Assembly: GCA_037133015.1 (NCBI GenBank)
Contig: JBAXOX010000011.1
Span: forward strand, 4,479 to 68,478
Origin: Acidobacteriota bacterium
Lineage (GTDB): Bacteria > Acidobacteriota > Vicinamibacteria > Vicinamibacterales > JAKQTR01
Direction of reading: 5' to 3'
DNA: 64,000 nucleotides
Shown: positions 1 to 64,000 of the stretch, one piece after another
How the letters are laid out: each line of letters starts with the position of its first letter
Numbering within the stretch: position 1 is the stretch's first letter
Translations under genes and position numbers: made by a program
Notes under the pieces: model-generated
What the model was told of the DNA's origin: nothing
The model's database searches: none
The model's input: the letters and a program-made list of their open reading frames with translations, nothing else

Positions 1-531
1 TACCCGCACCAGTTTTCTGGCGGCATGCTGCAGCGGGCCATGATCGCGATGGCCCTCGCGCTCAACCCGAAACTGCTCGTGGCCGACGAGCCGACCACCG
101 CGCTCGACGTCACCGTGCAGGCGCAGATTCTCCGCCTGTTGCGGCGCGTGCAGCAGGAATTCGGCATGGCGGTCATTTTGATTACGCACGACCTCGGCGT
201 CATTGCCGACGTGGCCGACGACGTGGTCGTGATGTACGCGGGCCGGGCCATGGAGGTGGCGACTCGGCGGGAACTGTTTCGCGCGCCGCACAACCCGTAC
301 ACCCGAGGCCTGCTTGCGTCGATCCCGAGAGCCGACGGGAACGGCGCCAGGCTCACGCCCATCCCGGGCCAGCCGCCCAGTGCGATTGCGTCGCCGCCGG
401 GGTGCCCGTTCCATCCTCGCTGCGCCGACGTCATCGATCGGTGCCGCGCCGACGTGCCGAGGCTGACGGTCGTCAACGGTGCCGACCCTCATCTGTCGGC
501 GTGCTGGTCACGGGAAGAGGCGCGATCATGA
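1..531 (+). CDS. Opp/Dpp-type oligopeptide/dipeptide ABC transporter ATP-binding protein, 3' part (5' end outside window)
   Basis: Frame 1 is open from base 1. It reads [12 protein letters not shown] (ABC signature), [12 protein letters not shown] (Walker B), ITHDLGV (H-loop), then the Opp/Dpp C-terminal motif HNPYTRGLL...GCPFHPRC. The stop overlaps the next start (ATGA at 528-531). Confidence 0.9.
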
Positions 532-1688
532 CGACGGCTCCTGCGGCGGCGCCGACCACAACTGGCGACGCGCTCGTCCAACTCCAGCACGTCGTCAAAG
601 AGTTCCCCGTCAAGACCGGCAGCCTCTTTGCGCGCAAGCGCGAGCGCGTCCACGCGGTGGCCGACGTCAGCCTCGACGTTCGCCGGCGGGAGACGCTGGC
701 CCTGGTCGGGGAGTCGGGGTGCGGAAAGTCCACGCTGGCCCGGTGCCTCATGCGGCTGCACGACCTGACGTCCGGCCGGGTCGTGTTCGACGGCCACGAC
801 CTGTCCACCTTGTCCCAGTCCGAGCTGCGACCGTTTCGCCGCCGGATGCAGATGGTGTTTCAGGATCCGTACGGATCGCTCAATCCGCGCCGCCGGGTCG
901 GCTCCATCATCGGCGACCCGTTCGAGATCCACGGCCTGGCGAAGGGCGACGACCGCGTGAGGCGGGTGCAGGATCTGATGGAACTGGTCGGCCTCAACCC
1001 GGAGCACTACAACCGGTACCCGGGCGACTTCTCCGGTGGCCAACGCCAGCGCGTCGGGATCGCCCGTGCCATCGCGCTTCGCCCCGACTTCATCGTGTGT
1101 GACGAACCCGTCTCGGCGCTCGATGTGTCGATCCGGGCACAGATTCTCAACCTGCTCGACTCGCTGCAGGACGAGCTGGGCCTGACGTATCTCTTCATCT
1201 CTCACGATCTGTCCGTCGTCCGCCACGTGAGCGACCGGGTGGCGGTGATGTATCTCGGGACCGTGGTGGAACTGGGGCCGGTGCGCGACCTCTACGAGCA
1301 CGCGCGGCATCCCTACACACGGGCGTTGCTCTCGGCGATGCCGCATCCCGATCCTGACCGCGCGGAGGCCAGACAGGAAATCGTGCTGGCGGGCGACCCG
1401 CCCTCGCCCATGGATCCGCCGGCCGGGTGCCGGTTCCACCCACGATGCCCGCGGTCACAGGCGCGGTGCGCGGCCGACGTGCCCGAGCTCGCGTCGTTCG
1501 CTGGCGATTCGGCTGAGCACGTGGCGGCGTGCCACTTCCCCGTGGCGGATGGTGAGGCGCTGGCGGTGGCCGGCGCGAGCCCGCCTCTACCAAGTGCATT
1601 GGTGATCGAGCACACGGAGCCGGGCGAGCCTCGACGAAGTGCGTCATCGATCGAACGAACGAAGTCGGGCCGCGAGGAGGCATCATGA
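528..1688 (+). CDS. Opp/Dpp-type ABC transporter ATP-binding protein (second ATPase)
   Basis: ATG at 528. Motifs: Walker [10 protein letters not shown], signature FSGGQRQR, Walker [14 protein letters not shown]-loop ISHDL, C-terminal HPYTRALL...GCRFHPRC. The track ORF start at 402 adds an Arg-rich extension inside the previous gene and is rejected. There is a ~50-aa C-terminal tail without recognisable motifs. Confidence 0.9.
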
Positions 1689-2614
1689 CGTCCCCCCCGC
1701 GCGCCGTTGTCCGCAGCCGAGGACCGTGGGAGCTCGCCTTCGCGCGTCTGCGGCACGATCGAACGGCGATCGCCGCCGCGGCCACACTGACGGCCGTTGT
1801 GGTGGCGGCCGCCGTCGCCCCGCTGATTGCCGCCGCGGTCGGCCATGGTCCGGCCCAGCAGTACCTGGATGTCGGCCTGTCGCCGACAGGAATTCCACTG
1901 GCGCCCAACAGCATGTTCCTGCTCGGCACCGACAGCCTCGGCCGCGACATTCTGGTGCGCATCGCGTACGGGACGCGGGTGTCGCTGCTGGTGGGCGTGC
2001 TGGCCAGCGCGCTCGCCGTCCTCATCGGCACGATCGTCGGGATTGTCGCCGGCTGGTACGGCGGGCTCGTGGACCGCGTGCTGTCGCGGATGATGGACGT
2101 GTTCCTCGCGCTGCCATTTCTGGTCTTCGCCCTGGCGCTGGTGGCGGTCGTGGGGCCGAGTCTGGCTATCAGCGTCACCGTGATTGCCGTGTTTTGCTGG
2201 GCGTCGGTAGGGCGGATCGTGCGGGCCGAGACGCTGTCGATTCGTGAGCGCGAGTACGTGCAGGCGGCGCGCACGATCGGGGCGAGTCCGGCGCGCATCA
2301 TGTTCGTCGAGATCCTCCCGAACGTGGCACCCACCGTCATCGTGTACACCACGTTGCTCGTGCCCGGGGCGATCGTGTCGGAGGCGACCTTGTCGTTTCT
2401 CGGCTTGAGCGTGGTTCCGCCCACTCCGTCGTGGGGGAACATGCTGGCCGACGCGATGGCGTACTACAAAGTGGCGTGGTGGTTCGTGTTCTTCCCGGGA
2501 GCGGCGTTGCTGATCACCACGGTGGCGTTCAACCTGCTCGGCGACAGCGTCCGAGACGCACTCGATCCGCGTCGGGATCAAGTGGCCCCGGCCATCGGCG
2601 AGGAGGCGCCATGA
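1685..2614 (+). CDS. ABC transporter permease (DppC/OppC-like)
   Basis: 309-aa ORF with an ATGA overlap to the upstream stop. It has multiple hydrophobic segments and the permease EAA-type loop REYVQAARTIGASPARIMFVEILPN. Confidence 0.85.
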   Translation: MTSPPRAVVRSRGPWELAFARLRHDRTAIAAAATLTAVVVAAAVAPLIAAAVGHGPAQQYLDVGLSPTGIPLAPNSMFLLGTDSLGRDILVRIAYGTRVSLLVGVLASALAVLIGTIVGIVAGWYGGLVDRVLSRMMDVFLALPFLVFALALVAVVGPSLAISVTVIAVFCWASVGRIVRAETLSIREREYVQAARTIGASPARIMFVEILPNVAPTVIVYTTLLVPGAIVSEATLSFLGLSVVPPTPSWGNMLADAMAYYKVAWWFVFFPGAALLITTVAFNLLGDSVRDALDPRRDQVAPAIGEEAP

Positions 2615-3570
2615 TTCGCTATCTGCTCGGGCGCCTCGCGTGGACGATGCTGGTGATCTGGATCGTGGCCACCAGTGTGTTCGTCATCTACTTCGCCGTG
2701 CCGCACGACGTCGCTCGCCTGATCGCCGGGCGGCAGGCGAGCGCGGAAACGGTGCAACTGGTGCGGGCCAGGCTGGGCCTCGATCAACCCGCCCACATCC
2801 AGTACGCGCAGTTCCTCGGGCGCCTGGTCCGCGGGGATTTGGGCTACTCGTTCAACACGCAGGAGTCGGTGAATACGATCATCGCCCGCGACTTTCCCGT
2901 CACGGTGTCGCTCGCCTTGGGCAGCGGCATCTTGTGGCTGGTACTCGGCGTGGGCGCGGGCGTGCTGGCGGCGACGAAACGACGGTCGGCCACCGACCGC
3001 ATCATCACCGCCGTCGCGCTCGGGTTCTACTCGATGCCGACGTTCCTGGTGGGCCAGTTGTTGCTGTTCTTCCTGTTCTTCCGGCTCTATATGGCCGGAT
3101 TCGAATTCTTCCCGCCCGGATCGTATGTCGCGTTTGGCGACAACCCTCTGCAGTGGGCGCGGTTCCTTGCGCTCCCGTGGCTGTCGGTGGCGCTGGTGAC
3201 GGCGGCCACCTATTCGAGGCTCACGCGGGGCGCCATGCTCGACGTGATGGACGAGGACTACATCCGGACGGCGCGGGCCAAGGGCTTGACCGAATCGCGC
3301 ATCACGTACCGCCACGTGCTCCGCAGTTCGCTCACACCCGTGGTCAGTCAGTTCGGCATCGATATGGGGAGCCTGCTCGGCGGGGCCATCGTCACCGAGG
3401 TGGTGTTCGGCCTGCCGGGCCTGGGCCGCGAGGTGGTGCAGGCCATCACGACGCAGGATTTGCCGATCATCATGGGCATCACGATCCTGTCGACCGTGCT
3501 GGTGGTGGCCGCCAACCTGGTGGTTGACGTGGCGTACGGCCTGCTCGATCCGCGCGTGCGGCTGGAATAG
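2611..3570 (+). CDS. ABC transporter permease (DppB/OppB-like)
   Basis: ATG at 2611 overlaps the previous stop (ATGA). The N-terminus MIRYLLGRLAWTMLVIW and the loop YIRTARAKGLTESRITYRHVLRSSL are typical of DppB/OppB permeases. The track start at 2431 lies inside the preceding gene. Confidence 0.85.
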   Translation: MIRYLLGRLAWTMLVIWIVATSVFVIYFAVPHDVARLIAGRQASAETVQLVRARLGLDQPAHIQYAQFLGRLVRGDLGYSFNTQESVNTIIARDFPVTVSLALGSGILWLVLGVGAGVLAATKRRSATDRIITAVALGFYSMPTFLVGQLLLFFLFFRLYMAGFEFFPPGSYVAFGDNPLQWARFLALPWLSVALVTAATYSRLTRGAMLDVMDEDYIRTARAKGLTESRITYRHVLRSSLTPVVSQFGIDMGSLLGGAIVTEVVFGLPGLGREVVQAITTQDLPIIMGITILSTVLVVAANLVVDVAYGLLDPRVRLE

Positions 3571-3671
3571 GCGGATGAGGAGCCGGACTGTCGGCGTGCC
3601 GTGTTGGGGAGAGGTTCGCGGTTCCCTGGCGACGGATCGATTGCGCGCGCACGACATGACCGGTCATATGA

Positions 3672-3926
3672 GTGGTCATGTTACGATGGAGCATGGCCAA
3701 ACCCGACACCACGATGACGATCACGGAGTTCAAGGCGAAGTGTCTCCGCCTCGTCGACGAACTCGACTCGTCCGGAATCGTACTCACCAAACGGGGCCGG
3801 CCCGTGGCTCGTGTGATTCCGGCCGGCGCCACGAGCAATCGCGATCTGATCGGTTCTCTGAAAGGAAAGGTCGTCGTGCACGGCCACATCATGTCCACTG
3901 GGGTGAAGTGGCGTGCTGAATCTTGA
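3672..3926 (+). CDS. Type II antitoxin, Phd/YefM family
   Basis: Small ORF containing TITEFKAKCLRLVDELDSSGIVLTKRGRPVARVIP (Phd/YefM N-terminal signature). Its 3' end overlaps the PIN gene by 14 nt. The start is uncertain (GTG 3672, ATG 3678 or ATG 3693). Confidence 0.75.
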   Translation: MVMLRWSMAKPDTTMTITEFKAKCLRLVDELDSSGIVLTKRGRPVARVIPAGATSNRDLIGSLKGKVVVHGHIMSTGVKWRAES

Positions 3927-4287
3927 CACCCACATCGTCGTCGCATTGCTGGCCGGCACGCTGACCCGGTCCGAGGAAGCCCTGGTGTCCGACCAGCCGC
4001 TGGCGATCTCCGACATCGTCCTGTGGGAATTGGCGAAACTCGTGCAGTTGGGCCGTCTCGAACTGGACCTCGAGAGTCCCTCGTTTCGGGAATTCGTCCG
4101 GCGCATCACGGTCTTCCCCATCTCCGAGCAGATTGCCCGACGCAGCACGCGCTTGGACTTCGCCTCGGACCCGGCCGACGAGCTCATCGCCGCGACCAGC
4201 GTCGTGGAGCGCATTCCACTCCTGACGCGAGACCGCCGCATGCTCAAGTCGACCGTCGTGCCACTGGCGGTGAATATCCGCACGTGA
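3913..4287 (+). CDS. vapC: PIN-domain ribonuclease toxin (VapC-like)
   Basis: GTG start. It has the N-terminal acidic motif LDTH, then WELAKL and the C-terminal DPADELIAATS. Size (124 aa) and pairing with an upstream antitoxin fit VapC. Confidence 0.8.
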   Translation: MLNLDTHIVVALLAGTLTRSEEALVSDQPLAISDIVLWELAKLVQLGRLELDLESPSFREFVRRITVFPISEQIARRSTRLDFASDPADELIAATSVVERIPLLTRDRRMLKSTVVPLAVNIRT

Positions 4288-4359
4288 GCGCCGACGCGGA
4301 TGGCGTTTCCAGACGAGGACGTGGGACGGCTGGAGGCGGGAGGGACGCAGACCGCGCGT

Positions 4360-4758
4360 TCACCACACGGTCTGGACGTGCGCGTACGACTTGAGCTTGC
4401 CGTCCTTGCTCACGAGCGCCGCATGGTGATGGCGTGCGGTGGCCACGATGATCTGATCGGCGGGATCGCCGTGGAAGGGCTGCGGCAGGTCGCAACTCTC
4501 GATCAGAATGGCCGGCGTGAGTTCCAACAGCGACAAACCCGGAAGCGCCGTGGCGCGATCGATCCAGTCGCGCAGGGGCCGGTCGAAAACCAACTGTTGC
4601 TTCTCGACCTTCTTGGCCACTTCCCAGATGGAGATCATTGAGATCGCGACGCCGCCGCCACGAGCCGCGCGCTGAATGATCTGCGCCGCGCGACGTGACA
4701 GGCGGCGATCCTCGGTCGCCCACCACACCCAGGCGTGCGTATCAAGGACGGTCGTCAT
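4360..4758 (-). CDS. vapC: PIN-domain ribonuclease toxin (VapC-like), second copy
   Basis: ATG at 4758 (MTTVLDTHAWVWW). It shares the motif set of the first PIN gene (LDTH, SIWEVAKK, DPADQIIVATA). It overlaps the upstream antitoxin stop by 17 nt. The track start at 4800 is probably too long. Confidence 0.8.
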   Translation of the reverse strand: MTTVLDTHAWVWWATEDRRLSRRAAQIIQRAARGGGVAISMISIWEVAKKVEKQQLVFDRPLRDWIDRATALPGLSLLELTPAILIESCDLPQPFHGDPADQIIVATARHHHAALVSKDGKLKSYAHVQTVW

Positions 4759-4969
4759 CCCAGGCCTCGCCGGTGCCGAACGGATTGCCGTGTTCTCCAA
4801 GCAGACTGCCGGCTAACGTGCCGGCGTTCTTGTCGGGGTTGGTAAACGGCACGACGGTGGCGACGGGGCGCCCTCGTTTGGTGACGACCACCGGCGTCCG
4901 CGTGGCTGCGACTCGATCGAGCACCTTCAGGCACTGGTCCTTGAATGCGCCGGCTGCCATGGTGACCAT
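4742..4969 (-). CDS. Type II antitoxin, Phd/YefM family, second copy
   Basis: 75-aa ORF. GAFKDQCLKVLDRVAATRTPVVVTKRGRPVATVVP parallels the first antitoxin, and it lies directly upstream of the PIN gene. Confidence 0.75.
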   Translation of the reverse strand: MVTMAAGAFKDQCLKVLDRVAATRTPVVVTKRGRPVATVVPFTNPDKNAGTLAGSLLGEHGNPFGTGEAWDDDRP

Positions 4970-4978
4970 GTAGGCAAT

Positions 4979-5000
4979 ATAGCCATGGCCAGATGGCTAT
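4979..5000. promoter_or_regulatory. Perfect inverted repeat ATAGCCAT-N6-ATGGCTAT, candidate antitoxin operator
   Basis: An 8-bp perfect inverted repeat lies 9 nt upstream of the minus-strand antitoxin start codon (4967-4969). Type II TA operons are classically autoregulated at palindromes overlapping their promoter. Confidence 0.35.
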
Positions 5001-5179
5001 GTCAAGCCGCCGGTGGCGCGGCCGACGCGCGGCAACGTGTGTTCAGGATGCCCGCGCCGCGGCGAGACGACGATCGAGCCGGGGCTGACGAGGCGGGCAC
5101 GCCGCATCCGCTTCACACCGCACGGCGCCGTCACGCCTGTCGTGCCCCGTCCCCGACGACGATCGGAGTCGGGTCGGGG

Positions 5180-5185
5180 TATAAT
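5180..5185 (+). promoter_or_regulatory. Candidate -10 box (TATAAT) upstream of the uORF/kinase unit
   Basis: A perfect TATAAT hexamer sits in otherwise very GC-rich DNA, ~130 nt upstream of the uORF ATG. The -35 region (ACGACG/CGACGA) is poor. Confidence 0.25.
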
Positions 5186-5317
5186 CCGCTCACTCCACTC
5201 AATTGGGCGATGCCGTGGTTCTGACTCGTGGCGACCGCTGATCGATACACACGTCGGTTCCAATCGAGTCCGCGAACCGGTCGGCTTGGGTCTTTCAGCA
5301 CTCGGGGAGCGTGAGTG

Positions 5318-5452
5318 ATGAGTCTGGCACCTGGGATGCGCTTCGGCCCGTATGAGATCGTCGCCCCGCTCGCAGTGGGACTTCGCCGTAGCTCGAGGAG
5401 AGCCGGAGACGAGCGCAGGCGGGCCGTCGCCGACGTGAGAGTCCGCGCATGA
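5318..5452 (+). CDS. 44-codon upstream ORF mimicking a kinase N-terminus, ATGA-coupled to the kinase
   Basis: Translates as MSLAPGMRFGPYEIVAPLAVGLRRSSRRAGDERRRAVADVRVRA. The first 18 aa match the true N-terminus of the kinase at 55117 (MSLAPGTRLGPYDIVSAI) at 12 of 18 positions. A GGGGAG sits 9 nt upstream of the ATG. The stop TGA (5450-5452) overlaps the kinase ATG (5449-5451). A homologous uORF lies at 59303-59440. It is below the track's ORF size cutoff. Confidence 0.5.
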   Translation: MSLAPGMRFGPYEIVAPLAVGLRRSSRRAGDERRRAVADVRVRA

Positions 5453-8193
5453 TCGGACGGCTGCTTGGTTCGTACCGCGTCCTGTCGAAGGTCGGCGAAG
5501 GCGGGATGGGCGAGGTCTACCGCGCTCGCGATTCGAAACTGAATCGCGACGTGGCGATCAAGATCTTGCCTGAGGCATTTGCCGCCGACCCGGAGCGCCG
5601 GGCGCGGTTCGCGCGTGAGGCGCAGGTGCTTGCCGCCCTCAATCATCCGCACATCGCGGCCATCTACGCCGTCGAAGAGGGTGGCATGCCCGCGCCGCTG
5701 TCGGCCGCCGGGCCAGCCGGGCCGTCGGCCCAGACACCGTTCCTCGTGATGGAGCTGGTCGAAGGCCCGACGCTCGATGCGCGCATCGCCGGCAGGCCCG
5801 TCCCGATCCCGGAAGCGCTGGCCATCGCCGCGCAGATTGCCGACGCGCTCGATGCGGCGCACGAAAAGGGGATCGTCCACCGCGACCTCAAGCCCGCCAA
5901 CATCAAGGTGCGCGACGACGGCACGGTGAAGGTGCTGGACTTTGGTCTCGCCAAAGCGCTCGGTGCGGAGGGGGCGAGCGCGACGGCGGATGCCATCAAC
6001 TCGCCGACGATGACCGCCATGGCGAGTCGGATGGGCGTGATCCTGGGCACCGCGGCCTACATGAGCCCGGAGCAGGCCCGGGGCCGGGCGGTCGACAAGC
6101 GGACCGATATCTGGGCGTTCGGGTGCGTGCTCTACGAAATGCTGACGGGGCAGCGGGCGTTTCCCGGCGAGGATGTGGCGGAGTTCATCGCGGCCGTGCT
6201 GACGCGCGAGCCGGACTGGATCCGGCTGCCCGCGGCGATGCCCCCGCGCATCGTCGACCTCCTGAGACGCTGCCTGAAGAAGGACCCGCGCGAGCGGCTG
6301 CGCGACATCGGTGACGCGCGGGCAGAGATCGCGGAGGCGCTGGCGGGGCCAGGCGCCCCGAACGGGCCATCCCCGACCGCTGTGCCCGCGTCGTCATCAC
6401 ACGCCGCTTCGCGTCGTCGCCCGATCGTGGTTGCCGGCATCCTGGCGTTGGCCGCCGGCGTCGCCCTTGGCGCGGGAGCCGTCCTGCTGAGCCGGCCTCG
6501 CGCGGAGGTGCCCTCGTCAGTACGGTCGGCGATGCTCTTGCCGTCGGCCGCGCCGATGCTCCGCGGTTCCACGCCGAGTCTCGCGATCTCGCGCGACGGC
6601 CGACGCCTGGTCTACGCGGCGCAGGAAGGGCCGTCCACGGCGCTCTTCGTCCGCGACCTCGACGGCCGCGTGGCGACCAGGGTGGCCGGCTCGGATGGGG
6701 GACACCTGCCCTTCTTCTCACCCGACGGGACGTGGGTTGGGTTCTGCACCGAGGACGGCCGGTTGCTGAAGCTGCCCGTGGTCGGGGGCAATCCGACATT
6801 GCTCGCGCCTGCCACCGATGTGCGGGGGGCGAGCTGGGGCGACGACGGCTGGATCGTGTTCGCCCGCGATGTGGCCGGGGGCCTCTACCGCGTGCGGGAG
6901 ACGGGCGGCGCCGTGGAGCCGCTGACCACCCCCGAATGGACCTCCGGGGAGAAGACCCACCGCTACCCCGACGTGCTGCCAGGGGCGGGCGCCATCATCT
7001 ACACGATCGGGGCCGCCGACCTTGTCTCCTACGCCGGCTCACGCGTCGTCGTGCGCGTGGTGAAGACCGGCGAGACGCGCACGCTCATCTCGGGCGGGAT
7101 GTGCGCCCGCTACGTGGCACCTGGGTTCCTGGTGTACGCCAGGACCGGGTCGCTGTGGGCGGTGGCGTTCGACGTCGAGCGGCTGATCGTGTCTGGCGAT
7201 CCCGTCGAGATCCTGCCGGACCTCGCCACGCGGGCCGGGTATGCCGTCGGCCACTTTGCCGTGTCTCGAAACGGGGTGCTCATCTACGCTGCCGGCGGAG
7301 AGCAGCCGATCGAGCGGAGGGTCGTGCGTGTCGACCGCCGCGGGCGGCCGGAACCGCTCATCTCGGAAAAGGGCGGCTATATAGAGGCCGTGCTCTCGCC
7401 AGACGGACGCTACGTGGCGTTCACTCCCGAAAGCGCCAACGATGCCATCTGGTCGTACGACACGAGTCGCGGGACCTCCGCGAGGTTGACGAGGGACTGG
7501 AACTGCGGAAGCCCGGCGTGGTCTCCGGACGGACTGCGCCTGTTCTTCAAGTGCAACAAGGAACGTGACTACTCGCACATGTTCACGATGAAGTCGGATC
7601 GCGGCCAGCTCGAACCGCTGCTCGACCAGCGCATCCAAAGTGTGGATGGACAGGTGCGCGGCGACACGCTCGCGTTTTCGACGTGGGACCCCGCGACCAA
7701 GGAAGACCTGTGGCTGCTGTCTGTGGCCAGTCGGCGGGTGCGGGTTTGGCTGAAGAGCCAGTTCAGTGAGGGGGCGCCGGCTCTTTCGCCCGACGGCCGG
7801 TGGCTCGCGTACGCGTCGGATGAATCCGGCCGTTGGGAAGTGTACGTGGCGCCCATCGACGATCGCGACCGACGCGTGCAGATTTCGTCGGGCGGCGGCC
7901 ACCAGGTGCGGTGGCACCCGAACGGCCGAGAACTCTTCTACACCAACGGCACGCGATTGATGTCGGTGACAGTGCAGGGCGCACCCGCGGGCGTACGCCC
8001 GGGCCAGCCGGCGTTGGTGTTCGAAGGAGGCCCGTACTACGTCGAACTGGGTGGCGGCCCGGTCTTCACCGTCGCGCCGGACGGTAATCACTTCGTCATG
8101 ATCGAGGATCCGCCCGCCGCCGCGCCTGCGACCGATCTGAACCTCGTGACCAACTGGACCACAGAACTCAGGCGCAAGCTCGGGGTGAAGTAG
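5449..8193 (+). CDS. Membrane Ser/Thr protein kinase with C-terminal TolB-like (PD40/WD40-like) beta-propeller
   Basis: Hanks kinase motifs: GEGGMGEVYRARD, VAIKIL, HRDLKPANI, DFGLAK, AYMSPEQ. One TM segment (IVVAGILALAAGVALGAGAVLL). The ~550-aa C-terminal part carries repeated FSPDG/LSPDG propeller motifs. Confidence 0.9.
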   Translation: MIGRLLGSYRVLSKVGEGGMGEVYRARDSKLNRDVAIKILPEAFAADPERRARFAREAQVLAALNHPHIAAIYAVEEGGMPAPLSAAGPAGPSAQTPFLVMELVEGPTLDARIAGRPVPIPEALAIAAQIADALDAAHEKGIVHRDLKPANIKVRDDGTVKVLDFGLAKALGAEGASATADAINSPTMTAMASRMGVILGTAAYMSPEQARGRAVDKRTDIWAFGCVLYEMLTGQRAFPGEDVAEFIAAVLTREPDWIRLPAAMPPRIVDLLRRCLKKDPRERLRDIGDARAEIAEALAGPGAPNGPSPTAVPASSSHAASRRRPIVVAGILALAAGVALGAGAVLLSRPRAEVPSSVRSAMLLPSAAPMLRGSTPSLAISRDGRRLVYAAQEGPSTALFVRDLDGRVATRVAGSDGGHLPFFSPDGTWVGFCTEDGRLLKLPVVGGNPTLLAPATDVRGASWGDDGWIVFARDVAGGLYRVRETGGAVEPLTTPEWTSGEKTHRYPDVLPGAGAIIYTIGAADLVSYAGSRVVVRVVKTGETRTLISGGMCARYVAPGFLVYARTGSLWAVAFDVERLIVSGDPVEILPDLATRAGYAVGHFAVSRNGVLIYAAGGEQPIERRVVRVDRRGRPEPLISEKGGYIEAVLSPDGRYVAFTPESANDAIWSYDTSRGTSARLTRDWNCGSPAWSPDGLRLFFKCNKERDYSHMFTMKSDRGQLEPLLDQRIQSVDGQVRGDTLAFSTWDPATKEDLWLLSVASRRVRVWLKSQFSEGAPALSPDGRWLAYASDESGRWEVYVAPIDDRDRRVQISSGGGHQVRWHPNGRELFYTNGTRLMSVTVQGAPAGVRPGQPALVFEGGPYYVELGGGPVFTVAPDGNHFVMIEDPPAAAPATDLNLVTNWTTELRRKLGVK

Positions 8194-8221
8194 CCGAACC
8201 GGGAGGACGCGGGCCTGCGGC

Positions 8222-8962
8222 TTATCCTCGGGCGAGGATGGCCAGAAGCGCGAAGTAGTCGGCCTTCAGGGTGATGGCGGTGGCCTGCGCCGTTGTTCCG
8301 TCCTGGTTCGCCGCGGCCTGCTCGAGTCTCGTCAACTGCGCCATCGTCCGCGCCGCGAGTTCGGCCCAGCCTCGCTGCACCTTGAACGCGCCAGCCGAGG
8401 CGTCGATCTCGGTCCACGTGGTGCGCGCACGCGCCGCGTGGTCCTTGATCGCGGCGTAGTCGTCGGCATTGAGGACGATCTCGTTTCTCAGGCCGATGCG
8501 GCTCTCGAGTCGTTCAACCGCTTCGTGGTAGTCGGTCAGCGCGTCGTCGAAGTTCCGCGAGGCGTGTCGCGCACGGGCGTCGCGCAGCACGACGCGAATG
8601 CCCTCGAGCTCGGCGTGCGCCTCGGCCACGTCCTTCGCGGCCACGTGCATGCGGGCGTCTTCCAACATGGCGGCGACCACGGCGATGGGTGTCTGCCCTC
8701 CCGCCGCCACGTCCCGTGTCCATTCCGGTCCGCCTGGTTGCGCGGCCTTGGCGACGGCTTCCCATTTCGTTCTCATAAGGATCAGCTGCCGCAGGCTGGC
8801 TTCCGTATTTCCATGCGCGCTGACCGCCAGCACCGCGTAGTAACTGGCCATCGCCGAACGGTACGTCGCGTCGAACGTCTCGGCGCCTGCCGCGTAAGCG
8901 GGCGTCGTGGACATCGCCACCAGGGAGACCAGCACGAAGACGGGTGTGAGCATGGCACGCAT
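8222..8962 (-). CDS. Secreted hypothetical protein (helix-rich)
   Basis: 246-aa ORF with a signal peptide (MRAMLTPVFVLVSLVAMSTTPAYAAG) and Ala/Glu/Arg-rich, helical-looking sequence. I recognise no motif. Confidence 0.55.
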   Translation of the reverse strand: MRAMLTPVFVLVSLVAMSTTPAYAAGAETFDATYRSAMASYYAVLAVSAHGNTEASLRQLILMRTKWEAVAKAAQPGGPEWTRDVAAGGQTPIAVVAAMLEDARMHVAAKDVAEAHAELEGIRVVLRDARARHASRNFDDALTDYHEAVERLESRIGLRNEIVLNADDYAAIKDHAARARTTWTEIDASAGAFKVQRGWAELAARTMAQLTRLEQAAANQDGTTAQATAITLKADYFALLAILARG

Positions 8963-9153
8963 AACGGGCTCCGGAAGACGTCATCAACGGCCGGGGCGTG
9001 TCCACGCCGCGGCACCTGTGATTCCATCATACCGCGCGCGCAGCGGCAGGGCCCTGCTCGTGCGAGGCAACGCCGCCGAGACGGATCCCGTATGACCGGC
9101 GTCATAGCGGACTTGCCCCTATCGGCCTCATCCTAGGGGCCAGAAGACACACC

Positions 9154-11088
9154 ATGGCCATCGGCATAAGGCTCCCCGACCTCGAACACTGGAAGGCCCA
9201 GGTCAGGTGCCAGACGGGCTGTCCCGTCTCCACCGACGCGGGCCGCTATGTACAACTGATCGCGGCTGGCCGTGACGAGGACGCCTTTCTCGTCGCTCGT
9301 GCGCCGAACCCGTTTGCCTCGGTCTGCGGCCGGGTCTGCGCGGCCCCATGCGAGGATGCGTGCCGCCGAGGCGCGATTGACGCCCCCGTGTCGATTCGTG
9401 CACTGAAGCGCCACCTCACCGAACAATATGGCGTCGAGTCGACGCGTCCCGGCACTCAGGATTGCCTGAGGTCGACACTGGTCGGCGAAGGCAACCGGTA
9501 CGCGGGTCACCTGCCGGTCTCGCCGGGCCGCCGGGACCCATCCGGTACCGGGCGGGCGCCGCGCAAGGTGGCGGTGATTGGCGGTGGGCCGGCCGGCATG
9601 GCTGCCGCGCACGACCTCGCGCTGCTCGGCTACACGGTCACGGTGTTTGAAGCGGCCAGCGAACCGGGTGGGATGATTCGCTTCGGCATCCCGGAGTACC
9701 GTCTGCCGCGCGCGCTCATCCGTGCCGAAATCGACAAGATTCAGTCGCTCGGCGTCGACGTGCGCCTGGGCACGCCGCTCACGCCGGAATTCGGCCTGGC
9801 CCAACTGCGGAGCCAGGGCTACGACGCGGTGTTTGTGGCGGTGGGCGTATCCGAGGGCCGGGATCTGGACGTGCCGGGCGTCGAACTGGACGGCGTGATC
9901 AAGGCCGTCGACTATTTGCTCAACGTCAATCGCGGCTATCGGGTGGATCTTGGCCGCAAGGTGGTCGTGGTGGGCGGCGGCTTCGTGGCCTTCGACGCCG
10001 CGCGCACTGCGCTTCGCGAGGGCGACGACGCGGGCGAACGGGCGGGCCTCGAGGCGGCGGCCGACGCGCGCGTCAAAGAAGCGCTCGATTCGGCCCGGTC
10101 CGCGATGCGCGCTGGCGCCCGAGACATCACGATTGTGTCGCTTGAGAACTTCGACGAGATGCCGGTCCTGTGCAGCACCCAGGGCCTCGAGGAATTTGAG
10201 GAGGCCCGCAAAGAAGGCATCCGCTTCCTCACCCGCCGAGGACCGTTGCGGTTCGAGGGGAGCGGCCGCCTGTCGTCGATCGCGCTGAGGGCGGTGCGGT
10301 CGGTGTTTGACGCCAGCGGCCGATTCGCCCCCGAGTACGACCTCCAGGACGTGATTTCGCTCGAGGCCGACACCTGCATCCTCGCCATCGGCCAGCGCCC
10401 AAACCTCTCGTTTCTCAAGCCGGCCGACCAGGTAGGCCTCACACCGGGTGGCACGATCCGCATCGACCCGGCGACCATGGCCACGTCCGCGCCCGGCGTG
10501 TACGCGGGGGGCGACGTGGCGTTTGGTCCCCGCAATCTGATCGAAGCGGTCGCCAACGGGAAGCGGGCGGCTCGCTCGATCCACGAATATCTTGCCGGCG
10601 GCGGAGCGCAGATCGTGCGCCACCTCGACATCGAGGCGCTGCCCACACCGCGCTACCGCATGATTGCCGGCTTCGAGCATCTGGATCGCAAGGCTCCGCC
10701 CACCCTCGACATCGGGCGTCGCACCGGCATCGCCGAGGTCGAAACCGGGTATGCGGCCCCCGATGCGCTGGATCAGGCCGCGCGCTGCCTGGTCTGCCAT
10801 GTCCAGACGATCTACGACCCCGAGCGCTGCGTCCTCTGCAGCCGGTGCGTCGACATCTGCCCCGAGTACTGCCTGGCGATCGTGCCGTTCGGCAGTCTGG
10901 ACCTCGACGCGGCGACACGCGACGCGCTGTCGACCAGGGCTGGCGCAACGGGCCTGCCGCTCTCCGCGATGATCAAAGACGACGAACGGTGCATCCGGTG
11001 CGGGCTGTGCGCCACGCGCTGCCCGACCGACGCGATGACGATGGAGACCTTCACGATTACGGAGCGGTTCGCGTCGGCGGAGGCGTGA
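9154..11088 (+). CDS. GltD-like NAD(P)H-dependent flavo-iron-sulfur oxidoreductase with C-terminal 2x[4Fe-4S] ferredoxin domain
   Basis: The N-terminal Cys-rich region (CQTGCPV...CGRVCAAPCEDAC) matches the glutamate synthase small-subunit family. It has the dinucleotide fold VAVIGGGPAGMAAAHDL plus a second one (VVVVGGGFVAFD). The C-terminus has CLVCH...CVLCSRCVDICP and CIRCGLCATRCP. No signal peptide, so it is cytoplasmic. Confidence 0.8.
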   Translation: MAIGIRLPDLEHWKAQVRCQTGCPVSTDAGRYVQLIAAGRDEDAFLVARAPNPFASVCGRVCAAPCEDACRRGAIDAPVSIRALKRHLTEQYGVESTRPGTQDCLRSTLVGEGNRYAGHLPVSPGRRDPSGTGRAPRKVAVIGGGPAGMAAAHDLALLGYTVTVFEAASEPGGMIRFGIPEYRLPRALIRAEIDKIQSLGVDVRLGTPLTPEFGLAQLRSQGYDAVFVAVGVSEGRDLDVPGVELDGVIKAVDYLLNVNRGYRVDLGRKVVVVGGGFVAFDAARTALREGDDAGERAGLEAAADARVKEALDSARSAMRAGARDITIVSLENFDEMPVLCSTQGLEEFEEARKEGIRFLTRRGPLRFEGSGRLSSIALRAVRSVFDASGRFAPEYDLQDVISLEADTCILAIGQRPNLSFLKPADQVGLTPGGTIRIDPATMATSAPGVYAGGDVAFGPRNLIEAVANGKRAARSIHEYLAGGGAQIVRHLDIEALPTPRYRMIAGFEHLDRKAPPTLDIGRRTGIAEVETGYAAPDALDQAARCLVCHVQTIYDPERCVLCSRCVDICPEYCLAIVPFGSLDLDAATRDALSTRAGATGLPLSAMIKDDERCIRCGLCATRCPTDAMTMETFTITERFASAEA

Positions 11089-11128
11089 ACCCGGTGATAC
11101 AGGCGCGTGGTTTCGGACTGGACAGGCT

Positions 11129-11650
11129 ATGAGCGATCCCAACGACCCCCATCGCAACGACCGGCGCGACTTTCTCTGCAAGATCGGCACGGGCGCCGGC
11201 CTCGTCGCCATCGCCGCACAGGCGGGAGCGTCGCTGCGGTCGCTGGTGCCCAACCTGACCTATGACGCGCCCACGACGGTGAAGTTAGGCCCGCCGGAGG
11301 AGTTCCCCGACGGGCTCAAGTTTCTGCCCGACGAGCGGGTCTTCGTGTTCCGGGCGGGCCGGACGTTTCATGCGATTTCTGCGGTCTGCACGCACCTGGG
11401 CTGCACGGTGCGCGCCGAGGCGCTGCCGCGCCCCGAAGACACGACGGTCGAAGGATTGCCCCTGCGCCTGACGCACCGGTTCCTGTGCCCGTGTCACGGC
11501 TCGAAATACAGCGGCGACGGCACCAACGTCGCCGGTCCGGCTCCCAAGCCGCTGGCCTGGTATCGCCTGTCGGTGTCTCCAGACGATGGGCAGTTGATCG
11601 TGAACCTTGCTGACGAAGTGGACCATCGCTTCCGACTGACGGTGGCCTGA
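11129..11650 (+). CDS. Rieske [2Fe-2S] protein of a cytochrome b/Rieske complex, Tat signal
   Basis: Twin-arginine motif NDRRDFLCKIGTGAGL. Rieske boxes CTHLGCTV and CPCHGSKY. Confidence 0.9.
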   Translation: MSDPNDPHRNDRRDFLCKIGTGAGLVAIAAQAGASLRSLVPNLTYDAPTTVKLGPPEEFPDGLKFLPDERVFVFRAGRTFHAISAVCTHLGCTVRAEALPRPEDTTVEGLPLRLTHRFLCPCHGSKYSGDGTNVAGPAPKPLAWYRLSVSPDDGQLIVNLADEVDHRFRLTVA

Positions 11651-11659
11651 GGTGCGCAC

Positions 11660-13006
11660 ATGACGTTGTTGCCGAAACGCGCGAATGGCGGGCCCACCGC
11701 GCCGGGCGTGCATCCGAGACGCCTGTGGAGTGTTCGCCCTGCATCGGACCGGGAGGCCGGCGATGCCGTCGTGTCGAACCTGCTGCTGCACTGGTTTCCC
11801 GCCAAGGTCGACAAAGGGTCGCTGGCCTGGACCTACTCGTTCTGGCTGGGGACGATCGCCGGCGCCCTGTTCGGGCTGCTCATCTTGTCGGGGCTGCCGC
11901 TGATGTTCTTGTACGTCCCGTCGGTGGAGCGGGCGTACCAGTCGGTCAAGGACATCGAATACGTCGTCACGTTCGGCTGGTGGCTGCGGGCCGTGCACCG
12001 CATCGGCGCGCACCTGATGGTGGTGGCGGTGGCGTTGCACCTGGCGCGGGTGTTCTTTACCGGCGCGTACAAGAACGGCGTGGGCGATGGGCAGCGCCGC
12101 GAGTGGAACTGGGTGATCGGCGTCTCGATGCTGCTGCTGACGCTGTTCCTGTCGTTTACCGGCTACCTGCTGCCGTGGGACCAGCTCGCGTTCTGGGCCG
12201 TCACCGTCGGCACCAACATCGCGTCGTCGGTGCCGCTGGTGGGTCCGAGGATCCGGGAGTTGCTGATCGGCGGGCGCGCGATCGAGCAGGCCACGCTGAT
12301 TCGCTTCTACGTGCTGCACATCATCGTGCTGCCGGGCGCGCTGGGCGGCCTGGTGGCGTACCACATGTGGCGCATCCGCAAGGACGGCGGGCTGGCGCGG
12401 GCCGACCGCGCGAGCGTGCTGGAGCAGGCGCGCGAGACCAACCCGGTGCCCTCGAAGACCTACACGCTGCTCGGCGTGGCCTCGGGCACCTCGCCACTGG
12501 TGCGGACCCTCTCGCTTGAGGCCCCAGACACGACGGTCAACGCGGTGCCCGACCTGACGCGCCGGGCGCTCATCGTGGTCCTCGGGACGTTTGCGGTCAT
12601 CAGCATCCTCGCCAGCGTGATTGGGTCGCCGCTCGAGGAGCCGGCCAACGCCCTGGTGACGCCGAACCCGGCGAAGGCGCCGTGGTACTTCCTGTGGCTG
12701 CAGGAGATCGTCACCGACACGACGCTCACGATCGGATCATTCACGATCAACGGCGCGTTCCTGGGCGGCGCCATCCTGCCCGGGGTGCTGGTCGGATTGC
12801 TCACGTTCTGGCCCTGGATGGACCGCTCGCCTCGATCGGAGACCGGCGTCTGGTTTCCGCGGTCCCGTCGCGCCCAGAATCTGGTGTTCATCGCCCTCAC
12901 GTTCGTCATCATCGCCTTCACCGTGGTGGGACTGCTGATGCGCGGGCCGTACTGGCACTTCTACTGGCCGTGGGAGACGTGGCCGGGCATTCCGGGGAGG
13001 ATCTGA
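11660..13006 (+). CDS. Cytochrome b (fused b6/subunit IV-type)
   Basis: 448 aa and polytopic. The region WLRAVHRIGAHLMVVAVALHLARVFFTGAYK carries the haem-ligand histidine spacing. PWDQLAFWAVTVGTN and the C-terminal PEWYFL-like NPAKAPWYFLWLQE are cytochrome b hallmarks. Confidence 0.9.
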   Translation: MTLLPKRANGGPTAPGVHPRRLWSVRPASDREAGDAVVSNLLLHWFPAKVDKGSLAWTYSFWLGTIAGALFGLLILSGLPLMFLYVPSVERAYQSVKDIEYVVTFGWWLRAVHRIGAHLMVVAVALHLARVFFTGAYKNGVGDGQRREWNWVIGVSMLLLTLFLSFTGYLLPWDQLAFWAVTVGTNIASSVPLVGPRIRELLIGGRAIEQATLIRFYVLHIIVLPGALGGLVAYHMWRIRKDGGLARADRASVLEQARETNPVPSKTYTLLGVASGTSPLVRTLSLEAPDTTVNAVPDLTRRALIVVLGTFAVISILASVIGSPLEEPANALVTPNPAKAPWYFLWLQEIVTDTTLTIGSFTINGAFLGGAILPGVLVGLLTFWPWMDRSPRSETGVWFPRSRRAQNLVFIALTFVIIAFTVVGLLMRGPYWHFYWPWETWPGIPGRI

Positions 13007-13007
13007 G

Positions 13008-14258
13008 ATGGAACAGCGAACGCAGTCGCCGTTTCCACGGATCGACCGACCTGTGCTGGCCGTGATCGGCGTCGTCCTGGTGATTGCCACCGCGTTGTTC
13101 GCGTGGAGCGATCGGCAGCACGACTACAAGTATTACCAGTACACGTTCAGGAACATGGTGGCCGAGAAGTTCGGCGCCGAGCGTGCGGCCACCGTGCCGT
13201 CCGGCATGCAGCAAATCTGGGTGCCGGGGCTGCGTCGGGCCGACCGCTGCATCACGTGCCACCAGGCCGTGACCTGGAAAGGGTTCGAGACGGCCGCCGA
13301 GCCCTACCGGTCGCATCCGGTCGAACTCCTCAGGGCGCACCCGACCGAGAAGTTCGGCTGCAGTGCGTGCCACGGCGGACAGGGCTGGGCCATCGACACC
13401 GCGGCCGCGCATGGCGAGGTGGCGCACTGGGAGGAGCCGCTGCTCGGCAAGCCCCTGGGGGCGTCGTACTCGCTGGCGGGCAACACCGCGGCGCTCATGC
13501 AGATGAACTGCAATCTCTGCCACCGCTACGAGCGCGACACCAAGGGGGCCGAGGCGATCAACAGGGCCAAGGCGTTGGTCCAGAGCAAAGGCTGCCGCGC
13601 CTGCCACGTCATCAACAGCCGGGGCGGCACGATCGGGCCCGACCTGACGTGGGTCGGTGACAAGGCGCCCGAGCAGTACGACTACAGCCGGTTGTCGGGC
13701 CAGACCACCGCGTTCGCGTGGCACGTGGGCCACCTGAAGGATCCGCGAGCGCTGGTGCAGGACACGGTGATGCCGAACTTCAACCTCAGCACCCAGGACG
13801 CGCAGGCGCTGGCGATGCTCGTGCTGTCGTGGAAGAAGGCGCCCTTCGATGCGGCGTTTCTCGCCGGGGTGCCCCGCACCGATCCCCAGACCGTCGATGA
13901 GAAGAAGGCGGAAGAGGACATGAAGACGGGGCCCGGCGCCTGGTTCGTCTCGACGGGCTGCTTCGTGTGCCATTCGATCGCGGCGCTCAAGGTGAAGAGC
14001 CCGGCGCAGATCGGGCCCGACCTGTCGACCGCCGTAGAGGACACGCAGAAGCGCTTCGGCCTCACCGTGGACCGGTTCCTGAAGAATCCGACGGGCACCA
14101 TGTCGGTGGTGCTGTCGCGGCAGATTATCCTGACGCCGGAACAAAAGGACATCGCGATCCAGAAACTGCGCGAGGCGTTCGCCGCCTACCAGCGGCAGGT
14201 GGCCGAGGGCAACAACCCGCTGGCGCCGGCCGGAAGCGAGGGCGCGGCGAAGAAATAG
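13008..14258 (+). CDS. Membrane-anchored pentahaem c-type cytochrome
   Basis: N-terminal TM helix (VLAVIGVVLVIATALFAW). Five CxxCH motifs: CITCH, CSACH, CNLCH, CRACH, CFVCH. The last two sit in class-I-like contexts (..GGTIGPDL, ..QIGPDL). It starts 1 nt after the cytochrome b stop. Confidence 0.85.
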   Translation: MEQRTQSPFPRIDRPVLAVIGVVLVIATALFAWSDRQHDYKYYQYTFRNMVAEKFGAERAATVPSGMQQIWVPGLRRADRCITCHQAVTWKGFETAAEPYRSHPVELLRAHPTEKFGCSACHGGQGWAIDTAAAHGEVAHWEEPLLGKPLGASYSLAGNTAALMQMNCNLCHRYERDTKGAEAINRAKALVQSKGCRACHVINSRGGTIGPDLTWVGDKAPEQYDYSRLSGQTTAFAWHVGHLKDPRALVQDTVMPNFNLSTQDAQALAMLVLSWKKAPFDAAFLAGVPRTDPQTVDEKKAEEDMKTGPGAWFVSTGCFVCHSIAALKVKSPAQIGPDLSTAVEDTQKRFGLTVDRFLKNPTGTMSVVLSRQIILTPEQKDIAIQKLREAFAAYQRQVAEGNNPLAPAGSEGAAKK

Positions 14259-14357
14259 TCGGTGTCGTCTGAGGCCGCAGGCAACGCCCGGTTGACCTGG
14301 ATCCCGCCTCTCGCGCAGAAGGGCCCGGGCTGCGATGGTGGTATGGAGGAGAGGCAT

Positions 14358-16217
14358 ATGAGCTGGATTCGATTCCGAACGGCGGGTTGGGCGGTGGTCG
14401 GCGTGCTGGTGTTGATCGTGTTCGCGAGCCGCTGCGCTCCGAGTGCGCCCAAAGCGGGCAAGACGGCGGGGGCCGGCACGTCGGATATGGCGGTGGCCGC
14501 GCAGAAGACCTACGTCGCTCCGGGCGACCTCGACGAGTACTACCTCTTCTCGTCGGGCGGCCACTCCGGGCAGGTCTACGTGTACGGCGTCCCATCGATG
14601 CGGCACATCTCCACCATCCCGGTCTTTACGCCCTATCCGGGCACCGGGTACGGCTTCGACGACGACACGAAGAAGATGCTGGGCAACCTCACGTGGGGCG
14701 ACGCGCACCACCCCGCGCTGTCCGAAACCAAGGGCGACTACGACGGCCGCTGGCTCTTCATCAACGACATGAACGGCCGGGTCGCGCGCATCGACCTGCG
14801 CGACTTCAAGACGAAACAGATTCTCGGACCGATCCCCAACGTGTCGGGCAACCACGGGTCGGCGTTCGTCACGCCCAACTCCGAGTACTCGATGATGTCG
14901 TCGCGCTTCTCGATCCCCCTCCCCAAGGGCACGCCGGTCGAGGTCGCGAAATACGCCACCGACTACAAGGGCGTGATCACCGGCATCAAGATCGACCCGA
15001 AGAGCGGGGAGATGTCGTTCGGGTGGCAGGTGCTGGTGCCGCCGTTCAACTACGATATCGGCGACGCGGGGAAGCTGGTCTCCGACGGCTACATGTTCTT
15101 TACCTCTTACAACACCGAACGCGCCACCGGCAAGCTTGAGGTGACCTCGACCCAGCGCGACCGCGACTACATCGCCATGGTGAACTGGAAGATGGCCGAG
15201 AAGGCTGCCGCCGAAGGCAAAGGCACGATGATCGGCGGGGTCAAGGTGCTCAGCCCGAAGGAACTTCCGGGCCTCGTGTACTTCCTGCCGTGCGGCAAGT
15301 CGCCCCACGGTGTCGACGTCGCGCCAAACGGCAACTGGATTGTCGGCTCCGGCAAGCTGCAGGGCGTGACCACGGTCTTCAACTTCGAGAAGATCCAGAC
15401 CGCCATCCGCAACAAAGACTTCACCGGAGACGAGGACGGCATCCCGGTCCTGAAGTACGAGTCGATCAAGGACGCCGAAGTGTCGGTGGGCCTCGGGCCG
15501 CTGCACACGCAGTTCGGGCCTGACGGCTGGGCCTACACGTCGCTGTTTGTCGACAGCGCGATCGCGAAGTGGAAGCTCGGCACGTGGGAAGTGGTGGACA
15601 AGGTGCCGATGTCGTACTCGATCGGACACCTCGCGGCCGCCGAGGGCGACACGGTGAGCCCGGACGGCAAGTACCTCGTGGGCCTCAACAAGCTGTCGCA
15701 CGGGCGGCACCTGTCGGTCGGGCCTTCGCAGCCCGAGTCGTCGCAACTGGTCGACATCTCCGACGAAAAGATGAAGCTGCTCTACGACGCCTTTACCGAG
15801 CCCGAGCCGCACTACGCCCAGATGGTGAAGGCCGACAAACTCCATCCGATCGAGGTGTACCCGAAAGAAGAGAGCAAACATCCGCTGGCCATCTGGGACG
15901 TCAAGGACGCGGGCGTCACCCGGAACGGCAACAAGGTGCTGGTGAAGATGGTGGCGGTGCGGTCCACCCTGACGCCGACGGATTTCGAAATTCGGGAAGG
16001 CGACGAGATCACCATCGCCATCACCAACATCGAGCAGACCACCGACGAACTGCATGGCCTCGGGATCCTCGACTACAACATCAACATCGTCGTGGACCCC
16101 GGCGAAACCAAGACCGTGACGTTCAAGGCGGCCAAGAAGGGCGTGTTCCCGTACTACTGCACGAACTTCTGCTCGGCGCTCCATCAGGAGATGCAGGGCT
16201 ACATGATCGTCCGCTAA
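14358..16217 (+). CDS. nosZ: Nitrous-oxide reductase NosZ, Sec-type (clade II)
   Basis: ATG at 14358 is preceded by GGAGGAG. The N-terminus MSWIRFRTAGWAVVGVLVLIVFAS is hydrophobic and lacks a twin-arginine motif. DLDEYYLFSSGGHSGQ and WGDAHHPALSE propeller motifs are present. The C-terminal CuA site is YYCTNFCSALHQEM. Confidence 0.92.
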   Translation: MSWIRFRTAGWAVVGVLVLIVFASRCAPSAPKAGKTAGAGTSDMAVAAQKTYVAPGDLDEYYLFSSGGHSGQVYVYGVPSMRHISTIPVFTPYPGTGYGFDDDTKKMLGNLTWGDAHHPALSETKGDYDGRWLFINDMNGRVARIDLRDFKTKQILGPIPNVSGNHGSAFVTPNSEYSMMSSRFSIPLPKGTPVEVAKYATDYKGVITGIKIDPKSGEMSFGWQVLVPPFNYDIGDAGKLVSDGYMFFTSYNTERATGKLEVTSTQRDRDYIAMVNWKMAEKAAAEGKGTMIGGVKVLSPKELPGLVYFLPCGKSPHGVDVAPNGNWIVGSGKLQGVTTVFNFEKIQTAIRNKDFTGDEDGIPVLKYESIKDAEVSVGLGPLHTQFGPDGWAYTSLFVDSAIAKWKLGTWEVVDKVPMSYSIGHLAAAEGDTVSPDGKYLVGLNKLSHGRHLSVGPSQPESSQLVDISDEKMKLLYDAFTEPEPHYAQMVKADKLHPIEVYPKEESKHPLAIWDVKDAGVTRNGNKVLVKMVAVRSTLTPTDFEIREGDEITIAITNIEQTTDELHGLGILDYNINIVVDPGETKTVTFKAAKKGVFPYYCTNFCSALHQEMQGYMIVR

Positions 16218-16226
16218 GACCGACGA

Positions 16227-16263
16227 GGCAGGTGCGCCCGTGCTGATCACGGGCGTGCCTGCC
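16227..16263 (+). terminator. Strong stem-loop just downstream of nosZ (attenuator, partial terminator or mRNA stabiliser)
   Basis: GGCAGGTGCGCCCGTG-ctgat-CACGGGCGTGCCTGCC forms a 16-bp stem (two G-U wobbles) with a 5-nt loop, starting 10 nt after the nosZ stop. It is followed by ATATTCGACTTCG, with no clean U-tract. Confidence 0.5.
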
Positions 16264-16339
16264 ATATTCGACTTCGATGGGGCGCTCGGGCGGCCGGCAC
16301 CGCCCGCGCCCCGCGCCTCCTCCCCCCGGAGTACCTGCC

Positions 16340-16981
16340 ATGCACAGTGTGTTCGAGCGGCTCAACCGGCGGCTTGCGCAACCGCTCGGGGCCGGGCCGC
16401 GCGTGATGATTTTAGCTGCCGCCCTGCTGGCGATGGCCATCTACGTGCTGCCGCTCTGGAACCTGACGATGTTCGCGCCCCAGTATCCGGAAGGGTTGCG
16501 GCTCGACATTTACAGCTACAAGCTGGAGGGCGGGCACAACGGCCAGGACGTCAAGGAAATCAACATCCTGAACCACTACATCGGCATGAAGGACCTGGTG
16601 ACCGAAGACTTCACCGAATTCAAGTGGCTGCCGTTCGTCGTGGGAGCGCTCGCGGTTCTGTACTTGAGAGCAGCCGTGCTGGGCACACTCGGACAGCTCG
16701 TCGACGTGCTGGTGCTCAATTTCTATTTCTCCGCGTTTGCCCTGTGGTCGTTCGGATACAAGTTGTACTCGTATGGACACAACCTGGCGCCGACCGCCGC
16801 CGTCAAGGTTCCGCCGTTCATGCCGCCGATGTTCGGCTCGAGGCAGTTGGCCAACTTCGAAGTCTATTCCTATCCGGAGGGCGCATCCTACGCGCTGGGC
16901 TGCGCCACGGTCCTGCTGTGTGGCGCGCTGATCGTCGGGTGGCGACAGAGCATCCGGGCCGAGGGGCCAGGCGAACGATGA
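16340..16981 (+). CDS. nosB: NosB, integral membrane protein of clade II nos clusters
   Basis: ATG at 16340 (MHSVFERLNRRL...). It has several TM segments and lies immediately after nosZ and before nosD, as in clade II clusters. The stop overlaps the nosD start (ATGA). The symbol is assigned mainly from position and topology. Confidence 0.65.
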   Translation: MHSVFERLNRRLAQPLGAGPRVMILAAALLAMAIYVLPLWNLTMFAPQYPEGLRLDIYSYKLEGGHNGQDVKEINILNHYIGMKDLVTEDFTEFKWLPFVVGALAVLYLRAAVLGTLGQLVDVLVLNFYFSAFALWSFGYKLYSYGHNLAPTAAVKVPPFMPPMFGSRQLANFEVYSYPEGASYALGCATVLLCGALIVGWRQSIRAEGPGER

Positions 16982-18387
16982 CGCGTCTGGTGTGCGCGGC
17001 CCTGCTGATCGGTGCGACGGCGGTGGCCGCCTCGGCCGAGGCTCAGGAGTCGCACGCCGCCGTGCCCGGTGCCCTCGAAGGCCGTCCAGACGCGCGCGCC
17101 GCATCGCCCCTGCAGCGCCGCATCGACGCGGCGAAGCCCGGCGATCGACTCGTGGTCGTTGCGGGCACCTACAAAGGCGACCTGCTGATCGACAAACCGC
17201 TCACGCTGACTGGCGAAGGCAGGCCCCTCATCGAGGGCTCCGGTGCCGGCAGCGTGATTCGCGTTCGCGCCGCCGATGTCACCCTCGAGGGGTTCGACAT
17301 CGACGGCCTGGGCCGGGGCGACCTCGGCCTCGACTCCTCGGGTATCCACGTGGCGGCGCCGCGCGCCACGATTCGGGACTGCCGCGTCCGCGGCTCCCTG
17401 TTCGGCATCTACCTCCGCGAAGCGCCCGGCTCCACGGTGACGCACTCGGTGGTGACGGGTGTGCCACGCCTCCAACCCGGCGAGAAGGGATCCGGCATCC
17501 ACGTCTGGAACACCGACCGGTTCACGCTCACCGACAACCTGATCGTCGACGTGCGCGACGGGTTCTACATCCAGTCGTCGCCCCACGGGTACGTCGCCAG
17601 GAACACCGCGCGCGATCTTCGCTACGGCCTCCACTACATGTTCTCGGACGACAATACGTTCGACGACAATACGTTCGAGAACGCGGCGGCCGGCACGGCG
17701 CTGATGTACTCGCGGCGCATCGTCTTCCGGCGCAACCGGTTCCTGCACAACCGGGGCTTCGCCTCCGTCGGCCTCCTGTTCAAGAGCTGCGACGATGTCG
17801 TGGCCGACGACAACCTCATCGCAGACAACGCCCGGGGGGTGTTCCTCGAGGGATCCAACCGCACCAGCTTTCGCCGCAACGTCATCGCCGAATCCGACAC
17901 CGCCGTCGTGCTCTATGACTCGTGCACGCAGACCCGCTTTACGGGCAATTCGTTTGTCGCGAACCTCACGCCGTTGATGCTGAGCGGCAGGCGCACCGAC
18001 GCGGTGTTCGACGGCAACTACTGGTCCGACAACACCACTCCCGACCTGGACGGCGATGGCATTGCCGATCGGCCCTTCCGGCTGTCGAACGTGTTCGATC
18101 ATGTCCGGGGAAACCTGACGGCCGCCGATCTGTTCGCTCAGGGCCCCGGGGCATCGGCGCTGGCGGCCGCCGAGCAGGCCTTCCCCGTGCTTCGGCTCGT
18201 TCCCGTCGAGGACGCCCGTCCGCTCGCCCGCCCGCCCGCGCTGCCTGCCGTGCCCAGCCCGGATCGGCAGAGCCGGGCCGCCAGACCAGCGGGCATCGCC
18301 TTGTCGCTGGCCGCGGTCGGGATAGGTACGCTTGCCGCCGCCGCCAGCCGTGTCCGTCGCCGCGCCGCCTGCCGGAGACCGGCATGA
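16978..18387 (+). CDS. nosD: NosD, periplasmic parallel beta-helix protein for CuZ maturation
   Basis: ATG at 16978 with a signal peptide (MTRLVCAALLIGATAVAASAEAQ). It has repetitive right-handed beta-helix-type segments (GIHVAAP.., GIYLRE.., GIHVWN.., GFYIQSS.., GLHYMFS.., ALMYS..). Positioned before nosF. The track ORF start at 16240 is a spurious extension. Confidence 0.85.
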   Translation: MTRLVCAALLIGATAVAASAEAQESHAAVPGALEGRPDARAASPLQRRIDAAKPGDRLVVVAGTYKGDLLIDKPLTLTGEGRPLIEGSGAGSVIRVRAADVTLEGFDIDGLGRGDLGLDSSGIHVAAPRATIRDCRVRGSLFGIYLREAPGSTVTHSVVTGVPRLQPGEKGSGIHVWNTDRFTLTDNLIVDVRDGFYIQSSPHGYVARNTARDLRYGLHYMFSDDNTFDDNTFENAAAGTALMYSRRIVFRRNRFLHNRGFASVGLLFKSCDDVVADDNLIADNARGVFLEGSNRTSFRRNVIAESDTAVVLYDSCTQTRFTGNSFVANLTPLMLSGRRTDAVFDGNYWSDNTTPDLDGDGIADRPFRLSNVFDHVRGNLTAADLFAQGPGASALAAAEQAFPVLRLVPVEDARPLARPPALPAVPSPDRQSRAARPAGIALSLAAVGIGTLAAAASRVRRRAACRRPA

Positions 18388-19283
18388 TCGTGTTCCGCCG
18401 CTTCCGCAAGCAGTTCGGATCTCAGGTCGCCGTCCACGACTTGGATCTCGAGATTCGCCAAGGGGAGGTGGTCGCGCTGCTGGGTCCGAACGGCTCGGGC
18501 AAAACCACCTCGCTCAAGGCGGCCGCCGGACTGATCCGCCCGTCCTCGGGCGACGTGTTCGTCGGAACGCCGGGAGCGTCATCTTCGCTGGCGTCGTCGC
18601 GGGCGTGCCTGTCGTACCTTCCCCAGCGAGTGTCGTTCCCGGAAAGCCTGACGGGCCGCGAGGCGGTGGAGTTCTTCCGCGCTCTGCGCGGCGTGGCCCG
18701 GGAGCGCGTTGACGAGGTGCTGCAGATCGCTGCCCTCAATGGCGCAGCTGAACGGAATGTCGGCACCTACTCCGGGGGCATGGTCCAGCGGCTGGGGCTC
18801 GCGGTCGCCCTGCTGCCGGCGGCGCCGGTTCTCGTGCTCGACGAACCGACGGCGGCGCTGGACCCCGATGGCCTGTCCACCTTTTACGCCGTCGTCGAAC
18901 GACACACCCAGGAGGGGCGCACCGTGTTGTTTTCGTCGCACCAGTTGGGCGACGTCGAGCGGCTGGCCGATCGGTTCGCGGTCCTGGTGGAAGGCCGGCT
19001 GGTGGCCGTGTTGACGCAGCGGGAAATTCACGAGCAGTTGTCTGCCGCCGGTAGCATGCGCCTCCGACTGCCGTCGTGTGCCGAAGAGGTGATGCGCAAG
19101 GTCCGGGCGCACTCGCCGGACGCGTCCTGGACGGGTGAGGAACTGGTGGTGCCAGGACCTCCCGCGATTCGGCCCGTCGTCATCGACAGCATTCGCGCGG
19201 CCGGCGTCGAGATTCGCGGCCTGACGTCGGAAGAAGGCCGTCTCGACAACTGGTACCGGGACGTGGTGAGAACGCGATCATGA
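18384..19283 (+). CDS. nosF: NosF, ABC ATPase of the NosDFY complex
   Basis: ATG at 18384 (ATGA overlap). Walker A LLGPNGSGKTT, signature YSGGMVQRLGLA, Walker B VLVLDEPTAALD. Confidence 0.88.
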   Translation: MIVFRRFRKQFGSQVAVHDLDLEIRQGEVVALLGPNGSGKTTSLKAAAGLIRPSSGDVFVGTPGASSSLASSRACLSYLPQRVSFPESLTGREAVEFFRALRGVARERVDEVLQIAALNGAAERNVGTYSGGMVQRLGLAVALLPAAPVLVLDEPTAALDPDGLSTFYAVVERHTQEGRTVLFSSHQLGDVERLADRFAVLVEGRLVAVLTQREIHEQLSAAGSMRLRLPSCAEEVMRKVRAHSPDASWTGEELVVPGPPAIRPVVIDSIRAAGVEIRGLTSEEGRLDNWYRDVVRTRS

Positions 19284-19753
19284 TGAGGACCGCTGCGCGC
19301 GCGGCTCGGACAGTTGCCGTCGTGGCCCTGTCGGCCGCTGCCGCCGCCTGCAACACGGGTCCCGCGAAACCTGCCGCACTCGGTGGATCCGCCGAGGCGT
19401 GCCGCCACTGCCGCATGATCGTATCAAACCCGCGGTTTGCCGCGCAGATAGCGGCGCCCGGTGAGGACCCGGTCTTCTTTGATGACATCGGATGTCTGTC
19501 GACATACCTGCACAGCGCTGCCGCGCGGCCCGCCGGATCGGTGGCCTATGTCGCGGACCATCGTACCGGGGAATGGGTGCCGGCTGCGGTGGCCGTCTTC
19601 ACCGTGGTACCGAGCCTCGAGACGCCGATGGGTTCGCACGTCGTCGCGCACGTCACGGCGGCGTCGCGTGACGCCGATCCATCCACGCCGGGCGGCCGCG
19701 CCGTGCCGCTGTCCGCGTTGTTCCCGCCGGACATATCGGAGGGCCGCCGATGA
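19280..19753 (+). CDS. nosL: NosL, copper chaperone lipoprotein
   Basis: Lipobox-like signal (VALSAAAAAC). NosL-family core CRHCRMIVSNPRFAAQIAAPGEDPVFFDDIGCL. ATGA overlaps on both sides. Confidence 0.8.
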   Translation: MMRTAARAARTVAVVALSAAAAACNTGPAKPAALGGSAEACRHCRMIVSNPRFAAQIAAPGEDPVFFDDIGCLSTYLHSAAARPAGSVAYVADHRTGEWVPAAVAVFTVVPSLETPMGSHVVAHVTAASRDADPSTPGGRAVPLSALFPPDISEGRR

Positions 19754-20598
19754 CCGCCGTCTCCGCCTTCCGCGTGATGTGGGTGTGTGCCCGCCAGGAG
19801 CTGACACTCGCGGTACGTTCGCGGTGGACGCAGATCTTCGCCGGCGTCTTTGCGTGTCTGGCGCTCGTCGTCGCGGTGTCGGGGTACATCTTGTCTGGCG
19901 GCAGCGGCGTCCAGGACTTCGCCCGCACGGCAGCATCGTTGGTGCAGCTGGTGCTGTTGCTGGTTCCGCTCACCGCGCTGCTGCTCGGCGTCCTGTCGCT
20001 CGCCTCGGATCCCGGTTCCGCAGAACTCTTGTTCTCGCAGCCCGTCCCGCGCGGTGTGATTCTCGTCGGGCGCGTCCTGGGACTGTTGGCGGCGCTGGTC
20101 GCCGCTCAAATGATGGGGTTCGGATTGGCCGGGCTGGCGATCTACTCGCAGGCGGGCGACGACGGCATCTCTGGGTTTCTCGTGGTCATCGGCGCGTCGG
20201 TCGTCCTGACGGCCGTGTGCCTGAACCTTGCGGCCTGGATCACGGCCGGCAACATCGGCCGGCGGCGATCTCGCGCGCTGGCCATGGCGTTGGTGCTGTG
20301 GTTCTCGCTGGTCGTGCTGTTCGATCTCGTGGTGCTGGGCGCCGCATCCTTCTTGCGTTCGGGAACCGCGTCGCGCGTGCTCATCGTGTCGGCCCTGGTC
20401 AACCCCGTGGACGCCGCCCGTACCGGCGCGCTGCTGGCCATCGAAGGCACGGCCGCGTTTGGCGCGGCGTCGCTCGCGCTGCTGCGCTTTACCGGCGGCG
20501 CAGCCCAGGCGCTGCTCCTGGTCGGAGTGTCGCTCGCCGCGTGGCTGGTGATCCCGCTGCTTCTGGCATTCAGGCGCCTGTCGAAAACAGATATCTGA
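19750..20598 (+). CDS. nosY: NosY, ABC-2 type permease of the NosDFY complex
   Basis: 282 aa with six hydrophobic segments. It is the last gene of the overlapping nosDFLY series. Confidence 0.8.
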   Translation: MTAVSAFRVMWVCARQELTLAVRSRWTQIFAGVFACLALVVAVSGYILSGGSGVQDFARTAASLVQLVLLLVPLTALLLGVLSLASDPGSAELLFSQPVPRGVILVGRVLGLLAALVAAQMMGFGLAGLAIYSQAGDDGISGFLVVIGASVVLTAVCLNLAAWITAGNIGRRRSRALAMALVLWFSLVVLFDLVVLGAASFLRSGTASRVLIVSALVNPVDAARTGALLAIEGTAAFGAASLALLRFTGGAAQALLLVGVSLAAWLVIPLLLAFRRLSKTDI

Positions 20599-20806
20599 GG
20601 CGGGTGCGTGTGTGCGGGGATCTTTGATCCGCGAACAGCCAGCCGTAACCAAAGCCCCATTTGAAGCCCCTGGCGCCAGCACACCCGAAACACATCATCC
20701 TCAGACCCGGCGGCCGCTGAACCGTTTAGACTGCTGACGGCGTCAGACACAAAGAGGTCTGCCTGGCGCTGGAATGCCGGATCGACCATGACCCAAGGGA
20801 GAGACG

Positions 20807-21856
20807 ATGAACAGGACGCTTGGATACGCGGCGCAGAGCGCGACAACACCACTCGGATCGTTTGAGTTCGACCGTCGTGAGCCCGGCTCGACCGACGTGG
20901 AGATCGAGATTCAGTACTGCGGCGTCTGCCATTCCGACCTGCACATGGCCCGCAACGAGTGGATGAACACCACGTATCCGATTGTGCCTGGCCACGAAAT
21001 CGTGGGCCGTGTCAGCCGCGTGGGCAGCGCCGTCACACGCTTCGCCACTGGCAACCTGGTCGGCGTGGGCTGCCTGGTGGATTCCTGTGGCACCTGCCCG
21101 GATTGCGCCGAAGGCCTGGAACAGTATTGCCAGACCGGGTTCACGCTCACCTATAACAGCCCCGACAAGCACACCGGGGGGATGACGTACGGCGGGTACT
21201 CGAAGCGGATGGTCGTGAACGAAGGATTCGTCGTGCGCGTGTCCGACACGCTGAGCCTGCCCGGCGTCGCCCCGCTGCTCTGCGCGGGCATTACCACGTA
21301 CTCGCCGTTGCGGCATTGGGGGGCGGGCCCCGGCAAGAAAGTCGGCATTGTCGGACTCGGCGGGCTTGGCCACATGGGCCTCAAGTTCGCCCATGCCTTC
21401 GGCGCCCGTGTCGTGCTGTTGACCACGTCGCCCGGCAAGGCGGCCGACGCACGCCGGCTGGGTGCAGACGATGTGGTGATGTCCGCGAACCCGGACGACA
21501 TGAAGCGCCACGCCGGCAGTCTCGACTTCATTCTCGACACCGTCGCCGCGCCGCACGATCTCGATGCGCTCACCAGCCTGCTCAAGCGCGACGCGACGCT
21601 GTGCCTGGTGGGCGCGCCTGGCACGCCTCACCCTTCGCCCAACGCGTTCAATCTCATCTTCAGGCGGCGCCAGATTGCCGGCTCGCTGATCGGCGGCATC
21701 CGCGAAACCCAGGAGATGCTCGATTTCTGTGCCACGCACAACATCACATCCGATGTCGAAGTGATCCCGATGCAGAACATCAACGCCGCCTACGAGCGCA
21801 TGCTCAAGAGCGACGTCAAGTACCGGTTCGTGATCGACCTCGCGTCGCTGCGGTAG
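20807..21856 (+). CDS. Zn-dependent NAD(P)-alcohol dehydrogenase (YahK/cinnamyl-ADH-like)
   Basis: Catalytic zinc motif CGVCHSDLH, structural zinc cluster CGTCPDCAEGLEQYC, Rossmann motif GIVGLGGLGHMG. A GGGAGAG sits upstream of the ATG. Confidence 0.88.
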   Translation: MNRTLGYAAQSATTPLGSFEFDRREPGSTDVEIEIQYCGVCHSDLHMARNEWMNTTYPIVPGHEIVGRVSRVGSAVTRFATGNLVGVGCLVDSCGTCPDCAEGLEQYCQTGFTLTYNSPDKHTGGMTYGGYSKRMVVNEGFVVRVSDTLSLPGVAPLLCAGITTYSPLRHWGAGPGKKVGIVGLGGLGHMGLKFAHAFGARVVLLTTSPGKAADARRLGADDVVMSANPDDMKRHAGSLDFILDTVAAPHDLDALTSLLKRDATLCLVGAPGTPHPSPNAFNLIFRRRQIAGSLIGGIRETQEMLDFCATHNITSDVEVIPMQNINAAYERMLKSDVKYRFVIDLASLR

Positions 21857-21975
21857 ACTGCGGGCCGAGACCTGAGCGGCGCGGCCGCCGCCGAGCCGTA
21901 CGCCGGCGGGGTGACTGCCGACGACAGTGACGTGTTGCCACCGGTCCAGTTGACCGAAGAATCGAGTGAACCGAC

Positions 21976-23070
21976 GTGATGAAACACCTGCTGATGATCG
22001 CGGCGTTGACGCTCTCGCTTCAGGCGTTCGCCAGCCCGGCATTGGCGCCGCCGTCGTATCAACTGGACGCCTCCTGGCCGAAGCCCCTCCCCGAGAAGTG
22101 GATCACCGGGCAATTGGGAGGCGTCTGCGTTGACGCGCACGACCACGTCGTCGTCGTCAACCGCCGCGACATCACCGAGGAGGAAGCTGAAACAGGGGAG
22201 CAGGCTCCGCCGATCCTCATGTTCGACCACGGTGGAGCGCTCGTCGCCTCTTTCGGCGACCCGAATGCGGTGCCGGTATCCATTCACGGCTGCACGTTCG
22301 ACGGCGAGAACAACTTGTACGTCGCCGGCAACGACGATGGCATCGTCCAGAAATATTCGCACGACGGAAAGCTGTTGCTCCAGATCGGCACGCGCGGAAT
22401 GTTCGATTCGTCCGATGGAACCGAGAAAGGGACGTTCAAGAACGAGAGTCGCGAGCGATTGTTCAATCCGGCCGGCGTGGCCATCGATCCGGGCAATGGC
22501 GAGATCTTCGTGGCTGACGGGTACGGCAACAAGCGTGTCGCCGTGTTCGATCGCGCCGGGCGTTTTCTGCGCCAGTGGGGCAGGCAGGCGACCTCCGCCG
22601 AATCGTTGGCGGGCGAACCTGGCGCGTTTGCCAATGTCGTGCACTGCGTCGCGATGAGTCGCGCCGGACAGGTCTACGTGTGCGACCGTCAGGGCGACCG
22701 CATCCAGGTGTTCGACAAGATGGGCACATTCGTCCGCAATATCTGGATCCGCACCGGCACGCCTTCGCTGCCAGACGCACGCGGGACGGCGTGGTGGGTG
22801 GGATTTTCCAGGGACGCCGCTCAGAAGTACATGTACGTCATGAACGGCCGCAACGAGACGATTCACGTGCTCGATCACGAGAGCGGCAAGATTCTGGCGA
22901 CCTTCGGCCGGCCCGGGCATCAGGCCGGCAGCTTTACCCACGGGCACACGCTGGCGATCGATTCGACCGGCTACATCTACATTGCTGAAACCAACTGGGG
23001 CCGCCGCGTGCAGCGCTTTCGGCCCGTCGCGCAGACGGCAACCACCGGAAAAGTGGCGCCGTTTCAATAA
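21976..23070 (+). CDS. Secreted NHL-repeat beta-propeller protein
   Basis: Signal peptide (MKHLLMIAALTLSLQAFASPALA). It has repeated NHL-type units (NPAGVAIDPGNGEIFVADGYGNKRVAVFDRAGRF; VYVCDRQGDRIQVFDKMGTF; IYIAETNWGRRVQRF). The start is either GTG 21976 or ATG 21979. Confidence 0.7.
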   Translation: MMKHLLMIAALTLSLQAFASPALAPPSYQLDASWPKPLPEKWITGQLGGVCVDAHDHVVVVNRRDITEEEAETGEQAPPILMFDHGGALVASFGDPNAVPVSIHGCTFDGENNLYVAGNDDGIVQKYSHDGKLLLQIGTRGMFDSSDGTEKGTFKNESRERLFNPAGVAIDPGNGEIFVADGYGNKRVAVFDRAGRFLRQWGRQATSAESLAGEPGAFANVVHCVAMSRAGQVYVCDRQGDRIQVFDKMGTFVRNIWIRTGTPSLPDARGTAWWVGFSRDAAQKYMYVMNGRNETIHVLDHESGKILATFGRPGHQAGSFTHGHTLAIDSTGYIYIAETNWGRRVQRFRPVAQTATTGKVAPFQ

Positions 23071-23156
23071 TGCCGAAGGATTACTCTCGGAGGTTTCGTG
23101 CGTCTCGAAACCGATTGGACTCGCATCGCTCAGTTCACCAGTACCAGGAGGCTCCC

Positions 23157-24164
23157 ATGACACGATCGGCCGCAGTGCTTTCAGTTGTACTCGTGCTCGG
23201 CGCGGCGAACCTGCTTGCGCAGGCGCCTGCCACGCCGCCGAAGGGCAAGCAGGTGTTCGGCCCGGCCAAGTACCGCGAACCCTGGGAACGCGTCGTGTCA
23301 ACCGAGGCGGTGTCTCACTCGGACATTCCGGTCGACATCACGCTGCTCGAGACGGTAGACGGCTTGTTCACGCCCATCGGGATCCGGCATCCCAAGGGCA
23401 ACGGGCCATTCCCCGTCGTGCTGTTCTTCAGCGGCAACGGCGGCGCGGGGCTGGCGCAGGTCCGCGAGTACATCAACAACAACGCGTACACGATGGAACG
23501 GTTTCTGGCGGCGGGCTACGCCGTGGCCTGGCTGCAGTACCGCGCCGAGGCCTGGTATGCCTACCAGCAGGTGTCTCCGTTGCAGGTCGGCAAGCAACAG
23601 GCGAACCAGTTGATGAATCGGCCACCGCTCGAGATCGACGACCTGGCGGCCATTGTTGAGTACGTGAAGCGCTTGCCGTATGTCGACCCCAACCGCGTGG
23701 GGCTGTGCGGCAACAGTCACGCCGGCGGCATGATCCTCCGGGCGGGAGCGCAGGGGCTCGATGTGAGAGCGGCGATTGTCTCAGAGCCTGACGCGAGCGA
23801 GTTTCTCGGCCTGCCGCAGGAGTACTTCGCCGTGCCCGAGCCATTGTTCCGCACCATCGAGTCGGCCGCGGCGTACCTCGACAAGAAGACGGCCATGGAA
23901 CGGCTGCGCGCCATCAAGTTCCCGATGTTCTTCTTGAATCGCGATCAGGACGAACTGCAGGGATTGTTCGAGACGGTGGCCGCGTGGGCGAAGGAAGCCG
24001 GCAAGACCATGGAACACGCCACCTACGATCATCCGGTGCACGGCTACATCGTGCGCGTGCAGCGGGACGACAAGGGTGTCTACCACCCGGATGCGATTCA
24101 GTTGAAAGCGATCCAGCAGGCCGTGGACTTTTTCGGCAAGTACATGCCTCCCGCTGCGCGCTAA
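23157..24164 (+). CDS. Secreted alpha/beta hydrolase (dienelactone hydrolase / S9-like)
   Basis: ATG at 23157 is preceded by AGGAGG. Signal peptide (MTRSAAVLSVVLVLGAANLLAQA). Nucleophile elbow LCGNSHAGG. A C-terminal HPVHGY probably contains the catalytic His. Confidence 0.6.
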   Translation: MTRSAAVLSVVLVLGAANLLAQAPATPPKGKQVFGPAKYREPWERVVSTEAVSHSDIPVDITLLETVDGLFTPIGIRHPKGNGPFPVVLFFSGNGGAGLAQVREYINNNAYTMERFLAAGYAVAWLQYRAEAWYAYQQVSPLQVGKQQANQLMNRPPLEIDDLAAIVEYVKRLPYVDPNRVGLCGNSHAGGMILRAGAQGLDVRAAIVSEPDASEFLGLPQEYFAVPEPLFRTIESAAAYLDKKTAMERLRAIKFPMFFLNRDQDELQGLFETVAAWAKEAGKTMEHATYDHPVHGYIVRVQRDDKGVYHPDAIQLKAIQQAVDFFGKYMPPAAR

Positions 24165-24168
24165 GGCG

Positions 24169-24197
24169 GAGGGAGGACGCTGCGGAGCGCCTCCCTC
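24169..24197 (+). terminator. Stem-loop after the hydrolase gene
   Basis: GAGGGAGG-N13-CCTCCCTC forms an 8-bp GC-rich stem beginning 5 nt after the TAA stop. No U-tract. Confidence 0.35.
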
Positions 24198-24471
24198 TGC
24201 TTCCCGGCGAGCGTCAGCGGCGCGGTCGAACCGGCCGACATCATCACTGGCTTGGCCAGCGGAATGTCCGGCGTGGGATGGAGTTGAAAGAGCTTCCTGC
24301 GGTTGGCATCGCCAGCCAACTGCGCCCGGGCCTGATCGGCCGCCGCCTGCTTCTGGATTGCGGTTCGCTTGGCGTAGACCCCGGTCGACTGCGCGCGCAC
24401 AGCCGAGGCCGCGACTGCCTGAGGACGAGGCTCGGGCGGGACTCAGTCTGCCAACTGGGCCCGCGGTATGG

Positions 24472-24879
24472 CTATTGGGTAGTCGGTGGATTGCGCGCCC
24501 GAAGTGTGCTCTCCACCCATATGCGCAACTCCCGCAGACTTCCGCGCGCCGCCGCCCGGTCTAAGGAGACCGGTGCGTCGTAGTCCTCGTAACGGTAGAT
24601 CGCGCCGAAGGGTGTCAGCGCGTCGAGGTTCTCAAACTGTGCGGGCAAAGGATGGCCCGCTCCGGTCGCGAGAGACATCAACGCACCGATGTCGTGCGTC
24701 TTTCGGAATCGGACACCAATATCCGAGAGCAACGCTTTCAAGATCTTCTCAGCAGCCTGTTGGCAGTGAAACCCGATGATCTCGTCGCTGATATCGCCCG
24801 ACGTCAGCACCTGGTCCAGCAGGGTCTCGTCCTGCGCAGCCTTGCGGAGCAACAGCAGGGCCTGTTCACGCCGCTTCAT
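24472..24879 (-). CDS. HEPN-domain protein (toxin of an MNT-HEPN pair)
   Basis: 135 aa. EIIGFHCQQAAEKILKALL and RFRKTHDIGAL (Rx4-6H-type HEPN motif). Overlaps the upstream MNT gene by 14 nt. Confidence 0.75.
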   Translation of the reverse strand: MKRREQALLLLRKAAQDETLLDQVLTSGDISDEIIGFHCQQAAEKILKALLSDIGVRFRKTHDIGALMSLATGAGHPLPAQFENLDALTPFGAIYRYEDYDAPVSLDRAAARGSLRELRIWVESTLRARNPPTTQ

Positions 24880-25267
24880 AGAGAATCCTGCCTTCGCTCG
24901 CCGCCTCGAAATACACGTTGCCCGGCGTGTCTCGCCAGTACTCGAACCTTTCCGTGCTCACCACGAGCAAGTCCACGGAAACGTCGAGCGGGCGCAACAG
25001 GCGACCCAGGCGTACCATCTCCCCGCCACGATCGACGATCTCCGACTCGACGACCATGACGTCGAAGTCGCTCTCCTCCGAGGCGTCGCCGCGAGCTCGA
25101 GACCCGAAGAGGATGATGTACTTCGGCTTGGCGGCTCGGGCGAGCAACTCGGTCAGGCGCCGGAGTGTGTCATTGTCGGTTGGCCGAGATCCCTCAAGCA
25201 CGGCGCCCTCCGCCCCGTAGTGTGCCACAAATCTCGGCAGGACGACTCTCCGGAAGTTGCGCCGCAT
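24866..25267 (-). CDS. Minimal nucleotidyltransferase (MNT antitoxin of an MNT-HEPN pair)
   Basis: LFGSRARGDASEESDFDVMVV matches the GSxxRG...DxD polymerase-beta-type NTase motif. The start is uncertain; an internal GTG (VAHYG..) is possible. Confidence 0.75.
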   Translation of the reverse strand: MRRNFRRVVLPRFVAHYGAEGAVLEGSRPTDNDTLRRLTELLARAAKPKYIILFGSRARGDASEESDFDVMVVESEIVDRGGEMVRLGRLLRPLDVSVDLLVVSTERFEYWRDTPGNVYFEAASEGRILYEAA

Positions 25268-25358
25268 CCTCTTCGGCGTTGGCGCCCTGGCCGAGCGCTA
25301 CGACATCGACGTTGTGACGGCCTGGGCCCCGCCAGGAGCGCATTTCGAGCCAAATTCG

Positions 25359-26576
25359 CTACGAATGAGCGCCGGCGTCATCGTCGAGGATGGCGTGTGT
25401 AAAATCGATCGCGCTTCGCACGTAGGCTCGCTTCTCCAGGTAGCTCCCGGGAAAGAAGCTGCGTTTGAAGCCGTAGATCAAAATGTCGCGCACCTCGCGG
25501 TCCGAAAGGTCGAAGGCACCGACGGCGCGCTGGATTTCGTCGGTGACGGTGGTGTTCGACACGAGCCGGTTGTCGGTGCAGAAGGTCGTCGACAGCCGCC
25601 GCTTCCGCATCTCCCCAAACGGGTGCCGGCTCAAGTCCTCGCCCAGCTCCGGAACCGTCTGCTGATTGGACGTGAGGCACACCTCGATGGTGATCCGCTT
25701 GTCGGCCACGAACTGCGCGAGGCGCTCGACGTAGGCCTTGCGATTCGTGATGCGCCGGCCGGTGATCTTCGACTCGTCGAACAGCCACGTTCCGTGGCCG
25801 ATCCGGTCGGCGTGCAGGTTGCCGATGGCCTGGAAGATCGACTCGGGCCCGTAGTCCTCGCCGGCGTGCACCGTCTTGCCGAGAAACGCTTCGTGCGCCA
25901 CCTGGTAGGCCGCGCGATGGTCTTCGGCCGGATAGCCCTTTTCCTGTCCCGCCAGGTCGACGCCCACCACCAGCAATCCCTCGTCGTGCTTGAGCCGCGC
26001 CGCCGCCCGCGCCACCTGCACGCTGGCCGCCGAGTGCAACTCGGATGGCGAGGCCTCGGGCAGCGCCTCGACGATGCGGCGGTATCCTTCTGAGAGTCCC
26101 GGGGTGAAATGGCGCAGCGCGCACAGGATGATCCCCGCCGCGAAACGAGGTTCGGTGCCGTCGGCCACCTCGGGCCGAGCGTTGAACGCGGCGGACGCCC
26201 GGCGGATTCCGGCGTCCACCGCGCGCACGACTTCCGAGAATTCGAACTCCTGTCGCACGTGAAGCTGAGGCGCGAAGCGAATCTCGACGTACCGCACGCC
26301 CTCCGCCTGGCAGTCTTCGCACAATTCGCACGCCGCCCGTTCGAGCGCGTCGCGACTCTGGAGCGCGGCCACGGTGTAACGGAATCCTTCGAGATACTCG
26401 CCAAGGTTGGCGTACCGAGAACGGAAGACCGTCTCCCGAAGGCCAGCTTCCGTATACGACGGCAGCTCAACGCCACCCTCTCTGGCCAGTTCGATGAGCG
26501 TTGGCAGGCGCAGCGATCCGTCGAGATGCACGTGGAGATCGGTTTTCGGCAGGCGGCGAATCACGTCACGCGTCAT
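25359..26576 (-). CDS. add: Adenosine deaminase family protein
   Basis: N-terminal metal motif LPKTDLHVHLDGSL, HAGE (TVHAGEDYG), ADRIGHG, and C-terminal CTDN in place of the usual S/TDDP. At 405 aa it is longer than classical Add. Confidence 0.8.
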   Translation of the reverse strand: MTRDVIRRLPKTDLHVHLDGSLRLPTLIELAREGGVELPSYTEAGLRETVFRSRYANLGEYLEGFRYTVAALQSRDALERAACELCEDCQAEGVRYVEIRFAPQLHVRQEFEFSEVVRAVDAGIRRASAAFNARPEVADGTEPRFAAGIILCALRHFTPGLSEGYRRIVEALPEASPSELHSAASVQVARAAARLKHDEGLLVVGVDLAGQEKGYPAEDHRAAYQVAHEAFLGKTVHAGEDYGPESIFQAIGNLHADRIGHGTWLFDESKITGRRITNRKAYVERLAQFVADKRITIEVCLTSNQQTVPELGEDLSRHPFGEMRKRRLSTTFCTDNRLVSNTTVTDEIQRAVGAFDLSDREVRDILIYGFKRSFFPGSYLEKRAYVRSAIDFTHAILDDDAGAHS

Positions 26577-26779
26577 GGCGCCTCCACCATCACTATACTC
26601 GCGCCGTTCCGCCGCGGTGAGGCTCGAATCTGGCGGGATGACATGAGGACAAGTTGCAGGGCGCGCATCGAACCGCGTGAGGGTATGATCAACAAAGGCG
26701 CTGAGGGACCAACTGCGAACGTGTCGGGCGCCCGCGGGGCGTAGGCGTCCTTGCGACTCGAAGTGCGAACGGAGAACCT

Positions 26780-28756
26780 ATGAACAACACATCGTGTCAG
26801 TGGGTGGGTGCGCTGGTGGTCTCGATGATCGGCCTGATGCCCGCCGCCGAGGTGGCCGCGCAGAGCCGCCCGGCGCCGGCGCCCGAGTTCGATATCCGTG
26901 CCCACTACACGAAGTACGAGGCGCGCATCCCCATGCGCGACGGCAAGCGCCTGTTTACGTCGATCTACGTTCCGAAGGACACATCGAAGACCTATCCCTT
27001 CCTGATGACGCGCACCCCGTACACCGTCGGGCCGTACGGCGCGGACAACTACCGGCAACGACTGGGTCCCTCCGAGTCGTTCGATCGTGCCGGCTACGTC
27101 TTCGTGTTCCAGGATGTCCGCGGGCGGTACATGTCGGAAGGCGCGTTCGTCGAGATGCGGCCCCACATCGACGCTCCGCGCGGAAACCAGGACGTCGACG
27201 AAAGCACCGACACCTACGACACGGTGGAGTGGTTGTTGAAGAACGTCGCGAACAACAACGGCAAGGTGGGGATTTGGGGAATTTCTTATCCCGGGTTCTT
27301 CACGGCTGCCAGCATCATCGACTCGCATCCGGCCATCAAGGCCGCCTCGCCCGAAGCGCCGATGACCGACCTGTTCTTCACCGACGATGGCTACCACGGA
27401 GGCGCGTTTCAGCTGGGGGCGAACTTCGGGTTCTACACCTCGTTCCGACCGCGCGACCCCGTGCCCTGCAGCATGCCCCCGTGCAAGAGCGCGGGCGGCG
27501 AGCCCACGTTGCCACCCAAGTCCAGCATCCCGTTCGACTACGGCACCACGGACGGCTACCGGTTCTTTCTCGATCACGCCGTCCCGCTGTCGAAACTCGA
27601 TGCGCTGTTCACCGAGCCCAATTGGCTCTTCCAGGATCAGGTGCATCACGCGACGTACGACGCGTACTGGCAGGCCCGCGACCTGTCGCGCCACATGCAC
27701 GGCATCAAGTGCGCGGTGCTCACGGTCGGCGGGTGGTTCGATGCCGAAGACCTGAACGGCCCGTTCAAGACCTACCACGCCATCGAACAGCAGAACCCCG
27801 GCATCTCCAACGCCATCGTCGTCGGCCCCTGGGTGCACGGCGGATGGGCGCGCTGGCAGGGCGCCAGCCTGGGTCGTGTCCAGTTCGCCTCGAACACCGG
27901 CGAGTTCTGGCGCGAACACATCATCCTTCCGTTCTTCGAGCAGCATCTGAAGGGCAACGGCGACGCCCGTCTGCCGGAAGCGTACATGTTCGAGACCGGC
28001 ACCAATCAGTGGCGGGAGTTCACAGAGTGGCCTCCGAAGAAGGTGCAGGCCAAGCCGCTGTATTTCCATGCCGGTGGAAAGTTGTCGTTCGACCCGCCAG
28101 CCGAGGCGCAGCCGTCGTTCGACGAGTACGTGAGCGATCCGGAGCATCCGGTGCCGTTCATTCCGTACACCAACGTGGGCCGCACCGAGCAGGAATACAT
28201 GGTCGCCGACCAACGTGTGTTCGCGCGGCGCCCCGACGTTCTCGTGTACCAGACCGACCCGCTCGACCAGGACGTGACGGTGGCCGGTCCGATCTCGGCC
28301 AAGCTCCGCGTATCCACGTCGAGCACCGACTCGGACTTCGTCGTCAAGCTCATCGACGTCTTCCCGAACGATTATCCCGAGCCGGAGGCGACGCCTGCCA
28401 CTCGGCCGACCGACGTTCCGCTGCCGACCGAACGGATGGCGGGCTACCAGATGCTCGTGCGCGGCGAGCCGATGCGCGCGAAGTTCCGCAACAACTGGGA
28501 GAAGCCCGAAGCGATGACACCCGGCAAGGTCGAGGCCGTCAACGTGGACATGCCCGACGTGCTGCACACGTTCCGTCGAGGCCACCGCATCATGGTCCAG
28601 GTGCAGAGTTCGTGGTTCCCGCTCACCGACCTGAACCCGCAGACCTTCGTCGACATTCCGAACGCCAAGGCGTCGGATTTCAAGAAGGCGACCGAGCGTG
28701 TGTATCACGACAAAGCCGATGCCTCGCGGGTGATGCTGGGAGTACTCGGGAAGTAG
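26780..28756 (+). CDS. CocE/NonD-family (S15, X-Pro dipeptidyl-peptidase-like) hydrolase, secreted
   Basis: Signal peptide present. IPMRDGKRLFTSIYVPKD...YPFLMTRTPY, nucleophile GISYPGF, and a large C-terminal beta-sandwich region ending ERVYHD. Confidence 0.8.
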   Translation: MNNTSCQWVGALVVSMIGLMPAAEVAAQSRPAPAPEFDIRAHYTKYEARIPMRDGKRLFTSIYVPKDTSKTYPFLMTRTPYTVGPYGADNYRQRLGPSESFDRAGYVFVFQDVRGRYMSEGAFVEMRPHIDAPRGNQDVDESTDTYDTVEWLLKNVANNNGKVGIWGISYPGFFTAASIIDSHPAIKAASPEAPMTDLFFTDDGYHGGAFQLGANFGFYTSFRPRDPVPCSMPPCKSAGGEPTLPPKSSIPFDYGTTDGYRFFLDHAVPLSKLDALFTEPNWLFQDQVHHATYDAYWQARDLSRHMHGIKCAVLTVGGWFDAEDLNGPFKTYHAIEQQNPGISNAIVVGPWVHGGWARWQGASLGRVQFASNTGEFWREHIILPFFEQHLKGNGDARLPEAYMFETGTNQWREFTEWPPKKVQAKPLYFHAGGKLSFDPPAEAQPSFDEYVSDPEHPVPFIPYTNVGRTEQEYMVADQRVFARRPDVLVYQTDPLDQDVTVAGPISAKLRVSTSSTDSDFVVKLIDVFPNDYPEPEATPATRPTDVPLPTERMAGYQMLVRGEPMRAKFRNNWEKPEAMTPGKVEAVNVDMPDVLHTFRRGHRIMVQVQSSWFPLTDLNPQTFVDIPNAKASDFKKATERVYHDKADASRVMLGVLGK

Positions 28757-28770
28757 CCGTAGTCCGTGGT

Positions 28771-28813
28771 CGGTGATCGGTGATCGGTGGTCAGTGATCA
28801 GTGATCGATCACC
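28771..28813. repeat. Heptamer micro-array (G/A)GTG(A/G)TC x5 ending in the palindrome GGTGATCGATCACC
   Basis: CGGTGATC GGTGATC GGTGGTC AGTGATC AGTGATC GATCACC lies between the convergent peptidase and addA-like genes. It contains five GATC sites in 43 nt. A related 10-mer doublet, CGTGATCAGA CGTGATCACA, lies at 56501-56520. Confidence 0.7.
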
Positions 28814-28843
28814 GGCCGAAGCCTCACGTCTTCGATCCGGCGT

Positions 28844-31800
28844 CTACGTCGGTCGGTCTGTGACGGCCACGATCAGTCCCTGCAGCACCAGGTGGATGAA
28901 GCAGCCGGCGACGCGCGTACCGGTCGCCGTCGCGATGGCCTCCGCGTACGTCCAGACCTGTCCCGTGTAGCCCGCGGCCGCCTCGAGCGCCTCGTCGCGA
29001 TTGCCGCCCACACACTTGTAGTCCACCAGCACAACGCTGTCGGTCTCCATCAGCACCATGTCTGCGTAGCCGACAAGTTCGGTGCCGCTCGACTGACGCA
29101 GCCGGACGGGCCACTCCCGGCGCGTGCGGGCGGTCGACCAACGACGCGCGGTCCACGTCCGCAACGCATCAGCTGCAGCCACCAGGTCTTCGGCGCGTAA
29201 CGCACCCTGAACAGTCCAGCGTTTCAGAACGGCGCCTGCGATCGCGAGGCGATCGGGTGTCGCCAATCCGGCCGCATCAGCCGCAAAAAACGCGTGCACC
29301 GCGCTGCCCAGCGCCGTCCACTCGACGGGGGGCTGAACGAATACGGCAGATCCGATCGTCTCGATTTCGCCAAGCGCGCCGGCGCGGGCGATGCTCGACA
29401 TGGTCTGGCTGGCTGGAGGATAGTCGCGCGGCCCCGCCGCGTCGTAGCCGAGGCCAGGCTCGGGCATCGACACCGAGGCATCGCCGGGTGCGACCGAACG
29501 AATCCGAGCCTCCACCGCGCGTCCGGCCCATGTGCACGCCACGCCAGGACCGGGCTCGACGACCAGTGCCGTGCCGTCGGCGCTCCGGAGCAGGCCAAGC
29601 GCGGTGCCAATGATCTTGCCGGGCTTCCCGGCCAGAACCAACCGGTCCTTGGCGCGCGTCCAGCCCACGTAGAGAAGCCGCAGCATCTCCCGGGTCTCGC
29701 GCGTTTCGGCGGCTGCGTGCTCGGAACCGAGGCTCACCCGTTCGTGGAGGGCCGTCGAACTTTGCGGCGCATACGGATCCGGCCAGTAGCGAATCCAACG
29801 GCCGCCCAGCGGATCGGCAAAGTCGAAATGGGTCCGGTCGCTTTCCAGATGCACGCCAAATGCCGTGGGCGTTCGGGTGGAATCAATGTCGTAGAGCACC
29901 GTCACGGGCCACTCAAGACCCTTCGCACTGTGCAGCGTGCCGACAAAGACCGCGTCCGATCCGGTCAGCACGGCCTGCTGGTCCTTCTCCTCCTCTTCGA
30001 GCGATCGAAGATGCGCGACCAGTCCCGCGACCGTCGCCGCCTCGCCGTCCACCTGGCAGGCGGCCACGTAACGGTGCGCCAATGCGCGCAGTACGTCGAG
30101 ATTGCCGAGGCGCTGATCCGGACGGCCCCACTGCAGGCAGGCCTCGCGAAGGCCGACGGCCTCGATGGCCGCGTCGAATGCCTCGAGCGGCCCGGCCATC
30201 GGCATACGCGCGGTGGCCTCCGCGATGCGAACGACCTCCGCCTGGGTCTCGAACGCCTTTCCCGGCGCGACAAGCACCCCGGCGACCCACGCGTCCTCGT
30301 CGTCCGGATATGCCAGCACGCGGCCCAACTCCGCCGCCGCCAGCGACTGCGTGGGCTCGACCCAGAGTTGCAGCGCGGCGAGCGTGATGCGGGCTTCCGC
30401 CGATCGCGTCAGCCCTTGTCGGGGGCGGACCGCAGGGATTCCACGCGACTCGAGCGCCTGCGTCACGCGCTCACAACTGGTGTGTGCGCGACACAGCACG
30501 GCGACGTCTCGCCGTTGAACCCGGCGCGGCTCGTTGGTCAGCACATCGCGGACCAGCACGTGCGAATCGTCGATCAGTTCGCGAACCGCGGCGGCCAGCG
30601 CGGCAGACTGCTCGTCTTTGATGCGGCCCCCCAGCTGCCAGATTTCGACCACCGGGCCGAGCGTGTCGGGAACCGCCTCGATCGCGGGTGCTGGCTCGAG
30701 TCGAACCCGCTCGGCGGGTATGCCTTGCGGCCCGAATGCCGGCGCAAATACGTCCGACGTCAGTCGAACCAACTCCGGTCGGCTTCGATAGGAATGCGGC
30801 AGCGTCTTCTGTGCCGACGCGCCGTCGCGTTCGAGCAGCGCCGCCAGCGCGGCATCCATCAGCGCAGGATCGGTCCCGCGGAATCCGTAGATGGCCTGCT
30901 TCTGGTCGCCCACCCAGACACTGCTGGGCGCCACGCGCGACAGCGCCAGAAAGATATCGAGCTGCAGCGGGCTGGTGTCCTGGAATTCGTCCACCAGGAC
31001 CAGGTCCACTTGTTCGCGCAGAATGTCCTGAACCTCGGGCCGGCGCATCAGCTCGAGGGCCTTCACCTCCTGGTCGATAAAGTCCATCACGCCCCACGCA
31101 CGCTTGTGGGCCGCGTACGCCTCAAGCGCCTGCGCCGCCAGCTCAAAGACCAGCGTGATGCACGTCCGCACGTCCTCGCGCAGCAGCGGATGTGGTTGGT
31201 GGCCCCGCGCCGCCTCGCGCACCGGTTCGGCCAGGGCGCGGGACTTCGCGCCTGGCTTGGCGGCTGCCAGTTTGGCCCATGCCCACCACGTGAGCGGCCG
31301 ACCGGCCTTCAGACTCGATTCCGCCTGGCGTACCAGCGACAGCAGATCGGCCGTATCCTTCGTGGTGTCGATGGCCGGCGGGACGAACTCGCTCACCGCC
31401 CGCATCAGCGTCTGTTCCAGCGGGGCACCCTCTGCGGCTGCGGGACCCAGATACCCGAGCAGGCCGTCGACGCTCCGTGTCGCAGACTCGCGCAGCATCT
31501 CCGCCGTCATCGCGTTGGCCCGCGCGCGGCTGGCGATGGTCCGCACGTCTTTGGGCCAGTCGAGTTCCTTCCAGCGCTCCTTGAGCTCGGTGAGCGTGGC
31601 GCTGGCATCCCCGGCGAAGGCGAGGGCAGCGCCGTCCTCGTCGCGCGACCGCGCGACGCCCACCACGTTCGACAGCGCGTGCTGGAACGCCTCTTCGGCC
31701 GCCTCTTCGTCGAGGACCTGCGTCTCGGGCGAGATGCCGAGTTCGAGCGCGAAGTCTGTCACCAGCTGCCCGCAGATGGAGTTGACCGTCCCGATGCGGG

Positions 31801-32038
31801 ACGCGCCCAGTCGATGGGCCTTGTCGACGTGCCCCGCCTCGAGCAATCGCGACCGCACGCGCTCACGCAGTTCGGCGGCCGCCTTGACGGTGAACGTCGT
31901 GGCCACGATGCCTTCTGGACGGACCGGGTCCTCGGCGCGCGTGATGGCCTGCTCCAGTTCGTCGACCAGGCGATGCGTCTTTCCGCTGCCCGCGCTGGCG
32001 GAAATCAGCAGGATCGGACCGGGGCCTGTGCCGCTCAT
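28844..32038 (-). CDS. addA: UvrD/Rep-family helicase with C-terminal RecB-type nuclease (AddA-like)
   Basis: ATG at 32038 (ATGA overlap with the upstream gene). Walker A ISASAGSGKTHRL, motif II VLVDEFQDTSPLQ. The C-terminal PD-(D/E)XK motif is GYADMV...VLVDYK. The track start at 32443 adds a Gly/Arg-rich extension inside the previous gene. Confidence 0.75.
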   Translation of the reverse strand: MSGTGPGPILLISASAGSGKTHRLVDELEQAITRAEDPVRPEGIVATTFTVKAAAELRERVRSRLLEAGHVDKAHRLGASRIGTVNSICGQLVTDFALELGISPETQVLDEEAAEEAFQHALSNVVGVARSRDEDGAALAFAGDASATLTELKERWKELDWPKDVRTIASRARANAMTAEMLRESATRSVDGLLGYLGPAAAEGAPLEQTLMRAVSEFVPPAIDTTKDTADLLSLVRQAESSLKAGRPLTWWAWAKLAAAKPGAKSRALAEPVREAARGHQPHPLLREDVRTCITLVFELAAQALEAYAAHKRAWGVMDFIDQEVKALELMRRPEVQDILREQVDLVLVDEFQDTSPLQLDIFLALSRVAPSSVWVGDQKQAIYGFRGTDPALMDAALAALLERDGASAQKTLPHSYRSRPELVRLTSDVFAPAFGPQGIPAERVRLEPAPAIEAVPDTLGPVVEIWQLGGRIKDEQSAALAAAVRELIDDSHVLVRDVLTNEPRRVQRRDVAVLCRAHTSCERVTQALESRGIPAVRPRQGLTRSAEARITLAALQLWVEPTQSLAAAELGRVLAYPDDEDAWVAGVLVAPGKAFETQAEVVRIAEATARMPMAGPLEAFDAAIEAVGLREACLQWGRPDQRLGNLDVLRALAHRYVAACQVDGEAATVAGLVAHLRSLEEEEKDQQAVLTGSDAVFVGTLHSAKGLEWPVTVLYDIDSTRTPTAFGVHLESDRTHFDFADPLGGRWIRYWPDPYAPQSSTALHERVSLGSEHAAAETRETREMLRLLYVGWTRAKDRLVLAGKPGKIIGTALGLLRSADGTALVVEPGPGVACTWAGRAVEARIRSVAPGDASVSMPEPGLGYDAAGPRDYPPASQTMSSIARAGALGEIETIGSAVFVQPPVEWTALGSAVHAFFAADAAGLATPDRLAIAGAVLKRWTVQGALRAEDLVAAADALRTWTARRWSTARTRREWPVRLRQSSGTELVGYADMVLMETDSVVLVDYKCVGGNRDEALEAAAGYTGQVWTYAEAIATATGTRVAGCFIHLVLQGLIVAVTDRPT

Positions 32039-34644
32039 ATGGCCTCCTCGAATGCCCGGCCACATAGCGCGTCGTAGTCGCAATACTGACATCCTGGCGG
32101 CACACGCAGCCTGCCGTCTTCCACGCAGGCCTCCTTCAACATCTGATCGTTGCTGTCGCCTGTGACGCCGCGCGCGCCAATTCGCCCGGCGGCCACCGCC
32201 TTCCATTCCAAGCCGTGCGTCGCTTCGACCAGTCGCCACGTCTCCTCTGGCGCCGGACCTTTCACCACCTCCGCGTTCGCAAATGCCGTGGAGTCGGTCG
32301 TCATCAGCCGCTGTCCGTCCATCACGAAGTACCCGACCGGCGGGAATGCGCCGTGTCCCTGCCGCTCCAGCAACGAGTACGCCGCCAGCTGGATCGCGGC
32401 CCCCACTTCGAGCAGCCGGCGTTTCCTCGCCGCCCCGGCCCATTTCAAATCCAGAATGCGGGGCGGATCGCCCATCACCAGATCGACGCGTCCGGCGAAG
32501 GTCGTGCCGAGCGCGGCCCCTGTGCGTTCCTGCTCGGTGGAGATGACGTGCAGGCGGCCTGCCGCCATGAGCGCATAGAGGGATCGCGCCGTCGTGGTGG
32601 CCACCCGGCGCACGTGGACTCGCTGCGCATCCCTGCCAGGCAGGAAGAGCGCCGCCACCAACCGCGGTCCTTCGCGATCGAAGACCTCTCCCGCCTCTCG
32701 CGCCGCGTCGTCGGGTTGTCGCGCCGGCCCGTCGAACAGCCGGTTCATGATGCGGTGCAGCAACTCTCCGAGCACGCGCGGGCTCGTGCCTTCCTCAACC
32801 TGCGAGGATTCGGGTCCGGCGATCTTTCCGACGTACCGCAGCACCCACTGAAACGGGCATCCGAACAGCGTTTCGATGCTGCTCGGGGATTCTTTGTCGC
32901 GGCGCGTGATCGGGACCCCTGCCACGTCCCAGTCGCGGCGTGGAGCGGGCAGCCGAAGCCGTGGTCGGCGGCGCCGCGGGACATCCTGGTCGAGCGACGT
33001 GCGCAGCAGGGCGGCCTCGGCGATGCGACGTGTGTTGGTGGCCCTGACGCGCGAGACCAGTTCGTCCCACAGCGGATGCGGATGCAGGGCTTCGCCCTCG
33101 ACATCTTTCTCCGGGCACACCAGGAGCAACCGCTCGCTCGCCTGAGCCAACGGGCGCAGCCAGCGTCGCGCTTGCGCTGCCGCCAGCTGGCCAGGATCCG
33201 GCAGCATCACACCCAGCGACCGGAGCTCCGTGTGTTCGGCACGCGTCAGCGGCAGCCGGCCGATGCTTTGCGCGGTGCTCGCGTTGAAATCCCACCAGAC
33301 GATGACGGGGGCTGGACCGGCGACACCGCCCGGGGACCCGACGTGCGCGATGCCCGCCTGTGGGGGGAAGGGACTCTCAGCGCCTGCGCCCTCGGTGGCT
33401 TCGATCACCAGGTGGCGCACCTGTGCGGCGCTCAACTCCTGCAGCCCCGCGTGCTGGACCAGATCGATCAGGCTGCCGCATTGCGCGGCTGCGGCGCCCC
33501 ATTTGTCTCGGTCCTGGCCGGCGACGGCCATGCGGCCGCCCAACCACGTGCGAAGCATGGCCACGCGCCGCACCAGTTCCGGCATCGGGTACTGTCCGGA
33601 ACGCGAGACGCGCGCGTCCCACAGCACGGCCATGCGCTGTTTTACGCGGTCGCGCCGGACCGGGTCTTCGATGGCGGCGAGTCCCGCAGCCATGGCTTCG
33701 CGCCACTGGTCGCTATCGACGGCGGGCCACTTGGCCAGCGCCCCCTTGAGCCGCCAGCGCAGTTCGGACGGCACCGGACTCGACGTCAACGACAGCAGTT
33801 CGTAGGCGCGCTGCGGGTCTTGTGGCGTCCAGCCGAGGTCCAGCACCAGCGGCAGGATCTGAAGCGGCGCGCCATCACGCCGTTCGTGTGACGCGCCCAT
33901 CGTCGGCAAGCCATGACGGTGCAGCGCGGCATCCAGAGCCGGGTCGCCTGAGACGATGAGCACGTCTGATAAACGGCCGAGCGACGCCAGCCATGCCGCG
34001 ACGTCTTCTGCAGCCGCCAGCGGGCCTGAGGCACGCAACAGACGCAACGTGCCGTCGCCGTTGGGCACAAATCGTTTCTCGCGGGCACCGGAAAGGTCGG
34101 TCGCGTTGGCACTCTGGACAGAGGGCAACGCCGTTTCGATGACGCGCGTGCCGCGACGTTCGAGCACGTCGAACGTCCGGCGCCACAGCGGTTCCAGTTC
34201 CTCGCGCGGCGCGTACAGCTCGACCGAGTCGATATCGGCAGATCGGCATGCCATCGCGTTGTGGATCGCGCGCAGTCGATCCGGCACGCCGGGCGCTGCG
34301 GCCGCGGTCAGCGCCGCGAGCGCTGCCAGTCGCGGCTGTGCGCCTTCGCCGTGCCAGCCCGCCATGGCGAACGTGTCGCGCCATGTGAGCAGGCGGCGCG
34401 CGGTGGCAAACGGGTCCACCTCTGCGGATGTCGACCAGAAGCCGTGGGTGCTGCGAATCGACGGCACGAGCATCGCCGCCCGCTCGCGAGAGGTGTGCTC
34501 CGGCCCGCCCAGCCCAAGGGCTGTTTCCAGAAGCTGGACCAATTGCGACGGACCGACCCAGTCCTCTCCGGCGGCAGCCGGTCCGCCACGCAGGGGGCCC
34601 GGCCAGCAGCCTTTGTCGAAGTCGGCATCGAAGACGACGCGCAT
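32035..34644 (-). CDS. addB: PD-(D/E)XK nuclease subunit with 4-Cys cluster (AddB-like), no Walker A
   Basis: Probable ATG at 34644 (MRVVFDADFDKG, AGGGG 7 nt upstream). The C-terminal nuclease motif is GRVDLVM...ILDLKW. The Cys set (FGCPFQW ... CQYCDYDALC) matches the AddB/Cas4 iron-sulfur staple. It is translationally coupled to the helicase gene. Confidence 0.65.
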   Translation of the reverse strand: MRVVFDADFDKGCWPGPLRGGPAAAGEDWVGPSQLVQLLETALGLGGPEHTSRERAAMLVPSIRSTHGFWSTSAEVDPFATARRLLTWRDTFAMAGWHGEGAQPRLAALAALTAAAAPGVPDRLRAIHNAMACRSADIDSVELYAPREELEPLWRRTFDVLERRGTRVIETALPSVQSANATDLSGAREKRFVPNGDGTLRLLRASGPLAAAEDVAAWLASLGRLSDVLIVSGDPALDAALHRHGLPTMGASHERRDGAPLQILPLVLDLGWTPQDPQRAYELLSLTSSPVPSELRWRLKGALAKWPAVDSDQWREAMAAGLAAIEDPVRRDRVKQRMAVLWDARVSRSGQYPMPELVRRVAMLRTWLGGRMAVAGQDRDKWGAAAAQCGSLIDLVQHAGLQELSAAQVRHLVIEATEGAGAESPFPPQAGIAHVGSPGGVAGPAPVIVWWDFNASTAQSIGRLPLTRAEHTELRSLGVMLPDPGQLAAAQARRWLRPLAQASERLLLVCPEKDVEGEALHPHPLWDELVSRVRATNTRRIAEAALLRTSLDQDVPRRRRPRLRLPAPRRDWDVAGVPITRRDKESPSSIETLFGCPFQWVLRYVGKIAGPESSQVEEGTSPRVLGELLHRIMNRLFDGPARQPDDAAREAGEVFDREGPRLVAALFLPGRDAQRVHVRRVATTTARSLYALMAAGRLHVISTEQERTGAALGTTFAGRVDLVMGDPPRILDLKWAGAARKRRLLEVGAAIQLAAYSLLERQGHGAFPPVGYFVMDGQRLMTTDSTAFANAEVVKGPAPEETWRLVEATHGLEWKAVAAGRIGARGVTGDSNDQMLKEACVEDGRLRVPPGCQYCDYDALCGRAFEEAI

Positions 34645-34750
34645 CTGAGGCCCCTGTGTATCCGACAGACTCGATTGGTCGCCGCGGCGACCGCGCGCTT
34701 CCGCGTGACGCGCGATGAGGGGAACGCCAGCCACTCACGACCCCGCCAAG

Positions 34751-36001
34751 TCAGGCGAGCGCGCGCCCCTTGGTTTCCGGTATCCAAATCCAGGCGATGG
34801 CCGCCAGGACGAAGGCCACGGCTGCAACACCGAACGCCACGCCGAAGCCACGCCCTGCAGCCAGCGACCCGACCGCGTACGGCGCCACCGCGCTGGCGAG
34901 GCGCCCGATGTTGTAGGTGAAGCCCTGGGCGGTCGCTCGAATCTCGGTCGGATAGATCTCGGCGGTGACCGCGCCGAATCCCGTAAAATAGCCGGTCGCA
35001 AAGAAGGCCGTCACCGGGCCCAGCACCAGGAGCACCAGCGGTGTCCGCGTCAGACTGTAGCTCATCAGGAGTGCCGCGGCGGTGAGCACGTAGATCACAT
35101 ACGCCCGTTTACGACCAATCGCATCGCTGATGAACCCGAACGAGACGTAGCCAAACCACATGCCGACCTGCATCGCGATGATGAACCCGGACATCACGCG
35201 CGTGGAGAGCCCGATGCCGCCATCGGTCACCGGCAGCATCAAGTACGCCGGGATCCACTGGTTGAATCCCCACCAGGCGAACATCGTACACGCGTTCATC
35301 AGCGTCACCGGCACCGTAAAGCGCAGCAGATCGCCTTTGAAGATGTCTCGCAGTCGGGCACCAGACCCAATCGATCGGCCTTGACGCTCGCGCCACATGG
35401 CCGGTTCCTCGACCCGTTTCTGCACCCAGATGGTCAACAGCGCCGGCAGCACGCCGACAAAGAACACCGCTCGCCAGCCCCAGACCGGCATCACGATCGC
35501 CACGACGAGGGCGGCCGCCGCGTAGCCAACCGCCCAGGCACTCTGCATAAAGCCGAGGGCCTTGCCTCGGTACTCCGCCGGCCACGTCTCCGACACCAGG
35601 GCGGCGCCGCTCGCCCACTCCCCACCCATGCCAAGGCCGAGGCAGACGCGAAAGACGGCCAACTGCATCACCGTCTGCGCGAACCCGCACATGGCGGTAA
35701 ACACGGAGTAGATCAGGATGCTCGCGATAAGAGCCCGCGTGCGCCCAAACCGGTCCGCGATGACCCCGAACGCAAGCCCCCCAACCGCGGAGGCGACCAG
35801 CGTGACCGAACCCAGCAGGCCGGCCGTATCTTTGCTGATGCCGAGATCCCTGATGAGCGCCGCCAGCACCAGCGCGTACAGCATCACGTCGAAGCTGTCG
35901 AGCATCCAGCCGAGGCCGCCAGCCACCAGCGCTCGTCGTCCTTCGGGCGTGCCGGAACGCCACCACCCAAACCAGCCGGACGCGTCGACTGCGGTCGTCA
36001 T
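34751..36001 (-). CDS. MFS transporter
   Basis: ATG at 36001 (ATGA overlap with the pxpC stop). It has 12 hydrophobic segments and the MFS loop IADRFGRTRAL. The track start at 36244 is an Arg-rich artefact. Confidence 0.8.
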   Translation of the reverse strand: MTTAVDASGWFGWWRSGTPEGRRALVAGGLGWMLDSFDVMLYALVLAALIRDLGISKDTAGLLGSVTLVASAVGGLAFGVIADRFGRTRALIASILIYSVFTAMCGFAQTVMQLAVFRVCLGLGMGGEWASGAALVSETWPAEYRGKALGFMQSAWAVGYAAAALVVAIVMPVWGWRAVFFVGVLPALLTIWVQKRVEEPAMWRERQGRSIGSGARLRDIFKGDLLRFTVPVTLMNACTMFAWWGFNQWIPAYLMLPVTDGGIGLSTRVMSGFIIAMQVGMWFGYVSFGFISDAIGRKRAYVIYVLTAAALLMSYSLTRTPLVLLVLGPVTAFFATGYFTGFGAVTAEIYPTEIRATAQGFTYNIGRLASAVAPYAVGSLAAGRGFGVAFGVAAVAFVLAAIAWIWIPETKGRALA

Positions 36002-37080
36002 CGATCCCTCCCTCGCCTTGTCTGTTCGAGTGCATCTGCCAGATCGCCGCAGCCGTCGGCCGCCAGCTCGCTTCCCGCGTCTTCGTCGTAGATTGCCTCG
36101 GCGGGCGCGGCAGGTCTGGCCCGCTCGGGTGCCACCAGCGCGTCGAGCACCGCTTCCACCTCGCGCAACCGCAGGCAGGCCTGGTCGAGGTCGACGGCGC
36201 CGAAGCGCACCTGGTCGCCGGGCGCGGCCTGTGCGAGCCGCCACAGGTCGGCCGAAATCACCGTGGCGATCTTCGTGTAACCGCCCGTGGTGCCCCGGTC
36301 CGCCATCAGGACGATGGGCATGCCGTCGCCGCTCACCTGGACGATCCCGAACGTGGTGCCGTCCGACACGATGTCCGCCGTGGTCCGATGAGCGATCCGC
36401 GGCCCGTCAAACCGGCAGCCGATGCGGTCCGACTGCGGCGTCATGGTGTACGCGGCGGTCAGAAACGTCGACCGTCCCTGGTCGGAAAAGGCGTCGTCTT
36501 GCGGACCCAAGACCACGCGGACGTGATGCTGGTGGCCGTAGGATGGAATCGCCGATGCCCGCATAGCGCGTCTGGCTGCGGCTGTCTCGCGCGTCGGTTC
36601 ACCAAGCGGCAGGGTATCGCCCGCGCGAACGGGCCGTCCTTCGAAACCGCCGAGTCCGGTCCGCGTGGAGGTCGAGCGGCTCCCGAGCACCACCGGCACG
36701 TCGATGCCGCCGCCGATCGCGACGTACGCCCGCGTCCCGTCGCGCTGGCCAGAAAACGACAACACCGAACCCGCACGAACCGCGATCGTGCGCCACATCT
36801 GGATCGGACGCCCGTCCAGGCACGGGCCGAGGTGAGCACCGGTCACCGCGATCAGCCCGGACTGGGCGAACTGTACCTCTGGGCCGAGCAGCGTCGCCTC
36901 GAGGCCCGCGGCGGTATCGGGGTTGCCGACCAGTCGATTCGCCGCGCGGATCGCGAAGCTGTCCATCGCACCCGACACCGCGACGCCGAACCGCTGGTAC
37001 CGGACGCGCCCAAGATCCTGGACGGTGGTAAACAGGCCTCCGTCGAGCACGGCGATCGTTGGTGTGCGCCGATCATTCAC
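35998..37080 (-). CDS. pxpC: 5-oxoprolinase subunit C / KipA-type (allophanate hydrolase subunit 2 family)
   Basis: GTG start. The motifs GGLFTTVQDLGR..YQRFGV..SGAMD and the C-terminal TTGGYTKIATVISADL are typical of the family. Confidence 0.8.
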   Translation of the reverse strand: MNDRRTPTIAVLDGGLFTTVQDLGRVRYQRFGVAVSGAMDSFAIRAANRLVGNPDTAAGLEATLLGPEVQFAQSGLIAVTGAHLGPCLDGRPIQMWRTIAVRAGSVLSFSGQRDGTRAYVAIGGGIDVPVVLGSRSTSTRTGLGGFEGRPVRAGDTLPLGEPTRETAAARRAMRASAIPSYGHQHHVRVVLGPQDDAFSDQGRSTFLTAAYTMTPQSDRIGCRFDGPRIAHRTTADIVSDGTTFGIVQVSGDGMPIVLMADRGTTGGYTKIATVISADLWRLAQAAPGDQVRFGAVDLDQACLRLREVEAVLDALVAPERARPAAPAEAIYDEDAGSELAADGCGDLADALEQTRRGRDR

Positions 37081-37801
37081 GGGGGCGCACCGTTGGCGTC
37101 CACGCGCCGGCCGCGATCTGTGAGGCGATGGCCTGCGCCTGCTCAGCGCTGGCCGGCACGAACCGGATGTAGTCTCCCGCTTCGAACAGAACGGGAGGGT
37201 CGTGCGAGGCGTCGAAGATGCGTACCGGAGTCCACCCGATCAACCGCCAGCCGCCAGGCGTTTCGGTCGGGTAGATACCGGTCTGTTCCTGGGCGATGCC
37301 GACCGACCCGGTGGGCACTTTCGTGCGTGGACTGGGGAGCCTGGGCATCGCGATGCGCGGCGACAGGCCGCCGAGGTACGGGAAGCCCGCCATGAATCCC
37401 ATCATGTACACGAGGTACTCGCGTCCACTGTGAAGCGCGATCACCTCGTCGGCCGCCATGCCAGCCCATGCCGCCACATCGTCCAGATCCGGACCGTACC
37501 CACCTCCGTAGACCGTCGGAATATCGATCACCCTGGGCGGCGGCAGGAACACGTCGGCCAGCTGCTGCTCCGCGTCGAGCACGATGGCTTCGACCTGGCT
37601 GCGCGGCACGCGCAGAGGATCGTAGTGCACCATCACCGAGCGGTAGGTCGGGACGATTTCGATGATGCCCGGATCGCGGCGCAGAGAAAGGGCCGCGGCC
37701 AGCCGTCGAACGCAGAGATTGGTGGCCTCGTCGATGGCATCGCCGTATTCGACGACGACGGCGGAATCGCCAACGGTGAGAAACGCGGGACGTTCGTACA
37801 T
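37073..37801 (-). CDS. pxpB: 5-oxoprolinase subunit B / KipI-type (allophanate hydrolase subunit 1 family)
   Basis: MYERPAFLTVGDSAVVVEYGD..., VPTYRSVMVHYDP, GFMAGFPYLGGL, TGIYPTETPGGWRLIG. Confidence 0.8.
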   Translation of the reverse strand: MYERPAFLTVGDSAVVVEYGDAIDEATNLCVRRLAAALSLRRDPGIIEIVPTYRSVMVHYDPLRVPRSQVEAIVLDAEQQLADVFLPPPRVIDIPTVYGGGYGPDLDDVAAWAGMAADEVIALHSGREYLVYMMGFMAGFPYLGGLSPRIAMPRLPSPRTKVPTGSVGIAQEQTGIYPTETPGGWRLIGWTPVRIFDASHDPPVLFEAGDYIRFVPASAEQAQAIASQIAAGAWTPTVRPRE

Positions 37802-37937
37802 GAATTACGTGAAAAGTGGCCCAAGGCTACTCGCGGGTCCATCTTCCTGTCAAAACGACCTCACAACCGCGCCCGCAACGTCACTCCGAGGAGCGCCGTT
37901 GCGGGAAGGACGCGGTCGTGGTGATCGGCGGCAGCGG

Positions 37938-40900
37938 CTACTTGGCTTCGGTTGGGGTCACCTTCGCGGCGGCCGCGCTCGCCGCGCCGGCCGCGCGCCC
38001 TGGCATCACCGGCCGGATTCGCAGCAGTGTCAGCGTCGAGCCGTCGCGCTGCCCGGCCTCCTCGATGCGCTCGGTCTTGTACTGTCCGTCCTCCAGGTAC
38101 TTCACATGGGCCATCAGGAAGGAGAAGCCCGCCTTGGTCACCAGATTGAGCCACGGACCTTGCGCGGTTTCATCCGGGGCTTCGGTCATCCCGCTGTTGA
38201 ACGTGACTTGCGGATACGAACTCATCGTCCCGCGCCGGCTCCCGCTCTGGGCGCTCTGGCCGGTTCCTGCCGGGGTCGGTGCCCGGCGGCTCCCGCGTAA
38301 TTCGCCGGACTCGGGATCGCTGAAGAAGATCGTCGTGTCCTTGTACACCTGGATGTTGTAGACATGGGTGCCGAACCCGTTCGCCCAGCGCAGGTAGCGA
38401 GCCTGGGCGCGCACGTCCATGGCGCGCACGTCGGCGTTGCCGCTGACCTCCCGCACCACCGCCTCCCGCAACGCGTTGGTCGCCTCAGGAATATCGGGAT
38501 ACCGAGGATCGCGCAGCCCGCTGATCATCGTGTACCAGCCGCGCGAGGTCCAGTACGCCCGGAACTGCGGCGACACGTAGCCGGAGAACTGCTGTACCCA
38601 TTCGTGCGACGGATACCCGTGAGGATTCAGGTAGATGTCGGGCAACCACTCGCGCCAGATGCGTCCCTCGACCTCGGCCTCCGGCAGCAGGTTGTTTTGC
38701 CGGGACGTCACGTCCATCCCGAGCGCGCTGTAGCGGCCGGCGTGCAGCATGTGGTTCGGCGTGAGTTTCTGCAGGTCGAACGCGATCTGCGCGCCATCCG
38801 GGTTCATCACCGGATCCAGAATGACGTTCACCTTCTTGAGGATCTCCCGGTATTTCGGGTCGGTGGCCAGCAGTTCGGCCAGCCGCAAGATGTGGCTCGT
38901 GGATGACACCTCGTTGGCGTGCTGACGTCCCATCACGAAGATCGTGGGTTTGTACGCCGACAGCTTCGTCACCGACACCAGTTCACTCGGCGTCGGCAGC
39001 GTGATTTCCAGCACCGACATGTCGCGCCGGCGGTACGACTGGCCGACGCGGTACGCCTTGACTTCCCGGTAGGCCGAGAGTTTCTTGACGATCTCCTCGG
39101 CTTCGCCGGGACTGATGACGTGGTCCCACGTGACGACCGGTAATGTCGGCGTGCGCTGCGCCGTGCGGACGTTTGACGGGAGCGTCGAGCCGGTGTTCTT
39201 GATGACGCGCCGCGATCGGACCTCCTTGAGTCCAATCGCCACGGCAATCGTGTCGACGTGGTCGAACGACAGGGTCTGGCGGAACAGCCCCGCGGCGTGG
39301 AGACGCGCGAGCCCGTCGAGTGCGTCGGCGGCACGGGCCGCTTCCCGATCGTTGGTGGCCTCGACCTGCAGCTCGATTTCGCTCACCCGATCGGCGCGCA
39401 CCACCGCCCGCAACGCCTGTGGAGCGGTGGTGTCAATCCGGCCGAGCGAACGCGTGAGGGTGACCGGCTTGTCGGCGTCCTTCTCCTTGTAGGTGACGTC
39501 GAGCCGAGGATTGGTCGCCGCGTTGGCGGCGTAGAGGATACGCGCTTCACCCGGCTTGCCCGGACGGCTCGGGTGGATGATCGGCAGGATCTTTCCCGGT
39601 GCGCCGATTCGCTGGCGCGTGATCGTGCGGCCCATGGCGCTGAAGAAATCGAGCGTGACGAAATAGAGATCCTCGTGGAGCGATTCGAGCGACGAGATCT
39701 GCTCTTCGTCCACGCCGATCCGGAAGTCGGGCTCGCTCATCCAGACTTCGATGTCGAGGTCTCGGAAGAAGGGCTGCTTGTCGGTCGTCGGCCGTCCACC
39801 GGTCACTTTCATGACGTGGTCGTACACCTTCGGCAACACCTTGGCCTGGTAATAATCCCAGAACCGTTCGGGATCGGTCAGGATCCGGGCGTCGATGGCA
39901 GGCTTGCCATCCACCGTCGCCGTGATCCAGCCGGTGGTCACCTCGACTTTCGCCCAGCCGGGAAACTTGTCGAGATACTCACGGTCGGCGAACTTCGGGT
40001 TGAACGACGCGTGGAACACGGTCTTGCCGGCCGCATCGGCGACCTCAATCGCGTAGATGTCCTTGGCGTCGTCGACCAGTTCCATGGTGAAGGCGTCTTT
40101 CCGGATGCCGAGGTCGCGTTCGAACACCTCGTCGACCGGGAACAGTTCCTGAAGCCAGCGGCTCGGCACCATGTAGAACTTGTACTTCTTGGCGAGGTCC
40201 GGCTTATGGGCCAGCACTTTGATGTGCACCGACCGGGCGCCCTTGCCTTTCAATTCGGGAAGGACCTGCTCGGTCAGCCAGAGATAGCCCTGCTTGTAGG
40301 CCGAGAGCACCTTGACGCGGGGCTTGACGGCGCCGGCTTTCGTCAGTTCGGCCTGTGCCTGCCCAGCGAGCGACGCGCGAAGCTCGGGCGGCTCGCTCAG
40401 CCTGACTTCGAGGTCGACGGCCGATCCGGCCTTGACCTTGGGCAGCACCTCGGCTTTGAACTTTGCCCAGAACTCGTCGACCTCCCACGGGATCTCCGGC
40501 TTGTCTTCCAGCACCGGCACCGGATCGGTGACGCCCTGGCTGGCGACCGTGATCTTCGCGTCGGGAAACGCCTGCTTCACCTGACCGGTGAGGTATGTGG
40601 AGAACTCCGCGTCGCCGTTTTCCAGGTAGAGCTTTGCGTCGAGCGAGTCGACCTTCTTGCCTTTGAGATCGTCGAGAACGGAGGCGAGTTCCTGGACTGC
40701 CTGTGCGGCCTGGCCGGCGCCGTTCTTGCCGCCGAGGAAGCGCGCGGTTTCGTCGATCAGATCGTCGTAGGAAAACGCTCCGCGGGCAATGTCCCACAGA
40801 TACGGCACCCGCCGCGCCAGATAGAGGCTGGCCGCGTCGGTGCCCGCCTGGTCGGCTCCAGCGACCACGGTTGCGGTGGCCACGCCGAAGGCGCGGGGGA

Positions 40901-42353
40901 CGATCTGAATCGTGCCCTGGCCCGGCTGCAGATCGTCGAGCTTCGCCCGTCCAATCTTGACCAGTTGCCGCACCTGCGTGTTGGTGCGGCCGACCAGAAT
41001 CGGACTCGGCTCGCGGCTGGGATCCCTGATCTTGTCGTCGGTCTTGGTCAACGGCAGGCTGATCCCGGTCGATTCAAGCCCCAGCCGCGCGGCGATGTGC
41101 GCTGCCCCGAGCGAGTCCTGTGCGCCTCCGAGCACGATCGTGGTTTCGGTCCGATCCGGAATCAGGTCGACAAAGGCGTCGCCGAACCAGCCGTCGATCG
41201 AATAGGCGTTCGACAGGTCGAAGGGCTTTGCCGTGACGGGCACCGCCGGGACGGCGCCGGGCGCGCCTCCCCCGTCCGATGGAGGCGCCGCCGCTGCCCC
41301 CGCAGACGCGGCACCGGTCGCCGCCGAACCGCCTGCGGCCGTGCCAGCGCCCGCCGCGCCGCCGGCTCCCGCTGTGGCGCCACCACTGCCGGCTCCGCGG
41401 CCGCCGCCTGCCGCCGGTGCCGGCGCCAACGGATCGGGCATGAACTCCTCCGGATCGACCGGTGGTGTCAGCGTGCGACCGTTGAGGCCCGACCGGCGCA
41501 CCGAGGCCCGGCCGACGGCCTTGCCGTCAACCACGACCGAGACAATGGTGGCCGCGGCGTCCGAGAAGTTGAGGACGCGGGGTTCCTGCCCGCGCCGGTG
41601 CGCGCGATCGAGATCCTCGATCAGCGCGACGGCCCGCTTGGCGTCCTCACTGCGCACATGGAGCGTGACGGTGATGGAGGCGATGCCCCGCCGGTCGCTG
41701 TCGACAATCAACGCGGTGACGGCTGCGCGCGAAGCCGTGAGGCCCTTGGCCCTCAGGTACTGGAGCGCCTGTTGCTCGATAGCCGCCAGCGTCACGCCCG
41801 ACATCGTCCACAATCGCGGCAACCGCGCAGCCAATTCCACGGCCGCGTTCAGCGTTCCCGCCCCGTCGCCGCCGACCACGACAATGCCGACGGGGCCTCC
41901 GTTGGGCGCGTCCACGATGCCGAGCAGGCCCTGTCCGGGTGCGAGCGCTTTGAGGTCGATCGCGCCCTTCTCCGCCATGGTCTTCACGAACGTATTCTCA
42001 CGACCGACAAAGATGGGGAGTGCGATCGCGGTGAGGTCGGCGACCTGATCGTCGCGCAGCACCAGCGGGAGCGTCAGCGCGGTGGTTTCGTAGCCGAGCC
42101 TGGCGGCGATGTTGGTGGCCGCTTCGATATCTTCGATGGCGGGCGTGGCGGGCACGATCACGCGCGCCGCGACGGTGTCGGCGAGGCCGTCGGCATTGGT
42201 GTCGCGGACCGCGCCCCGGGCCAGTTCGAACACCGAGCCCAGTCGATCCAGTCGAGGAGCCGACAACACCGCCGCGCTGGTGCCGCGAGCCTGAATCGCA
42301 CCAGTGATGAGCAAGACGACCAGGAAACCCGCAGCCGCAATTCGATTGAGCAC
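37938..42353 (-). CDS. Very large secreted protein with C-terminal M14 zinc-carboxypeptidase domain
   Basis: Likely GTG start at 42353 (GGGAGG 7 nt upstream, then VLNRIAAAGFLVVLLITGAIQA as signal/anchor). M14 motifs: GRQHANEVSS (HxxE), NPDG, and a later HGYP. The N-terminal half contains an internally duplicated ~120-aa module and a Gly/Ala-rich linker. Confidence 0.8.
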   Translation of the reverse strand: MLNRIAAAGFLVVLLITGAIQARGTSAAVLSAPRLDRLGSVFELARGAVRDTNADGLADTVAARVIVPATPAIEDIEAATNIAARLGYETTALTLPLVLRDDQVADLTAIALPIFVGRENTFVKTMAEKGAIDLKALAPGQGLLGIVDAPNGGPVGIVVVGGDGAGTLNAAVELAARLPRLWTMSGVTLAAIEQQALQYLRAKGLTASRAAVTALIVDSDRRGIASITVTLHVRSEDAKRAVALIEDLDRAHRRGQEPRVLNFSDAAATIVSVVVDGKAVGRASVRRSGLNGRTLTPPVDPEEFMPDPLAPAPAAGGGRGAGSGGATAGAGGAAGAGTAAGGSAATGAASAGAAAAPPSDGGGAPGAVPAVPVTAKPFDLSNAYSIDGWFGDAFVDLIPDRTETTIVLGGAQDSLGAAHIAARLGLESTGISLPLTKTDDKIRDPSREPSPILVGRTNTQVRQLVKIGRAKLDDLQPGQGTIQIVPRAFGVATATVVAGADQAGTDAASLYLARRVPYLWDIARGAFSYDDLIDETARFLGGKNGAGQAAQAVQELASVLDDLKGKKVDSLDAKLYLENGDAEFSTYLTGQVKQAFPDAKITVASQGVTDPVPVLEDKPEIPWEVDEFWAKFKAEVLPKVKAGSAVDLEVRLSEPPELRASLAGQAQAELTKAGAVKPRVKVLSAYKQGYLWLTEQVLPELKGKGARSVHIKVLAHKPDLAKKYKFYMVPSRWLQELFPVDEVFERDLGIRKDAFTMELVDDAKDIYAIEVADAAGKTVFHASFNPKFADREYLDKFPGWAKVEVTTGWITATVDGKPAIDARILTDPERFWDYYQAKVLPKVYDHVMKVTGGRPTTDKQPFFRDLDIEVWMSEPDFRIGVDEEQISSLESLHEDLYFVTLDFFSAMGRTITRQRIGAPGKILPIIHPSRPGKPGEARILYAANAATNPRLDVTYKEKDADKPVTLTRSLGRIDTTAPQALRAVVRADRVSEIELQVEATNDREAARAADALDGLARLHAAGLFRQTLSFDHVDTIAVAIGLKEVRSRRVIKNTGSTLPSNVRTAQRTPTLPVVTWDHVISPGEAEEIVKKLSAYREVKAYRVGQSYRRRDMSVLEITLPTPSELVSVTKLSAYKPTIFVMGRQHANEVSSTSHILRLAELLATDPKYREILKKVNVILDPVMNPDGAQIAFDLQKLTPNHMLHAGRYSALGMDVTSRQNNLLPEAEVEGRIWREWLPDIYLNPHGYPSHEWVQQFSGYVSPQFRAYWTSRGWYTMISGLRDPRYPDIPEATNALREAVVREVSGNADVRAMDVRAQARYLRWANGFGTHVYNIQVYKDTTIFFSDPESGELRGSRRAPTPAGTGQSAQSGSRRGTMSSYPQVTFNSGMTEAPDETAQGPWLNLVTKAGFSFLMAHVKYLEDGQYKTERIEEAGQRDGSTLTLLRIRPVMPGRAAGAASAAAAKVTPTEAK

Positions 42354-42455
42354 CTTCGACCCTCCCGTTTCAGTCACCGATCTGGCACGGACCCGCCACG
42401 CGGACATCGGGCTGGCGGCGGCGCCGCCGGCCCGACGTCTCTCACACGTGGTCGA

Positions 42456-45377
42456 TTAGAACTGGTATCGCAAGGCCAACTCGATTTGGCGTGACGGGGC
42501 ATTGATGTTGCCCGCCATCCCCGTCGGCTGGCCGAACAGGGCCGACGTCAGGCTGCCGGTGGCCGTCCCGAAGTTCGCACGGTTGAACACGTTGAACAAC
42601 TGGGCGATCATTTCGACCCGGTGCGACCCGCCGAAGCTGAAGAACTTCGAGAGGCGCAGATCGACGTTGACGTAGCCGGCGCAGGAGACCGCGTCCGAGG
42701 CGACCGTTGTCAAGCCCCTCGCCGCCCTGAAGGCGTTGACGGCGTCCAGGTTGAGGGACCGGCAGCCGCTGCCGGGAATCACGCCAGCCGGCAGGTCGTT
42801 GCTGTAGCCGTCGCCGTTCAGTTCGATCGACGAACTCGGCCCGAACGGAAGGCTGCTGCGGAAGTCGCCGATCACCGAGAGTTGCGCGTCGCCGGGCAGT
42901 TGCGCGACCCCACTCACCACGAGGCGGTGCCGCCGGTCCGCCGCGCCGGGGCGGGCCACCGAGATGTAGCCATAGTGGTCGGCCAGGGCGTTGGTCGTGC
43001 TGACGTCTACCGCCTTGCTGAGCGTGTAGGACGCCATGTACTGGTAGCGATGGCTGAGCCGCTTGTCAACTTTGAGCAGAAACGCCTTGTAGGTGTTGTC
43101 GGCCGTCGGCACCCGATAGCTGACCCGGTTGTACTGCGGATAGGGTTTGCTCGTGGTGACAAACGGCGTCGCGGGCAGATTGGCGTCGACCGTTTCCTGA
43201 TCCGAGTAGCGGTAGACCATCAGCAGGTCCGCCGTGACCCCGATATCGTGGCCAAGCATCCGCGTGAACCCGACGTCCAACTGATGCGCATACGGATTGG
43301 GGGTCGAGTTGTCGTAGACCGTGATGTTCCCCGGCGCGGTCGAGAGGAAGGCATCGCGCGACTTGCCCTGAAATGGATCCGGGAACGACGGCTTCTGAAT
43401 GGTGATCGTCTTGCCCTGCGGCCACGTCAACTCGCCGAAGTTGTTGAGCGTCCGCATGTTGTCATAGAACATGCCGTAGCCGGCGTGCACGTTGGTCGCA
43501 TTGTCGCCGGTCGGGTCCCACGCCAGCCCGATGCGCGGCCCGAAGTTGTTGCGGTCTCCCCGCTTCTGCCACCCGTCCTGCCACGGGCTGATGGGCACGG
43601 TGTAGCCGGTTCCCGCCCCCAGTTTCGCGGCGATCTTGGCCAGCAATCCGGGCAGATCTTCGTTGAACGAACCGGTCTGCCGGTCGTAGCGCAGCCCGAG
43701 GTTGAAGGTGAGCCCGCTTCTCACCGCCCAGTCGTCCTGCACGTAGAACGCGACGTGCTTGGTCAGGATGTTCGCGTAGGTCGGAAGCGTGTTCGTGTAA
43801 CTGGTCGGCCACGTCGTCGAATCGTTCGCGTCGTAGACCTTGTCTTTCGGGAAGGTCCAGCTGCCGTACGGCGAGCCCATGTTGTCGCCTTCGAACGGAA
43901 TCCGGCTGTAGTCGAATCCCATCTTGATTTGGTGCCGGCCGCCCCAGCGGGCGAGCAGGTACGAGAAGTCGTCCTTGATCTCCCAACGGGTCTCGGGTCC
44001 CATCTGTGCGTTGCCGCAGCCGCCAAACGTGATCGACGGATAGCTGTAGACCGGCGTGCAGAGCGGCAGGCGGGCGGTAAAGTCGGCCGGCGCCCAGCTG
44101 CCGTGGCTGTAGGGCGGGGCGACCTCGTACTTCGAGAACGCATACTGGAAGCGGAAGTCGTTGAGCGCGCGCGCGCCCATCACCCACGTGTGGCCGAGCA
44201 CCGCCGAATCACGGGGCACGGCAAAATCGTACGCCGCGCTCGGCGTCGTCCGGCCGCCCGCCGTGATGATCGGCCGGTATTCGTTTTCCTGCGCCAGGCG
44301 GAGGAACGCGTTCTGGGTGGAATTGATCTGGTGGTCGATCTTGGCGGTGTACGTCCAGCGCGTCTGCTTGCTCAGGTAGGAACGATCCTGATCGGCCCAA
44401 ATGCCGCCGGTGTAGACGGTCATGTACTGATTTTCGTTGGTGGCTTCGTACGCGCCGAAAAAGTGCGTCCGGTTCTTGATGATGGGACCGCCAAACGTGC
44501 CGCCGTACTGGAACCGGCGGAAATCGGGCTTGCCGTTGGTCGACGTCACCTTCGGCCCACTGGTCCCGTCCTGCAGTTGCTCGAAATAGGAGGTCGCGGT
44601 CAGCGCCTTGTCGCGGAAGAACAGCAGCCCGGATCCGTGCAGTTGGTTGGTTCCCGACTTGGACACGACGGTGACCAGCCCCCCGGTTGCCAGCCCGTAC
44701 TCGGCTTTGTAGTTGGACGTCGACACCTTGAACTCGCGGATCGAATCCATCGCGAAGTTCTGGCGCGGCTCGCCCATCTCAGCCCAGGTGTTGTTGACGC
44801 CGTCGACCACGAAGCCGTTCGAGTACTCGCGGGTGCCGGCGCCCACGTTGACGTTGCCCCGATAGAAGGTGCCTCGGATATTGTCCTGCGACGTGCCAGG
44901 CGTCAGCATGGCCAGGTCGATCCAGCGGCGCGAGGCGACGGGAAGCGACTGGATCTGTTCGTTCGACACGCTGGTCGAGACCGTCGAGACCGTCGTGTCG
45001 ACAATGGGCGATTCGGTGGTAACGGTGACCGACTCGGCGATCGACGCCGGCTTGAGGATAAAGTCGATGGGGGCTGTCTGATCGATCACCAGAACGAGGT
45101 CCGACCGCGTTTCCGTGTTGAACCCCTGCAATTCCATCGAGACCGTGTACGTCCCTGGCGGGAGCGCCGACAGCCGGTACTTGCCGGCCTGATCGGTGAC
45201 CGCGGTCCGGGCCAGTCCCGTATCTTTGTTCTTGGCGGTCACGACAGCGCCGGGCACCAATCCGCCGCTCTGGTCCTTGGCCACGCCGACCACCAGGGCA
45301 TTTTGCGCAAACAGCGGCAGCGGTCCGACCAGCAGAAGCGCCGCCGCCGCGACGAGAGTCCACGCCGACTTTCGCAT
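42456..45377 (-). CDS. TonB-dependent outer-membrane receptor with N-terminal CarboxypepD_reg domain (Oar-like)
   Basis: ATG at 45377 is preceded by GGAGGAGG. Signal peptide MRKSAWTLVAAAALLLVGPLPLFAQ. It has the motif GVAKDQSGGLVPGAVVTAKNKDTGLARTAVTDQAGKYRLSALPPGTY, a plug/barrel region, and the terminal LALRYQF. Confidence 0.88.
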   Translation of the reverse strand: MRKSAWTLVAAAALLLVGPLPLFAQNALVVGVAKDQSGGLVPGAVVTAKNKDTGLARTAVTDQAGKYRLSALPPGTYTVSMELQGFNTETRSDLVLVIDQTAPIDFILKPASIAESVTVTTESPIVDTTVSTVSTSVSNEQIQSLPVASRRWIDLAMLTPGTSQDNIRGTFYRGNVNVGAGTREYSNGFVVDGVNNTWAEMGEPRQNFAMDSIREFKVSTSNYKAEYGLATGGLVTVVSKSGTNQLHGSGLLFFRDKALTATSYFEQLQDGTSGPKVTSTNGKPDFRRFQYGGTFGGPIIKNRTHFFGAYEATNENQYMTVYTGGIWADQDRSYLSKQTRWTYTAKIDHQINSTQNAFLRLAQENEYRPIITAGGRTTPSAAYDFAVPRDSAVLGHTWVMGARALNDFRFQYAFSKYEVAPPYSHGSWAPADFTARLPLCTPVYSYPSITFGGCGNAQMGPETRWEIKDDFSYLLARWGGRHQIKMGFDYSRIPFEGDNMGSPYGSWTFPKDKVYDANDSTTWPTSYTNTLPTYANILTKHVAFYVQDDWAVRSGLTFNLGLRYDRQTGSFNEDLPGLLAKIAAKLGAGTGYTVPISPWQDGWQKRGDRNNFGPRIGLAWDPTGDNATNVHAGYGMFYDNMRTLNNFGELTWPQGKTITIQKPSFPDPFQGKSRDAFLSTAPGNITVYDNSTPNPYAHQLDVGFTRMLGHDIGVTADLLMVYRYSDQETVDANLPATPFVTTSKPYPQYNRVSYRVPTADNTYKAFLLKVDKRLSHRYQYMASYTLSKAVDVSTTNALADHYGYISVARPGAADRRHRLVVSGVAQLPGDAQLSVIGDFRSSLPFGPSSSIELNGDGYSNDLPAGVIPGSGCRSLNLDAVNAFRAARGLTTVASDAVSCAGYVNVDLRLSKFFSFGGSHRVEMIAQLFNVFNRANFGTATGSLTSALFGQPTGMAGNINAPSRQIELALRYQF

Positions 45378-45989
45378 ATCGTCCTCCTCCGTCCACGATG
45401 TTCGCGGACAAGCCCCCGCAGTTGACGTTCCGGCCGTTGTCGACGTCGGCGGACCAGCGCCGCCGGTTTCTCGATGGCGAGACAGACTGCACCCCGCCAC
45501 CGTGCGGCAGGGGCTGTCGCGCCCCGCTCGAAACTCAAGAACGCGTCGTGTTGCGGCTACCGCTGCGTGAATCGTGTCGCGGTACGTCCGCCCGTTTGGG
45601 ACGCGTTGCCAGATGATGCCGGTGCGGAAAAAAATCGTGTGCGGTCAGAGTAAGGATGATGAGGGTCCGCGACTGCGGGAAGGATAGTGAGCCGGGAATG
45701 TGGGAGGTGTTCGTGCTGCAGGAGCGCGCCCGAGATCGCGGTGAGCACAACGCGTCGACGCCGGCCGTGATCGGGCCTGGGCGAACATCTCGCGTCTGAT
45801 GGGGGGCTCAGCAACGTGATCATCAGTGTCCAAAGGCTAGCAGCGTCCTCGCCAAGCGGTGCCGACCCGCGTCGGGCGCCGGGGGCGCTGCTGGATGTCC
45901 AGTGTCGCGCACTCTACAGCAAAGGACGACGACGTGGCAACCGTCTATCCCGTTTATAATCAGGAATCCCACCATCAAGGAGTTGTGCC

Positions 45990-46235
45990 ATGAGCGGTAC
46001 TCGTGCGAAGAACCTTCCCGTCGCGATCGGTCTGAATCTCGTGCTCCCCGGCGCCGGTTACATGTACATGGGCAGGGTGATACTCGGAATATTAGCCTTG
46101 CTCCTGGTCCTTGGAGTGTTGGTGTCGACCGGGATGGCGTTGCTCGTCCCTACCTGGCTGGGCCTGAACGCCGTCATGGCGATCGACATGGTGATCCTGT
46201 TCAGGAAGAACAGGGCGGCGGCGGCTCGGGCGTGA
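45990..46235 (+). CDS. Small membrane protein (two TM helices)
   Basis: AAGGAG sits 8 nt upstream of the ATG. The 81-aa product contains LNLVLPGAGYMYMG, a motif common in small TM2-like proteins. Confidence 0.55.
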   Translation: MSGTRAKNLPVAIGLNLVLPGAGYMYMGRVILGILALLLVLGVLVSTGMALLVPTWLGLNAVMAIDMVILFRKNRAAAARA

Positions 46236-46378
46236 CGCGCGGGCGTCACGCGCGGGCGTGATCGAGATTGCCCGGCGCTACCAACGGAGGTAAAATTCTT
46301 ACACCTCGACAATTTAGGACAGGATGGGGCCCAACCCCGGGAGTCGTCCGTCTCGACGCTGGCGAGGAGGAGGATGGT

Positions 46379-47239
46379 ATGCACACGAGACTGTTCCGCT
46401 GGTCGGTGGTGGCCCTGTTGGTGGGTCTTCTCGTCGTGACGGGTTCTGCCCAGCAGGCCCCGCCCCAATTCTATGTCGTCGTCACCTACCTTAAGGCGCT
46501 GCCAGGCCAGGCCGCGGCCTACGAGACCTACGTCAAGACCACATCCAAGAAGTTCTACCAGGAACTGGCGAACGTATCTCCCAACCTGGTCCACTGGAGC
46601 CTTGCGCGAGTGATGTACAAGGGCATCGAGGGCTTCGACGTCGACTACATCTCCGCCAGTGTGACCGTGGGTCCGCCTCCGGAACCGGGCTCCAATTCGG
46701 ACCCCATCTACGCGAAGCTGGGGACGACCCAGGCCGAGCAAACCAAGATACTGAGCGGCTTGCGGACGAGCGTCGGGACCGATGTCCTGCGGCGGGTCGC
46801 CGGCACCAGCGCGACAGGCGCGGGTGGGTACAAGGAAGGGGACATCCGCGTCTCCAATCTGATCCGGATCAAGCCGGGCATGGCCAGCGCCTTTGTGGAT
46901 CGCAACGTCACGCTGGCGCAGCCCACGATGCAGGAAGCCGTGGCGCAGGGCGACGGCAAGGGGTGGTCGATGTGGAGCCGTGTGTTTCCGTCTGGCGCCG
47001 CCACCAGCTACGACGCGATGGGCGTGACGATTTATAAGGATGTCGCCAGCGCGCTCGGAGGGGGCAGCAACCCGAATCGGGGTGCGGAGTTGTTTATGAA
47101 GGCGAATCCCGGGAAAAACTACGCGACGTATGTCGCCAACGGCACCGAGTACAGCACCTCTCAGCGCCGGATCGTCACGCAGTTGATCGCCCTGGTGGAG
47201 CGCACGGCGCCCGCCGGAAAGACGTCCGACAACAAGTAG
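46379..47239 (+). CDS. Secreted hypothetical protein with two similar alpha+beta-like halves
   Basis: ATG at 46379 after GAGGAGGAGG. Signal peptide MHTRLFRWSVVALLVGLLVVTGSAQQ. The two halves start YVVVTYLKALPGQAAAYETY and IRVSNLIRIKPGMASAFVDR. I recognise no motif. Confidence 0.55.
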   Translation: MHTRLFRWSVVALLVGLLVVTGSAQQAPPQFYVVVTYLKALPGQAAAYETYVKTTSKKFYQELANVSPNLVHWSLARVMYKGIEGFDVDYISASVTVGPPPEPGSNSDPIYAKLGTTQAEQTKILSGLRTSVGTDVLRRVAGTSATGAGGYKEGDIRVSNLIRIKPGMASAFVDRNVTLAQPTMQEAVAQGDGKGWSMWSRVFPSGAATSYDAMGVTIYKDVASALGGGSNPNRGAELFMKANPGKNYATYVANGTEYSTSQRRIVTQLIALVERTAPAGKTSDNK

Positions 47240-47313
47240 GGATTGGAGGGGCCGGGACGTGCGACTCGACATCGCACATCCCGGTTCCGATTCCCGCGTG
47301 CGGTCAGCCGCGT

Positions 47314-47550
47314 CTACTGCTTTTCGTAGAGCGCCACAGAGTTGATGGTCTGTCCCAGGGGATTGGTGCCCTTGGCCGTGATGGTATAGGTCTTCCTGTC
47401 GCTCGACACGACATTGGTTGTGGTGATGGTGACCTTGCCATCCTTCTTGTAGACGAATGTCACCGTGTTGGCATCGACTCGAGTGCCAGCCGAGGCGTCG
47501 CCGCTCAGACTGTTACTGATTGGGTAGTCCTTTCCGTCGTAGACGCCCAC
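47314..47550 (-). pseudogene. 3' half of a lipocalin-like small secreted protein gene (truncated paralog)
   Basis: The 78 codons align with the C-terminal halves of the 163/164-aa genes at 51830 and 61447 (YDGKD.P..., VYKKDGKVT.T.T, ...VALYEKQ). The in-frame sequence upstream of 47550 has no similarity, no signal peptide and no copy of the conserved leader. Confidence 0.6.
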
Positions 47551-47729
47551 CTTCGCGCTCCTGGCGGCAAGAGAACCTCGTCCACAGACTTGCTGACGGC
47601 GGCCCGATCGCGCCAGCGGTTTATGAGGATTGCCGGCCTCACCAAAGTCGATTACGCTCTTGAAGATCCCGCTTCTTCCGCGTCAACGATGTGCGTCGCG
47701 CTCCCGCTTATGTTCGTGGTGCCCTGAGA

Positions 47730-49124
47730 ATGGATACCGGTCGTCAATACGACGTGTTGGTGGTTGGCGGCGGGAACGCCGGGCTGTGCGCCGCGATCAG
47801 TGCGGCGCACTTGGGGGCCCGCGTACTCGTGCTCGACGCCGCGCCGAAGGATCTTCGCGGCGGCAACAGCCGCCACACGCGCAACCTGCGCTGCATGCAC
47901 GACGCGCCGTCTGGCACATTGACGGACGCGTACCCCGAATCCGAGTACTGGAAGGACCTGTGCCAGGTGACGGGTGGACAAACCGACGAGCCACTGGCCC
48001 GGATTCTCATTCGGCGGACAGGCGACTGCCGCGAGTGGATGGCGCGGCACGGAGTCCGGTTCCAGCCGTCGCTGCACGGAACGCTCCACCTGTCGCGAAC
48101 CAACGCGTTCTTTCTCGGCGGCGGAAAAGCGCTCCTCAACGCCTACTATCGGGCGGCGGCACGCTTGGGCGTCGAGGTGGAGTACAACGCCGAGGTGGTG
48201 GACCTGTCGATTCGCAACGGCGTCTTTGAATCGGCCGTCGTCGAACGCCACGGCTCCCGGCAAGAGGTTCGCGCCAACACGCTGGTGGCGGCCGCTGGTG
48301 GATTTCAGGCCAACCTGGAATGGCTGCGCGAGGTATGGGGAGCCGCCGCCGATAATTTTATCGTTCGGGGTACCCCGTACGACAACGGTCGCGTTCTCCG
48401 CGTACTCTTTGGGCATGGCGTCCGGACCGTGGGCGAAGCGTCGCAATGCCACGCCGTGGCCATTGATGCCCGGTCTCCACGCTTCGACGGCGGCATCGTC
48501 ACTCGCGTCGACAGCGTGTCGCTCGGCATCGTCGTGAATCGGCGCGCCGAACGGTTCTACGACGAGGGCGAGGACTTCTGGCCGAAGCGGTATGCGATCT
48601 GGGGACGCCTGATCGCGTACCAGCCGGATCAACTGGCCTGTGCCATCGTCGACGCTCAGGCGGCGGGATTGTGTATGCCGACGGTCTTCCTGCCAATTGA
48701 GGCCCAGACGGTGCGCGAACTCGCCGTCAAACTGTCGATCGATCCCGACGCGCTCGAGCGGACGGTGGCGGCCTACAACGCAGCCGTGCGGCCAGGGACG
48801 TTCAACCACAACGTCCTCGACGACTGTCGCACCGAGGGGATCACGCCCGCCAAGACGCATTGGGCGCGTCGCATCGAACGACCGCCGTTTCTGGCCTATC
48901 CGCTGAGGCCTGGGATCACGTTCACCTACCTCGGCGTATCGGTCGATCAGCGCGCGCGCATCGTGATGGCGGATGGCGCGCCGGCGTCGAATATGTTTGC
49001 GGCCGGCGAGATCATGGCCGGTAATATCCTTGGCCAGGGGTACCTTGCAGGATTTGGGATGGCGATCGGGACCGTATTCGGCAGGATTGCCGGGGAGGAG
49101 GCGGCGCGTGTGGCCCTCGGATAG
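47730..49124 (+). CDS. tcuA: FAD-dependent tricarballylate dehydrogenase
   Basis: YDVLVVGGGNAGLCAAISA (FAD fold) and RGGNSRHTRNLRCMHD are typical of TcuA. The tcuB-like partner lies downstream. The start is ATG 47730 or GTG 47691. Confidence 0.8.
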   Translation: MDTGRQYDVLVVGGGNAGLCAAISAAHLGARVLVLDAAPKDLRGGNSRHTRNLRCMHDAPSGTLTDAYPESEYWKDLCQVTGGQTDEPLARILIRRTGDCREWMARHGVRFQPSLHGTLHLSRTNAFFLGGGKALLNAYYRAAARLGVEVEYNAEVVDLSIRNGVFESAVVERHGSRQEVRANTLVAAAGGFQANLEWLREVWGAAADNFIVRGTPYDNGRVLRVLFGHGVRTVGEASQCHAVAIDARSPRFDGGIVTRVDSVSLGIVVNRRAERFYDEGEDFWPKRYAIWGRLIAYQPDQLACAIVDAQAAGLCMPTVFLPIEAQTVRELAVKLSIDPDALERTVAAYNAAVRPGTFNHNVLDDCRTEGITPAKTHWARRIERPPFLAYPLRPGITFTYLGVSVDQRARIVMADGAPASNMFAAGEIMAGNILGQGYLAGFGMAIGTVFGRIAGEEAARVALG

Positions 49125-50271
49125 CGCTGGCGCCGGATCGATTTCGAAGGCGATCGTCGAGGACGGAGATCGGTTCACGCGGATCTGCAACGCCTGCCGG
49201 TACTGCGAGGGGTTCTGCGCCGTCTTTCCAGCCATGGAACTGCGCCGGACGGTTGACGAGCACGATCTGGCGTATCTGGCGAACCTCTGTCACGACTGCC
49301 GCGAATGCCTCTACTCGTGTCAGTACGCGCCCCCGCACGAATTCGCTGTCGATCTGCCGAGGTTGATGGCCGAGGCTCGCCGACAAATCTATTCCGCGTA
49401 CGCGTGGCCCGACGCATGCGCGGCCCTGTGCCGGCGCCAGTGGCTGCTGCTAGTGGCAGCGATGGTCGGGGCGCCCGTCTTGCTGCTCGTGTTCGTGGCT
49501 GGGTGGATCGGGCCGGCGGCCCTGTTTTCGGCGCATCCCGGAGCTGGCGGATTCTACGCCGTCATGTCGCACGGCGCGATGATCAGCCTGTTTGGCGTTC
49601 TTGGCCTGGTGGCCGCGATCGCGATCGGCGTTGGTGCGGCCCAATTCTGGCGGGCCATCGACGATCGCGCGCTCACCGCCGGAACGTTCAGGGCGGTCGT
49701 CGTGGCGATTCGCGACGCGCTGACGCTGAAATATCTCGACGGGGGTGGCGAGGGCTGTGCCTATCCGGATGAGGTGCCAACGCACGCGCGGCAGTGGTGC
49801 CATCACTTGACGTTTTACGGTTTCCTGCTCTGCGTCGCGGCGACCGCCGTGGCGGCGATCTACGACCACGTGCTGGACTACCAGGCGCCATACCCGCTCT
49901 TGAGTGTGCCGGTCATGCTGGGATGCCTGGGAGGCGCTGGCCTGCTCGTCGGGCCGCCAGGGTTGCTCTGGCTCAAGCGGGTGATCCCGACCGAAGCCGC
50001 GGACACTCGCCAGACCGGGATGGATGTGGGCTTCCTGATCCTGCTCTGGATGACCGCCGCGACCGGGTTTCTTCTGCTCGCACTTCGTGAGAGTGCGGCC
50101 ATGGGCGCGGTCCTGACCGCGCACCTCGGCCTGGTCGCGGGGCTGTTCCTGACGCTCCCGTACGGCAAGTTCGTCCACGGGATCTATCGCCTGATTGCCC
50201 TGGTGAGACACGCCCGCGAACAGGCACCGGTCGGGAAGGACGTCGGTACGACCGACCAGACCAACGACTGA
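49108..50271 (+). CDS. tcuB: Tricarballylate utilisation 4Fe-4S membrane protein
   Basis: In-frame GTG at 49108 overlaps the tcuA end. Two Cys clusters (CNACRYCEGFC, CHDCRECLYSC) are followed by about six TM segments, as in TcuB. Confidence 0.78.
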   Translation: MWPSDSAGAGSISKAIVEDGDRFTRICNACRYCEGFCAVFPAMELRRTVDEHDLAYLANLCHDCRECLYSCQYAPPHEFAVDLPRLMAEARRQIYSAYAWPDACAALCRRQWLLLVAAMVGAPVLLLVFVAGWIGPAALFSAHPGAGGFYAVMSHGAMISLFGVLGLVAAIAIGVGAAQFWRAIDDRALTAGTFRAVVVAIRDALTLKYLDGGGEGCAYPDEVPTHARQWCHHLTFYGFLLCVAATAVAAIYDHVLDYQAPYPLLSVPVMLGCLGGAGLLVGPPGLLWLKRVIPTEAADTRQTGMDVGFLILLWMTAATGFLLLALRESAAMGAVLTAHLGLVAGLFLTLPYGKFVHGIYRLIALVRHAREQAPVGKDVGTTDQTND

Positions 50272-50283
50272 CGCGCCTCCGCC

Positions 50284-51600
50284 TTACGACGCCGTATCGG
50301 CGAAGGTCCGATCGTCGGAGTGTCGAGCCAGCGTGGCCGGATCGAGCCAGATCGCGGCGATGAGTCCCAGCGCCGCCGCCAACGACAACCACACGCCCGG
50401 AATGGCTCGATTGCCGGTCACGTGAATCAGGTAAGTTGACACAGCAGGAGTGAAGCCCCCGAAAATTCCGGTGGCCAGACTGAAGGCCAGCGAGAACCCC
50501 GCCGCGCGTACGTGCGCGGGCATCACTTCCGCCAGATGCACGACCATCGCGCCGTTGTAGCTCGCGAAGATCAGCGAAAACCAAAGCTCGACCAGCAGCA
50601 GCCGTGAAAACGACGGCGCCGCCACGAGCCAGGCGAGCACGGGGTAGGCCGTCAGCAGCGCCACGGTCGCCACGATGATCAGTTGCGGTCTGCGGCCGAC
50701 CCGGTCCGAGACGGCACCGAACACCGGCAGCAGCGCGAAGTTGGAGAGGCCGACGCACATGGTCACCAGGAACGCATCGGTCGAGTTCAGGTGTAACACC
50801 AGGGTGCCGAACGTGGGCGTGTAGGCCGTGATGAGGTAGAAGGTGACCGTCGTCAGGATCGACAGCATCATGCCCAAGCCGACCAGCCGCCAGTTCCTGG
50901 CGAGTGCCCGCACGACCTCGCGTGGCGTCGGCTTGTGCACGCGGCGCAGGAAGTCTGGGGTTTCCGTGAGCGACCGGCGAAGGACGAACACGAACGGGAT
51001 GAGGGCGCAGCCCAGCAGAAGAGGCAGGCGCCATCCCCACTCCTGCATCTGGACGGGAGAGAGCACTTGCGTCAGGAGGAGCCCGATCGAGGCGGCGAAC
51101 ATGACGGCGACCTGCTGGCTGGCCGATTGCCAGCTGCAGTAGAAACCCCGATGCCCGGGCGTGGCGATCTCGGCCAGGTAGATCGAGACGCCGCCCACTT
51201 CGACCCCGGCCGACAGACCCTGCACGAGGCGGCCGGCCAGCACCAGCAGCGGCGCGAGCAGGCCGAGCGTCGCGTAACCGGGGACGCACGCGATCGCGAG
51301 CGTGCCGAACGCCATCAGGGCCAGCGTCAAGACGAGGCCCTTGCGGCGCCCGTGATGGTCGATGTAGCTGCCAAGGACGACCGCGCCGATCGGCCGCATC
51401 AGGTACCCGGCCCCGAACGTCATAAAGGCCAGCATCAGCGAGGTATACGCGCTGCCGGCCGGAAAAAACGCCCGCGCGATCGCGCTCGCGTAGTACCCGA
51501 AGACCATGAAATCGAACATCTCGAAGAAGTTCCCCGTCGCGACGCGGAACACCGCACCGAACTTCGAGGGCGAGGAGGCCAAGGCAGAAGGTGCTGTCAA
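50284..51600 (-). CDS. tcuC: MFS citrate/tricarballylate-proton symporter family transporter
   Basis: 438 aa. GNFFEMFDFMVFGYYA and GSYIDHHGRRKGL are typical of the CitA/TcuC MFS subfamily. It is convergent with tcuAB. Confidence 0.7.
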   Translation of the reverse strand: MTAPSALASSPSKFGAVFRVATGNFFEMFDFMVFGYYASAIARAFFPAGSAYTSLMLAFMTFGAGYLMRPIGAVVLGSYIDHHGRRKGLVLTLALMAFGTLAIACVPGYATLGLLAPLLVLAGRLVQGLSAGVEVGGVSIYLAEIATPGHRGFYCSWQSASQQVAVMFAASIGLLLTQVLSPVQMQEWGWRLPLLLGCALIPFVFVLRRSLTETPDFLRRVHKPTPREVVRALARNWRLVGLGMMLSILTTVTFYLITAYTPTFGTLVLHLNSTDAFLVTMCVGLSNFALLPVFGAVSDRVGRRPQLIIVATVALLTAYPVLAWLVAAPSFSRLLLVELWFSLIFASYNGAMVVHLAEVMPAHVRAAGFSLAFSLATGIFGGFTPAVSTYLIHVTGNRAIPGVWLSLAAALGLIAAIWLDPATLARHSDDRTFADTAS

Positions 51601-51829
51601 GGGGCTGGCAGTCGAATGGCGTCGATGGCGAGTGCGAAACCAGCCGACACCCTGACGGGGAGCAGATCCCGACCGCCGCGCACGCCGGACTCTCCGTCAT
51701 TCGGAGAGTCGGCGTCGCACAGGAAGCCGGCAGCGGACTTCAAGCAACAAGAGACACGCGCCACGAGTGGATGATACATGGTTCCGGTTGGCCTCAAACC
51801 GATTGTCGCGCGAGTCGGACCAGCATCGA

Positions 51830-52321
51830 CTACTGCCTCTCGTAGACCTCCACAAAGTCAACGCTCTTTCCCTTGGCATCCGTGCTTTTGCCCGTGATGG
51901 TAATCGCCTTCCCGTCGCCTGATAAGACAGAGGTCTGCGTGACGGTGACCTTCCCATCTTTCTTGTAGACGCTGTTCACCGTATTGGAACCGACCCGCGT
52001 GGCCGCCACCACGTCGCGGTTCGGACTGCCCGTGACGGGGGAGTCCTTCCCGTCGTAGTTCGTGGTGTATATCCAGTGGCTCACGCTGCCGTCCGCATTC
52101 ACCCCATCCACGGTCACCTTGACGCCCGCGCCAGCCGCCACGATGGTGAAGGTGCTGTTCTTGGGCGCCTCGCCGCCGGTGTACGTCGATTTTGCGAGGT
52201 TCAGCTTCCAGCTGCCAATACGCGGATTATTGGTCTGCGCGAGTGCCGCGCCAGCCAGTACGACCACCAACCCAAGTGCAACCGCTGCGAACAGAGACGC
52301 CTGACGGGTTCTTGCCTGCAT
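51830..52321 (-). CDS. Small secreted lipocalin-like protein (paralog A)
   Basis: Signal peptide MQARTRQASLFAAVALGLVVVLAGAALAQ. It then reads IGSWKLNLAKS (lipocalin-like-domain signature) and is beta-rich. GGAGGAGG lies upstream of the ATG. Confidence 0.7.
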   Translation of the reverse strand: MQARTRQASLFAAVALGLVVVLAGAALAQTNNPRIGSWKLNLAKSTYTGGEAPKNSTFTIVAAGAGVKVTVDGVNADGSVSHWIYTTNYDGKDSPVTGSPNRDVVAATRVGSNTVNSVYKKDGKVTVTQTSVLSGDGKAITITGKSTDAKGKSVDFVEVYERQ

Positions 52322-52361
52322 GGTTCCTCCTCCGACTGTGCGCCGAGGTTTACGCCGACTT

Positions 52362-52448
52362 GTGACGGATGGGCGAGTCTACTTCAATTCCGGCGGGTGA
52401 GCGCGGAGAAATTCGACAGAAGAATCGGACGAGAAATCGGACGACGCA
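52362..52448 (-). promoter_or_regulatory. Conserved leader/promoter element with three 12-mer direct repeats GAGAAAT(T/C)(C/G)GAC (plus-strand reading)
   Basis: A 58-nt block (GTGACGGATGGGCGAGTCTACTTCAA...CGACAG) differs at only 4 positions from 61983-62040. It is followed by repeat copies at 52406-52417, 52420-52430 (degenerate) and 52431-52442. It sits between the kinase stop (52457) and the start of the lipocalin-like gene. Confidence 0.5.
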
Positions 52449-52456
52449 AGGACCAT

Positions 52457-55117
52457 CTACTTCAGACCCTTGATCACATACAGCTGGCTGGCGTCCCTGT
52501 TGTAGCCGTAGGCGGTCGCGCCGCTGGGAGACACGATGAGGTTGCTCAGGCCGCTGACCAGCGACTTGAGCGGATGGACCGTCTTCCAGGCGGATCGGCG
52601 ACCGGATGCGACGTCCAGTCGGTCGATCTTGCCCTCGACCAACTGTCGCTGGTAGACAAACAGCGACTGCCCGTCCGCGCTCCAGCCGGCCACGTTATCG
52701 CCGTCCAGCGTACCCGCCACCGGATGGCAGACCGGCTTGGTGATCGTGCATGTCACGACCTTTCCGGCCGCGTCCACCGCGACGATGCGCGACCCGTCCG
52801 GCGAGATCAGATTCGTTCCCATGACGGGCAGTGTCACACCGCCCGGCAGCAGCGTTGTTATCTGGCGGCCGTCCGCCGACAGAATGAAGACCGATGGCCT
52901 GGACCCGGGGCGCGTGGCTTGAATCACCAGCCGCCCATCGGGAAGCCAGCCCCCCCATGAGACCACCTCGACCGGGCCCATGTCGACGATCTGCGGTTGC
53001 CCGGTGCCGGTGGGCACGATCGAGAGCTTCGGCGGTGTCTGCAGCGATCGAACCAGCGCCTTCTTGCCGTCCGGAGACAGTCCCACGCCCGACCCGTCCG
53101 CAATCCGGACAGGCTGCGCCTCCTTCGGCTGCCACGCGTAGACAGACCCTAGAAATCCGCCGCTGTCGCCACTCCCGTCGAATAGAAGCGTGTGGCTCGT
53201 CGAGAACGCAGTCAGCGTGGCCGACTCTCGCCACGACCGATCGAGAGGCGTCGGATCGGATCCCTCGACCACTTCAATGCGAGAGCTGATGCGATCGAAC
53301 GACACGAGGGCGTCGCCCTCGGCCGAGATGTCGTGCAGTGTGATCGCGCCCGGCGCACGAAACACCGGGCGCTGGTGTCCGGCAAGGTCCAGGCTGAAGA
53401 TCGTGGTCTGTCTTCCCGAGGTCTCTGTTGCCGCAAACCAGACCTCGTTCGACGGCGTCCAGGCGAGCGCCCACCAGTCGAAGAACGGCGAGCTTTGGGT
53501 GACCAGTGTCCCGGACCGGTCGACGATGTTCACTCTGTACGCAGAGGCCACGTGGAGGTCGAAGTAGGCCACGTGGGCTCCTGACGGGGAGACTCGCGGC
53601 GCCGCGTAGATGCTCATGCCTTCCGATGTTCGGCCAGCGGTGACAGGCACCTCGGCCAGCACGTGCCCGACCGGGTACTCCAGCGCCTGGCTGTGCGCAT
53701 CGTCGCGAACCACAGCCACCGTGTTGTTGGGACCGAAGTCGGCGAACCTCACCCTCTCCAGTTCTGGGCGTCTGGCGCCACCGGTGAGCGAGCCCTTTGC
53801 CAACGTCCCAATCCGCCAGTAGGGATTGCCGGCGGAGACGGCGGATTCGTTGAGAATGGCGAGTTCTCCCGAGCGCGAGACCCCAAGCAGGTCGGCTCCC
53901 GGAAATCCGAGCGACCGGTATTCGGAGCTGTCGACGCTGGTGAGGTACACGCCGCGCGGCTGTCGTTCCCAGTCGGCGCTGTAGACGATGGTGCGGCCGT
54001 CGGCCGCAAAGCGTGCGGCAAAGACGAACCCGTCCTCGAAGGACACGGGTTTGAAGGTGAGGTCAGCGGCCCCCGCCGATTTCGGTGCAGACGCGCCGCG
54101 GCCCAGATACCCGGCGCTCGCGCCGAGGACGAGGGCGGCGACAACAGCCGACGCGATGAGGAGACGCGCCCGCGGGCGCCGCGCGGACCCGACCACCGCC
54201 GCACCGCTGAGGGCGGTGCCGGACGCCGATCCAGACAGCGCCTCGAGCGCAAACGCGATGTCGCGCGCGTTCTGAAAACGCTCGTTTACGTTCTTCTCCA
54301 GACAGTGCCGAATGATGCGATCGAGGGCGGGCGACAGATCCGGCCGCGAGCCGACCAGTTCCGGCGGGTCGAGGGTCAGGATTGCCGTCATCGTGTCGGC
54401 CGCCGTGTCGCGCTGATACGCGCGCTGGCCGCTCACCATTTCGTAGAGCACCGCACCCAACGCAAACAGATCGGCGCGCGCATCGACGGCCTGACCGCGA
54501 ACCTGCTCGGGCGCCATGTAGCCGACGGTGCCCAACACGGAGCCGGGATCGGTGGCGGCCATCGTCTGCATACCGCCCGAGTTCTCGGCCGCTGTCGCGT
54601 GTCGCGCGAGACCGAAATCGAGGATCTTCACCTGCCCGTCGTCGAGCAGGAAGATATTCTCCGGCTTGAGGTCGCGATGGACGATGAGCTTGCCGTGCGC
54701 GGCCCCGAGGCCTCGCGCGATCTGCACGGCGATGTCGACCGCTTTGCGAACCGGTAGCGCGCCGCCGGACAATCGTTCCCGCAGCGTCTGTCCCGCGAGC
54801 AACTCCATGACGATGTAGACCGCGGCCTGGCCGGGGCCGGCCTGCCCCAAGCCACCAGAAGAGGTCTCAGGTTCGTGGAGGCCCGTGTCGAAGATGGCGA
54901 TAACGTTGGGATGCGACAGGGCGGCAACCGCCTGCGCTTCGCGTTCGAACCGTGCCCGCCGGCCAGGATCGTCAGCGAACGAAAGCGGCAGGACTTTAAT
55001 CGCGACGTCGCGGCCAAGGCGCGGGTCTTTCGCCTTGTACACCTCTCCCATCCCGCCGGCACCGATGGCAGAGACGATGTCGTACGGGCCGAGTCTGGTT
55101 CCTGGCGCGAGGCTCAT
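52457..55117 (-). CDS. Membrane Ser/Thr protein kinase with TolB-like beta-propeller (paralog 2)
   Basis: ATG at 55117 (MSLAPGTRLGPYDIV) with AGGAG 7 nt upstream. Kinase motifs GAGGMGEVYKAKD, VAIKVL, HRDLKPENI, DFGLAR, GYMAPEQ. One TM segment (LLIASAVVAALVLGASAGYL). The C-terminal region has propeller repeats (SPDG..). Confidence 0.9.
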   Translation of the reverse strand: MSLAPGTRLGPYDIVSAIGAGGMGEVYKAKDPRLGRDVAIKVLPLSFADDPGRRARFEREAQAVAALSHPNVIAIFDTGLHEPETSSGGLGQAGPGQAAVYIVMELLAGQTLRERLSGGALPVRKAVDIAVQIARGLGAAHGKLIVHRDLKPENIFLLDDGQVKILDFGLARHATAAENSGGMQTMAATDPGSVLGTVGYMAPEQVRGQAVDARADLFALGAVLYEMVSGQRAYQRDTAADTMTAILTLDPPELVGSRPDLSPALDRIIRHCLEKNVNERFQNARDIAFALEALSGSASGTALSGAAVVGSARRPRARLLIASAVVAALVLGASAGYLGRGASAPKSAGAADLTFKPVSFEDGFVFAARFAADGRTIVYSADWERQPRGVYLTSVDSSEYRSLGFPGADLLGVSRSGELAILNESAVSAGNPYWRIGTLAKGSLTGGARRPELERVRFADFGPNNTVAVVRDDAHSQALEYPVGHVLAEVPVTAGRTSEGMSIYAAPRVSPSGAHVAYFDLHVASAYRVNIVDRSGTLVTQSSPFFDWWALAWTPSNEVWFAATETSGRQTTIFSLDLAGHQRPVFRAPGAITLHDISAEGDALVSFDRISSRIEVVEGSDPTPLDRSWRESATLTAFSTSHTLLFDGSGDSGGFLGSVYAWQPKEAQPVRIADGSGVGLSPDGKKALVRSLQTPPKLSIVPTGTGQPQIVDMGPVEVVSWGGWLPDGRLVIQATRPGSRPSVFILSADGRQITTLLPGGVTLPVMGTNLISPDGSRIVAVDAAGKVVTCTITKPVCHPVAGTLDGDNVAGWSADGQSLFVYQRQLVEGKIDRLDVASGRRSAWKTVHPLKSLVSGLSNLIVSPSGATAYGYNRDASQLYVIKGLK

Positions 55118-55289
55118 CGAGCACTCCTGCCCGACGTCACCGGGCACCTGATTCGTAGGTACGCGACCTCACGTGCACCGAGACGACTGCCGGGGGCAAT
55201 CCATGTAGGGAAACCTGACGGTCATTATAGCCGTGTTAGCGCGGTATCATGATATACATTTGGTTGTACTGTATGTATATTACGAAAGC

Positions 55290-56423
55290 ATGATCAGCCG
55301 ACCCTTCTGGCAGCGCCGGCTCGAGCAAGCGTGGCACGACGCCCCGATTGCCTGGCTCTGCGGGGTTCGTCGCTCCGGGAAGACCACACTCGCAGCGGCC
55401 CTCGGATCCAAGCGGATGTTCCATGTGAACTGTGACCTGCCGGTGACGGAAGACATGGTTCGGGACCCGCAGGTCTTCTTCCGCTCCGTCGGCAGACCCG
55501 TCGTCGTCTTTGACGAGATCCACCAACTTCGGGACCCTGCCCGCCTCCTGAAGATCGGCGCAGACGGGTTTCCGAAGCTGAAGATCCTCGCGACCGGTTC
55601 GTCGGCGCTTGCCGCCAGCAGGAAGTTCCGCGACACGTTGACGGGGCGGAAGCGGACGGTCCACCTGCTTCCTGTTCTGTGGGAAGAGCTCGACGCCTTC
55701 GGCGTGACGCTGACCGATCGCCTGTTCCGAGGCGGGCTGCCGCCCGCGCTGCTCGCCGACGCCAAGACCCCGGCGTTCTACCGGGAGTGGCTGGATTCGT
55801 TCTTCGCGCGGGACATCCAGCGCCTCTTCGGATTCCGGGACATCAACCGCTTCAACGCGTTCTTCGAGTACGTCCTGCGGCAAAGCGGCGGGCAATTCGA
55901 GATCACCTCCGCCTCGCGCGACCTTGGCATTACGCGACCCACGGTCGAGAGCCATCTGCGTGCGCTCGAGATCACACATGCAGCCACGGCGATTCGGCCG
56001 TTCCATGGCGGGGGTCAGAACGAGCTGACCAAGCAGCCAAAGGTCTATGCGTTCGACACCGGGATGGTGAGTTTCGCGCGCGGGTGGGACCCGCTCCGCC
56101 CCGACGACCTCGGCGTGCTCTGGGAGCATCTGGTGCTCGAACACCTCCAGGCGCACGTCCCTGACACGCCCGTGCGCTATTGGCGGGACAAGGCCCAGCA
56201 CGAGCTCGACTTCGTGCTCGCGACTCGACGCAATGCCGTGGATGTCATCGAATGCACGTGGAATCCCGCCGACTTCGACGTCACGGCGCTTCGCGTCTTT
56301 CGCGGCTACTACCCCAATGGACGGAACTTCCTCGTCACACCATCCGGTGATCCGGCCTACACCAAACAGTTCGGCAGGCTGGACGTGCGCGTCTGCACAC
56401 CGAGCGGACTGCTGCTCACATAG
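55290..56423 (+). CDS. AAA-family ATPase with DUF4143-like C-terminal domain
   Basis: ATG at 55290 follows an unusually AT-rich stretch. Walker A GVRRSGKTT, Walker B VVVFDEIH. The C-terminal WEHLVLEHL...ELDFVL region matches AAA_14/DUF4143 proteins. Confidence 0.7.
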   Translation: MISRPFWQRRLEQAWHDAPIAWLCGVRRSGKTTLAAALGSKRMFHVNCDLPVTEDMVRDPQVFFRSVGRPVVVFDEIHQLRDPARLLKIGADGFPKLKILATGSSALAASRKFRDTLTGRKRTVHLLPVLWEELDAFGVTLTDRLFRGGLPPALLADAKTPAFYREWLDSFFARDIQRLFGFRDINRFNAFFEYVLRQSGGQFEITSASRDLGITRPTVESHLRALEITHAATAIRPFHGGGQNELTKQPKVYAFDTGMVSFARGWDPLRPDDLGVLWEHLVLEHLQAHVPDTPVRYWRDKAQHELDFVLATRRNAVDVIECTWNPADFDVTALRVFRGYYPNGRNFLVTPSGDPAYTKQFGRLDVRVCTPSGLLLT

Positions 56424-56570
56424 CCAGAGCCCTGGCGCCCAGGCGACTCACGACACAGAGGTTGCCGAGCACAGTTCAGACGTTATTCCTGATGACGAAT
56501 CGTGATCAGACGTGATCACAAGCGTGCGCCCGCGACGACTCTCGTCGCACATATTCGCGCACGCCCACCG

Positions 56571-59306
56571 CTACTTCTGCCCCGCCGCCAGCCAGTTGAC
56601 GACGACGGTGATGAAGGAGGAACTCCGGCGCTGTTCAAGCACTTTGACGAGAAATCGATTGCCGTCCTTGGCGACGGCGTACTGACGATGGTTGTTGCCC
56701 GTGCCGGTGCCGGAGTAAACAGCGCCGGTGGGAAAGAGCGCCTTGGGCACGCCGGCCTCGAAGTCCTTCGCCGTGGAGACGCTCGCCGACGTCAATGTGC
56801 CGTCCAATGCGAGAAAGAATAACTCTTTGCCGTCGTCCCGCCACATCGGCAACGTGCCGCCGTCGCGCGACACCATGTAACTGCCGCCCGCGGCGGGAAA
56901 CGGCCGGACGTAGACCTCGGGGCGGCGGGATTCGTTCGAGTCGTACGCGATCCAGCGCCCGTCCGGCGAGAATGCTGCGTTGTCCTCGTCGTACGGCGTC
57001 CGCAGGAAGAGCACGGGTTTCGTGTCGCCGGAGAGCGGAAGCAACCACAGGTCGAAGCCCGTTGCGGTGGCCTGATCGCTGTACGCGAGCAAGCGCCCGT
57101 CGCGCGACCAGTCCGTCACGTAGTTCGGCGTATCCGACTTCAACGCCAGTTTCTCCGGGCTGCTTTGGTTTGCCGGCCTGATGAAGATGTTCGCCGGACC
57201 ACCTCGATTCGACACAAACGCAATCTGAGAGCCATCGGGTGACCAGACGGGCCCGAAATCGGCTGCCGGATCGAACGTGAAGCGCGAGGGCGCGGCGGCA
57301 CGCGCGAGGTCGATCAGCCAGACGTCGAGGTTGCCCGGCGACCCGGTCAGCAGCCCCACGGCCACGCGGCGCTCATCCGGACTGAGCGCAATGTTGTAGT
57401 AGGCCCCGATATCGCCTGCCGTGCCGAGCGGCGTGCCGGCCCGGTCGAGCCACGTGGGTCGTGCCGTTCGTCGTCCGCTGCCGGATACGTACGTCAGCAC
57501 GTTGCTCGTCGTCACCGAAAACGCGCCGTATGCCGTATCGTCGACGCCGACCTGCTCGGCCACCGACACCGCGTCCGCGGTCGTTTGCCGCGTGTTGACA
57601 TCGAACGACTGCGCCATCAGGCTCCCGCCGCGTGCGAACAACAGATGCCCCGCCGCGTACAGGCCATTCGAGTCCGATGGCGCGATGGCCACGCCCTCCT
57701 TCGAGTCGAGCGAGCCCGTGCGAATCTCGCCGGTCGTGCCGTCGCCGGTCCCGACGAAGTAGAGGAAATGGCGGCCGTCCGGCAGAAACGTCGCCCACCG
57801 GTGGGACGTCTCGCCTTTCGCGAGTGCCGTCACCGGCGCGGGTGCCCCGCCGGCCGACGTCACGCGCTGAAGCGGGCCGTTGAGGGTGGGGGAGAAGAGG
57901 ATGACGTTGTCGCGATTCCACGTGCCGCCCCGCTCGGACGGAGCATCGCAGAGCTCCGCCGGAGGTCCGCCGATCGCCGGCACCGTCTTCAACTTGTTGG
58001 CGCTGAAGAAGCCGATGGTTCGGCTATCGGGTGACCAGAACGGATGCGTGGCCCACTCGGTGCCCGGCAGGGGACGCGCCACGAGCGTCGAGAACGGCCG
58101 GATCCACAGCGCAAGGGCACCTCGCAGCGAGGCGACGAAGACAACCTGCCGTCCGTCGGGAGAGACGGCAAACTGCGGCGTCGGCCCGCCGAAGAGCGAA
58201 TTCTCCGGCGCGCCCATCGTGAACTGGATCGGATCCACCACCGGCGCGGCTTCGCGACGCTGCAGCACGATGATCGTCGCGGCGCCGACCAGCGCGACAC
58301 CGAGCACCGCGGCCGCGATCCACGCGAACCGCTCGCGGTTTCGCCGATGCGCGACGACGGGCGCGGGTACCCCGGCCGCGCTGCCACCATCGGCAATCCA
58401 CCGCAGTTGGAGCAGCAGGTCGTGTGCCGTCTGAAACCGGGCGTCGGGATCTTTTGCGAGGCATACACCGACGACGTGGTCGAGCGCGGGCGATGCCACC
58501 GGAGTCATCTGACTGACTGGCGGGGGCTGCTCCTTGAGAATCGCGCCGAGCAGGCCCGCTTGGCTCTTGCCGGCAAACGCGCGACGGCCTGTGAGCATCT
58601 CGAAGAGCACGGCGCCAAACGCGAAGATATCGGTGCGGGCGTCGGCTTCCTCGCCTTCGATCTGCTCGGGCGCCATGTACTGGAAGGTGCCGAGGATCGT
58701 GCCCTGGGCGGTGAGCGCCTGGCCGGGCGGCCTGGGTGACGTCGCGAGCGCGGTCGGTGCGGCCCCGGACACGGCGCCGGCCGGTCCGCTCTTCGCGAGG
58801 CCGAAGTCGAGCAACTTCGCCTGCGTGGCGTCCGATCGCGCGCCGCCCAATTTCACCAGCATGATGTTGCCGGGCTTCAGATCGCGATGCACGATGCCCT
58901 GTCGATGCGCCTTGTCGAGCGCGCTCGCGATCTCGGTTCCGATCTTGAGCGCGTCGGCCAGCGGCAGCGCGCCTCGCTCGAGCCGCGTGGCGAGCGTCTC
59001 GCCCTCGAGGTACTCCATCACGAGGTAGTCGACAACTGACCCGCCGGCTCCCTGGGGTGCGCCGGTCGACCCCACGTCGAACAGCGTGCAGATGTTCGGG
59101 TGATTCAGGGCCGAGATGCTTTTGGCTTCGCGCTCGAAACGGGCCTTGAAGTCGGGATCGGCGGCAAGCGCGGCGGGTAGAACCTTGATGGCGACCGTGC
59201 GATCAAGGCGCGTGTCGTTCGCCTTGTAGACCTCGCCCATTCCGCCGGCCCCGAGCGGTCCGAGGATTTCATAGGAGCCGAGCGTTGTTCCCGTGGCGAG
59301 CCTCAT
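56571..59306 (-). CDS. Membrane Ser/Thr protein kinase with TolB-like beta-propeller (paralog 3)
   Basis: GAGGMGEVYKAND, VAIKVL, HRDLKPGNI, DFGLAK, QYMAPEQ. TM segment FAWIAAAVLGVALVGAATIIVL. Propeller repeats WSPDS/LSPDE/WSPDG/FSPDG. The C-terminus reads ITVVVNWLAAGQK. Confidence 0.9.
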   Translation of the reverse strand: MRLATGTTLGSYEILGPLGAGGMGEVYKANDTRLDRTVAIKVLPAALAADPDFKARFEREAKSISALNHPNICTLFDVGSTGAPQGAGGSVVDYLVMEYLEGETLATRLERGALPLADALKIGTEIASALDKAHRQGIVHRDLKPGNIMLVKLGGARSDATQAKLLDFGLAKSGPAGAVSGAAPTALATSPRPPGQALTAQGTILGTFQYMAPEQIEGEEADARTDIFAFGAVLFEMLTGRRAFAGKSQAGLLGAILKEQPPPVSQMTPVASPALDHVVGVCLAKDPDARFQTAHDLLLQLRWIADGGSAAGVPAPVVAHRRNRERFAWIAAAVLGVALVGAATIIVLQRREAAPVVDPIQFTMGAPENSLFGGPTPQFAVSPDGRQVVFVASLRGALALWIRPFSTLVARPLPGTEWATHPFWSPDSRTIGFFSANKLKTVPAIGGPPAELCDAPSERGGTWNRDNVILFSPTLNGPLQRVTSAGGAPAPVTALAKGETSHRWATFLPDGRHFLYFVGTGDGTTGEIRTGSLDSKEGVAIAPSDSNGLYAAGHLLFARGGSLMAQSFDVNTRQTTADAVSVAEQVGVDDTAYGAFSVTTSNVLTYVSGSGRRTARPTWLDRAGTPLGTAGDIGAYYNIALSPDERRVAVGLLTGSPGNLDVWLIDLARAAAPSRFTFDPAADFGPVWSPDGSQIAFVSNRGGPANIFIRPANQSSPEKLALKSDTPNYVTDWSRDGRLLAYSDQATATGFDLWLLPLSGDTKPVLFLRTPYDEDNAAFSPDGRWIAYDSNESRRPEVYVRPFPAAGGSYMVSRDGGTLPMWRDDGKELFFLALDGTLTSASVSTAKDFEAGVPKALFPTGAVYSGTGTGNNHRQYAVAKDGNRFLVKVLEQRRSSSFITVVVNWLAAGQK

Positions 59307-59440
59307 CGCCCGCGACCCACAGGTGTCGTCGCTCGCCGTCGCTCGGAACGACTCTGAATCCGTCGACGTGTCGAGGGGCCTTCGCCCAGCTTGGCGAGGA
59401 TCTCGTACGGGCCGAGGCGAGCGCCGGGGACAAGGGGCAT
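59303..59440 (-). CDS. 45-codon upstream ORF mimicking a kinase N-terminus, ATGA-coupled to kinase paralog 3
   Basis: Hand reverse-complement gives MPLVPGARLGPYEILAKLGEGPSTRRRIQSRSERRRATTPVGRGR. It is colinear with the uORF at 5318 (12 of the first 18 aa identical, shared ERRRA in the Arg-rich tail). Its TGA overlaps the kinase ATG (TCAT at 59303-59306 on the plus strand). TATACT lies 14 nt upstream of its ATG. Confidence 0.5.
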   Translation of the reverse strand: MPLVPGARLGPYEILAKLGEGPSTRRRIQSRSERRRATTPVGRGR

Positions 59441-59503
59441 GTTGGGGTGGCAGGAGTATAGCACCGCAGCGAACGGCGCCCTGGCACGGGACTCAACGTC
59501 TCA

Positions 59504-59518
59504 GAGACCGACGGTCTC
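59504..59518. promoter_or_regulatory. Palindrome GAGACCG-A-CGGTCTC between the islet operon and the uORF/kinase unit
   Basis: A perfect 7-1-7 inverted repeat. The central gap is too tight for a normal terminator loop, so a protein-binding site is as likely as a terminator. Confidence 0.2.
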
Positions 59519-59548
59519 ATCGCCGTGTCACAGGGGATCCCGGGGAGA

Positions 59549-60085
59549 CTATTTCGGAAGGGTCCCCGTAATTACCCGTTTGAATGGGGCGCCATCCGCA
59601 ATCGGAAACCCGGACTGGCCCTGCTGAAATGTTAAGCCATTATTACCGAGGTACTTTGTGGTCTTCCCGTAGGCAGTACCCTGCAGGTGCAGAGTGCAGT
59701 GGTACTTTTCGGTGGCGCCGGAAAGCAATTGTGCCGTTGCGTTATCGACGAAGATTCCGACTTCCGCCTCGCCGCGAAAATCGATGCCGGTTTCCTTGGA
59801 CGTCGTCGTCGGAATCGCCCCGGTTGCTCCTCCTTTACCGTAGAAATTACTCTTGAGCAATCCCACCACACAGTCCACCTGATACTGATCGACCTCTGGC
59901 GGAATATGGGTCAAAACGATGGGAACGGTGAGTATGAAGTGTGGTCCCGGGATTGTTTTGTCCTTGCCTTCGGTGCTTGCGGTGGATGACGTGACTGGTC
60001 CCTGACCACCGGATGCCGCGTGAGACAGTTGGGTCGTGGATGGAATCAGGACCATCAGCGCGAACACGATATGTGCAGTTTTCAT
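59549..60085 (-). CDS. Secreted hypothetical protein (lower-GC gene)
   Basis: Signal peptide MKTAHIVFALMVLIPSTTQLSHAAS. 178 aa with no recognisable motif. Hand counts of six consecutive 60-nt lines give about 48-63 % G+C. Confidence 0.6.
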   Translation of the reverse strand: MKTAHIVFALMVLIPSTTQLSHAASGGQGPVTSSTASTEGKDKTIPGPHFILTVPIVLTHIPPEVDQYQVDCVVGLLKSNFYGKGGATGAIPTTTSKETGIDFRGEAEVGIFVDNATAQLLSGATEKYHCTLHLQGTAYGKTTKYLGNNGLTFQQGQSGFPIADGAPFKRVITGTLPK

Positions 60086-60121
60086 GTTGGCTCTCCTTGC
60101 TCGATCACCGTCGACATCTCT

Positions 60122-61264
60122 CTAGCGAATCGAACCCGTACCTGTCACGGTCATGGCATCAGTACGCAAGCGCTTGGGTACAAACGGCGGGCCTTCGGCC
60201 AATCCGCCGATGCCAGTCACGGTCAAATCCTCCGTTCGTCCGCGCCTGGGTACGAATGGCTGACCCTCGGTGAGTGCCCCGGTGCCCGCAACTTCCATCG
60301 TTTCGGTCGTTCCCCGCTTTGGATACGACGCACTCGCCGGCGTCGGGGTCGTTGCAGAAGCCGCATTCAGCGCGCCGGCTGACGACAGCAGGTTGCCGAA
60401 CGCCGCGCCGGCACCTGTGGTGAGGTTCTCGAAGGTGAATCCGACATAGATCATGCGTCCCCGGCCAACCGCCTGGCTGGTCGCCACGGGAACGGAGCGC
60501 GGACCTTTGCCGTCAGGGTCGAGCGTAGCGGAAAACAGCACCTGCGCGCTGGCCGGATTGAGGGCACTGACTTGGGTTTCCACGGGCGGCTTCTTCGCGA
60601 CGACGAAGTTGCTGCCGTCGGCCGAGGTGACCGCAACGTCCTTGAAACGCTGCAGCAGTCCGCGTCCGCCGCGCACGCCCAGAACGTCCTGCAAAAAAGC
60701 GGAGTCCTTCTTGTCCCAAAGCGCCGACCCGCCGGCGCCGAGCGCATTGTTCAGGTATCCCGGAGAAAACAGGATGACCGAGCCGCCAGTTTCCTGGAGA
60801 TAGGTACGCACCGTGGCTTCATCCCGAAGACTGATCACGGCCGTGTTGTCGCGATTTCCCCCGTTGGAGGCACCGGTGTACCAGATGATCAACGAATACG
60901 GCCGCAACCGATCGACGCCCGGGCCATCGGAATAGCGGGGAACGACGAAGGTATCGAACTTGAGCGACCGGTCTTGCAGCAACTGCCGGTAGAACGCATC
61001 AGACACCGACAAGCGCGAGTCGCCCGGATTGTTGTTGTTATCCGATTCGTCATCATCGACAAGAAGGACGCTTGCCGCCGCTTGACTGGTACCCGCCAGC
61101 CATGCCGAACGGGAAACGGACGGGCCCGTGGCGCCGACCGACGTCGCGCTCGGCGCAAGCGTGGTTGAATGCACGACCGCCAGAATCGCCAGCAACGATG
61201 CCTGCACGGTGGTCGCCCAATGTCGATCCGGGCGTCGCGTGGACGCGTCACTTGGCATAGACAC
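60122..61264 (-). CDS. Secreted/anchored hypothetical protein with C-terminal 24-aa tandem repeats
   Basis: 380 aa with an N-terminal hydrophobic segment (ASLLAILAVV). The central region (VLLVDDDESDNNNNPG...LIIWYTGASNGG...VILFSPGYL) resembles a class-I glutamine-amidotransferase-like/ThuA-like fold; this is a weak guess. It lies 36 nt upstream of the 59549 gene. Confidence 0.6.
   Translation of the reverse strand: MSMPSDASTRRPDRHWATTVQASLLAILAVVHSTTLAPSATSVGATGPSVSRSAWLAGTSQAAASVLLVDDDESDNNNNPGDSRLSVSDAFYRQLLQDRSLKFDTFVVPRYSDGPGVDRLRPYSLIIWYTGASNGGNRDNTAVISLRDEATVRTYLQETGGSVILFSPGYLNNALGAGGSALWDKKDSAFLQDVLGVRGGRGLLQRFKDVAVTSADGSNFVVAKKPPVETQVSALNPASAQVLFSATLDPDGKGPRSVPVATSQAVGRGRMIYVGFTFENLTTGAGAAFGNLLSSAGALNAASATTPTPASASYPKRGTTETMEVAGTGALTEGQPFVPRRGRTEDLTVTGIGGLAEGPPFVPKRLRTDAMTVTGTGSIR
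60125..60322 (-). repeat. 72-bp (24-aa) tandem repeat, 2.75 copies, inside the 3' end of the CDS
   Basis: PKRGTTETMEVAGTGALTEGQPFV / PRRGRTEDLTVTGIGGLAEGPPFV / PKRLRTDAMTVTGTGSIR. Each unit begins with P-(K/R)-R. Confidence 0.8.
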
Positions 61265-61446
61265 ACACGCTCGAATAGAAATTGTCCGCGTTGAATTCGT
61301 ACGCAGTATTTCAGAATACCGGTGCGAGGGTCAATTGGGAGCCGGTTGCCGAGATCGCCTGAGTGTGACGACCGACCGTGGAGAGCAGTGGGGTGACGCC
61401 GCGCCACCCCACCCTGACGATTTCCTCGAAGAGCGGTCGGTACGGC

Positions 61447-61941
61447 CTACTGCTTGTCGTACACGACCACCGAGTTGACAGTCTGCCCCGCGGCATTCGT
61501 GCCCGTGCCCGCGATGGTGTCCATCTTCCCATCGCTGGACACCGTGTGGGTCTGAGTGACGGTGACCTTTCCACCCTTCTTGTAGATGTATCTCGTCGTA
61601 TTGGCATCGAGACGGGTGGCAGCCACGATATCGCCATACGCACAGTTGCCCGTGATGGGGTTGTCCTTCCCGTCGTAGCTGGCCGAGTATGCCCACTTCG
61701 CCACAGTGCCGTCCGCACTCACCGAGTCAACTTTGACCTTGAAGCCAGCGCCCGCCGCCTCTACTGTGAAGGCGGCGCTCTTGGGTGCCTTGCCCGCGCT
61801 GTATTTCGACGTCGCCAGATTGATCTTCCAGGTGCCGATCATTGAATTACTGGACTGCGCGAACGCCGCGCCTCCAAGCAGAACCACCAACCCACATGCG
61901 ACGACCGCGAATAGACACGCCTGACGGATTCTTGCCTGCAT
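61447..61941 (-). CDS. Small secreted lipocalin-like protein (paralog B)
   Basis: MQARIRQACLFAVVACGLVVLLGGAAFAQ followed by IGTWKINLATSKY. It is colinear with paralog A along its whole length. Confidence 0.7.
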   Translation of the reverse strand: MQARIRQACLFAVVACGLVVLLGGAAFAQSSNSMIGTWKINLATSKYSAGKAPKSAAFTVEAAGAGFKVKVDSVSADGTVAKWAYSASYDGKDNPITGNCAYGDIVAATRLDANTTRYIYKKGGKVTVTQTHTVSSDGKMDTIAGTGTNAAGQTVNSVVVYDKQ

Positions 61942-61982
61942 GGGAACCTCTCGTTCTCTGGTGCCGACGTTGACGCTGAGTG

Positions 61983-62058
61983 GTGACGGATGGGCGAGTC
62001 TACTTCAACTCCAGCGAGTGAGCGCGGAGAAATCCGACAGGAGAAATCCGACGACGCA
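61983..62058 (-). promoter_or_regulatory. Second copy of the conserved leader/promoter element, two 12-mer repeats
   Basis: It contains the same 58-nt block as 52362-52419 (4 substitutions). GAGAAATCCGAC occurs at 62027-62038 and 62041-62052, a 14-bp period. Confidence 0.5.
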
Positions 62059-62088
62059 GCGCGTCGCGGTCGCCTTGGCGAATGCGCC

Positions 62089-62244
62089 TCAGCGTCTCAG
62101 CGCCTCCGCATCGTTGAGGACGACCGTGACCGGCGGGGTCGAGACCGCCCTCTTCTCGCCGGTTGTGGTCGTGAGTACGAGAAAACGCTGCGCGTCGGGC
62201 GCGACCCCAACCAGATCAGAAAGCCGCAGGTTGACCCCAATCCG
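62089..62244 (-). pseudogene. 3'-terminal remnant of a fourth TolB-propeller Ser/Thr kinase gene
   Basis: Hand translation gives RIGVNLRLSDLVGVAPDAQRFLVLTTTTGEKRAVSTPPVTVVLNDAEALRR-stop. This matches the kinase C-termini (FTVAPDGNHFVMIED...LNLVTNWTTELRR; YAVAKDGNRFLVKV...ITVVVNW). An in-frame TAA lies at 62245-62247. No kinase or propeller sequence lies upstream; hicB starts at 62293. Confidence 0.55.
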
Positions 62245-62292
62245 TTAGCTGGACTGGCATAACGGCGACGCCTGAGTCAGAATGGTGGTGCC

Positions 62293-62490
62293 ATGAAATA
62301 CAAAGTCGCCCTGAGAAAGTCGAAGGAAGGCTACAGCGTTTCGTGTCCCGGCCTGCCGGGTTGCTGGTCGCAAGGCAAGACCGAACGAGAGGCCCTCGAG
62401 CACATCCAATTTGCCATTCGGGAGTACCTCGAAGCGGTCGCCATCATCTCAAAACACTCCAAGATTCGGGAAGTGGAAGTCGCGATATAA
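62293..62490 (+). CDS. hicB: HicB-family antitoxin (short, UPF0150-type)
   Basis: MKYKVALRKSKEGYSVSCPGLPGCWSQGKTEREALEHIQFAIREYLEAV is the typical HicB N-terminal domain. G+C is visibly low (~48 % on the line I counted). Confidence 0.8.
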   Translation: MKYKVALRKSKEGYSVSCPGLPGCWSQGKTEREALEHIQFAIREYLEAVAIISKHSKIREVEVAI

Positions 62491-62496
62491 ACGGCC

Positions 62497-62709
62497 GTGT
62501 CAAAGCTAACCGGTGTCAATCATCTTCGGGCGGTTCGAGCTCTCGAGAAGGCCGGGTTCACCATTGCCACCCAAGGCAAACACATCGTGATGACTGACGG
62601 CACTCGAATCGTCACGGTGCCTCGCAACAATCCGGTCAACCAATACACGACGGGCGGTATCGTTCGCGACGCCGGCATCACAATCGAGCAGTTCAAGAAG
62701 TTGCTCTGA
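62497..62709 (+). CDS. hicA: HicA-family mRNA interferase toxin
   Basis: 70 aa. LRAVRALEKAGFTIATQGKHIVMTDG..IVTVPRNNP...GGIVRDAGITIEQFKKLL fits the YcfA/HicA dsRBD-like pattern. It starts 6 nt after hicB. Confidence 0.75.
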   Translation: MSKLTGVNHLRAVRALEKAGFTIATQGKHIVMTDGTRIVTVPRNNPVNQYTTGGIVRDAGITIEQFKKLL

Positions 62710-63107
62710 ACCAACCGATCAGCTTGCGCGAAGGGCCGGGCGCGTCATATTGATCGCGGTTGCCCTTCGACTCGCTTCGCTCGCTCCCTTCGACGGTGCG
62801 CAGGGAGCCCCGAGTATGGCCGAGGGGCTCAGGACGCCATTCGCCTCGGTCTCGAGACAAGACAGAACAGCAGGGTTTACCCGTCCACCGAAACCGACCA
62901 GGCCCACCTGTTCCTGCGCGGGTGGCGTGACCTGTCCTGTCACACCTGTCGCGTATCCTCTACATGGAGCCGGAAGCCGTTCGAACCGCCCCGTGCGAGC
63001 CCCCGGACCGGGGCCAAACACCGTAGCACCGAGCCCGACTGGCTGTCTTCGCTGGCGCCGTGCTCCCCGGGTTCGTGCTTCCCGTTTATCAGGCACGAGG
63101 AGGACCC

Positions 63108-64000
63108 ATGGCATTGGACATTCGTATCGACCGCCACCTCATCAGAGCTGCGGGCGGCAGCGTGCGCTACCTACTCGCCACGGTAACCGCGCCGCAGGCC
63201 CCGGCCAAGAACAACCGCGACCCGCTCAACGTGGCGCTCGTGCTTGACCGCTCCGGCTCGATGGGCGGCTCCAAGATCAAGCTGGCGCGCGAAGCCGTGC
63301 GCCAGGCGCTGCAGAATCTGCGCCCGGAGGATCGCTTTTCGGTCGTCGTCTACGACGAAGACATCACCACCGTCGTCGAATCGACGCCTGCCTCGGCCGA
63401 GGCGCGACGCAATGCGGTCCAGAAACTCGGCCACATCGACGCTCGAGGCCAGACCGATTTACACGGCGGGTGGCTGGCCGGTTGCGACCAGCTGGCGGGA
63501 CGACTCGCGGCCGACGGCGTAGGCCGGTGTCTCGTCCTGACCGACGGCCTCGCGAATGTCGGCGTCACGGACCGTGACGAGTTGGTCCGCCTGGCTGGCG
63601 CGGCGTTCCGCGAGCGACGGGTTGCGACCAGCACCTTCGGCGTCGGATCCGACTTCGACGAGCGTCTGCTCAACGGAATGGCCGATGCTGCGGGCGGGCA
63701 CTTCTACTTCATCGAGCAGCCCGCGCAGATTCCCGACCTGCTCACGAGCGAACTCGGCGAGTTGCTCGAGGTCGTGGCTCGCGACGCCTGCCTGACGTTG
63801 CAGCTGCCCGACGGCGTCGAGGCCGTACCGCTGGGCGCGTTCGAGTTCCTCAAGACCGACACCGGAATTCGCGTCGGCCTTGGCGACCTGGTCTCGGGCC
63901 AGGAACTTGCCGTGGTCGTCCATCTCAAGTTCCCGGCAGGACACGTTGGCGACACGATCGCGGTGCAAGTCGGCCTCAGCGATCGCGACGGTGTCCTGGC
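63108..64000 (+). CDS. von Willebrand factor type A (VWA) domain protein, 5' part (runs off the window; absent from the ORF track)
   Basis: ATG at 63108 is preceded by GAGGAGG. The frame stays open to base 64000. The MIDAS motif is VALVLDRSGSMGGSKI, with downstream ARGQTDLHGG and LVLTDGLANVG, the conserved T and D of the MIDAS site. Confidence 0.8.
   Translation, partial: MALDIRIDRHLIRAAGGSVRYLLATVTAPQAPAKNNRDPLNVALVLDRSGSMGGSKIKLAREAVRQALQNLRPEDRFSVVVYDEDITTVVESTPASAEARRNAVQKLGHIDARGQTDLHGGWLAGCDQLAGRLAADGVGRCLVLTDGLANVGVTDRDELVRLAGAAFRERRVATSTFGVGSDFDERLLNGMADAAGGHFYFIEQPAQIPDLLTSELGELLEVVARDACLTLQLPDGVEAVPLGAFEFLKTDTGIRVGLGDLVSGQELAVVVHLKFPAGHVGDTIAVQVGLSDRDGVL

Follow-up and report, generated by a model that had tools for sequence, protein, structure and literature searches.

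Two Ser/Thr kinase genes in the 64,000-nt stretch of Acidobacteriota DNA analysed here (the window) are each preceded by a short upstream open reading frame (uORF) that we interpret as the orphaned original 5' end of the kinase gene, parted from the gene body by a small inserted cassette across which translation would restart. To this account as a whole we assign a probability of roughly 0.65. Under it, the uORF would retain the gene's own ribosome-binding site and start codon, together with some 20 codons of the beta1 strand. A cassette of ~110-150 nt would have entered at or near the glycine-loop codons (junction G-x-G-G / M-G-E-V-Y), thereby separating the start from the gene body, and would have brought with it a GTAG-type palindromic repeat, a GAGG-like Shine-Dalgarno (SD) sequence and a new start codon (ATG or GTG), along with a beta1 strand and glycine loop to replace the old ones. 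Since the cassette carries a replacement start and N-terminus, the kinase would be left intact, with its N-terminus swapped. The frame from the old start would pass through the element and halt at a TGA overlapping the new start (NTGA). Ribosomes would enter at the former initiation site and read through the uORF, opening the hairpins of the element on the way, then terminate on the new start codon and reinitiate, and kinase synthesis would stay coupled to the native translation signals of the gene.

The first kinase, K1 (plus strand, 5449..8193; 914 aa, with a Pkinase domain and a PD40 beta-propeller region), is identical to a protein from an Acidobacteriota MAG at NCBI (P0001). Its uORF (uORF1; plus strand, 5318..5452) runs from an ATG at 5318 through 44 codons, encoding the peptide MSLAPGMRFGPYEIVAPLAVGLRRSSRRAGDERRRAVADVRVRA, to a TGA at 5450-5452 that shares bases with the kinase ATG (5449-5451), forming ATGA at 5449-5452; a GTG at 5315 lies in the same frame. 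The first 18 codons (the stub; plus strand, 5318..5371; MSLAPGMRFGPYEIVAPL) fit the ordinary N-terminus of this kinase family, and to all appearances they are the start and beta1 strand with which the kinase gene once began, now orphaned. The SD-like GGGGAG at 5304..5309 (plus strand), read directly from the sequence 8 nt 5' of the uORF1 ATG, is evidently the original ribosome-binding site; it is a better SD than the GAGAG (5437-5441) that lies 7 nt 5' of the K1 ATG. The bulk of the uORF1 tail is a decayed palindromic repeat core (minus strand, 5374..5428), inverted with respect to most kinase-associated copies, an orientation that requires an additional inversion or a separate insertion and counts against the insertion account. 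We place an inverted element core here on the strength of an element-only nhmmer model built from seven cassettes at other loci, whose best match in the whole window, and the single significant one, falls at 5428-5374 on the minus strand (E=8.9e-6, 21.8 bits); an earlier model made from three sequences also had its only match in the window in the uORF1 tail (E=0.04). The 3' part of the cassette (plus strand, 5423..5513) comprises a spacer, the GAGAG, the new ATG at 5449 and the replacement N-terminus MIGRLLGSYRVLSKVGEGG. Positions 61-151 of a cassette model match 5423-5513 in the forward orientation (E=2.5e-9), and the segment was aligned with its counterparts in L082p, L081 and L110m. The GAGAG lines up with the GAGG of fresher copies, and the replacement N-terminus finishes in GGCGAAGGCGG, which is also the right arm of the repeat. 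The evidence for the K1 case is strong, and we regard an insertion origin as highly probable.

The second pair lies on the minus strand. K3 (56571..59306; 911 aa, Pkinase and PD40) is likewise identical to an NCBI MAG protein, and its orthologs (62-76% identity) have varied N-termini. The uORF in front of it (uORF3; minus strand, 59303..59440) starts with an ATG at 59440 and contains 45 codons, encoding MPLVPGARLGPYEILAKLGEGPSTRRRIQSRSERRRATTPVGRGR, followed by a TGA at 59305-59303 that shares bases with the K3 ATG (59306-59304), giving ATGA at 59306-59303. Its 21-codon stub (minus strand, 59378..59440; MPLVPGARLGPYEILAKLGEG), which we again take for the orphaned original start of the kinase, breaks off inside the glycine-loop codons GGCGAAGGC; hundreds of other copies have their junction at this very point, after G-x-G-G. 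The tail (minus strand, 59307..59377, delimited by alignment, with a core match at 59344-59332) is probably a strongly decayed copy of the uORF1-type repeat, an identification that leans on architecture more than on sequence. Specifically, GAGCGACGGCGAG (59344-59332) shares 12 of 13 positions with the repeat core GAGCTACGGCGAG and is as far from the glycine-loop codons as expected; the element model run on the uORF3 leader alone gave a weak match (E=0.074) that is not significant window-wide. Inspection of the sequence before the uORF3 ATG revealed no SD, and a -10-like hexamer, TATACT (minus strand, 59455..59460, read from the sequence), lies 14 nt 5' of that ATG, which together suggest a very short leader; a strict two-hexamer promoter scan called no promoter near the uORFs, this TATACT included. 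The element itself being barely recognisable in K3, we hold an insertion origin there to be somewhat probable. The downstream N-terminus of K3 (MRLATGTTLGSYEILGPLGAGG) is complete and of the ordinary long type with GAGG, not GEGG, and K3 may have a different origin, e.g., an older cassette type or a lost upstream tandem paralog.

Much of what a preliminary description had reported of the two uORFs agrees with these results: both are present with their TGA overlapping the kinase ATG, 12 of their first 18 residues are identical, ERRRA occurs in both, and K1 and K3 each possess a complete N-terminus of their own. The likeness of the uORF starts to kinase N-termini, also pointed out there, reflects derivation from kinase 5' ends, and the uORFs are homologous in architecture. 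The statement that neither kinase has an obvious SD stands for K3, whose ATG has no SD-like sequence of its own, but not for K1, with its GAGAG. As that description also had it, the third kinase, K2, starts directly with MSLAPGTRLGPYDIV and has its own AGGAG; we place the start at 55117 and the AGGAG 7 nt upstream. A third, further decayed instance probably precedes K2 (candidate at 55114..55204, minus strand, found by eye, without statistics). One frame there, finishing in ..WIAPGSRLGAREVAYLRIRCPVTSGRSAR, ends in a TGA that overlaps the K2 ATG (55117), and a former ATG at 55204 is now out of this frame; K2 seems to have lost the uORF and gained its strong AGGAG. In a six-frame motif scan of the window we found the three kinase N-termini and the two stubs, and the uORF1 and uORF3 peptides matched no Pfam family. 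The stubs of K1 and K3 look better kept than their element tails, for which pure neutrality has no explanation; they could have been preserved by gene conversion from paralogs, by constraint on the region of initiation or by a role of the peptide.

The insertion origin and the architecture of the cassette are established by comparing orthologs with empty and filled sites. The closest relative of K3, at locus L208 (76% identical), has a plain N-terminus and an empty site. The kinase at L209 (71% identical to K3, 75% to L208) has a stub and an insert, but its new N-terminus (MKTGD..) is a different one and its uORF ends prematurely. The N-terminal 66 nt of L208 are the L209 stub but for six differences, all synonymous. 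The insert of L209, ~150 nt long, lies directly after the G-x-G-G codons and is followed by ATGGGCGAGGTCTACAAGGCGAACGACACGCGCC, which is identical in L208, L209 and K3. The K1 clade offers a second comparison. L081 shares synteny with the window, including the VapBC pair upstream, and a promoter-like CATACAAT and the same ATG (MALQ..) are common to L081, L082 and L083; these three loci and L121 have a -10-like TACAAT box 9-15 nt ahead of the stub ATG. In L083 the promoter-proximal ATG is the start of the kinase itself, and there is no uORF. In L081, whose protein is 89% identical to that of L083, the same ATG opens a uORF of 13 codons, and in L082 one of 32 codons, both ending in GTGA on the kinase start. 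The uORF tail of L081 is largely deleted, and in some orthologs with shortened uORFs the stub is cut to 6-7 codons. At L208/L209 and at L083/L081 alike, the insert supplies the start, the beta1 strand and G-E-G-G, and so replaces the end of the gene. An assembly artefact is unlikely, because independent assemblies show the structure too, also on contigs of 0.4-1.1 Mb. Two kinase calls that open at MGEVY (P0246 and P0252) were considered as naked insertions and rejected, one contig being truncated and one start mis-called.

These comparisons contradict the earlier proposal that a single ancient partial duplication had been kept in two diverged paralogs. K1 and K3 share 36% identity, and orthologs occur both with and without the uORF: the relatives of K3 have an empty site or another cassette, and among the K1-clade orthologs the uORF is absent (L083) or has 13 (L081) or 32 codons (L082). 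The common length of the uORFs, their Arg-rich tails and the shared ERRRA are due to a common inserted repeat.

Similarity in the DNA of the tails is common to L082 (both of its kinases), L071 and the window, and a metagenome scan with the central hairpin (AGCTACGGCGRG..CGCCGWAG) yielded at least 120 stretches. The copies are palindromic, in the order CCGCCTYCGC, hairpin, GCTACGGCGAG..CTCGCCGWAGC, hairpin, GCGAAGGCGG. Canonical copies read GCTACGGCGAG-N3-4-CTCGCCGTAGC between the arms CCGCCTYCGC and GCGAAGGCGG, with hairpin-forming inverted symmetry and a GTAG/CTAC tag. They sit in many unrelated contexts, often with GTAG-tagged flanks; a kinase location was found for just 4 of 102 oriented copies with the left arm and the start of the hairpin, among the matches listed. 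Within the 64-kb window the only recognisable copy is that in the uORF1 tail. There was no match to any Rfam family, either for the window at gathering thresholds or for six related loci at E<=1. One copy, in L180, is intragenic and in frame. A general preference of the repeat for GGCGG-like flanks was ruled out, as 96 of the 102 copies (among the matches listed) have no GGCGG in the left 9 nt; because generic copies do not lie beside GGCGG, the kinase-associated form represents a special sub-lineage and not a general target preference. The flanking GGCG..GGCGG repeats themselves may represent duplication of the target, an arm of the element itself or homology for recombination.

Translation of the repeat in the uORF frame yields PASAR or PPPLA, followed by ELRRGLA(E/V)A; the left arm is read in two different frames among uORFs. 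The codons GAG CTA CGG CGA GG correspond to ELRRG, and GAGCGACGGCGAGCG in the leader of K3 to the homologous ERRRA. The DNA of the tail is also conserved in non-coding copies of the repeat, and the E/V polymorphism (GAA/GTA) is found in coding and non-coding copies. At the level of sequence, these observations establish the tail of the uORF peptide as a by-product of the DNA sequence of the repeat, and the apparent mimicry of the kinase N-terminus as likeness by descent.

Besides the repeat, the cassette contains GAGG-like purines, 7-9 nt before the ATG or GTG that it introduces, and codons for a substitute beta1 strand, the last of which are GGCGAAGGCGG (G-E-G-G); these glycine-loop codons of the replacement N-terminus are the right arm of the repeat. 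Kinases that bear the cassette are 31-52% identical to each other, with the exception of the L081/L082p pair (74%). Their cassettes reach 77-93% identity in 30-nt windows, versus 50-67% downstream. Two unrelated kinases in L082 (38% identical) carry each other's nearest element variant (84%). The tandem paralogs of L204 have a common block of 170 nt that is 100% identical, with flanks at 70-88% and different stubs; it is bounded by the glycine-loop codons on one side and by GEVYRA on the other. At L121 the host kinase has an FGE-sulfatase C-terminal region in place of PD40. No integrase adjoins K1 or K3, and the cassette (~150 nt) encodes no protein; we identified no transposase or other mobility machinery, which counts against the account. 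Candidate routes of spread are transposition and gene conversion between kinase paralogs via the flanking glycine-loop repeats. We tentatively propose, at slightly less than even odds, a non-autonomous mobile cassette: a derivative of the repeat with a captured kinase 5' end (SD, start and beta1 strand) and with GGCGAAGGCGG as its right arm, which would home into the glycine-loop codons of Hanks-type Ser/Thr kinases (PD40-type, and at least one of FGE-sulfatase type) and spread among paralogs by transposition or gene conversion, each insertion swapping the N-terminal strand and leaving a coupled uORF. If this is true, insertion would be harmless by design and would also reshuffle kinase N-termini and translation signals.

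Much of the evidence for the size of the family comes from ORF-based searches, which are biased toward intact uORFs. A profile made from six uORFs found 836 called small proteins, mostly of 45-49 aa, in all of which the junction falls after G-x-G-G. The recurrence of such uORFs is well above what chance would give. In an exhaustive search of 1.84 billion cluster representatives, a profile of 68 sequences matched 118 representatives at E<=1e-10; at E<=1e-3 there were 14,361, among which there must be matches to kinase N-termini alone. The top two matches of this search (P0361 and P0364) were set aside as unrelated, long repetitive proteins. Among the matches to the whole profile, 165 of 183 (about 90%) finish within 4 residues of one position, and 3 of the 183 read through in frame into the kinase. 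On every long contig examined that was retrieved via such an ORF, the ORF and the kinase start share 4 nt; an overlap of this size also links the preceding kinase to the next uORF in L204. The full cassette was present at ~1 in 98 kinase starts (80 loci, species-representative genomes). It is therefore a widespread but minority state, of which the window holds two cases and probably the remains of a third.

With regard to function, termination-reinitiation coupling at the ATGA, one of the possibilities raised in the preliminary description, is the best reading of the uORFs, one to which we would give about an even chance. Among cassettes identified by their DNA, not by an ORF, NTGA lies on the start in seven of nine; in the remaining two, the uORF stops 8 nt past the start (L121) or 64 nt early (L209). 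The uORF frame is -1/+2 relative to the kinase and stops at the kinase start. Start-to-start distances in the K1 clade are 131 nt (K1), 95 nt (L082) and 38 nt (L081), and in other copies 134 or 140 nt, all of them equal to 2 mod 3. The internal deletions in the K1 clade were thus in frame, so that the NTGA overlap was kept, and its retention through such deletions argues for coupling. ATGA overlaps are, moreover, the norm between consecutive full-length kinases in tandem arrays of this family, and the SD of uORF1 (GGGGAG) is better than that of K1. The overlap is not obligatory, because L209 stops early, L121 stops late and a few copies read into the kinase, and it could be partly built in, since the new start is followed by A.

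The main alternative for function accepts the insertion as described and leaves the uORF without a role, as a neutral scar: the kinase would be translated independently, from the cassette's own SD and start, and NTGA and the open frame would persist as they arrived, stops being rare in DNA of 66% G+C. From base composition we expect ~0.023 stops per codon, so that a 24-codon tail would be open with a probability of ~0.58. Fresh cassettes do have their own GAGG 7-9 nt before the start, the uORF of L209 is broken and its kinase intact, and K2 apparently lost the uORF and acquired its AGGAG. Nor is there an excess of RNA structure: the two leaders in the window fold no more stably than shuffled sequences (z=+0.75 and +0.76) and give no sign of a structure switch. 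Fresh cassettes are more stable than shuffled sequences by a modest margin (z=-0.8 to -1.2). A role-free uORF is nevertheless hard to reconcile with a frame that survived two or more large deletions, independent of each other, in the K1 clade and that also holds in the length variants of 131, 134 and 140 nt, with the shared end point of 90% of the whole-profile matches, and with the absence of an SD at K3 and its weakness at K1. We consider this alternative unlikely, though it is the strongest of the competing explanations.

Much less probable is that the uORF has been selected together with its peptide, either as a cis leader controlling translation of the kinase or as a beta1-like Arg-rich peptide acting on it, the latter having been suggested in the preliminary description. 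The stubs of K1 and K3 are still close to the consensus of kinase N-termini next to a decayed element, the family is large and its length conserved, and the L209 stub departs from the L208 N-terminus at six sites, all of them synonymous; this last pattern, however, is explained equally well by a recent insertion. Against selection on the peptide, orthologs lack the uORF or have it truncated (to 13 or 32 codons, or with a stub of 6-7 codons). The tail is repeat sequence, the DNA of which is conserved, GAA/GTA polymorphism included, in non-coding copies as well; its left arm is read in two frames, and it is largely deleted in L081. Furthermore, a terminator scan near the uORFs found no terminator-like site, there is no attenuator, and Pfam and Rfam gave no match.

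Least probable of the three, and very improbable as a general account, is that each uORF is the relic of a lost upstream tandem paralog, whose body would have been deleted by way of the microhomology that its glycine-loop codons (GGCGAAGGCGG) have with an intergenic repeat's right arm, fusing the stub to the repeat and the next kinase. Tandem kinase arrays with ATGA overlaps are common, the glycine-loop codons do equal the right arm, and the downstream N-terminus of K3 is of the ordinary, full-length type. Stubs also occur without a following kinase (L026, L029 and L051), and the elements of L110m and L200 are 98% identical, with nearly the same new N-terminus and unrelated stubs. But at L208/L209 and L083/L081 the stub and the body belong to one orthologous gene, and L204 has identical cassettes in two adjacent paralogs with different stubs. 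Such a deletion may apply to K3, or to the stubs that no kinase follows.

Several other candidates were rejected. An RNA switch does not fit leaders that fold no better than shuffles, nor does a leader-peptide attenuator, for which there was also neither a terminator nor an Rfam match. A programmed frameshift or bypass fusing the uORF to the kinase would duplicate beta1 in a protein whose N-terminus is already complete. The tail as a frameshifted copy of kinase residues 19-44 (matches RA.D.R and V..V) was abandoned once it proved to be a repeat element. The tail as the C-terminus of an upstream kinase depended on ELRR near the C-termini in L077 and L074, a likeness of four residues, and is contradicted by the empty and filled sites.

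The insertion account joins features that are known from separate systems. Overlaps of the ATGA or GTGA type, with termination-reinitiation, occur in many bacterial operons. As in such coupled overlapping genes, the uORF stop overlaps the kinase start by 4 nt on the same strand, with an SD-like sequence inside the upstream frame, and coupling at these kinases is predicted from that arrangement of sequence; unlike them, the upstream frame is here a 13-49-codon fragment of the kinase's former 5' end plus a repeat. Leader peptides and regulatory uORFs are similarly short, co-oriented ORFs immediately upstream of a gene, but we find no terminator or antiterminator hairpins here, and the peptide is unconserved as such and present or absent among orthologs. 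The RPEs of Rickettsia are reportedly intragenic palindromic elements. In RPEs and intragenic REPs, the repeat is translated within the host reading frame and adds a peptide segment to the protein. At the kinases, in contrast, the element splits the gene, and a new SD, start and replacement N-terminal segment follow it; moreover, one sub-lineage is tied to a single codon position of a single protein family. REP and GTAG-tagged palindromic repeats have also been described inside genes (Di Nocera et al. 2013; PMC3733652). Like REP, GTAG-tagged and RPE repeats, the kinase-associated element is short, G+C-rich, palindromic and multi-copy, with CTAC/GTAG-flanked stems, and is mostly intergenic and sometimes intragenic.

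In its logic the cassette also resembles e14 and phage 21 in icd, and phages and islands in tRNA genes, where the insert carries a substitute for the displaced end of the gene. Here too, insertion into a conserved gene is harmless owing to a replacement end, and the old end stays adjacent as a pseudo-fragment. Elements of the icd/e14 type are of kilobase scale, have integrases and att sites, and usually replace 3' ends. The kinase cassette is not a member of that family: it is ~150 nt long without a gene, replaces the 5' end and needs a translational restart. In the literature we found no description of a repeat-derived cassette at the glycine-loop codons of Ser/Thr kinases that replaces the 5' end and leaves a stub uORF. 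Stop-start coupling, intragenic palindromic repeats and inserts with a substitute gene end are each known singly; their combination appears to be new.

If correct, the insertion account would explain a large family of unannotated "hypothetical proteins" of 45-49 residues in soil metagenomes as by-products of a cassette aimed at one codon position of one protein family. For annotation, it bears on kinase start calls, spurious small ORFs and apparent pseudogenes. It would also provide a compact bacterial case of an insertion that repairs the gene it interrupts, through a new 5' end and a translational restart, and would allow simple reporter constructs to test termination-reinitiation directly in a phylum that has been little studied. 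More broadly, it bears on the persistence of selfish repeats within coding regions, and on the ways in which Acidobacteriota, with their very large sets of kinases, diversify these genes and swap their 5' regions.

On the minus strand upstream of K2, the second kinase gene, we found a candidate older stub, that is, an orphaned original 5' end of a kinase gene (55114-55204). One frame, ..WIAPGSRLGAREVAYLRIRCPVTSGRSAR*, read by eye, contains IAPGSRLGA.EVA, which resembles a kinase N-terminus; its closing TGA overlaps the K2 ATG (55117), and the ATG at 55204 is now out of frame. Judged by sequence, this segment is probably the third stub in the window, and an older one, and the K2 start probably now depends on the gene's own AGGAG.

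Upstream of K1, a PIN (VapC-like) gene is paired with an antitoxin gene, both oriented divergently from the kinase (4360-4969, minus strand), and a strong sigma-70-like promoter (5005-4976, minus strand) is placed as fits the antitoxin gene. Because the same gene pair precedes the K1 ortholog in the related locus L081, the two neighbourhoods are syntenic. Kinases of the K1/K3 family frequently form tandem arrays, the TGA of one full-length kinase overlapping the next ATG (ATGA), as in loci L001, L004, L005, L010, L011, L018, L029, L033, L035, L061, L065, L080 and L204. The chain in L204 runs kinase, uORF (stub plus repeat-derived tail), kinase, with a 4-nt overlap at every junction.

The cassette is the insert at the glycine-loop codons that brings a palindromic repeat and a replacement N-terminus. 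The stub in L207 (3501-3700) is of the short MIGR.. type normally supplied by cassettes, which suggests a second insertion into a kinase whose N-terminus had been replaced once before. L110 (minus strand) and L200 share element cores that are 98% identical, and their new N-termini and the codons after them are nearly identical, whereas the stubs, MPLSPGTRLGLYEIV.. in L110 and MQTPKFVGQQLGSFEIL.. in L200, bear no relation to each other. Either one cassette entered two different genes with downstream co-conversion, or the stubs were swapped by recombination at the glycine-loop codons.

The kinase in L039 (680-1500) is apparently frameshifted soon after GGMGAVYQAS, so that the gene is a pseudogene unless the long-read assembly is wrong here. 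The highest-scoring matches of the uORF profile in the representative search, P0361 (3385 aa) and P0364 (2301 aa), are long, repetitive, serine-rich proteins with 23-34 repeats of ..GAYEI.SSIG.GPAASIRSRIE.. that appear unrelated to the cassette; they warn of low-complexity matches within the count at E<=1e-3.

The cassette repeat also occurs outside kinases: in L180 (about 900-990) an in-frame copy, ..AKASRLRSPENKASYGEARRSAGG.., immediately follows GCGAAGGCG within a non-kinase gene, and resembles RPE in being inserted in frame within its host gene. In L069 (2680-3010) and L026 (5819-6400) a kinase N-terminal stub is followed by a repeat of a distinct family, whose translation reads ..LRPFLRQG(R/G)Q(A/G)K... 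A complete kinase then comes ~300 nt downstream in L069; it has a TTG start and an N-terminus very similar to the stub. From these arrangements, repeat types other than that of the cassette may also split kinase 5' ends.

Follow-up and report, generated by a model that had tools for sequence, protein, structure and literature searches.

The window analysed here, a 64,000-nt stretch of an Acidobacteriota contig, contains two paralogous genes for small secreted proteins; these genes, the neighbouring kinases and a kinase remnant are all on the minus strand. Gene A (51830-52321) encodes 163 amino acids and gene B (61447-61941) encodes 164. Upstream of gene A is kinase 2 (52457-55147), a Ser/Thr kinase (Pkinase) with PD40 beta-propeller repeats, whose stop codon is at 52457-52459. 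A check of the coordinates confirmed that the spacer between this stop and the ATG of gene A measures 135 nt and occupies exactly 52322-52456; we refer to it as leader A, and to the region upstream of gene B (61942-62089) as leader B. The original prediction described a module of kinase, non-coding element and gene that is present twice in the window. This description holds for gene A, whereas the region upstream of gene B carries only the 3' end of a PD40 kinase gene (62090 to about 62215; ~125 nt or ~42 codons, ending in VTVVLNDAEALRR and the stop codon). Kinase 1 (56571-59306) is intact but does not adjoin gene B. The remnant is the counterpart of the 3' ends of intact kinases that precede the same promoter in three related loci (L093, L097 and L103), and it also matches the kinase 3' ends immediately upstream of the promoter in L110 and L114. 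Beyond it lies a HicB/HicA pair on the opposite strand, and a fragment of a third paralogue, which has no promoter, is found at 47314-47565.

Read in the sense of the gene, leader A consists of the kinase stop, 14 nt, three tandem boxes (GTCCGATTTCTC, GTCCGATTCTTC followed by a single T, and GTCGAATTTCTC), a spacer CGCGCTCACCCGCCGGAATTGAAG, a 20-nt core TAGACTCGCCCATCCGTCAC, 31 nt, a Shine-Dalgarno sequence GGAGGAGG (52326-52333), AACC and the ATG; the first box therefore begins 14 nt downstream of the kinase 2 stop codon. Leader B has two GTCGGATTTCTC units with a period of 14 nt, followed by the same block as in leader A. A 9-nt repeat, TGAAGTAGA, is found both at the kinase 2 stop and at the putative -10 hexamer of A described below (~0.06 expected by chance, as a rough estimate).

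An Acidobacteriota MAG encodes a hypothetical protein identical to the product of gene A, and relatives of this product come from soil and freshwater-sediment Acidobacteria, several of them labelled Vicinamibacterales. The encoded protein matched no Pfam family at E <= 0.001. It has a signal peptide followed by the motif G-[TS]-W-K-[LI]-N, and the AlphaFold (AF2) model, with a pLDDT of 87, consists of a signal helix and an all-beta barrel. Foldseek matches in the PDB were FABP (fatty-acid/bile-acid-binding) proteins, lipocalins and nitrobindin, with E values down to 8e-5 and TM scores of 0.47-0.57, and “lipocalin-like” is a reasonable description of the modelled fold. The signal peptide, the motif and the barrel model are shared with bacterial calycin/lipocalin-like proteins such as Lipocalin_5 (PF13924), but the encoded protein differs from these in having no Pfam match. 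A true Lipocalin_5 gene adjoins two homologues in L120, and an hhalign comparison with its product gave a probability of only 1.9%.

To compare the two leaders, we aligned the block at 52362-52419 in A with that at 61983-62040 in B. The alignment showed 4 substitutions in 58 nt (93% identity) and included an identical 26-mer, for which 0 matches were expected in shuffles. The coding regions are far more diverged, with 72% identity in DNA and 59% in protein, and with dN of 0.28 and dS of 0.64 (NG86) compared with a divergence of 0.07 in the block. If the block had diverged at the coding rate, at most 4 differences in 58 nt would arise with a probability of 5e-5, a value that applies to one stretch and is uncorrected for the number of possible positions. 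The similarity of the two leaders is beyond chance by far, and the central observation of the original prediction, a 58-nt block with only 4 substitutions in front of two strongly diverged genes, is confirmed. A recent segmental duplication that also covers the flanking coding DNA had been named as the case that would speak against a regulatory element. Such a duplication is not consistent with the unequal identities of the block (93%) and the coding sequence (72%, dS 0.64), or with the part of the leader closest to the gene (-40 to -1), which is only 62% identical.

For a wider comparison, about 40 related leaders from other Acidobacteria were gathered in three ways: from 80 homologue loci in species-representative genomes, from contigs encoding specific homologues, and by scanning JGI metagenomes with a DNA pattern of the core, TRGACTCSCCCATCCGTCAC. 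Because the metagenome leaders were chosen by an exact core, conservation of the core among them is circular, and only 13 protein-ascertained leaders are unbiased in this respect. The core scan returned 32 sites in JGI metagenome contigs, about 27 of which precede the ATG of a homologue by 59-62 nt, including one in L093 whose gene carries an in-frame deletion. It also returned three chance matches inside unrelated genes (L089, L099 and L100), two sites before internally deleted copies (both in L090) and one before an SDR gene (L101). The combination of the upstream box and the hexamer, CCGATT-N26-28-TAGAC[TG], was found 33 times in 1.58 Mb of related loci, compared with 0.25 expected; in 29 of these matches the gene that follows is an intact homologue and in 2 it is a deleted one, and the remaining two precede an SDR gene and a kinase gene, respectively. 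That the block recurs at a constant distance before a homologous gene in 29 of 33 cases supports the view that it is a cis-regulatory cassette. At the SDR gene of L101 the junction falls directly after the core, and in L097 the box, the spacer and TAGACG are located ~230 nt upstream of the kinase gene; these two exceptions show that other genes can capture the cassette. Tandem gene pairs are common in the relatives, and the second gene of a pair retains the ribosome-binding part of the leader but not the upstream part, which supports the assignment of the upstream part as a promoter.

Within the window, a profile of the family leader matched leaders A and B only, and the core is not enriched elsewhere. 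A two-sequence nhmmer profile run against the 80 homologue loci matched L001 only, and a larger profile added L012 and L025, which limits the cassette to a subclade. A mobile element or REP-like repeat was rejected, since the core invariably accompanies this gene family. The consensus leader of the family is GTCGTCCGATTTCCnCCGCTCACACGCCAAGACTGAGG TAGACT CGCCCATCCGTCAC AACTCACnnTAnAACCTCGGCACACAGACAGAGAGGCTCCC ATGCAGGCAAGAAT. In 18 full-length instances, the mean pairwise identity of the leader outside the core is 0.67, compared with about 0.78 for coding DNA, and conservation is concentrated in the core, in AACCTCGGC and in the first ~36 nt of the coding sequence.

The 20-nt core is identical in A (52362-52381) and B (61983-62002), and it would comprise a -10 element, the discriminator and the early transcribed region. 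The hexamer at its upstream end is TAGACT in both (52376-52381 in A, 61997-62002 in B). At the aligned position, the 13 protein-ascertained leaders have TAGACT (8), TAGGCT (2) and also TACAGT, TAAGCT, TACGCT and TGGACT. The first T is kept in 13 of 13 leaders, the A in 12 of 13 (the exception is TGGACT in L083/L084) and the last T in 13 of 13, and the middle positions are variable. Hexamers of the form TA[GA][GA]CT cluster between -46 and -86 upstream of homologues; in the 80 genome loci, 11 of 15 fall within two 20-nt bins from -80 to -41. Because the first, second and last positions are kept while the middle varies, the TAnnnT hexamer is most likely a -10 box of the sigma-70 type. In distant relatives it is preceded by TGG (TGG-TAGGCT, TGG-TACAGT, TGG-TAAGCT or TGG-TACGCT), which corresponds to an extended -10 (TGn) and was seen in L012, L025, L081, L086 and L124. 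This extension is absent from A and B (AAG-TAGACT) and from most of the subclade (AGG-TAGACT). Canonical promoters are present at the same place in some distant homologues, namely TTGACG-17-TAAGCT in L014 and TGATATAAT, which is of the TGnTATAAT type, in L029.

We found no TTGACA-like -35 element at 16-18 nt from the -10: the 17-nt position is occupied by CCGCTC or GCGCTC, a CT[CG]ACA motif is only 13-15 nt away, and a consensus promoter scan detected no sigma-70 pair in leader A or B. The TTGAAG and CCGTCAC motifs of the original prediction are both found in the leaders. However, a role for TTGAAG as a promoter hexamer did not survive the family comparison, in which the relatives have TGAGG, TAGGG or TGCGG at this position; moreover, TTGAAG directly abuts TAnnnT. 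Among other promoter classes, a sigma-54 promoter (TGGCAC-N5-TTGC) was absent on inspection by eye, and CRP/FNR palindromes did not fit. The -10 of sigma-28, GCCGATAA, resembles the upstream box, but there is no conserved TAAA -35, and the fixed quantity is the distance of the box to TAGACT.

The 14-nt stretch after the hexamer, CGCCCATCCGTCAC, is conserved within a subclade, and 7 of the 13 protein-ascertained leaders keep at least 17 of the 20 nt of the core. The conservation of these 14 nt and of the first 36 nt of the coding sequence exceeds the needs of a plain promoter, and the promoter model leaves both unexplained. Obvious candidate causes are an operator that overlaps the start site and a constraint on the initiation of translation.

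An alternative view of the core is that it belongs to a promoter for an ECF-type or other alternative sigma factor, in which CCGTCAC would supply a CGTC -10 and TTGAAG or GGAAT the -35, perhaps under the control of the neighbouring Ser/Thr kinases. CGTC is a common -10 of ECF promoters, and the promoter motif of ECF41 is TGTCACA-N16-CGTC (PMC3426412). The locus resembles known ECF promoters in that a conserved motif containing CGTC is located upstream of a gene for a small secreted protein in an ECF-rich phylum; in addition, CCGTCAC is invariant in the subclade and PD40 kinase genes are often nearby. The -35 motif and its spacing, however, do not fit. There is no AAC-containing -35 at 16-17 nt from CGTC, where the family has ACTGAGG; the GGAAT of the window is 19 nt from CGTC and is not conserved; and TCACAC is located 27 nt from CGTC, which is incompatible with TGTCACA-N16-CGTC. 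Furthermore, CGTC is lost in distant relatives that keep TAnnnT (CCCACCAC and CCCATCAC), and a Pfam scan of the ORFs of 46-64 kb of the window revealed no sigma-factor gene. The ECF context proposed in the original prediction is thus improbable.

We then considered the element upstream of the -10. In the family it is a box, CCGATTTCC, and in all leaders that could be aligned CCGATT(TCC) starts 32-34 nt ahead of the hexamer, even across unrelated intervening sequence (for example, in L081 and L124 compared with the subclade). The repeat unit of the original prediction is therefore a real conserved box, kept at a fixed distance from the likely -10. This distance places the box at about -45 to -37, near -41, and about -45 to -37 is where class II activators or the C-terminal domain of the RNA polymerase alpha subunit (alpha-CTD) bind. 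Within the window, neither the 12-mer (8 matches with up to 2 mismatches, compared with 4.9 expected) nor the consensus box (5 matches, compared with 3.8 expected) is enriched.

The box could also be viewed as the U-rich tail and 3' arm of an intrinsic terminator that shields the gene from transcription of the kinase, with the repeats arising by slippage. In B, a GC-rich hairpin, CGACGCGCTGCGTCG, precedes the U-rich first box after the kinase remnant (62049-62066, minus strand), and a terminator consensus scan flagged CGACGCGCTGCGTCGTCG+GATTTCTCCT there. Moreover, about 15 of 33 leaders have a stem that ends exactly at ...CCGA before UUUCC, with differing 5' arms. On the other hand, the fold z-scores average only -0.45, the U tract comprises 3 nt, no hairpin is present in leader A, and CCGA is constant rather than covarying. 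A terminator would also have no need of the 32-34-nt distance to the -10, yet this distance is kept across unrelated spacers. We regard a terminator as a doubtful explanation for the box; at best it would be a secondary function. Between kinase 2 and the first box of A no terminator was detected, and read-through from the kinase may therefore also reach gene A.

The direct repeats were found as originally described, with three copies in A (at 52406, 52419 and 52431) and two in B (at 62027 and 62041) with a period of 14 nt. From the gene outwards, the boxes of A are GTCGAATTTCTC (52406-52417), GTCCGATTCTTC (52419-52430) and GTCCGATTTCTC (52431-52442), with spacings of 13 and 12 nt, and the gene-nearest box starts 34 nt upstream of the -10. 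In B, GTCGGATTTCTC occupies 62027-62038 and 62041-62052. In the family, by comparison, about 30 of 35 leaders have a single box. Tandem duplications limited to the box are present in A (12 and 13 nt), B (14 nt), L094 (12 nt), L115 (16 nt) and one copy in L092 (13 nt), so that the box was duplicated at least four, and probably five, separate times with periods of 12-16 nt. On this comparative evidence, the two or three direct repeats are local tandem duplications of a single ancestral box, and similar duplications in other lineages are independent, because the unit lengths differ. These unequal lengths speak against a strict helical phasing. There is no support for tandem sites as an ancestral design or as sites for a winged-helix response regulator, since most relatives have a single box and the periods of 12, 13, 14 and 16 nt do not match a phasing of 10-11 bp; a site of the OmpR/PhoB type was rejected for the same two reasons. 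The recurrent duplication suggests either selection for more protein-binding copies or a local tendency to slippage. The gene-nearest boxes of A and B deviate from the consensus CCGATT (CGAATT in A, CGGATT in B), and the extra copies may compensate for this deviation. An 11-nt inverted repeat between the box of B and the 5' end of its coding sequence was seen in B only.

A structured 5' leader RNA (a riboswitch, a thermometer or a start-codon hairpin) that controls translation is the least probable of the readings that we considered, and we regard it as very improbable. Within the first 12 codons, synonymous sites show unusual conservation (third positions 0.86, compared with 0.72), and RNAalifold proposed that the Shine-Dalgarno sequence takes part in a 4-bp CCUC/GAGG pairing and that a small hairpin covers the AUG. 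Both pairings are invariant, however, and hence uninformative, and CCUC is CGUC in B without a compensating change. RNAalifold applied to 24 leaders gave a consensus energy of -9.7 kcal/mol with a covariation term of +0.1 and a double change in 1 of 15 pairs. Single-sequence fold z-scores were about 0.1-0.7 for both strands of both leaders, and a scan of 45-64 kb against Rfam gave 0 matches at E <= 1. The leader is also predicted to be only ~48 nt long and is G-poor. The covariation check proposed with the original prediction therefore yielded no sign of a structured RNA, in agreement with the view that the block is a promoter.

To determine why the block is so similar in A and B, we compared its segments with the corresponding segments of the family. 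In the segment from the box to the -10 (-98 to -61), A and B are 0.89 identical and rank 1 of 17, with the next best at 0.66 and a family median of about 0.6. In the remainder of the leader (-40 to -1), their identity is 0.62 (rank 14-16 of 17), and from codon 31 onward (nt 91-489) it is 0.70 (rank 14-17 of 17). The coding sequence of B is 0.89 identical to L108 and that of A is 0.82 identical to L001, and in both of these relatives the spacer is of the ordinary consensus type. At least 8 derived states in the spacer are common to A and B and absent from the closest orthologue of either gene. Among them are GGA[A/G]TTGAAG in place of the AAGACTGAGG of the family, one additional base in TCTCCGCGC, and a box of the TTTCTC form; the 5' flank TGCGTCGTC is likewise shared. 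Thus, A and B are nearest neighbours in one segment while the flanks group with different orthologues, which is the pattern of gene conversion. Across the family, the identity of the upstream segment and that of the coding sequence are uncorrelated (r = -0.02), and for between-contig pairs of comparable coding divergence the 95th percentile of upstream identity is 0.81. Homogenised promoter pairs were seen in 3 of 8 within-contig pairs: the pattern recurs in L093 and L094 and not in five others, which indicates that such exchange is occasional rather than general.

These data argue against inferring constraint from a block that outdoes its genes in conservation. In the family as a whole, the spacer from the box to the -10 is less conserved (about 0.6) than the coding DNA (0.78), and only in this segment are A and B closest. 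Purifying selection alone, acting on a dense operator and promoter with a dedicated transcription factor at the tandem repeats and with no exchange between the paralogs, would account for the conservation of the core and the box across genomes and for the repeated duplication of the box. It would not account for a spacer that is free to vary in the family, at a level below that of the coding sequence, and is nevertheless 0.89 identical in A and B. Selection also keeps ancestral states and creates no shared new ones, such as the derived states described above, unless the regulator has changed; co-adaptation of both promoters to one changed regulator could explain the derived states shared by A and B. 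We consider selection alone unlikely. The simplest reading is that a tract of ~85 nt, from TGCGTCGTC to the end of the core (52362-52448 in A, 61983-62058 in B, minus strand), was copied between the paralogs by gene conversion. The promoter-upstream half of one paralog would have been copied onto the other, with both the direction and the mechanism being inferred, and the invariant 20-nt core would have provided a natural 3' anchor. The exchange would have been followed by 4 substitutions and one change in the number of repeat units. The likeness of A and B would then be partly due to a 20-nt core conserved in the subclade and partly to a ~40-nt spacer and box repeats specific to this genome.

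Taken together, the block probably serves as promoter and 5' untranslated leader for a multi-copy gene family that is lineage-specific and encodes small secreted beta-barrel proteins in uncultured Acidobacteria of soil and sediment; the likeness of A and B is probably in part the product of gene conversion. The original prediction was correct in calling it a promoter-type element rather than an RNA, while its choice of hexamers, its ECF and response-regulator suggestions and its argument from constraint alone were not upheld. In the proposed working, a holoenzyme, presumably with the primary sigma factor, would use TAGACT as the -10 in the absence of a -35. Protein contact at the CCGATTTCC box, by an activator or the alpha-CTD, would replace the missing -35 and be needed for transcription or enhance it. 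Since A and B have neither a -35 nor a TGn, the strength of these promoters must rest on such a putative activator or UP-like contact. Transcription is predicted to start about 6-7 nt downstream of the -10, around the A of CCCATCC (at about 52369-52370 in A and 61991 in B), and would give a leader of ~48 nt that is rich in C and A, poor in G and ends in a strong Shine-Dalgarno sequence, features that would favour translation. In B, a terminator-like hairpin precedes the boxes.

In a more far-reaching model, an undescribed activator linked to the neighbouring PD40 Ser/Thr kinases would bind at the CCGATTTCC box. Box, spacer and -10 would together make up a portable promoter cassette that is spread among paralogs by gene conversion, tuned in output by box copy number and occasionally captured by other genes (the SDR gene of L101 and the kinase gene of L097), with the barrel proteins and the kinases belonging to one sensory circuit. 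Kinases are present within a few kb in 13 of the 80 genome loci and in 14 of about 41 other loci. The window itself holds three kinases and a remnant in 64 kb, and the link to kinases is therefore indistinguishable from chance. We regard this model as speculative and unlikely to be correct.

Acidobacteria are abundant in soil and sediment and are mostly uncultured. To our knowledge, very little is known about their promoters, and our literature search found no promoter study on Acidobacteria. The cassette, which is ordinary in kind and does not reveal a new kind of system, offers a concrete, testable architecture for this group, in which a TAnnnT -10 without a -35 is combined with a box at a constant distance near -41. 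It also illustrates that non-coding DNA that outdoes its gene in conservation within a genome can mislead, because part of this conservation is constraint and part is copying between paralogs. A and B provide a clear example of promoter-limited exchange between paralogs.

Among known systems, the cassette most resembles activator-dependent (class II) and UP-element sigma-70 promoters, such as the PhoB pho-box and rrnB P1-type promoters, with which it shares a TAnnnT -10, the lack of a usable -35 and an element near -41 at a fixed distance; its extra upstream box copies resemble added activator or alpha-CTD sites. It differs from them in that its box is 9-10 nt long, single in most relatives and only mildly A/T-rich, and in that its periods are 12-16 nt compared with 10-11 bp for the pho-box. 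Classic cases of concerted evolution by gene conversion are tufA/tufB and the rRNA operons. As in these genes, a short tract of A and B is far more alike than its flanks and carries shared derived states. In contrast to these cases, the tract described here is confined to the promoter-upstream half (~85 nt) rather than to coding DNA, and the evidence for its exchange is comparative.

Among the islands conserved at the DNA level in the barrel-protein genes are the core of the putative promoter cassette (upstream box, spacer and core) and the start of the coding sequence. The first 36 nt of the coding sequence, ATGCAGGCAAGAAYCCGTCAGRCGTSTCT (minus strand, window 52286-52321 in gene A and 61906-61941 in gene B), are conserved as DNA across the family, including the third codon positions and an AGA arginine codon. 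The motif ATCCGTCA was found twice, once in this coding start and once in the promoter core about 64 nt upstream; in gene A, the coding copy of the motif reads ACCCGTCA.

The cassette was also found fused to genes that do not encode barrel proteins. The full box-to-core unit lies 5' of a short-chain dehydrogenase gene in one related contig (L101 2447-2620), and the box, spacer and TAGACG stand on the minus strand about 230 nt 5' of a PD40 kinase gene in another (L097 3482-3438). It is absent 5' of a third barrel-protein copy in the window (47314-47565, minus strand), which comprises only the C-terminal half (residues ~81-164, with 54-56% identity over this range) and is probably a pseudogene fragment.

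The 64-kb window contains three full-length Ser/Thr kinase genes and one remnant. The former lie at 5455-8157 (plus strand), 52457-55147 (kinase 2, minus strand) and 56571-59306 (kinase 1, minus strand); a Pfam scan, which took in kinases 1 and 2 of the three, identified PD40 beta-propeller repeats in both. Barrel-protein genes in many related contigs also adjoin such kinases, on either side, and a functional link between the two does not stand out against the high background frequency of such genes. Other neighbors are an AAA_14/DUF4143 ATPase gene between kinases 2 and 1 (55233-56423, plus strand) and an MFS transporter gene (50284-51600, minus strand), which follows gene A on the same strand at a distance of 230 nt.

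Exactly at the point where the kinase gene 5' of B ends prematurely lies a plus-strand pair (62293-62709) that encodes a 65-aa HicB-like antitoxin and a 70-aa HicA toxin; an insertion or rearrangement at this pair may have caused the truncation. Across the stop codon of the remnant, GCGCCTCAGC, GCGTCTCAGC and GCGCCTCCGC form a triplet with an 8-nt period (62084-62109). Kinase 3' ends located 5' of the putative promoter cassette in related contigs carry a duplicated stop region, GCGCTGAGGCGCTGAGGCGC.

Relatives (L081, L085, L086, L113, L120, L122 and L124) carry barrel-protein genes as tandem pairs or triplets separated by gaps of 40-96 nt, with the promoter restricted to the first gene of each set. 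The third member of the set in L120 is a true Pfam Lipocalin_5 gene.

Follow-up and report, generated by a model that had tools for sequence, protein, structure and literature searches.

A displaced kinase gene head followed by a decayed insertion as the probable origin of a 45-codon upstream open reading frame in an Acidobacteriota Ser/Thr kinase gene

In the window, by which we mean the whole 64-kb stretch of DNA analysed here, the gene of a large Ser/Thr protein kinase (kinase 3) is preceded on the minus strand by a short upstream open reading frame (uORF); the features of this locus, and those of related copies at kinases 1 and 2, are collected in Table 1. The ATG at 59440 opens a 45-codon frame (MPLVPGARLGPYEILAKLGEGPSTRRRIQSRSERRRATTPVGRGR) that closes with a TGA (59305-59303) overlapping the kinase start codon, and the two ATGs lie 134 nt apart. 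TATACT (59460-59455), which the earlier note had placed 14 nt upstream of the uORF, was found at exactly that distance from the ATG, and with the TG at 59463-59462 it qualifies as an extended -10 box. A consensus scan of positions 59150-59700 for sigma-70 promoters and intrinsic terminators gave no match, and it was silent on the extended -10 promoter because the scanner demands a -35 box, which such promoters lack. The kinase-3 ATG has neither a Shine-Dalgarno site nor a -10 box ahead of it. The tRNA scan of the window found no tRNA gene, and the Pfam search of the 45-codon product returned no match. An 83-aa frame in the same region (59269-59520) had no Pfam match and contains a stop in the L160 ortholog, whereas at least 42 distinct database proteins of 41-90 aa (~45-aa "hypothetical proteins", E 1e-8 to 1e-18) share the frame of the uORF, as do about 10 other kinase loci with the same architecture at the same codon, all in Acidobacteriota TolB-type Ser/Thr kinases; the 45-codon frame is thus the conserved one, as had been supposed. 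The palindrome pointed out upstream of the uORF does exist, and its significance did not hold: the window has 11 palindromes of this 7+1+7 kind against 9.2 expected by chance, and this one is missing from the orthologous promoters of L160, L163 and L165, so that it carries no weight, and its candidacy as an operator or terminator was dropped.

Table 1. Positions of the features at kinase 3 and of the related copies in the window
Feature	Position	Strand	Remark
Kinase 3, Ser/Thr protein kinase with TolB/PD40 beta-propeller, 911 aa	56571..59306	-	Database protein P0001
uORF, 45 codons and stop	59303..59440	-	Matches the uORF family in length (44-48 aa) and frame
ATGA, uORF stop overlapping kinase-3 start	59303..59306	-	Kinase-3 ATG is 59306-59304
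Extended -10 TGcTATACT, probable native promoter of the kinase gene	59455..59463	-	Near-identical in L160 (GGTGCTATACTCCTGCCACTCCAGCATG), L163 and L165
Probable displaced ancestral start and 21 codons (beta-1 strand, first half of glycine loop), MPLVPGARLGPYEILAKLGEG	59378..59440	-	Contiguous with the conserved promoter
71-nt spacer, putative degenerate remnant of the cassette's structured leader	59307..59377	-	Same insertion point and length class; ends CGATGA
GAGCGACGGCGAGC, putative remainder of cassette hairpin 2, 5' arm (canonical GAGCTACGGCGAGG)	59331..59344	-	13/14-nt match
Replacement N-terminus, 22 codons, MRLATGTTLGSYEILGPLGAGG	59241..59306	-	Probably arrived with the insertion; 62% nt identity to orthologous N-termini; the Pfam Pkinase match begins at residue 12
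Palindrome GAGACCG-N-CGGTCTC	59504..59518	.	Present, probably not part of the feature
Locus-1 uORF, 44 codons from ATG, upstream of kinase 1, ends ATGA on kinase-1 start	5318..5452	+	tblastn E 8e-7
Locus-1 spacer, cassette hairpin unit inverted	5351..5426	-	R1 match on opposite strand, 28.2 bits, E 0.003
Third copy, decayed, preceding kinase 2 (..IAPGSRLGAREV.. then CAGGAGTGCTCGATGA)	55114..55200	-	No canonical start codon; ends ATGA

The origin of the uORF becomes apparent when the locus is compared with relatives whose kinase gene is uninterrupted. L162 (P0002, the closest relative, with 77% aa identity to kinase 3) and L163 (P0004, 74% aa identity) are both cassette-free, and in L163 the same promoter and N-terminus are continuous into MGEVY. 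The head of the uORF is identical to the L163 N-terminus at 51/63 nt (81%), compared with 41/66 nt (62%) for the present N-terminus of kinase 3, and the kinase-like part of the uORF stops at G-E-G, L163 and L162 representing the empty site. Since L163 and L162 read straight into the kinase, the uORF would represent the native promoter, start and first 21 codons of kinase 3; judged from these alignments, it is the original head of the kinase-3 gene, severed by an insert of about 135-137 nt, and not the kinase mimic that the earlier note had seen in it. Its tail is most simply the translation of the inserted nucleic-acid element and not part of a mimic. The very short leader that had been suggested is plausible as well: TGCTATACT followed by 14 nt and ATG drives the kinase itself in L163, and a -10-like box lies 8-14 nt before 41 of the 186 starts in this kinase family.

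Canonical copies of the insertion, which we call the cassette, are about 130 nt long and lie directly after the glycine-loop codons (G-x-G). Our covariance model R1 gave scores of 55-92 bits for 10 copies outside the window (the identical L085 and L086 being counted once), and strong matches were found only upstream of kinases in the ~1 Mb searched; a weak relative was seen between tRNA genes in L122. Each canonical copy is bounded by a terminal inverted repeat of 10-12 nt (CCCGCCTYCGC...GCGAAGGCGGG), the right arm of which also encodes G-E-G-G; as helix 1, this repeat is 100% paired in 9/9 canonical copies. Two hairpins with compensatory changes follow, the second of which resembles a GTAG-tagged REP, with CTAC/GTAG ends in L124 and L166 (CTACGGCGAG..CTCGCCGTAG). 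Pairing was found in 95% of alignment cells compared with 29-44% in slid controls, seven pairs carry compensatory changes, none of 500 shuffles reached these values, and the L166 cassette has a fold z of -3.36. The alignments behind these conclusions were A2, covering the spacer only, and A4, built on exact references. A strong Shine-Dalgarno site (AAGGAGAGG) and the start codon are both paired inside helices, and the replacement N-terminus is conserved as M-K/I-x-G-x-x-L-G-x-Y-x-V-L-x-K-L-G-E-G-G. Rfam 15 at gathering score had no match in the window, L159, L160, L124 or L085; for the L166 cassette it had nothing at E up to 5, and for the kinase-3 region only two chance-level matches. Neither Rfam nor Pfam holds a family matching these insertions, and a literature search found no description of this arrangement.

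Filled and empty sites are seen side by side in close relatives. L124 carries a cassette, its 89%-identical relatives L146 and L119 have none, and their N-terminus is the uORF of L124; likewise, L134 and L130, which are relatives of L085, have an N-terminus that matches the L085 uORF. The orthologs L160 and L159 bear a canonical cassette at the same codon as the kinase-3 insert, the flanking kinase domain of kinase 3 being 84-87% identical to that of L160. The kinase-3 insert itself is poorly preserved: its spacer has no R1 match and is no more stable than shuffled sequence (fold z-score 0.14), terminal inverted repeat (helix 1), hairpins and Shine-Dalgarno site are absent, and the N-terminus resembles the ordinary kinase type and not the canonical one. 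The hairpin-2 arm motif, allowing up to two mismatches, occurs twice in the window, namely in the spacers of kinase 3 and locus 1, and local alignment of the kinase-3 spacer to those of L155 and L161 gave p values of 0.003-0.005 (uncorrected). The Tyr-codon-to-start distance is 101 nt compared with 104 nt in canonical copies. Because the closest relative, P0002, is without a cassette, the kinase-3 insert could be an independent event, and its membership in the cassette family is best read from its position, its length class, the 13/14-nt motif and the states of the orthologous loci.

The relation between this uORF and the one at locus 1, proposed earlier, proved real by tblastn. The locus-1 spacer aligns locally to the L155 spacer in reverse complement with a score of 44 (15.8 in shuffles), and kinase 1 has an N-terminus of the canonical cassette type (MIGRLLGSYRVLSKVGEGG); its leader is not more stable than shuffles (z 0.71), and its ATG lacks a good Shine-Dalgarno site or promoter ahead. 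The copy upstream of kinase 2 has a TATAAT box at 55229-55224. From their sequences, the copies at kinases 1, 2 and 3 are evidently degenerate, and the idea that the copies in the window act as a structured switch was dropped because the kinase-3 and kinase-1 leaders fold no more stably than shuffles.

How such insertions spread is suggested by related arrangements elsewhere. On one contig, L166 has three tandem kinase paralogs with 100% identical cassettes, although the uORF regions are 71-84% identical and the C-terminal bodies ~45%; identical cassettes within diverged flanks point to gene conversion or mobility. In L165, a kinase-3-like promoter and uORF (80% identity) are joined to a different kinase body via a canonical cassette, and filled and empty states are patchy across the ortholog identity matrix. 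The cassette might thus pass between paralogs by gene conversion or by some unrecognised transposition, and a deletion reaching from one glycine-loop direct repeat to the other could remove it; insertion and precise deletion cannot be told apart from sequence pairs. GGCGG stands at both cassette ends, and a target-site duplication is inseparable from this direct repeat because GGCGG belongs to the glycine-loop codons.

The uORF stop overlaps the kinase start in nine of ten reliable copies despite six different spacer lengths. The Tyr-codon-to-start distances of 98, 101, 104, 107 and 128 nt are all 2 mod 3, kinase 3 included; in the tenth copy, L159, the distance is 103 nt, and the uORF ends out of frame after 30 codons. 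By gene calls, the 4-nt ATGA overlap occurs in L124, L160, L165, L166 (three times), L167 and kinase 1, and the junction is TGATG in L161 and GTGGTAG in L085. L155 was excluded from these statistics for an apparent indel in the kinase N-terminus of that assembly, and the "uORF" of L072, which overlaps the C-terminus of an upstream tandem kinase and is a different situation, was set aside. The statistic is modest (p about 0.05), with copies that are phylogenetically non-independent; the frame kept across six spacer lengths nevertheless suggests that translational coupling of uORF and kinase is under selection. The lack of clear decay in uORF N-termini could also mean selection on the peptide: Tyr/Phe is kept in 31/34 uORF N-termini compared with 128/131 real kinases (p 0.10, ascertainment-biased). 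The tail has no peptide-level conservation, and in canonical copies its base pairs are conserved. Programmed bypassing or frameshifting, which would fuse the uORF to the kinase, was considered and rejected, since take-off and landing signals are missing and the N-terminus further downstream already forms a full, conserved beta-1/glycine loop of its own.

The reading that we favour, and consider reasonably probable as a whole, combines a severed kinase head, a degenerate recurrent cassette and a coupling uORF. About 137 nt inserted right after the G-x-G codons would have parted the promoter, short leader, start and 21 codons from the gene body, and the kinase ORF would have stayed intact because the insert provided a new ATG together with an N-terminal beta-strand and glycine loop in place of the old ones. 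The old ORF would continue through the insert and terminate on the new start codon (ATGA). Transcription and ribosome loading presumably still occur at the native near-leaderless start; ribosomes would translate the 45 codons and stop at AUGA, and kinase synthesis would then follow by termination-reinitiation. In canonical copies, the uORF ribosome would also unfold the sequestered Shine-Dalgarno site and AUG. For kinase 3, reinitiation is probably the only route, because hairpins and Shine-Dalgarno site have been lost.

Part of this evidence could also be accommodated if the 5' end of kinase 3 had been duplicated locally in tandem and had then diverged, leaving the uORF as a neutral relic with a coincidental likeness to the cassette. 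Such events do happen: in L073, ~35 nt of upstream sequence and 27 codons have clearly and recently been duplicated in tandem (period 116 nt), so that the spacer resembles the upstream sequence and the two N-terminal copies are alike. Both the ordinary type of the replacement N-terminus and the blindness of R1 to the spacer would fit. The kinase-3 spacer, however, does not resemble the sequence preceding the uORF (p 0.18); the uORF head and the present N-terminus share just 38/63 nt, the upstream copy being the ortholog-like one; L160 and L159 have canonical cassettes at the same codon; and the insert agrees with the cassette family in the GAGCGACGGCGAG motif, in its CGATGA end and in its frame class. 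We therefore regard independent duplication as unlikely. We consider far less probable still, and indeed very improbable, what is essentially the idea of the earlier note, that a 45-aa beta-1/glycine-loop mimic with an arginine-rich tail acts as a regulatory small protein on kinases or their partners. The well-kept N-terminal motif, a length held at 44-48 aa in most copies and the preserved frame agree with it, but the N-terminal part varies as the host kinases' own N-termini do and equals that of cassette-free relatives. Compensatory changes in the tail stem, moreover, give non-conservative residues (RRGLA to RRSHA in L160, RGLAE to RDLAV in L124), which indicates that base pairs and not residues are constrained; the tails at kinases 3 and 1 have almost nothing in common with the canonical tail, and the early stop in L159 and the missing Pfam match also argue against a protein function.

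The favoured reading might be right about the origin of the uORF and wrong about coupling, if the uORF were a scar that may be translated yet is irrelevant, with the kinase initiated independently at its own ATG. The strong Shine-Dalgarno site of canonical cassettes and the tolerance of an early-stopping, out-of-frame uORF in L159 speak for such a scar. A 24-codon open tail is also likely in GC-rich DNA (chance probability ~0.6, estimated from composition), so that the open frame alone is no evidence against chance, and homology is the non-chance evidence. On the other side, neither kinase 3 nor kinase 1 has a good Shine-Dalgarno site or promoter ahead of its ATG, site and AUG are helix-paired in canonical copies, and the uORF ends on the start codon in nine copies out of ten whatever the spacer length; an uncoupled scar is, in our judgement, rather improbable.

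Several known systems resemble parts of the arrangement proposed here. Like integrase-encoding elements of 20-100 kb, the cassette would insert within the first codons of a conserved gene, restore the ORF through a substitute 5' coding sequence that alters the N-terminus, and leave the original 5' end as a fragment; those elements bring an integrase and their own promoter, whereas the cassette has ~130 nt, no encoded protein and no promoter, reuses the host promoter and start via an overlapping uORF, and is found again in many paralogs within a single gene family. MITEs are non-autonomous elements with terminal inverted repeats, and the size of the cassette, its 10-12-nt terminal repeat, the filled and empty sites in close relatives and the identical copies in one genome region recall them. 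In contrast to MITEs, cassettes have no clear target-site duplication separable from GGCGG and no known partner transposase, and they lie at one codon of one gene family in one orientation (the hairpin unit being inverted at kinase 1); gene conversion between tandem paralogs accounts equally well for the three identical copies in L166, and, the right arm of the inverted repeat being also coding sequence, an origin as RNA structure is possible.

Rickettsia palindromic elements are inserted in frame in genes, whereas the cassette splits and restarts the ORF, with no in-frame readthrough. REP sequences and GTAG-tagged palindromic repeats, including intragenic REPs, have been described (Di Nocera et al. 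2013, PMC3733652). With both groups the cassette shares short GC-rich hairpins that can reside inside genes, and with REPs also the CTAC/GTAG ends of hairpin 2 and a unit found in either orientation; it differs from REPs in its low copy number and intragenic location across the ~1 Mb searched, with strong matches at one kinase codon only, and in that a Shine-Dalgarno site, an ATG and a 20-codon stretch of replacement coding sequence go with the unit. In translationally coupled upstream ORFs, stop and start overlap as AUGA, and leader ORFs open a sequestered ribosome-binding site. The 4-nt overlap and the paired canonical Shine-Dalgarno site and AUG, which an upstream ribosome would open, conform to this pattern, although the cassette uORF would be a decapitated piece of the regulated gene and not a dedicated leader, and no stalling or sensing motif is evident in it.

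More broadly, and only tentatively, since we hold it to be somewhat less probable than its opposite, we propose that these insertions form an undescribed non-autonomous cassette of ~130 nt. It would home to glycine-loop codons in Hanks-type kinase genes, carry a universal replacement beta-1/glycine loop with a structured leader, and make the decapitated native start an obligatory uORF for coupling. It may spread among Acidobacteriota kinase paralogs and be precisely removable via its flanking direct repeats, and would thus be a reversible module for kinase translation and N-terminus, of which kinases 1, 2 and 3 of the window would hold decayed insertions. If this is true, a small, protein-less DNA element can enter the most conserved motif of a signalling-kinase family without killing the gene: it comes with a start codon and a first structural strand, and it puts the promoter and start of the host to use as a coupling uORF. 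This would account for dozens of so far unexplained "hypothetical proteins" of ~45 aa from soil metagenomes, for the MGEVY starts that gene callers assign to kinase genes, and in part for how plastic the very large kinase paralog families of Acidobacteriota are. Frames of the type M.L.PG.RLGPYE....G.GG with an arginine-rich tail upstream of kinases would then be annotated as displaced gene heads and not as new proteins, and the arrangement would be a natural system in which to test translational coupling on near-leaderless mRNAs.

The 45-codon upstream ORF (uORF) lying directly 5' of kinase 3, a Ser/Thr kinase gene (P0001) in an Acidobacteriota MAG, where the window forms part of a contig of 87.6 kb, had been taken in the earlier note for an imitation of the kinase. 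Judged by comparison with relatives of 64-77% identity obtained from protein and contig look-ups, the uORF is instead the former head of the kinase-3 gene. In the related locus L163 (P0004), the promoter and start are the same as those of the uORF (GATGCTATACTCCTGCCACTCCAGC-ATGACCCTTGCCCCCGGCGCTCGCCTTGGCCCGTACGAG), and the kinase ORF runs uninterrupted through G-A-G-G directly into MGEVY; the kinase ORFs of L162 (P0002) and L081 are also without interruption. The uORF is identical to the L163 N-terminus at 51 of 63 nt, whereas the present kinase-3 N-terminus reaches only 41 of 66 in the same comparison, which argues for the uORF as the gene's own former head. Between G-E-G and MGEVY, kinase 3 carries about 137 nt, made up of a 71-nt spacer and 22 codons of new N-terminus; to either side of it, promoter and kinase domain share 71-87% identity with the ortholog L160. 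Four close kinase-3 relatives are annotated as starting at MGEVY, just past the glycine loop; a contig end accounts for this in P0006 (L161), and the starts of P0009, P0012 and P0015 may hide further head disruptions.

The uORF as such was confirmed, as was the TATACT close to its ATG, which the preceding TG makes an extended -10 box. The very short leader that had been proposed accords with the finding that a -10-like hexamer lies 8-14 nt before the start in 41 of 186 kinase-family starts, which makes a short leader the normal arrangement for these kinases. A related copy at locus 1, upstream of kinase 1, was recovered as expected. The 83-aa ORF, whose frame is interrupted by a stop in L160, was rightly set aside as not the conserved frame; the 45-codon frame is the one common to homologs. 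The palindrome is present too; it is absent from the orthologous promoters, and the window has 11 of its kind where about 9 would be expected.

Features in the window
Feature	Position	Strand	Basis or remark
uORF, 45 codons, MPLVPGARLGPYEILAKLGEGPSTRRRIQSRSERRRATTPVGRGR	ATG 59440, TGA 59305-59303	minus	sequence
Kinase 3, 911 aa, Ser/Thr kinase with PD40/TolB repeats	59306-56571	minus	Pfam
TATACT, 14 nt before uORF ATG	59460-59455	minus	TG precedes
Palindrome	59504-59518		
Sister ORF 5' of kinase 1 (locus 1), ends in ATGA	5318-5452		tblastn E 8e-7
Locus-1 hairpin unit	5351-5426		inverted relative to all other copies
Decayed third copy 5' of kinase 2, ends in ATGA	55200-55114	minus	
Third copy together with its TATAAT box	55114-55229	minus	
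AAA_14/DUF4143 ATPase gene between kinases 2 and 3	55233-56423		Pfam
HicB-like antitoxin (65 aa) and HicA toxin (70 aa) pair	62293-62709	plus	

A scan with an N-terminus profile across 158 related genomic and metagenomic loci found kinase-head fragments 5' of complete kinases. In the orthologs L159 (P0003) and L160 (P0008), a head fragment and a spacer are followed by a strong Shine-Dalgarno site (AAGGAGAGG) and a start codon that opens a new N-terminus reading MK[TP]GD.LGPYR[VI]L[ED]KLGEGG. Filled and empty sites, with and without this inserted cassette, can be compared directly: L124 is filled, and its relatives L146 and L119, 89% identical, have a single N-terminus that is the same as the L124 uORF; the L085 uORF likewise matches the N-terminus of L134 and L130. 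A covariance model of the cassette spacer, R1, detected ten strong copies outside the window (55-92 bits; L159, L160, L124, L161, L085/L086, L155, L165, three in L166, and L167, with the identical L085 and L086 counted once), all of them directly 5' of a kinase start. A profile built from four uORF peptides matched at least 42 distinct database proteins, 41-90 aa long and for the most part 44-48 aa, annotated as hypothetical and without a Pfam domain, with the consensus M.L.PG.RLGPYE[IV]....G.GGP[AP]S.R....RELRRGLA[EV]A[KQ]... No Rfam family matches the cassette or the uORF region, and no description of such an arrangement was found in the literature searched.

The canonical cassette begins with CCCGCCTYCGC immediately 3' of the G-x-G-G codons and ends with GGCGAAGGCGG(N), encoding G-E-G-G; its two ends are inverted repeats of one another, and GGCGG flanks it as a direct repeat. 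Its interior holds two hairpins with compensatory changes, the arms of hairpin 1 occurring as GCTCGCG/CGCGAGC, GCTCAT/ATGAGC, GTTCGCG/CGCGAAC and TTCGTTC/GAACGAA, and those of hairpin 2 as CTTCGGCGA/TCGCCGAAG, CTTCGGCGT/ACGCCGAAG and CTACGGCGAG/CTCGCCGTAG. In further helices, GCCAAG, adjoining the Shine-Dalgarno site, pairs with the Leu-Gly codons CTTGGC, and the start region CTCGATGA pairs with codons 10-12. Across nine cassette sequences, 95% of cells were paired versus 29-44% with slid partners, double changes occurred at seven pairs, and none of 500 shuffles reached the observed values. A folding energy of -84 kcal/mol (z = -3.4) was obtained for the L166 cassette; the regions at kinase 3 and kinase 1 did not exceed shuffles in stability (z 0.14 and 0.71, respectively).

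The kinase-3 insert shares codon and length class with this family and has CGATGA as its end. It retains GAGCGACGGCGAGC in place of the canonical GAGCTACGGCGAGG; the window contains just one other match to this motif, in the kinase-1 spacer. Hairpins, inverted repeat and Shine-Dalgarno site are all gone, and the replacement N-terminus is of ordinary kinase type. Because site, length class and motif are kept without those elements, we filed the insert as a degenerate cassette member, which we consider probable at moderate confidence. The main rival is an independent duplication of the kind seen at L073 2501-2690, where the kinase 5' end, including about 35 nt upstream, forms a clean recent tandem duplication with a 116-nt period; this is a second, simpler way to a head fragment 5' of a kinase, but the kinase-3 spacer has no similarity to the sequence upstream of the uORF. 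R1 matches the other strand of the kinase-1 spacer with 28 bits and E 0.003. The locus-1 hairpin unit, inverted relative to the other copies, aligns with a score of 44 versus 16 in shuffles, and the replacement N-terminus 3' of it stays forward, so the hairpin unit may invert or insert independently. The kinase-2 copy is without a canonical start codon; its head fragment, with a TATAAT box 23 nt 5', contains ..IAPGSRLGAREV.. followed by CAGGAGTGCTCGATGA, resembling the canonical AAGGAGAGGACTCGATGA. With this decayed head at kinase 2, all three window kinases carry remnants of the same type of event.

Several observations bear on how the cassette spreads. L166 has three tandem kinase paralogs, each with uORF and cassette; identity among them is 100% in the cassettes, 71-84% in the uORF regions and about 45% in the C-terminal halves (10001-16460 of ENA ERZ25039459 contig_13525 forms a threefold uORF-kinase chain with a 4-nt overlap at every junction). 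In L165 (1230-2330, JGI Ga0163199_1036164), a promoter and head 80% identical to those of kinase 3 are joined via a canonical cassette to a kinase body that bears no relation to kinase 3; the glycine loop or cassette seems to be a recombination joint at which heads and bodies of genes are reshuffled. The presence or absence of a cassette in relatives of kinase 3 is out of step with the identity matrix, and P0146 has the look of a cassette partly deleted in frame. Together these findings fit gene conversion or transposition among paralogs, plus loss, which would proceed by recombination between the glycine-loop direct repeats, with insertion and deletion not polarisable case by case. The gene-head region seems to take up larger insertions as well: without a cassette, a head fragment is separated from the complete kinase by a HEPN-like ORF in L001 (about 2036-2500), a ribbon-helix-helix antitoxin-like ORF in L059 (about 1704-2500) and a permease gene in L029 (about 948). 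Short in-frame GC-rich repeats occur in L081 (about 3140-3200), P0004, P0007, L160 (738-765), P0142, P0144, P0158, P0147 and P0153, with units such as ..SPQASSLRLRSGQAG.. within the kinase domain, LRLRSGQAG within the uORF glycine loop and ALRQAQGDLEQGRK within the uORF head; they look like intragenic REP-like insertions translated as protein. A weak R1 match at L122 4100-4240 (29 bits, E 0.001), amid tRNA-gene-like sequences, hints at a wider repeat family as the source of the hairpin part.

The uORF stop overlaps the new start in 9 of 10 reliable copies, as ATGA in most (in kinase 3 the TGA and the kinase ATG share bases in this way), TGATG in L161 and GTGGTAG in L085, and 4-nt overlaps are present in gene calls. 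Measured from the conserved Tyr codon, the new start lies at 98, 101, 104, 107 or 128 nt, always 2 mod 3, with L159 (103 nt) the sole out-of-frame copy among ten; by our estimate, the length changed in frame four or five times independently and broke the frame once (p about 0.05). Canonical copies hold the Shine-Dalgarno site and AUG in predicted helices, so a ribosome finishing the uORF would free both. The kinase-3 ATG lacks both a Shine-Dalgarno site and a -10 box upstream, and kinase 3 would therefore most likely be made by termination-reinitiation at AUGA. In the uORF tail, stem-preserving double changes turn RRGLA into RRSHA and RGLAE into RDLAV, and on this evidence the peptide tail is without protein-level constraint. 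The head Tyr/Phe is kept in 31 of 34 uORFs versus 128 of 131 real kinases (p 0.10, in a sample biased by discovery mode); uORF heads keep the kinase consensus, a pattern that shows neither decay nor peptide selection.

The nearest functional parallels are the dusA-specific IMEs and SXT at prfC, which integrate at a gene's 5' end and supply a new N-terminus; unlike the cassette, they are large elements with an integrase gene and a promoter of their own (PMC8409611). The spacer structurally resembles MITEs and GTAG-tagged REPs, which can be intragenic (PMC3733652), whereas copy number, target specificity and the linkage of hairpins to a Shine-Dalgarno site, ATG and replacement codons set the cassette apart. 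The uORF-kinase coupling resembles that of ordinary overlapping ORFs. The feature appears to be a decayed example of an undescribed variant of insertion that replaces a gene's 5' end, and common descent should replace mimicry as the account of the likeness between uORF and kinase.
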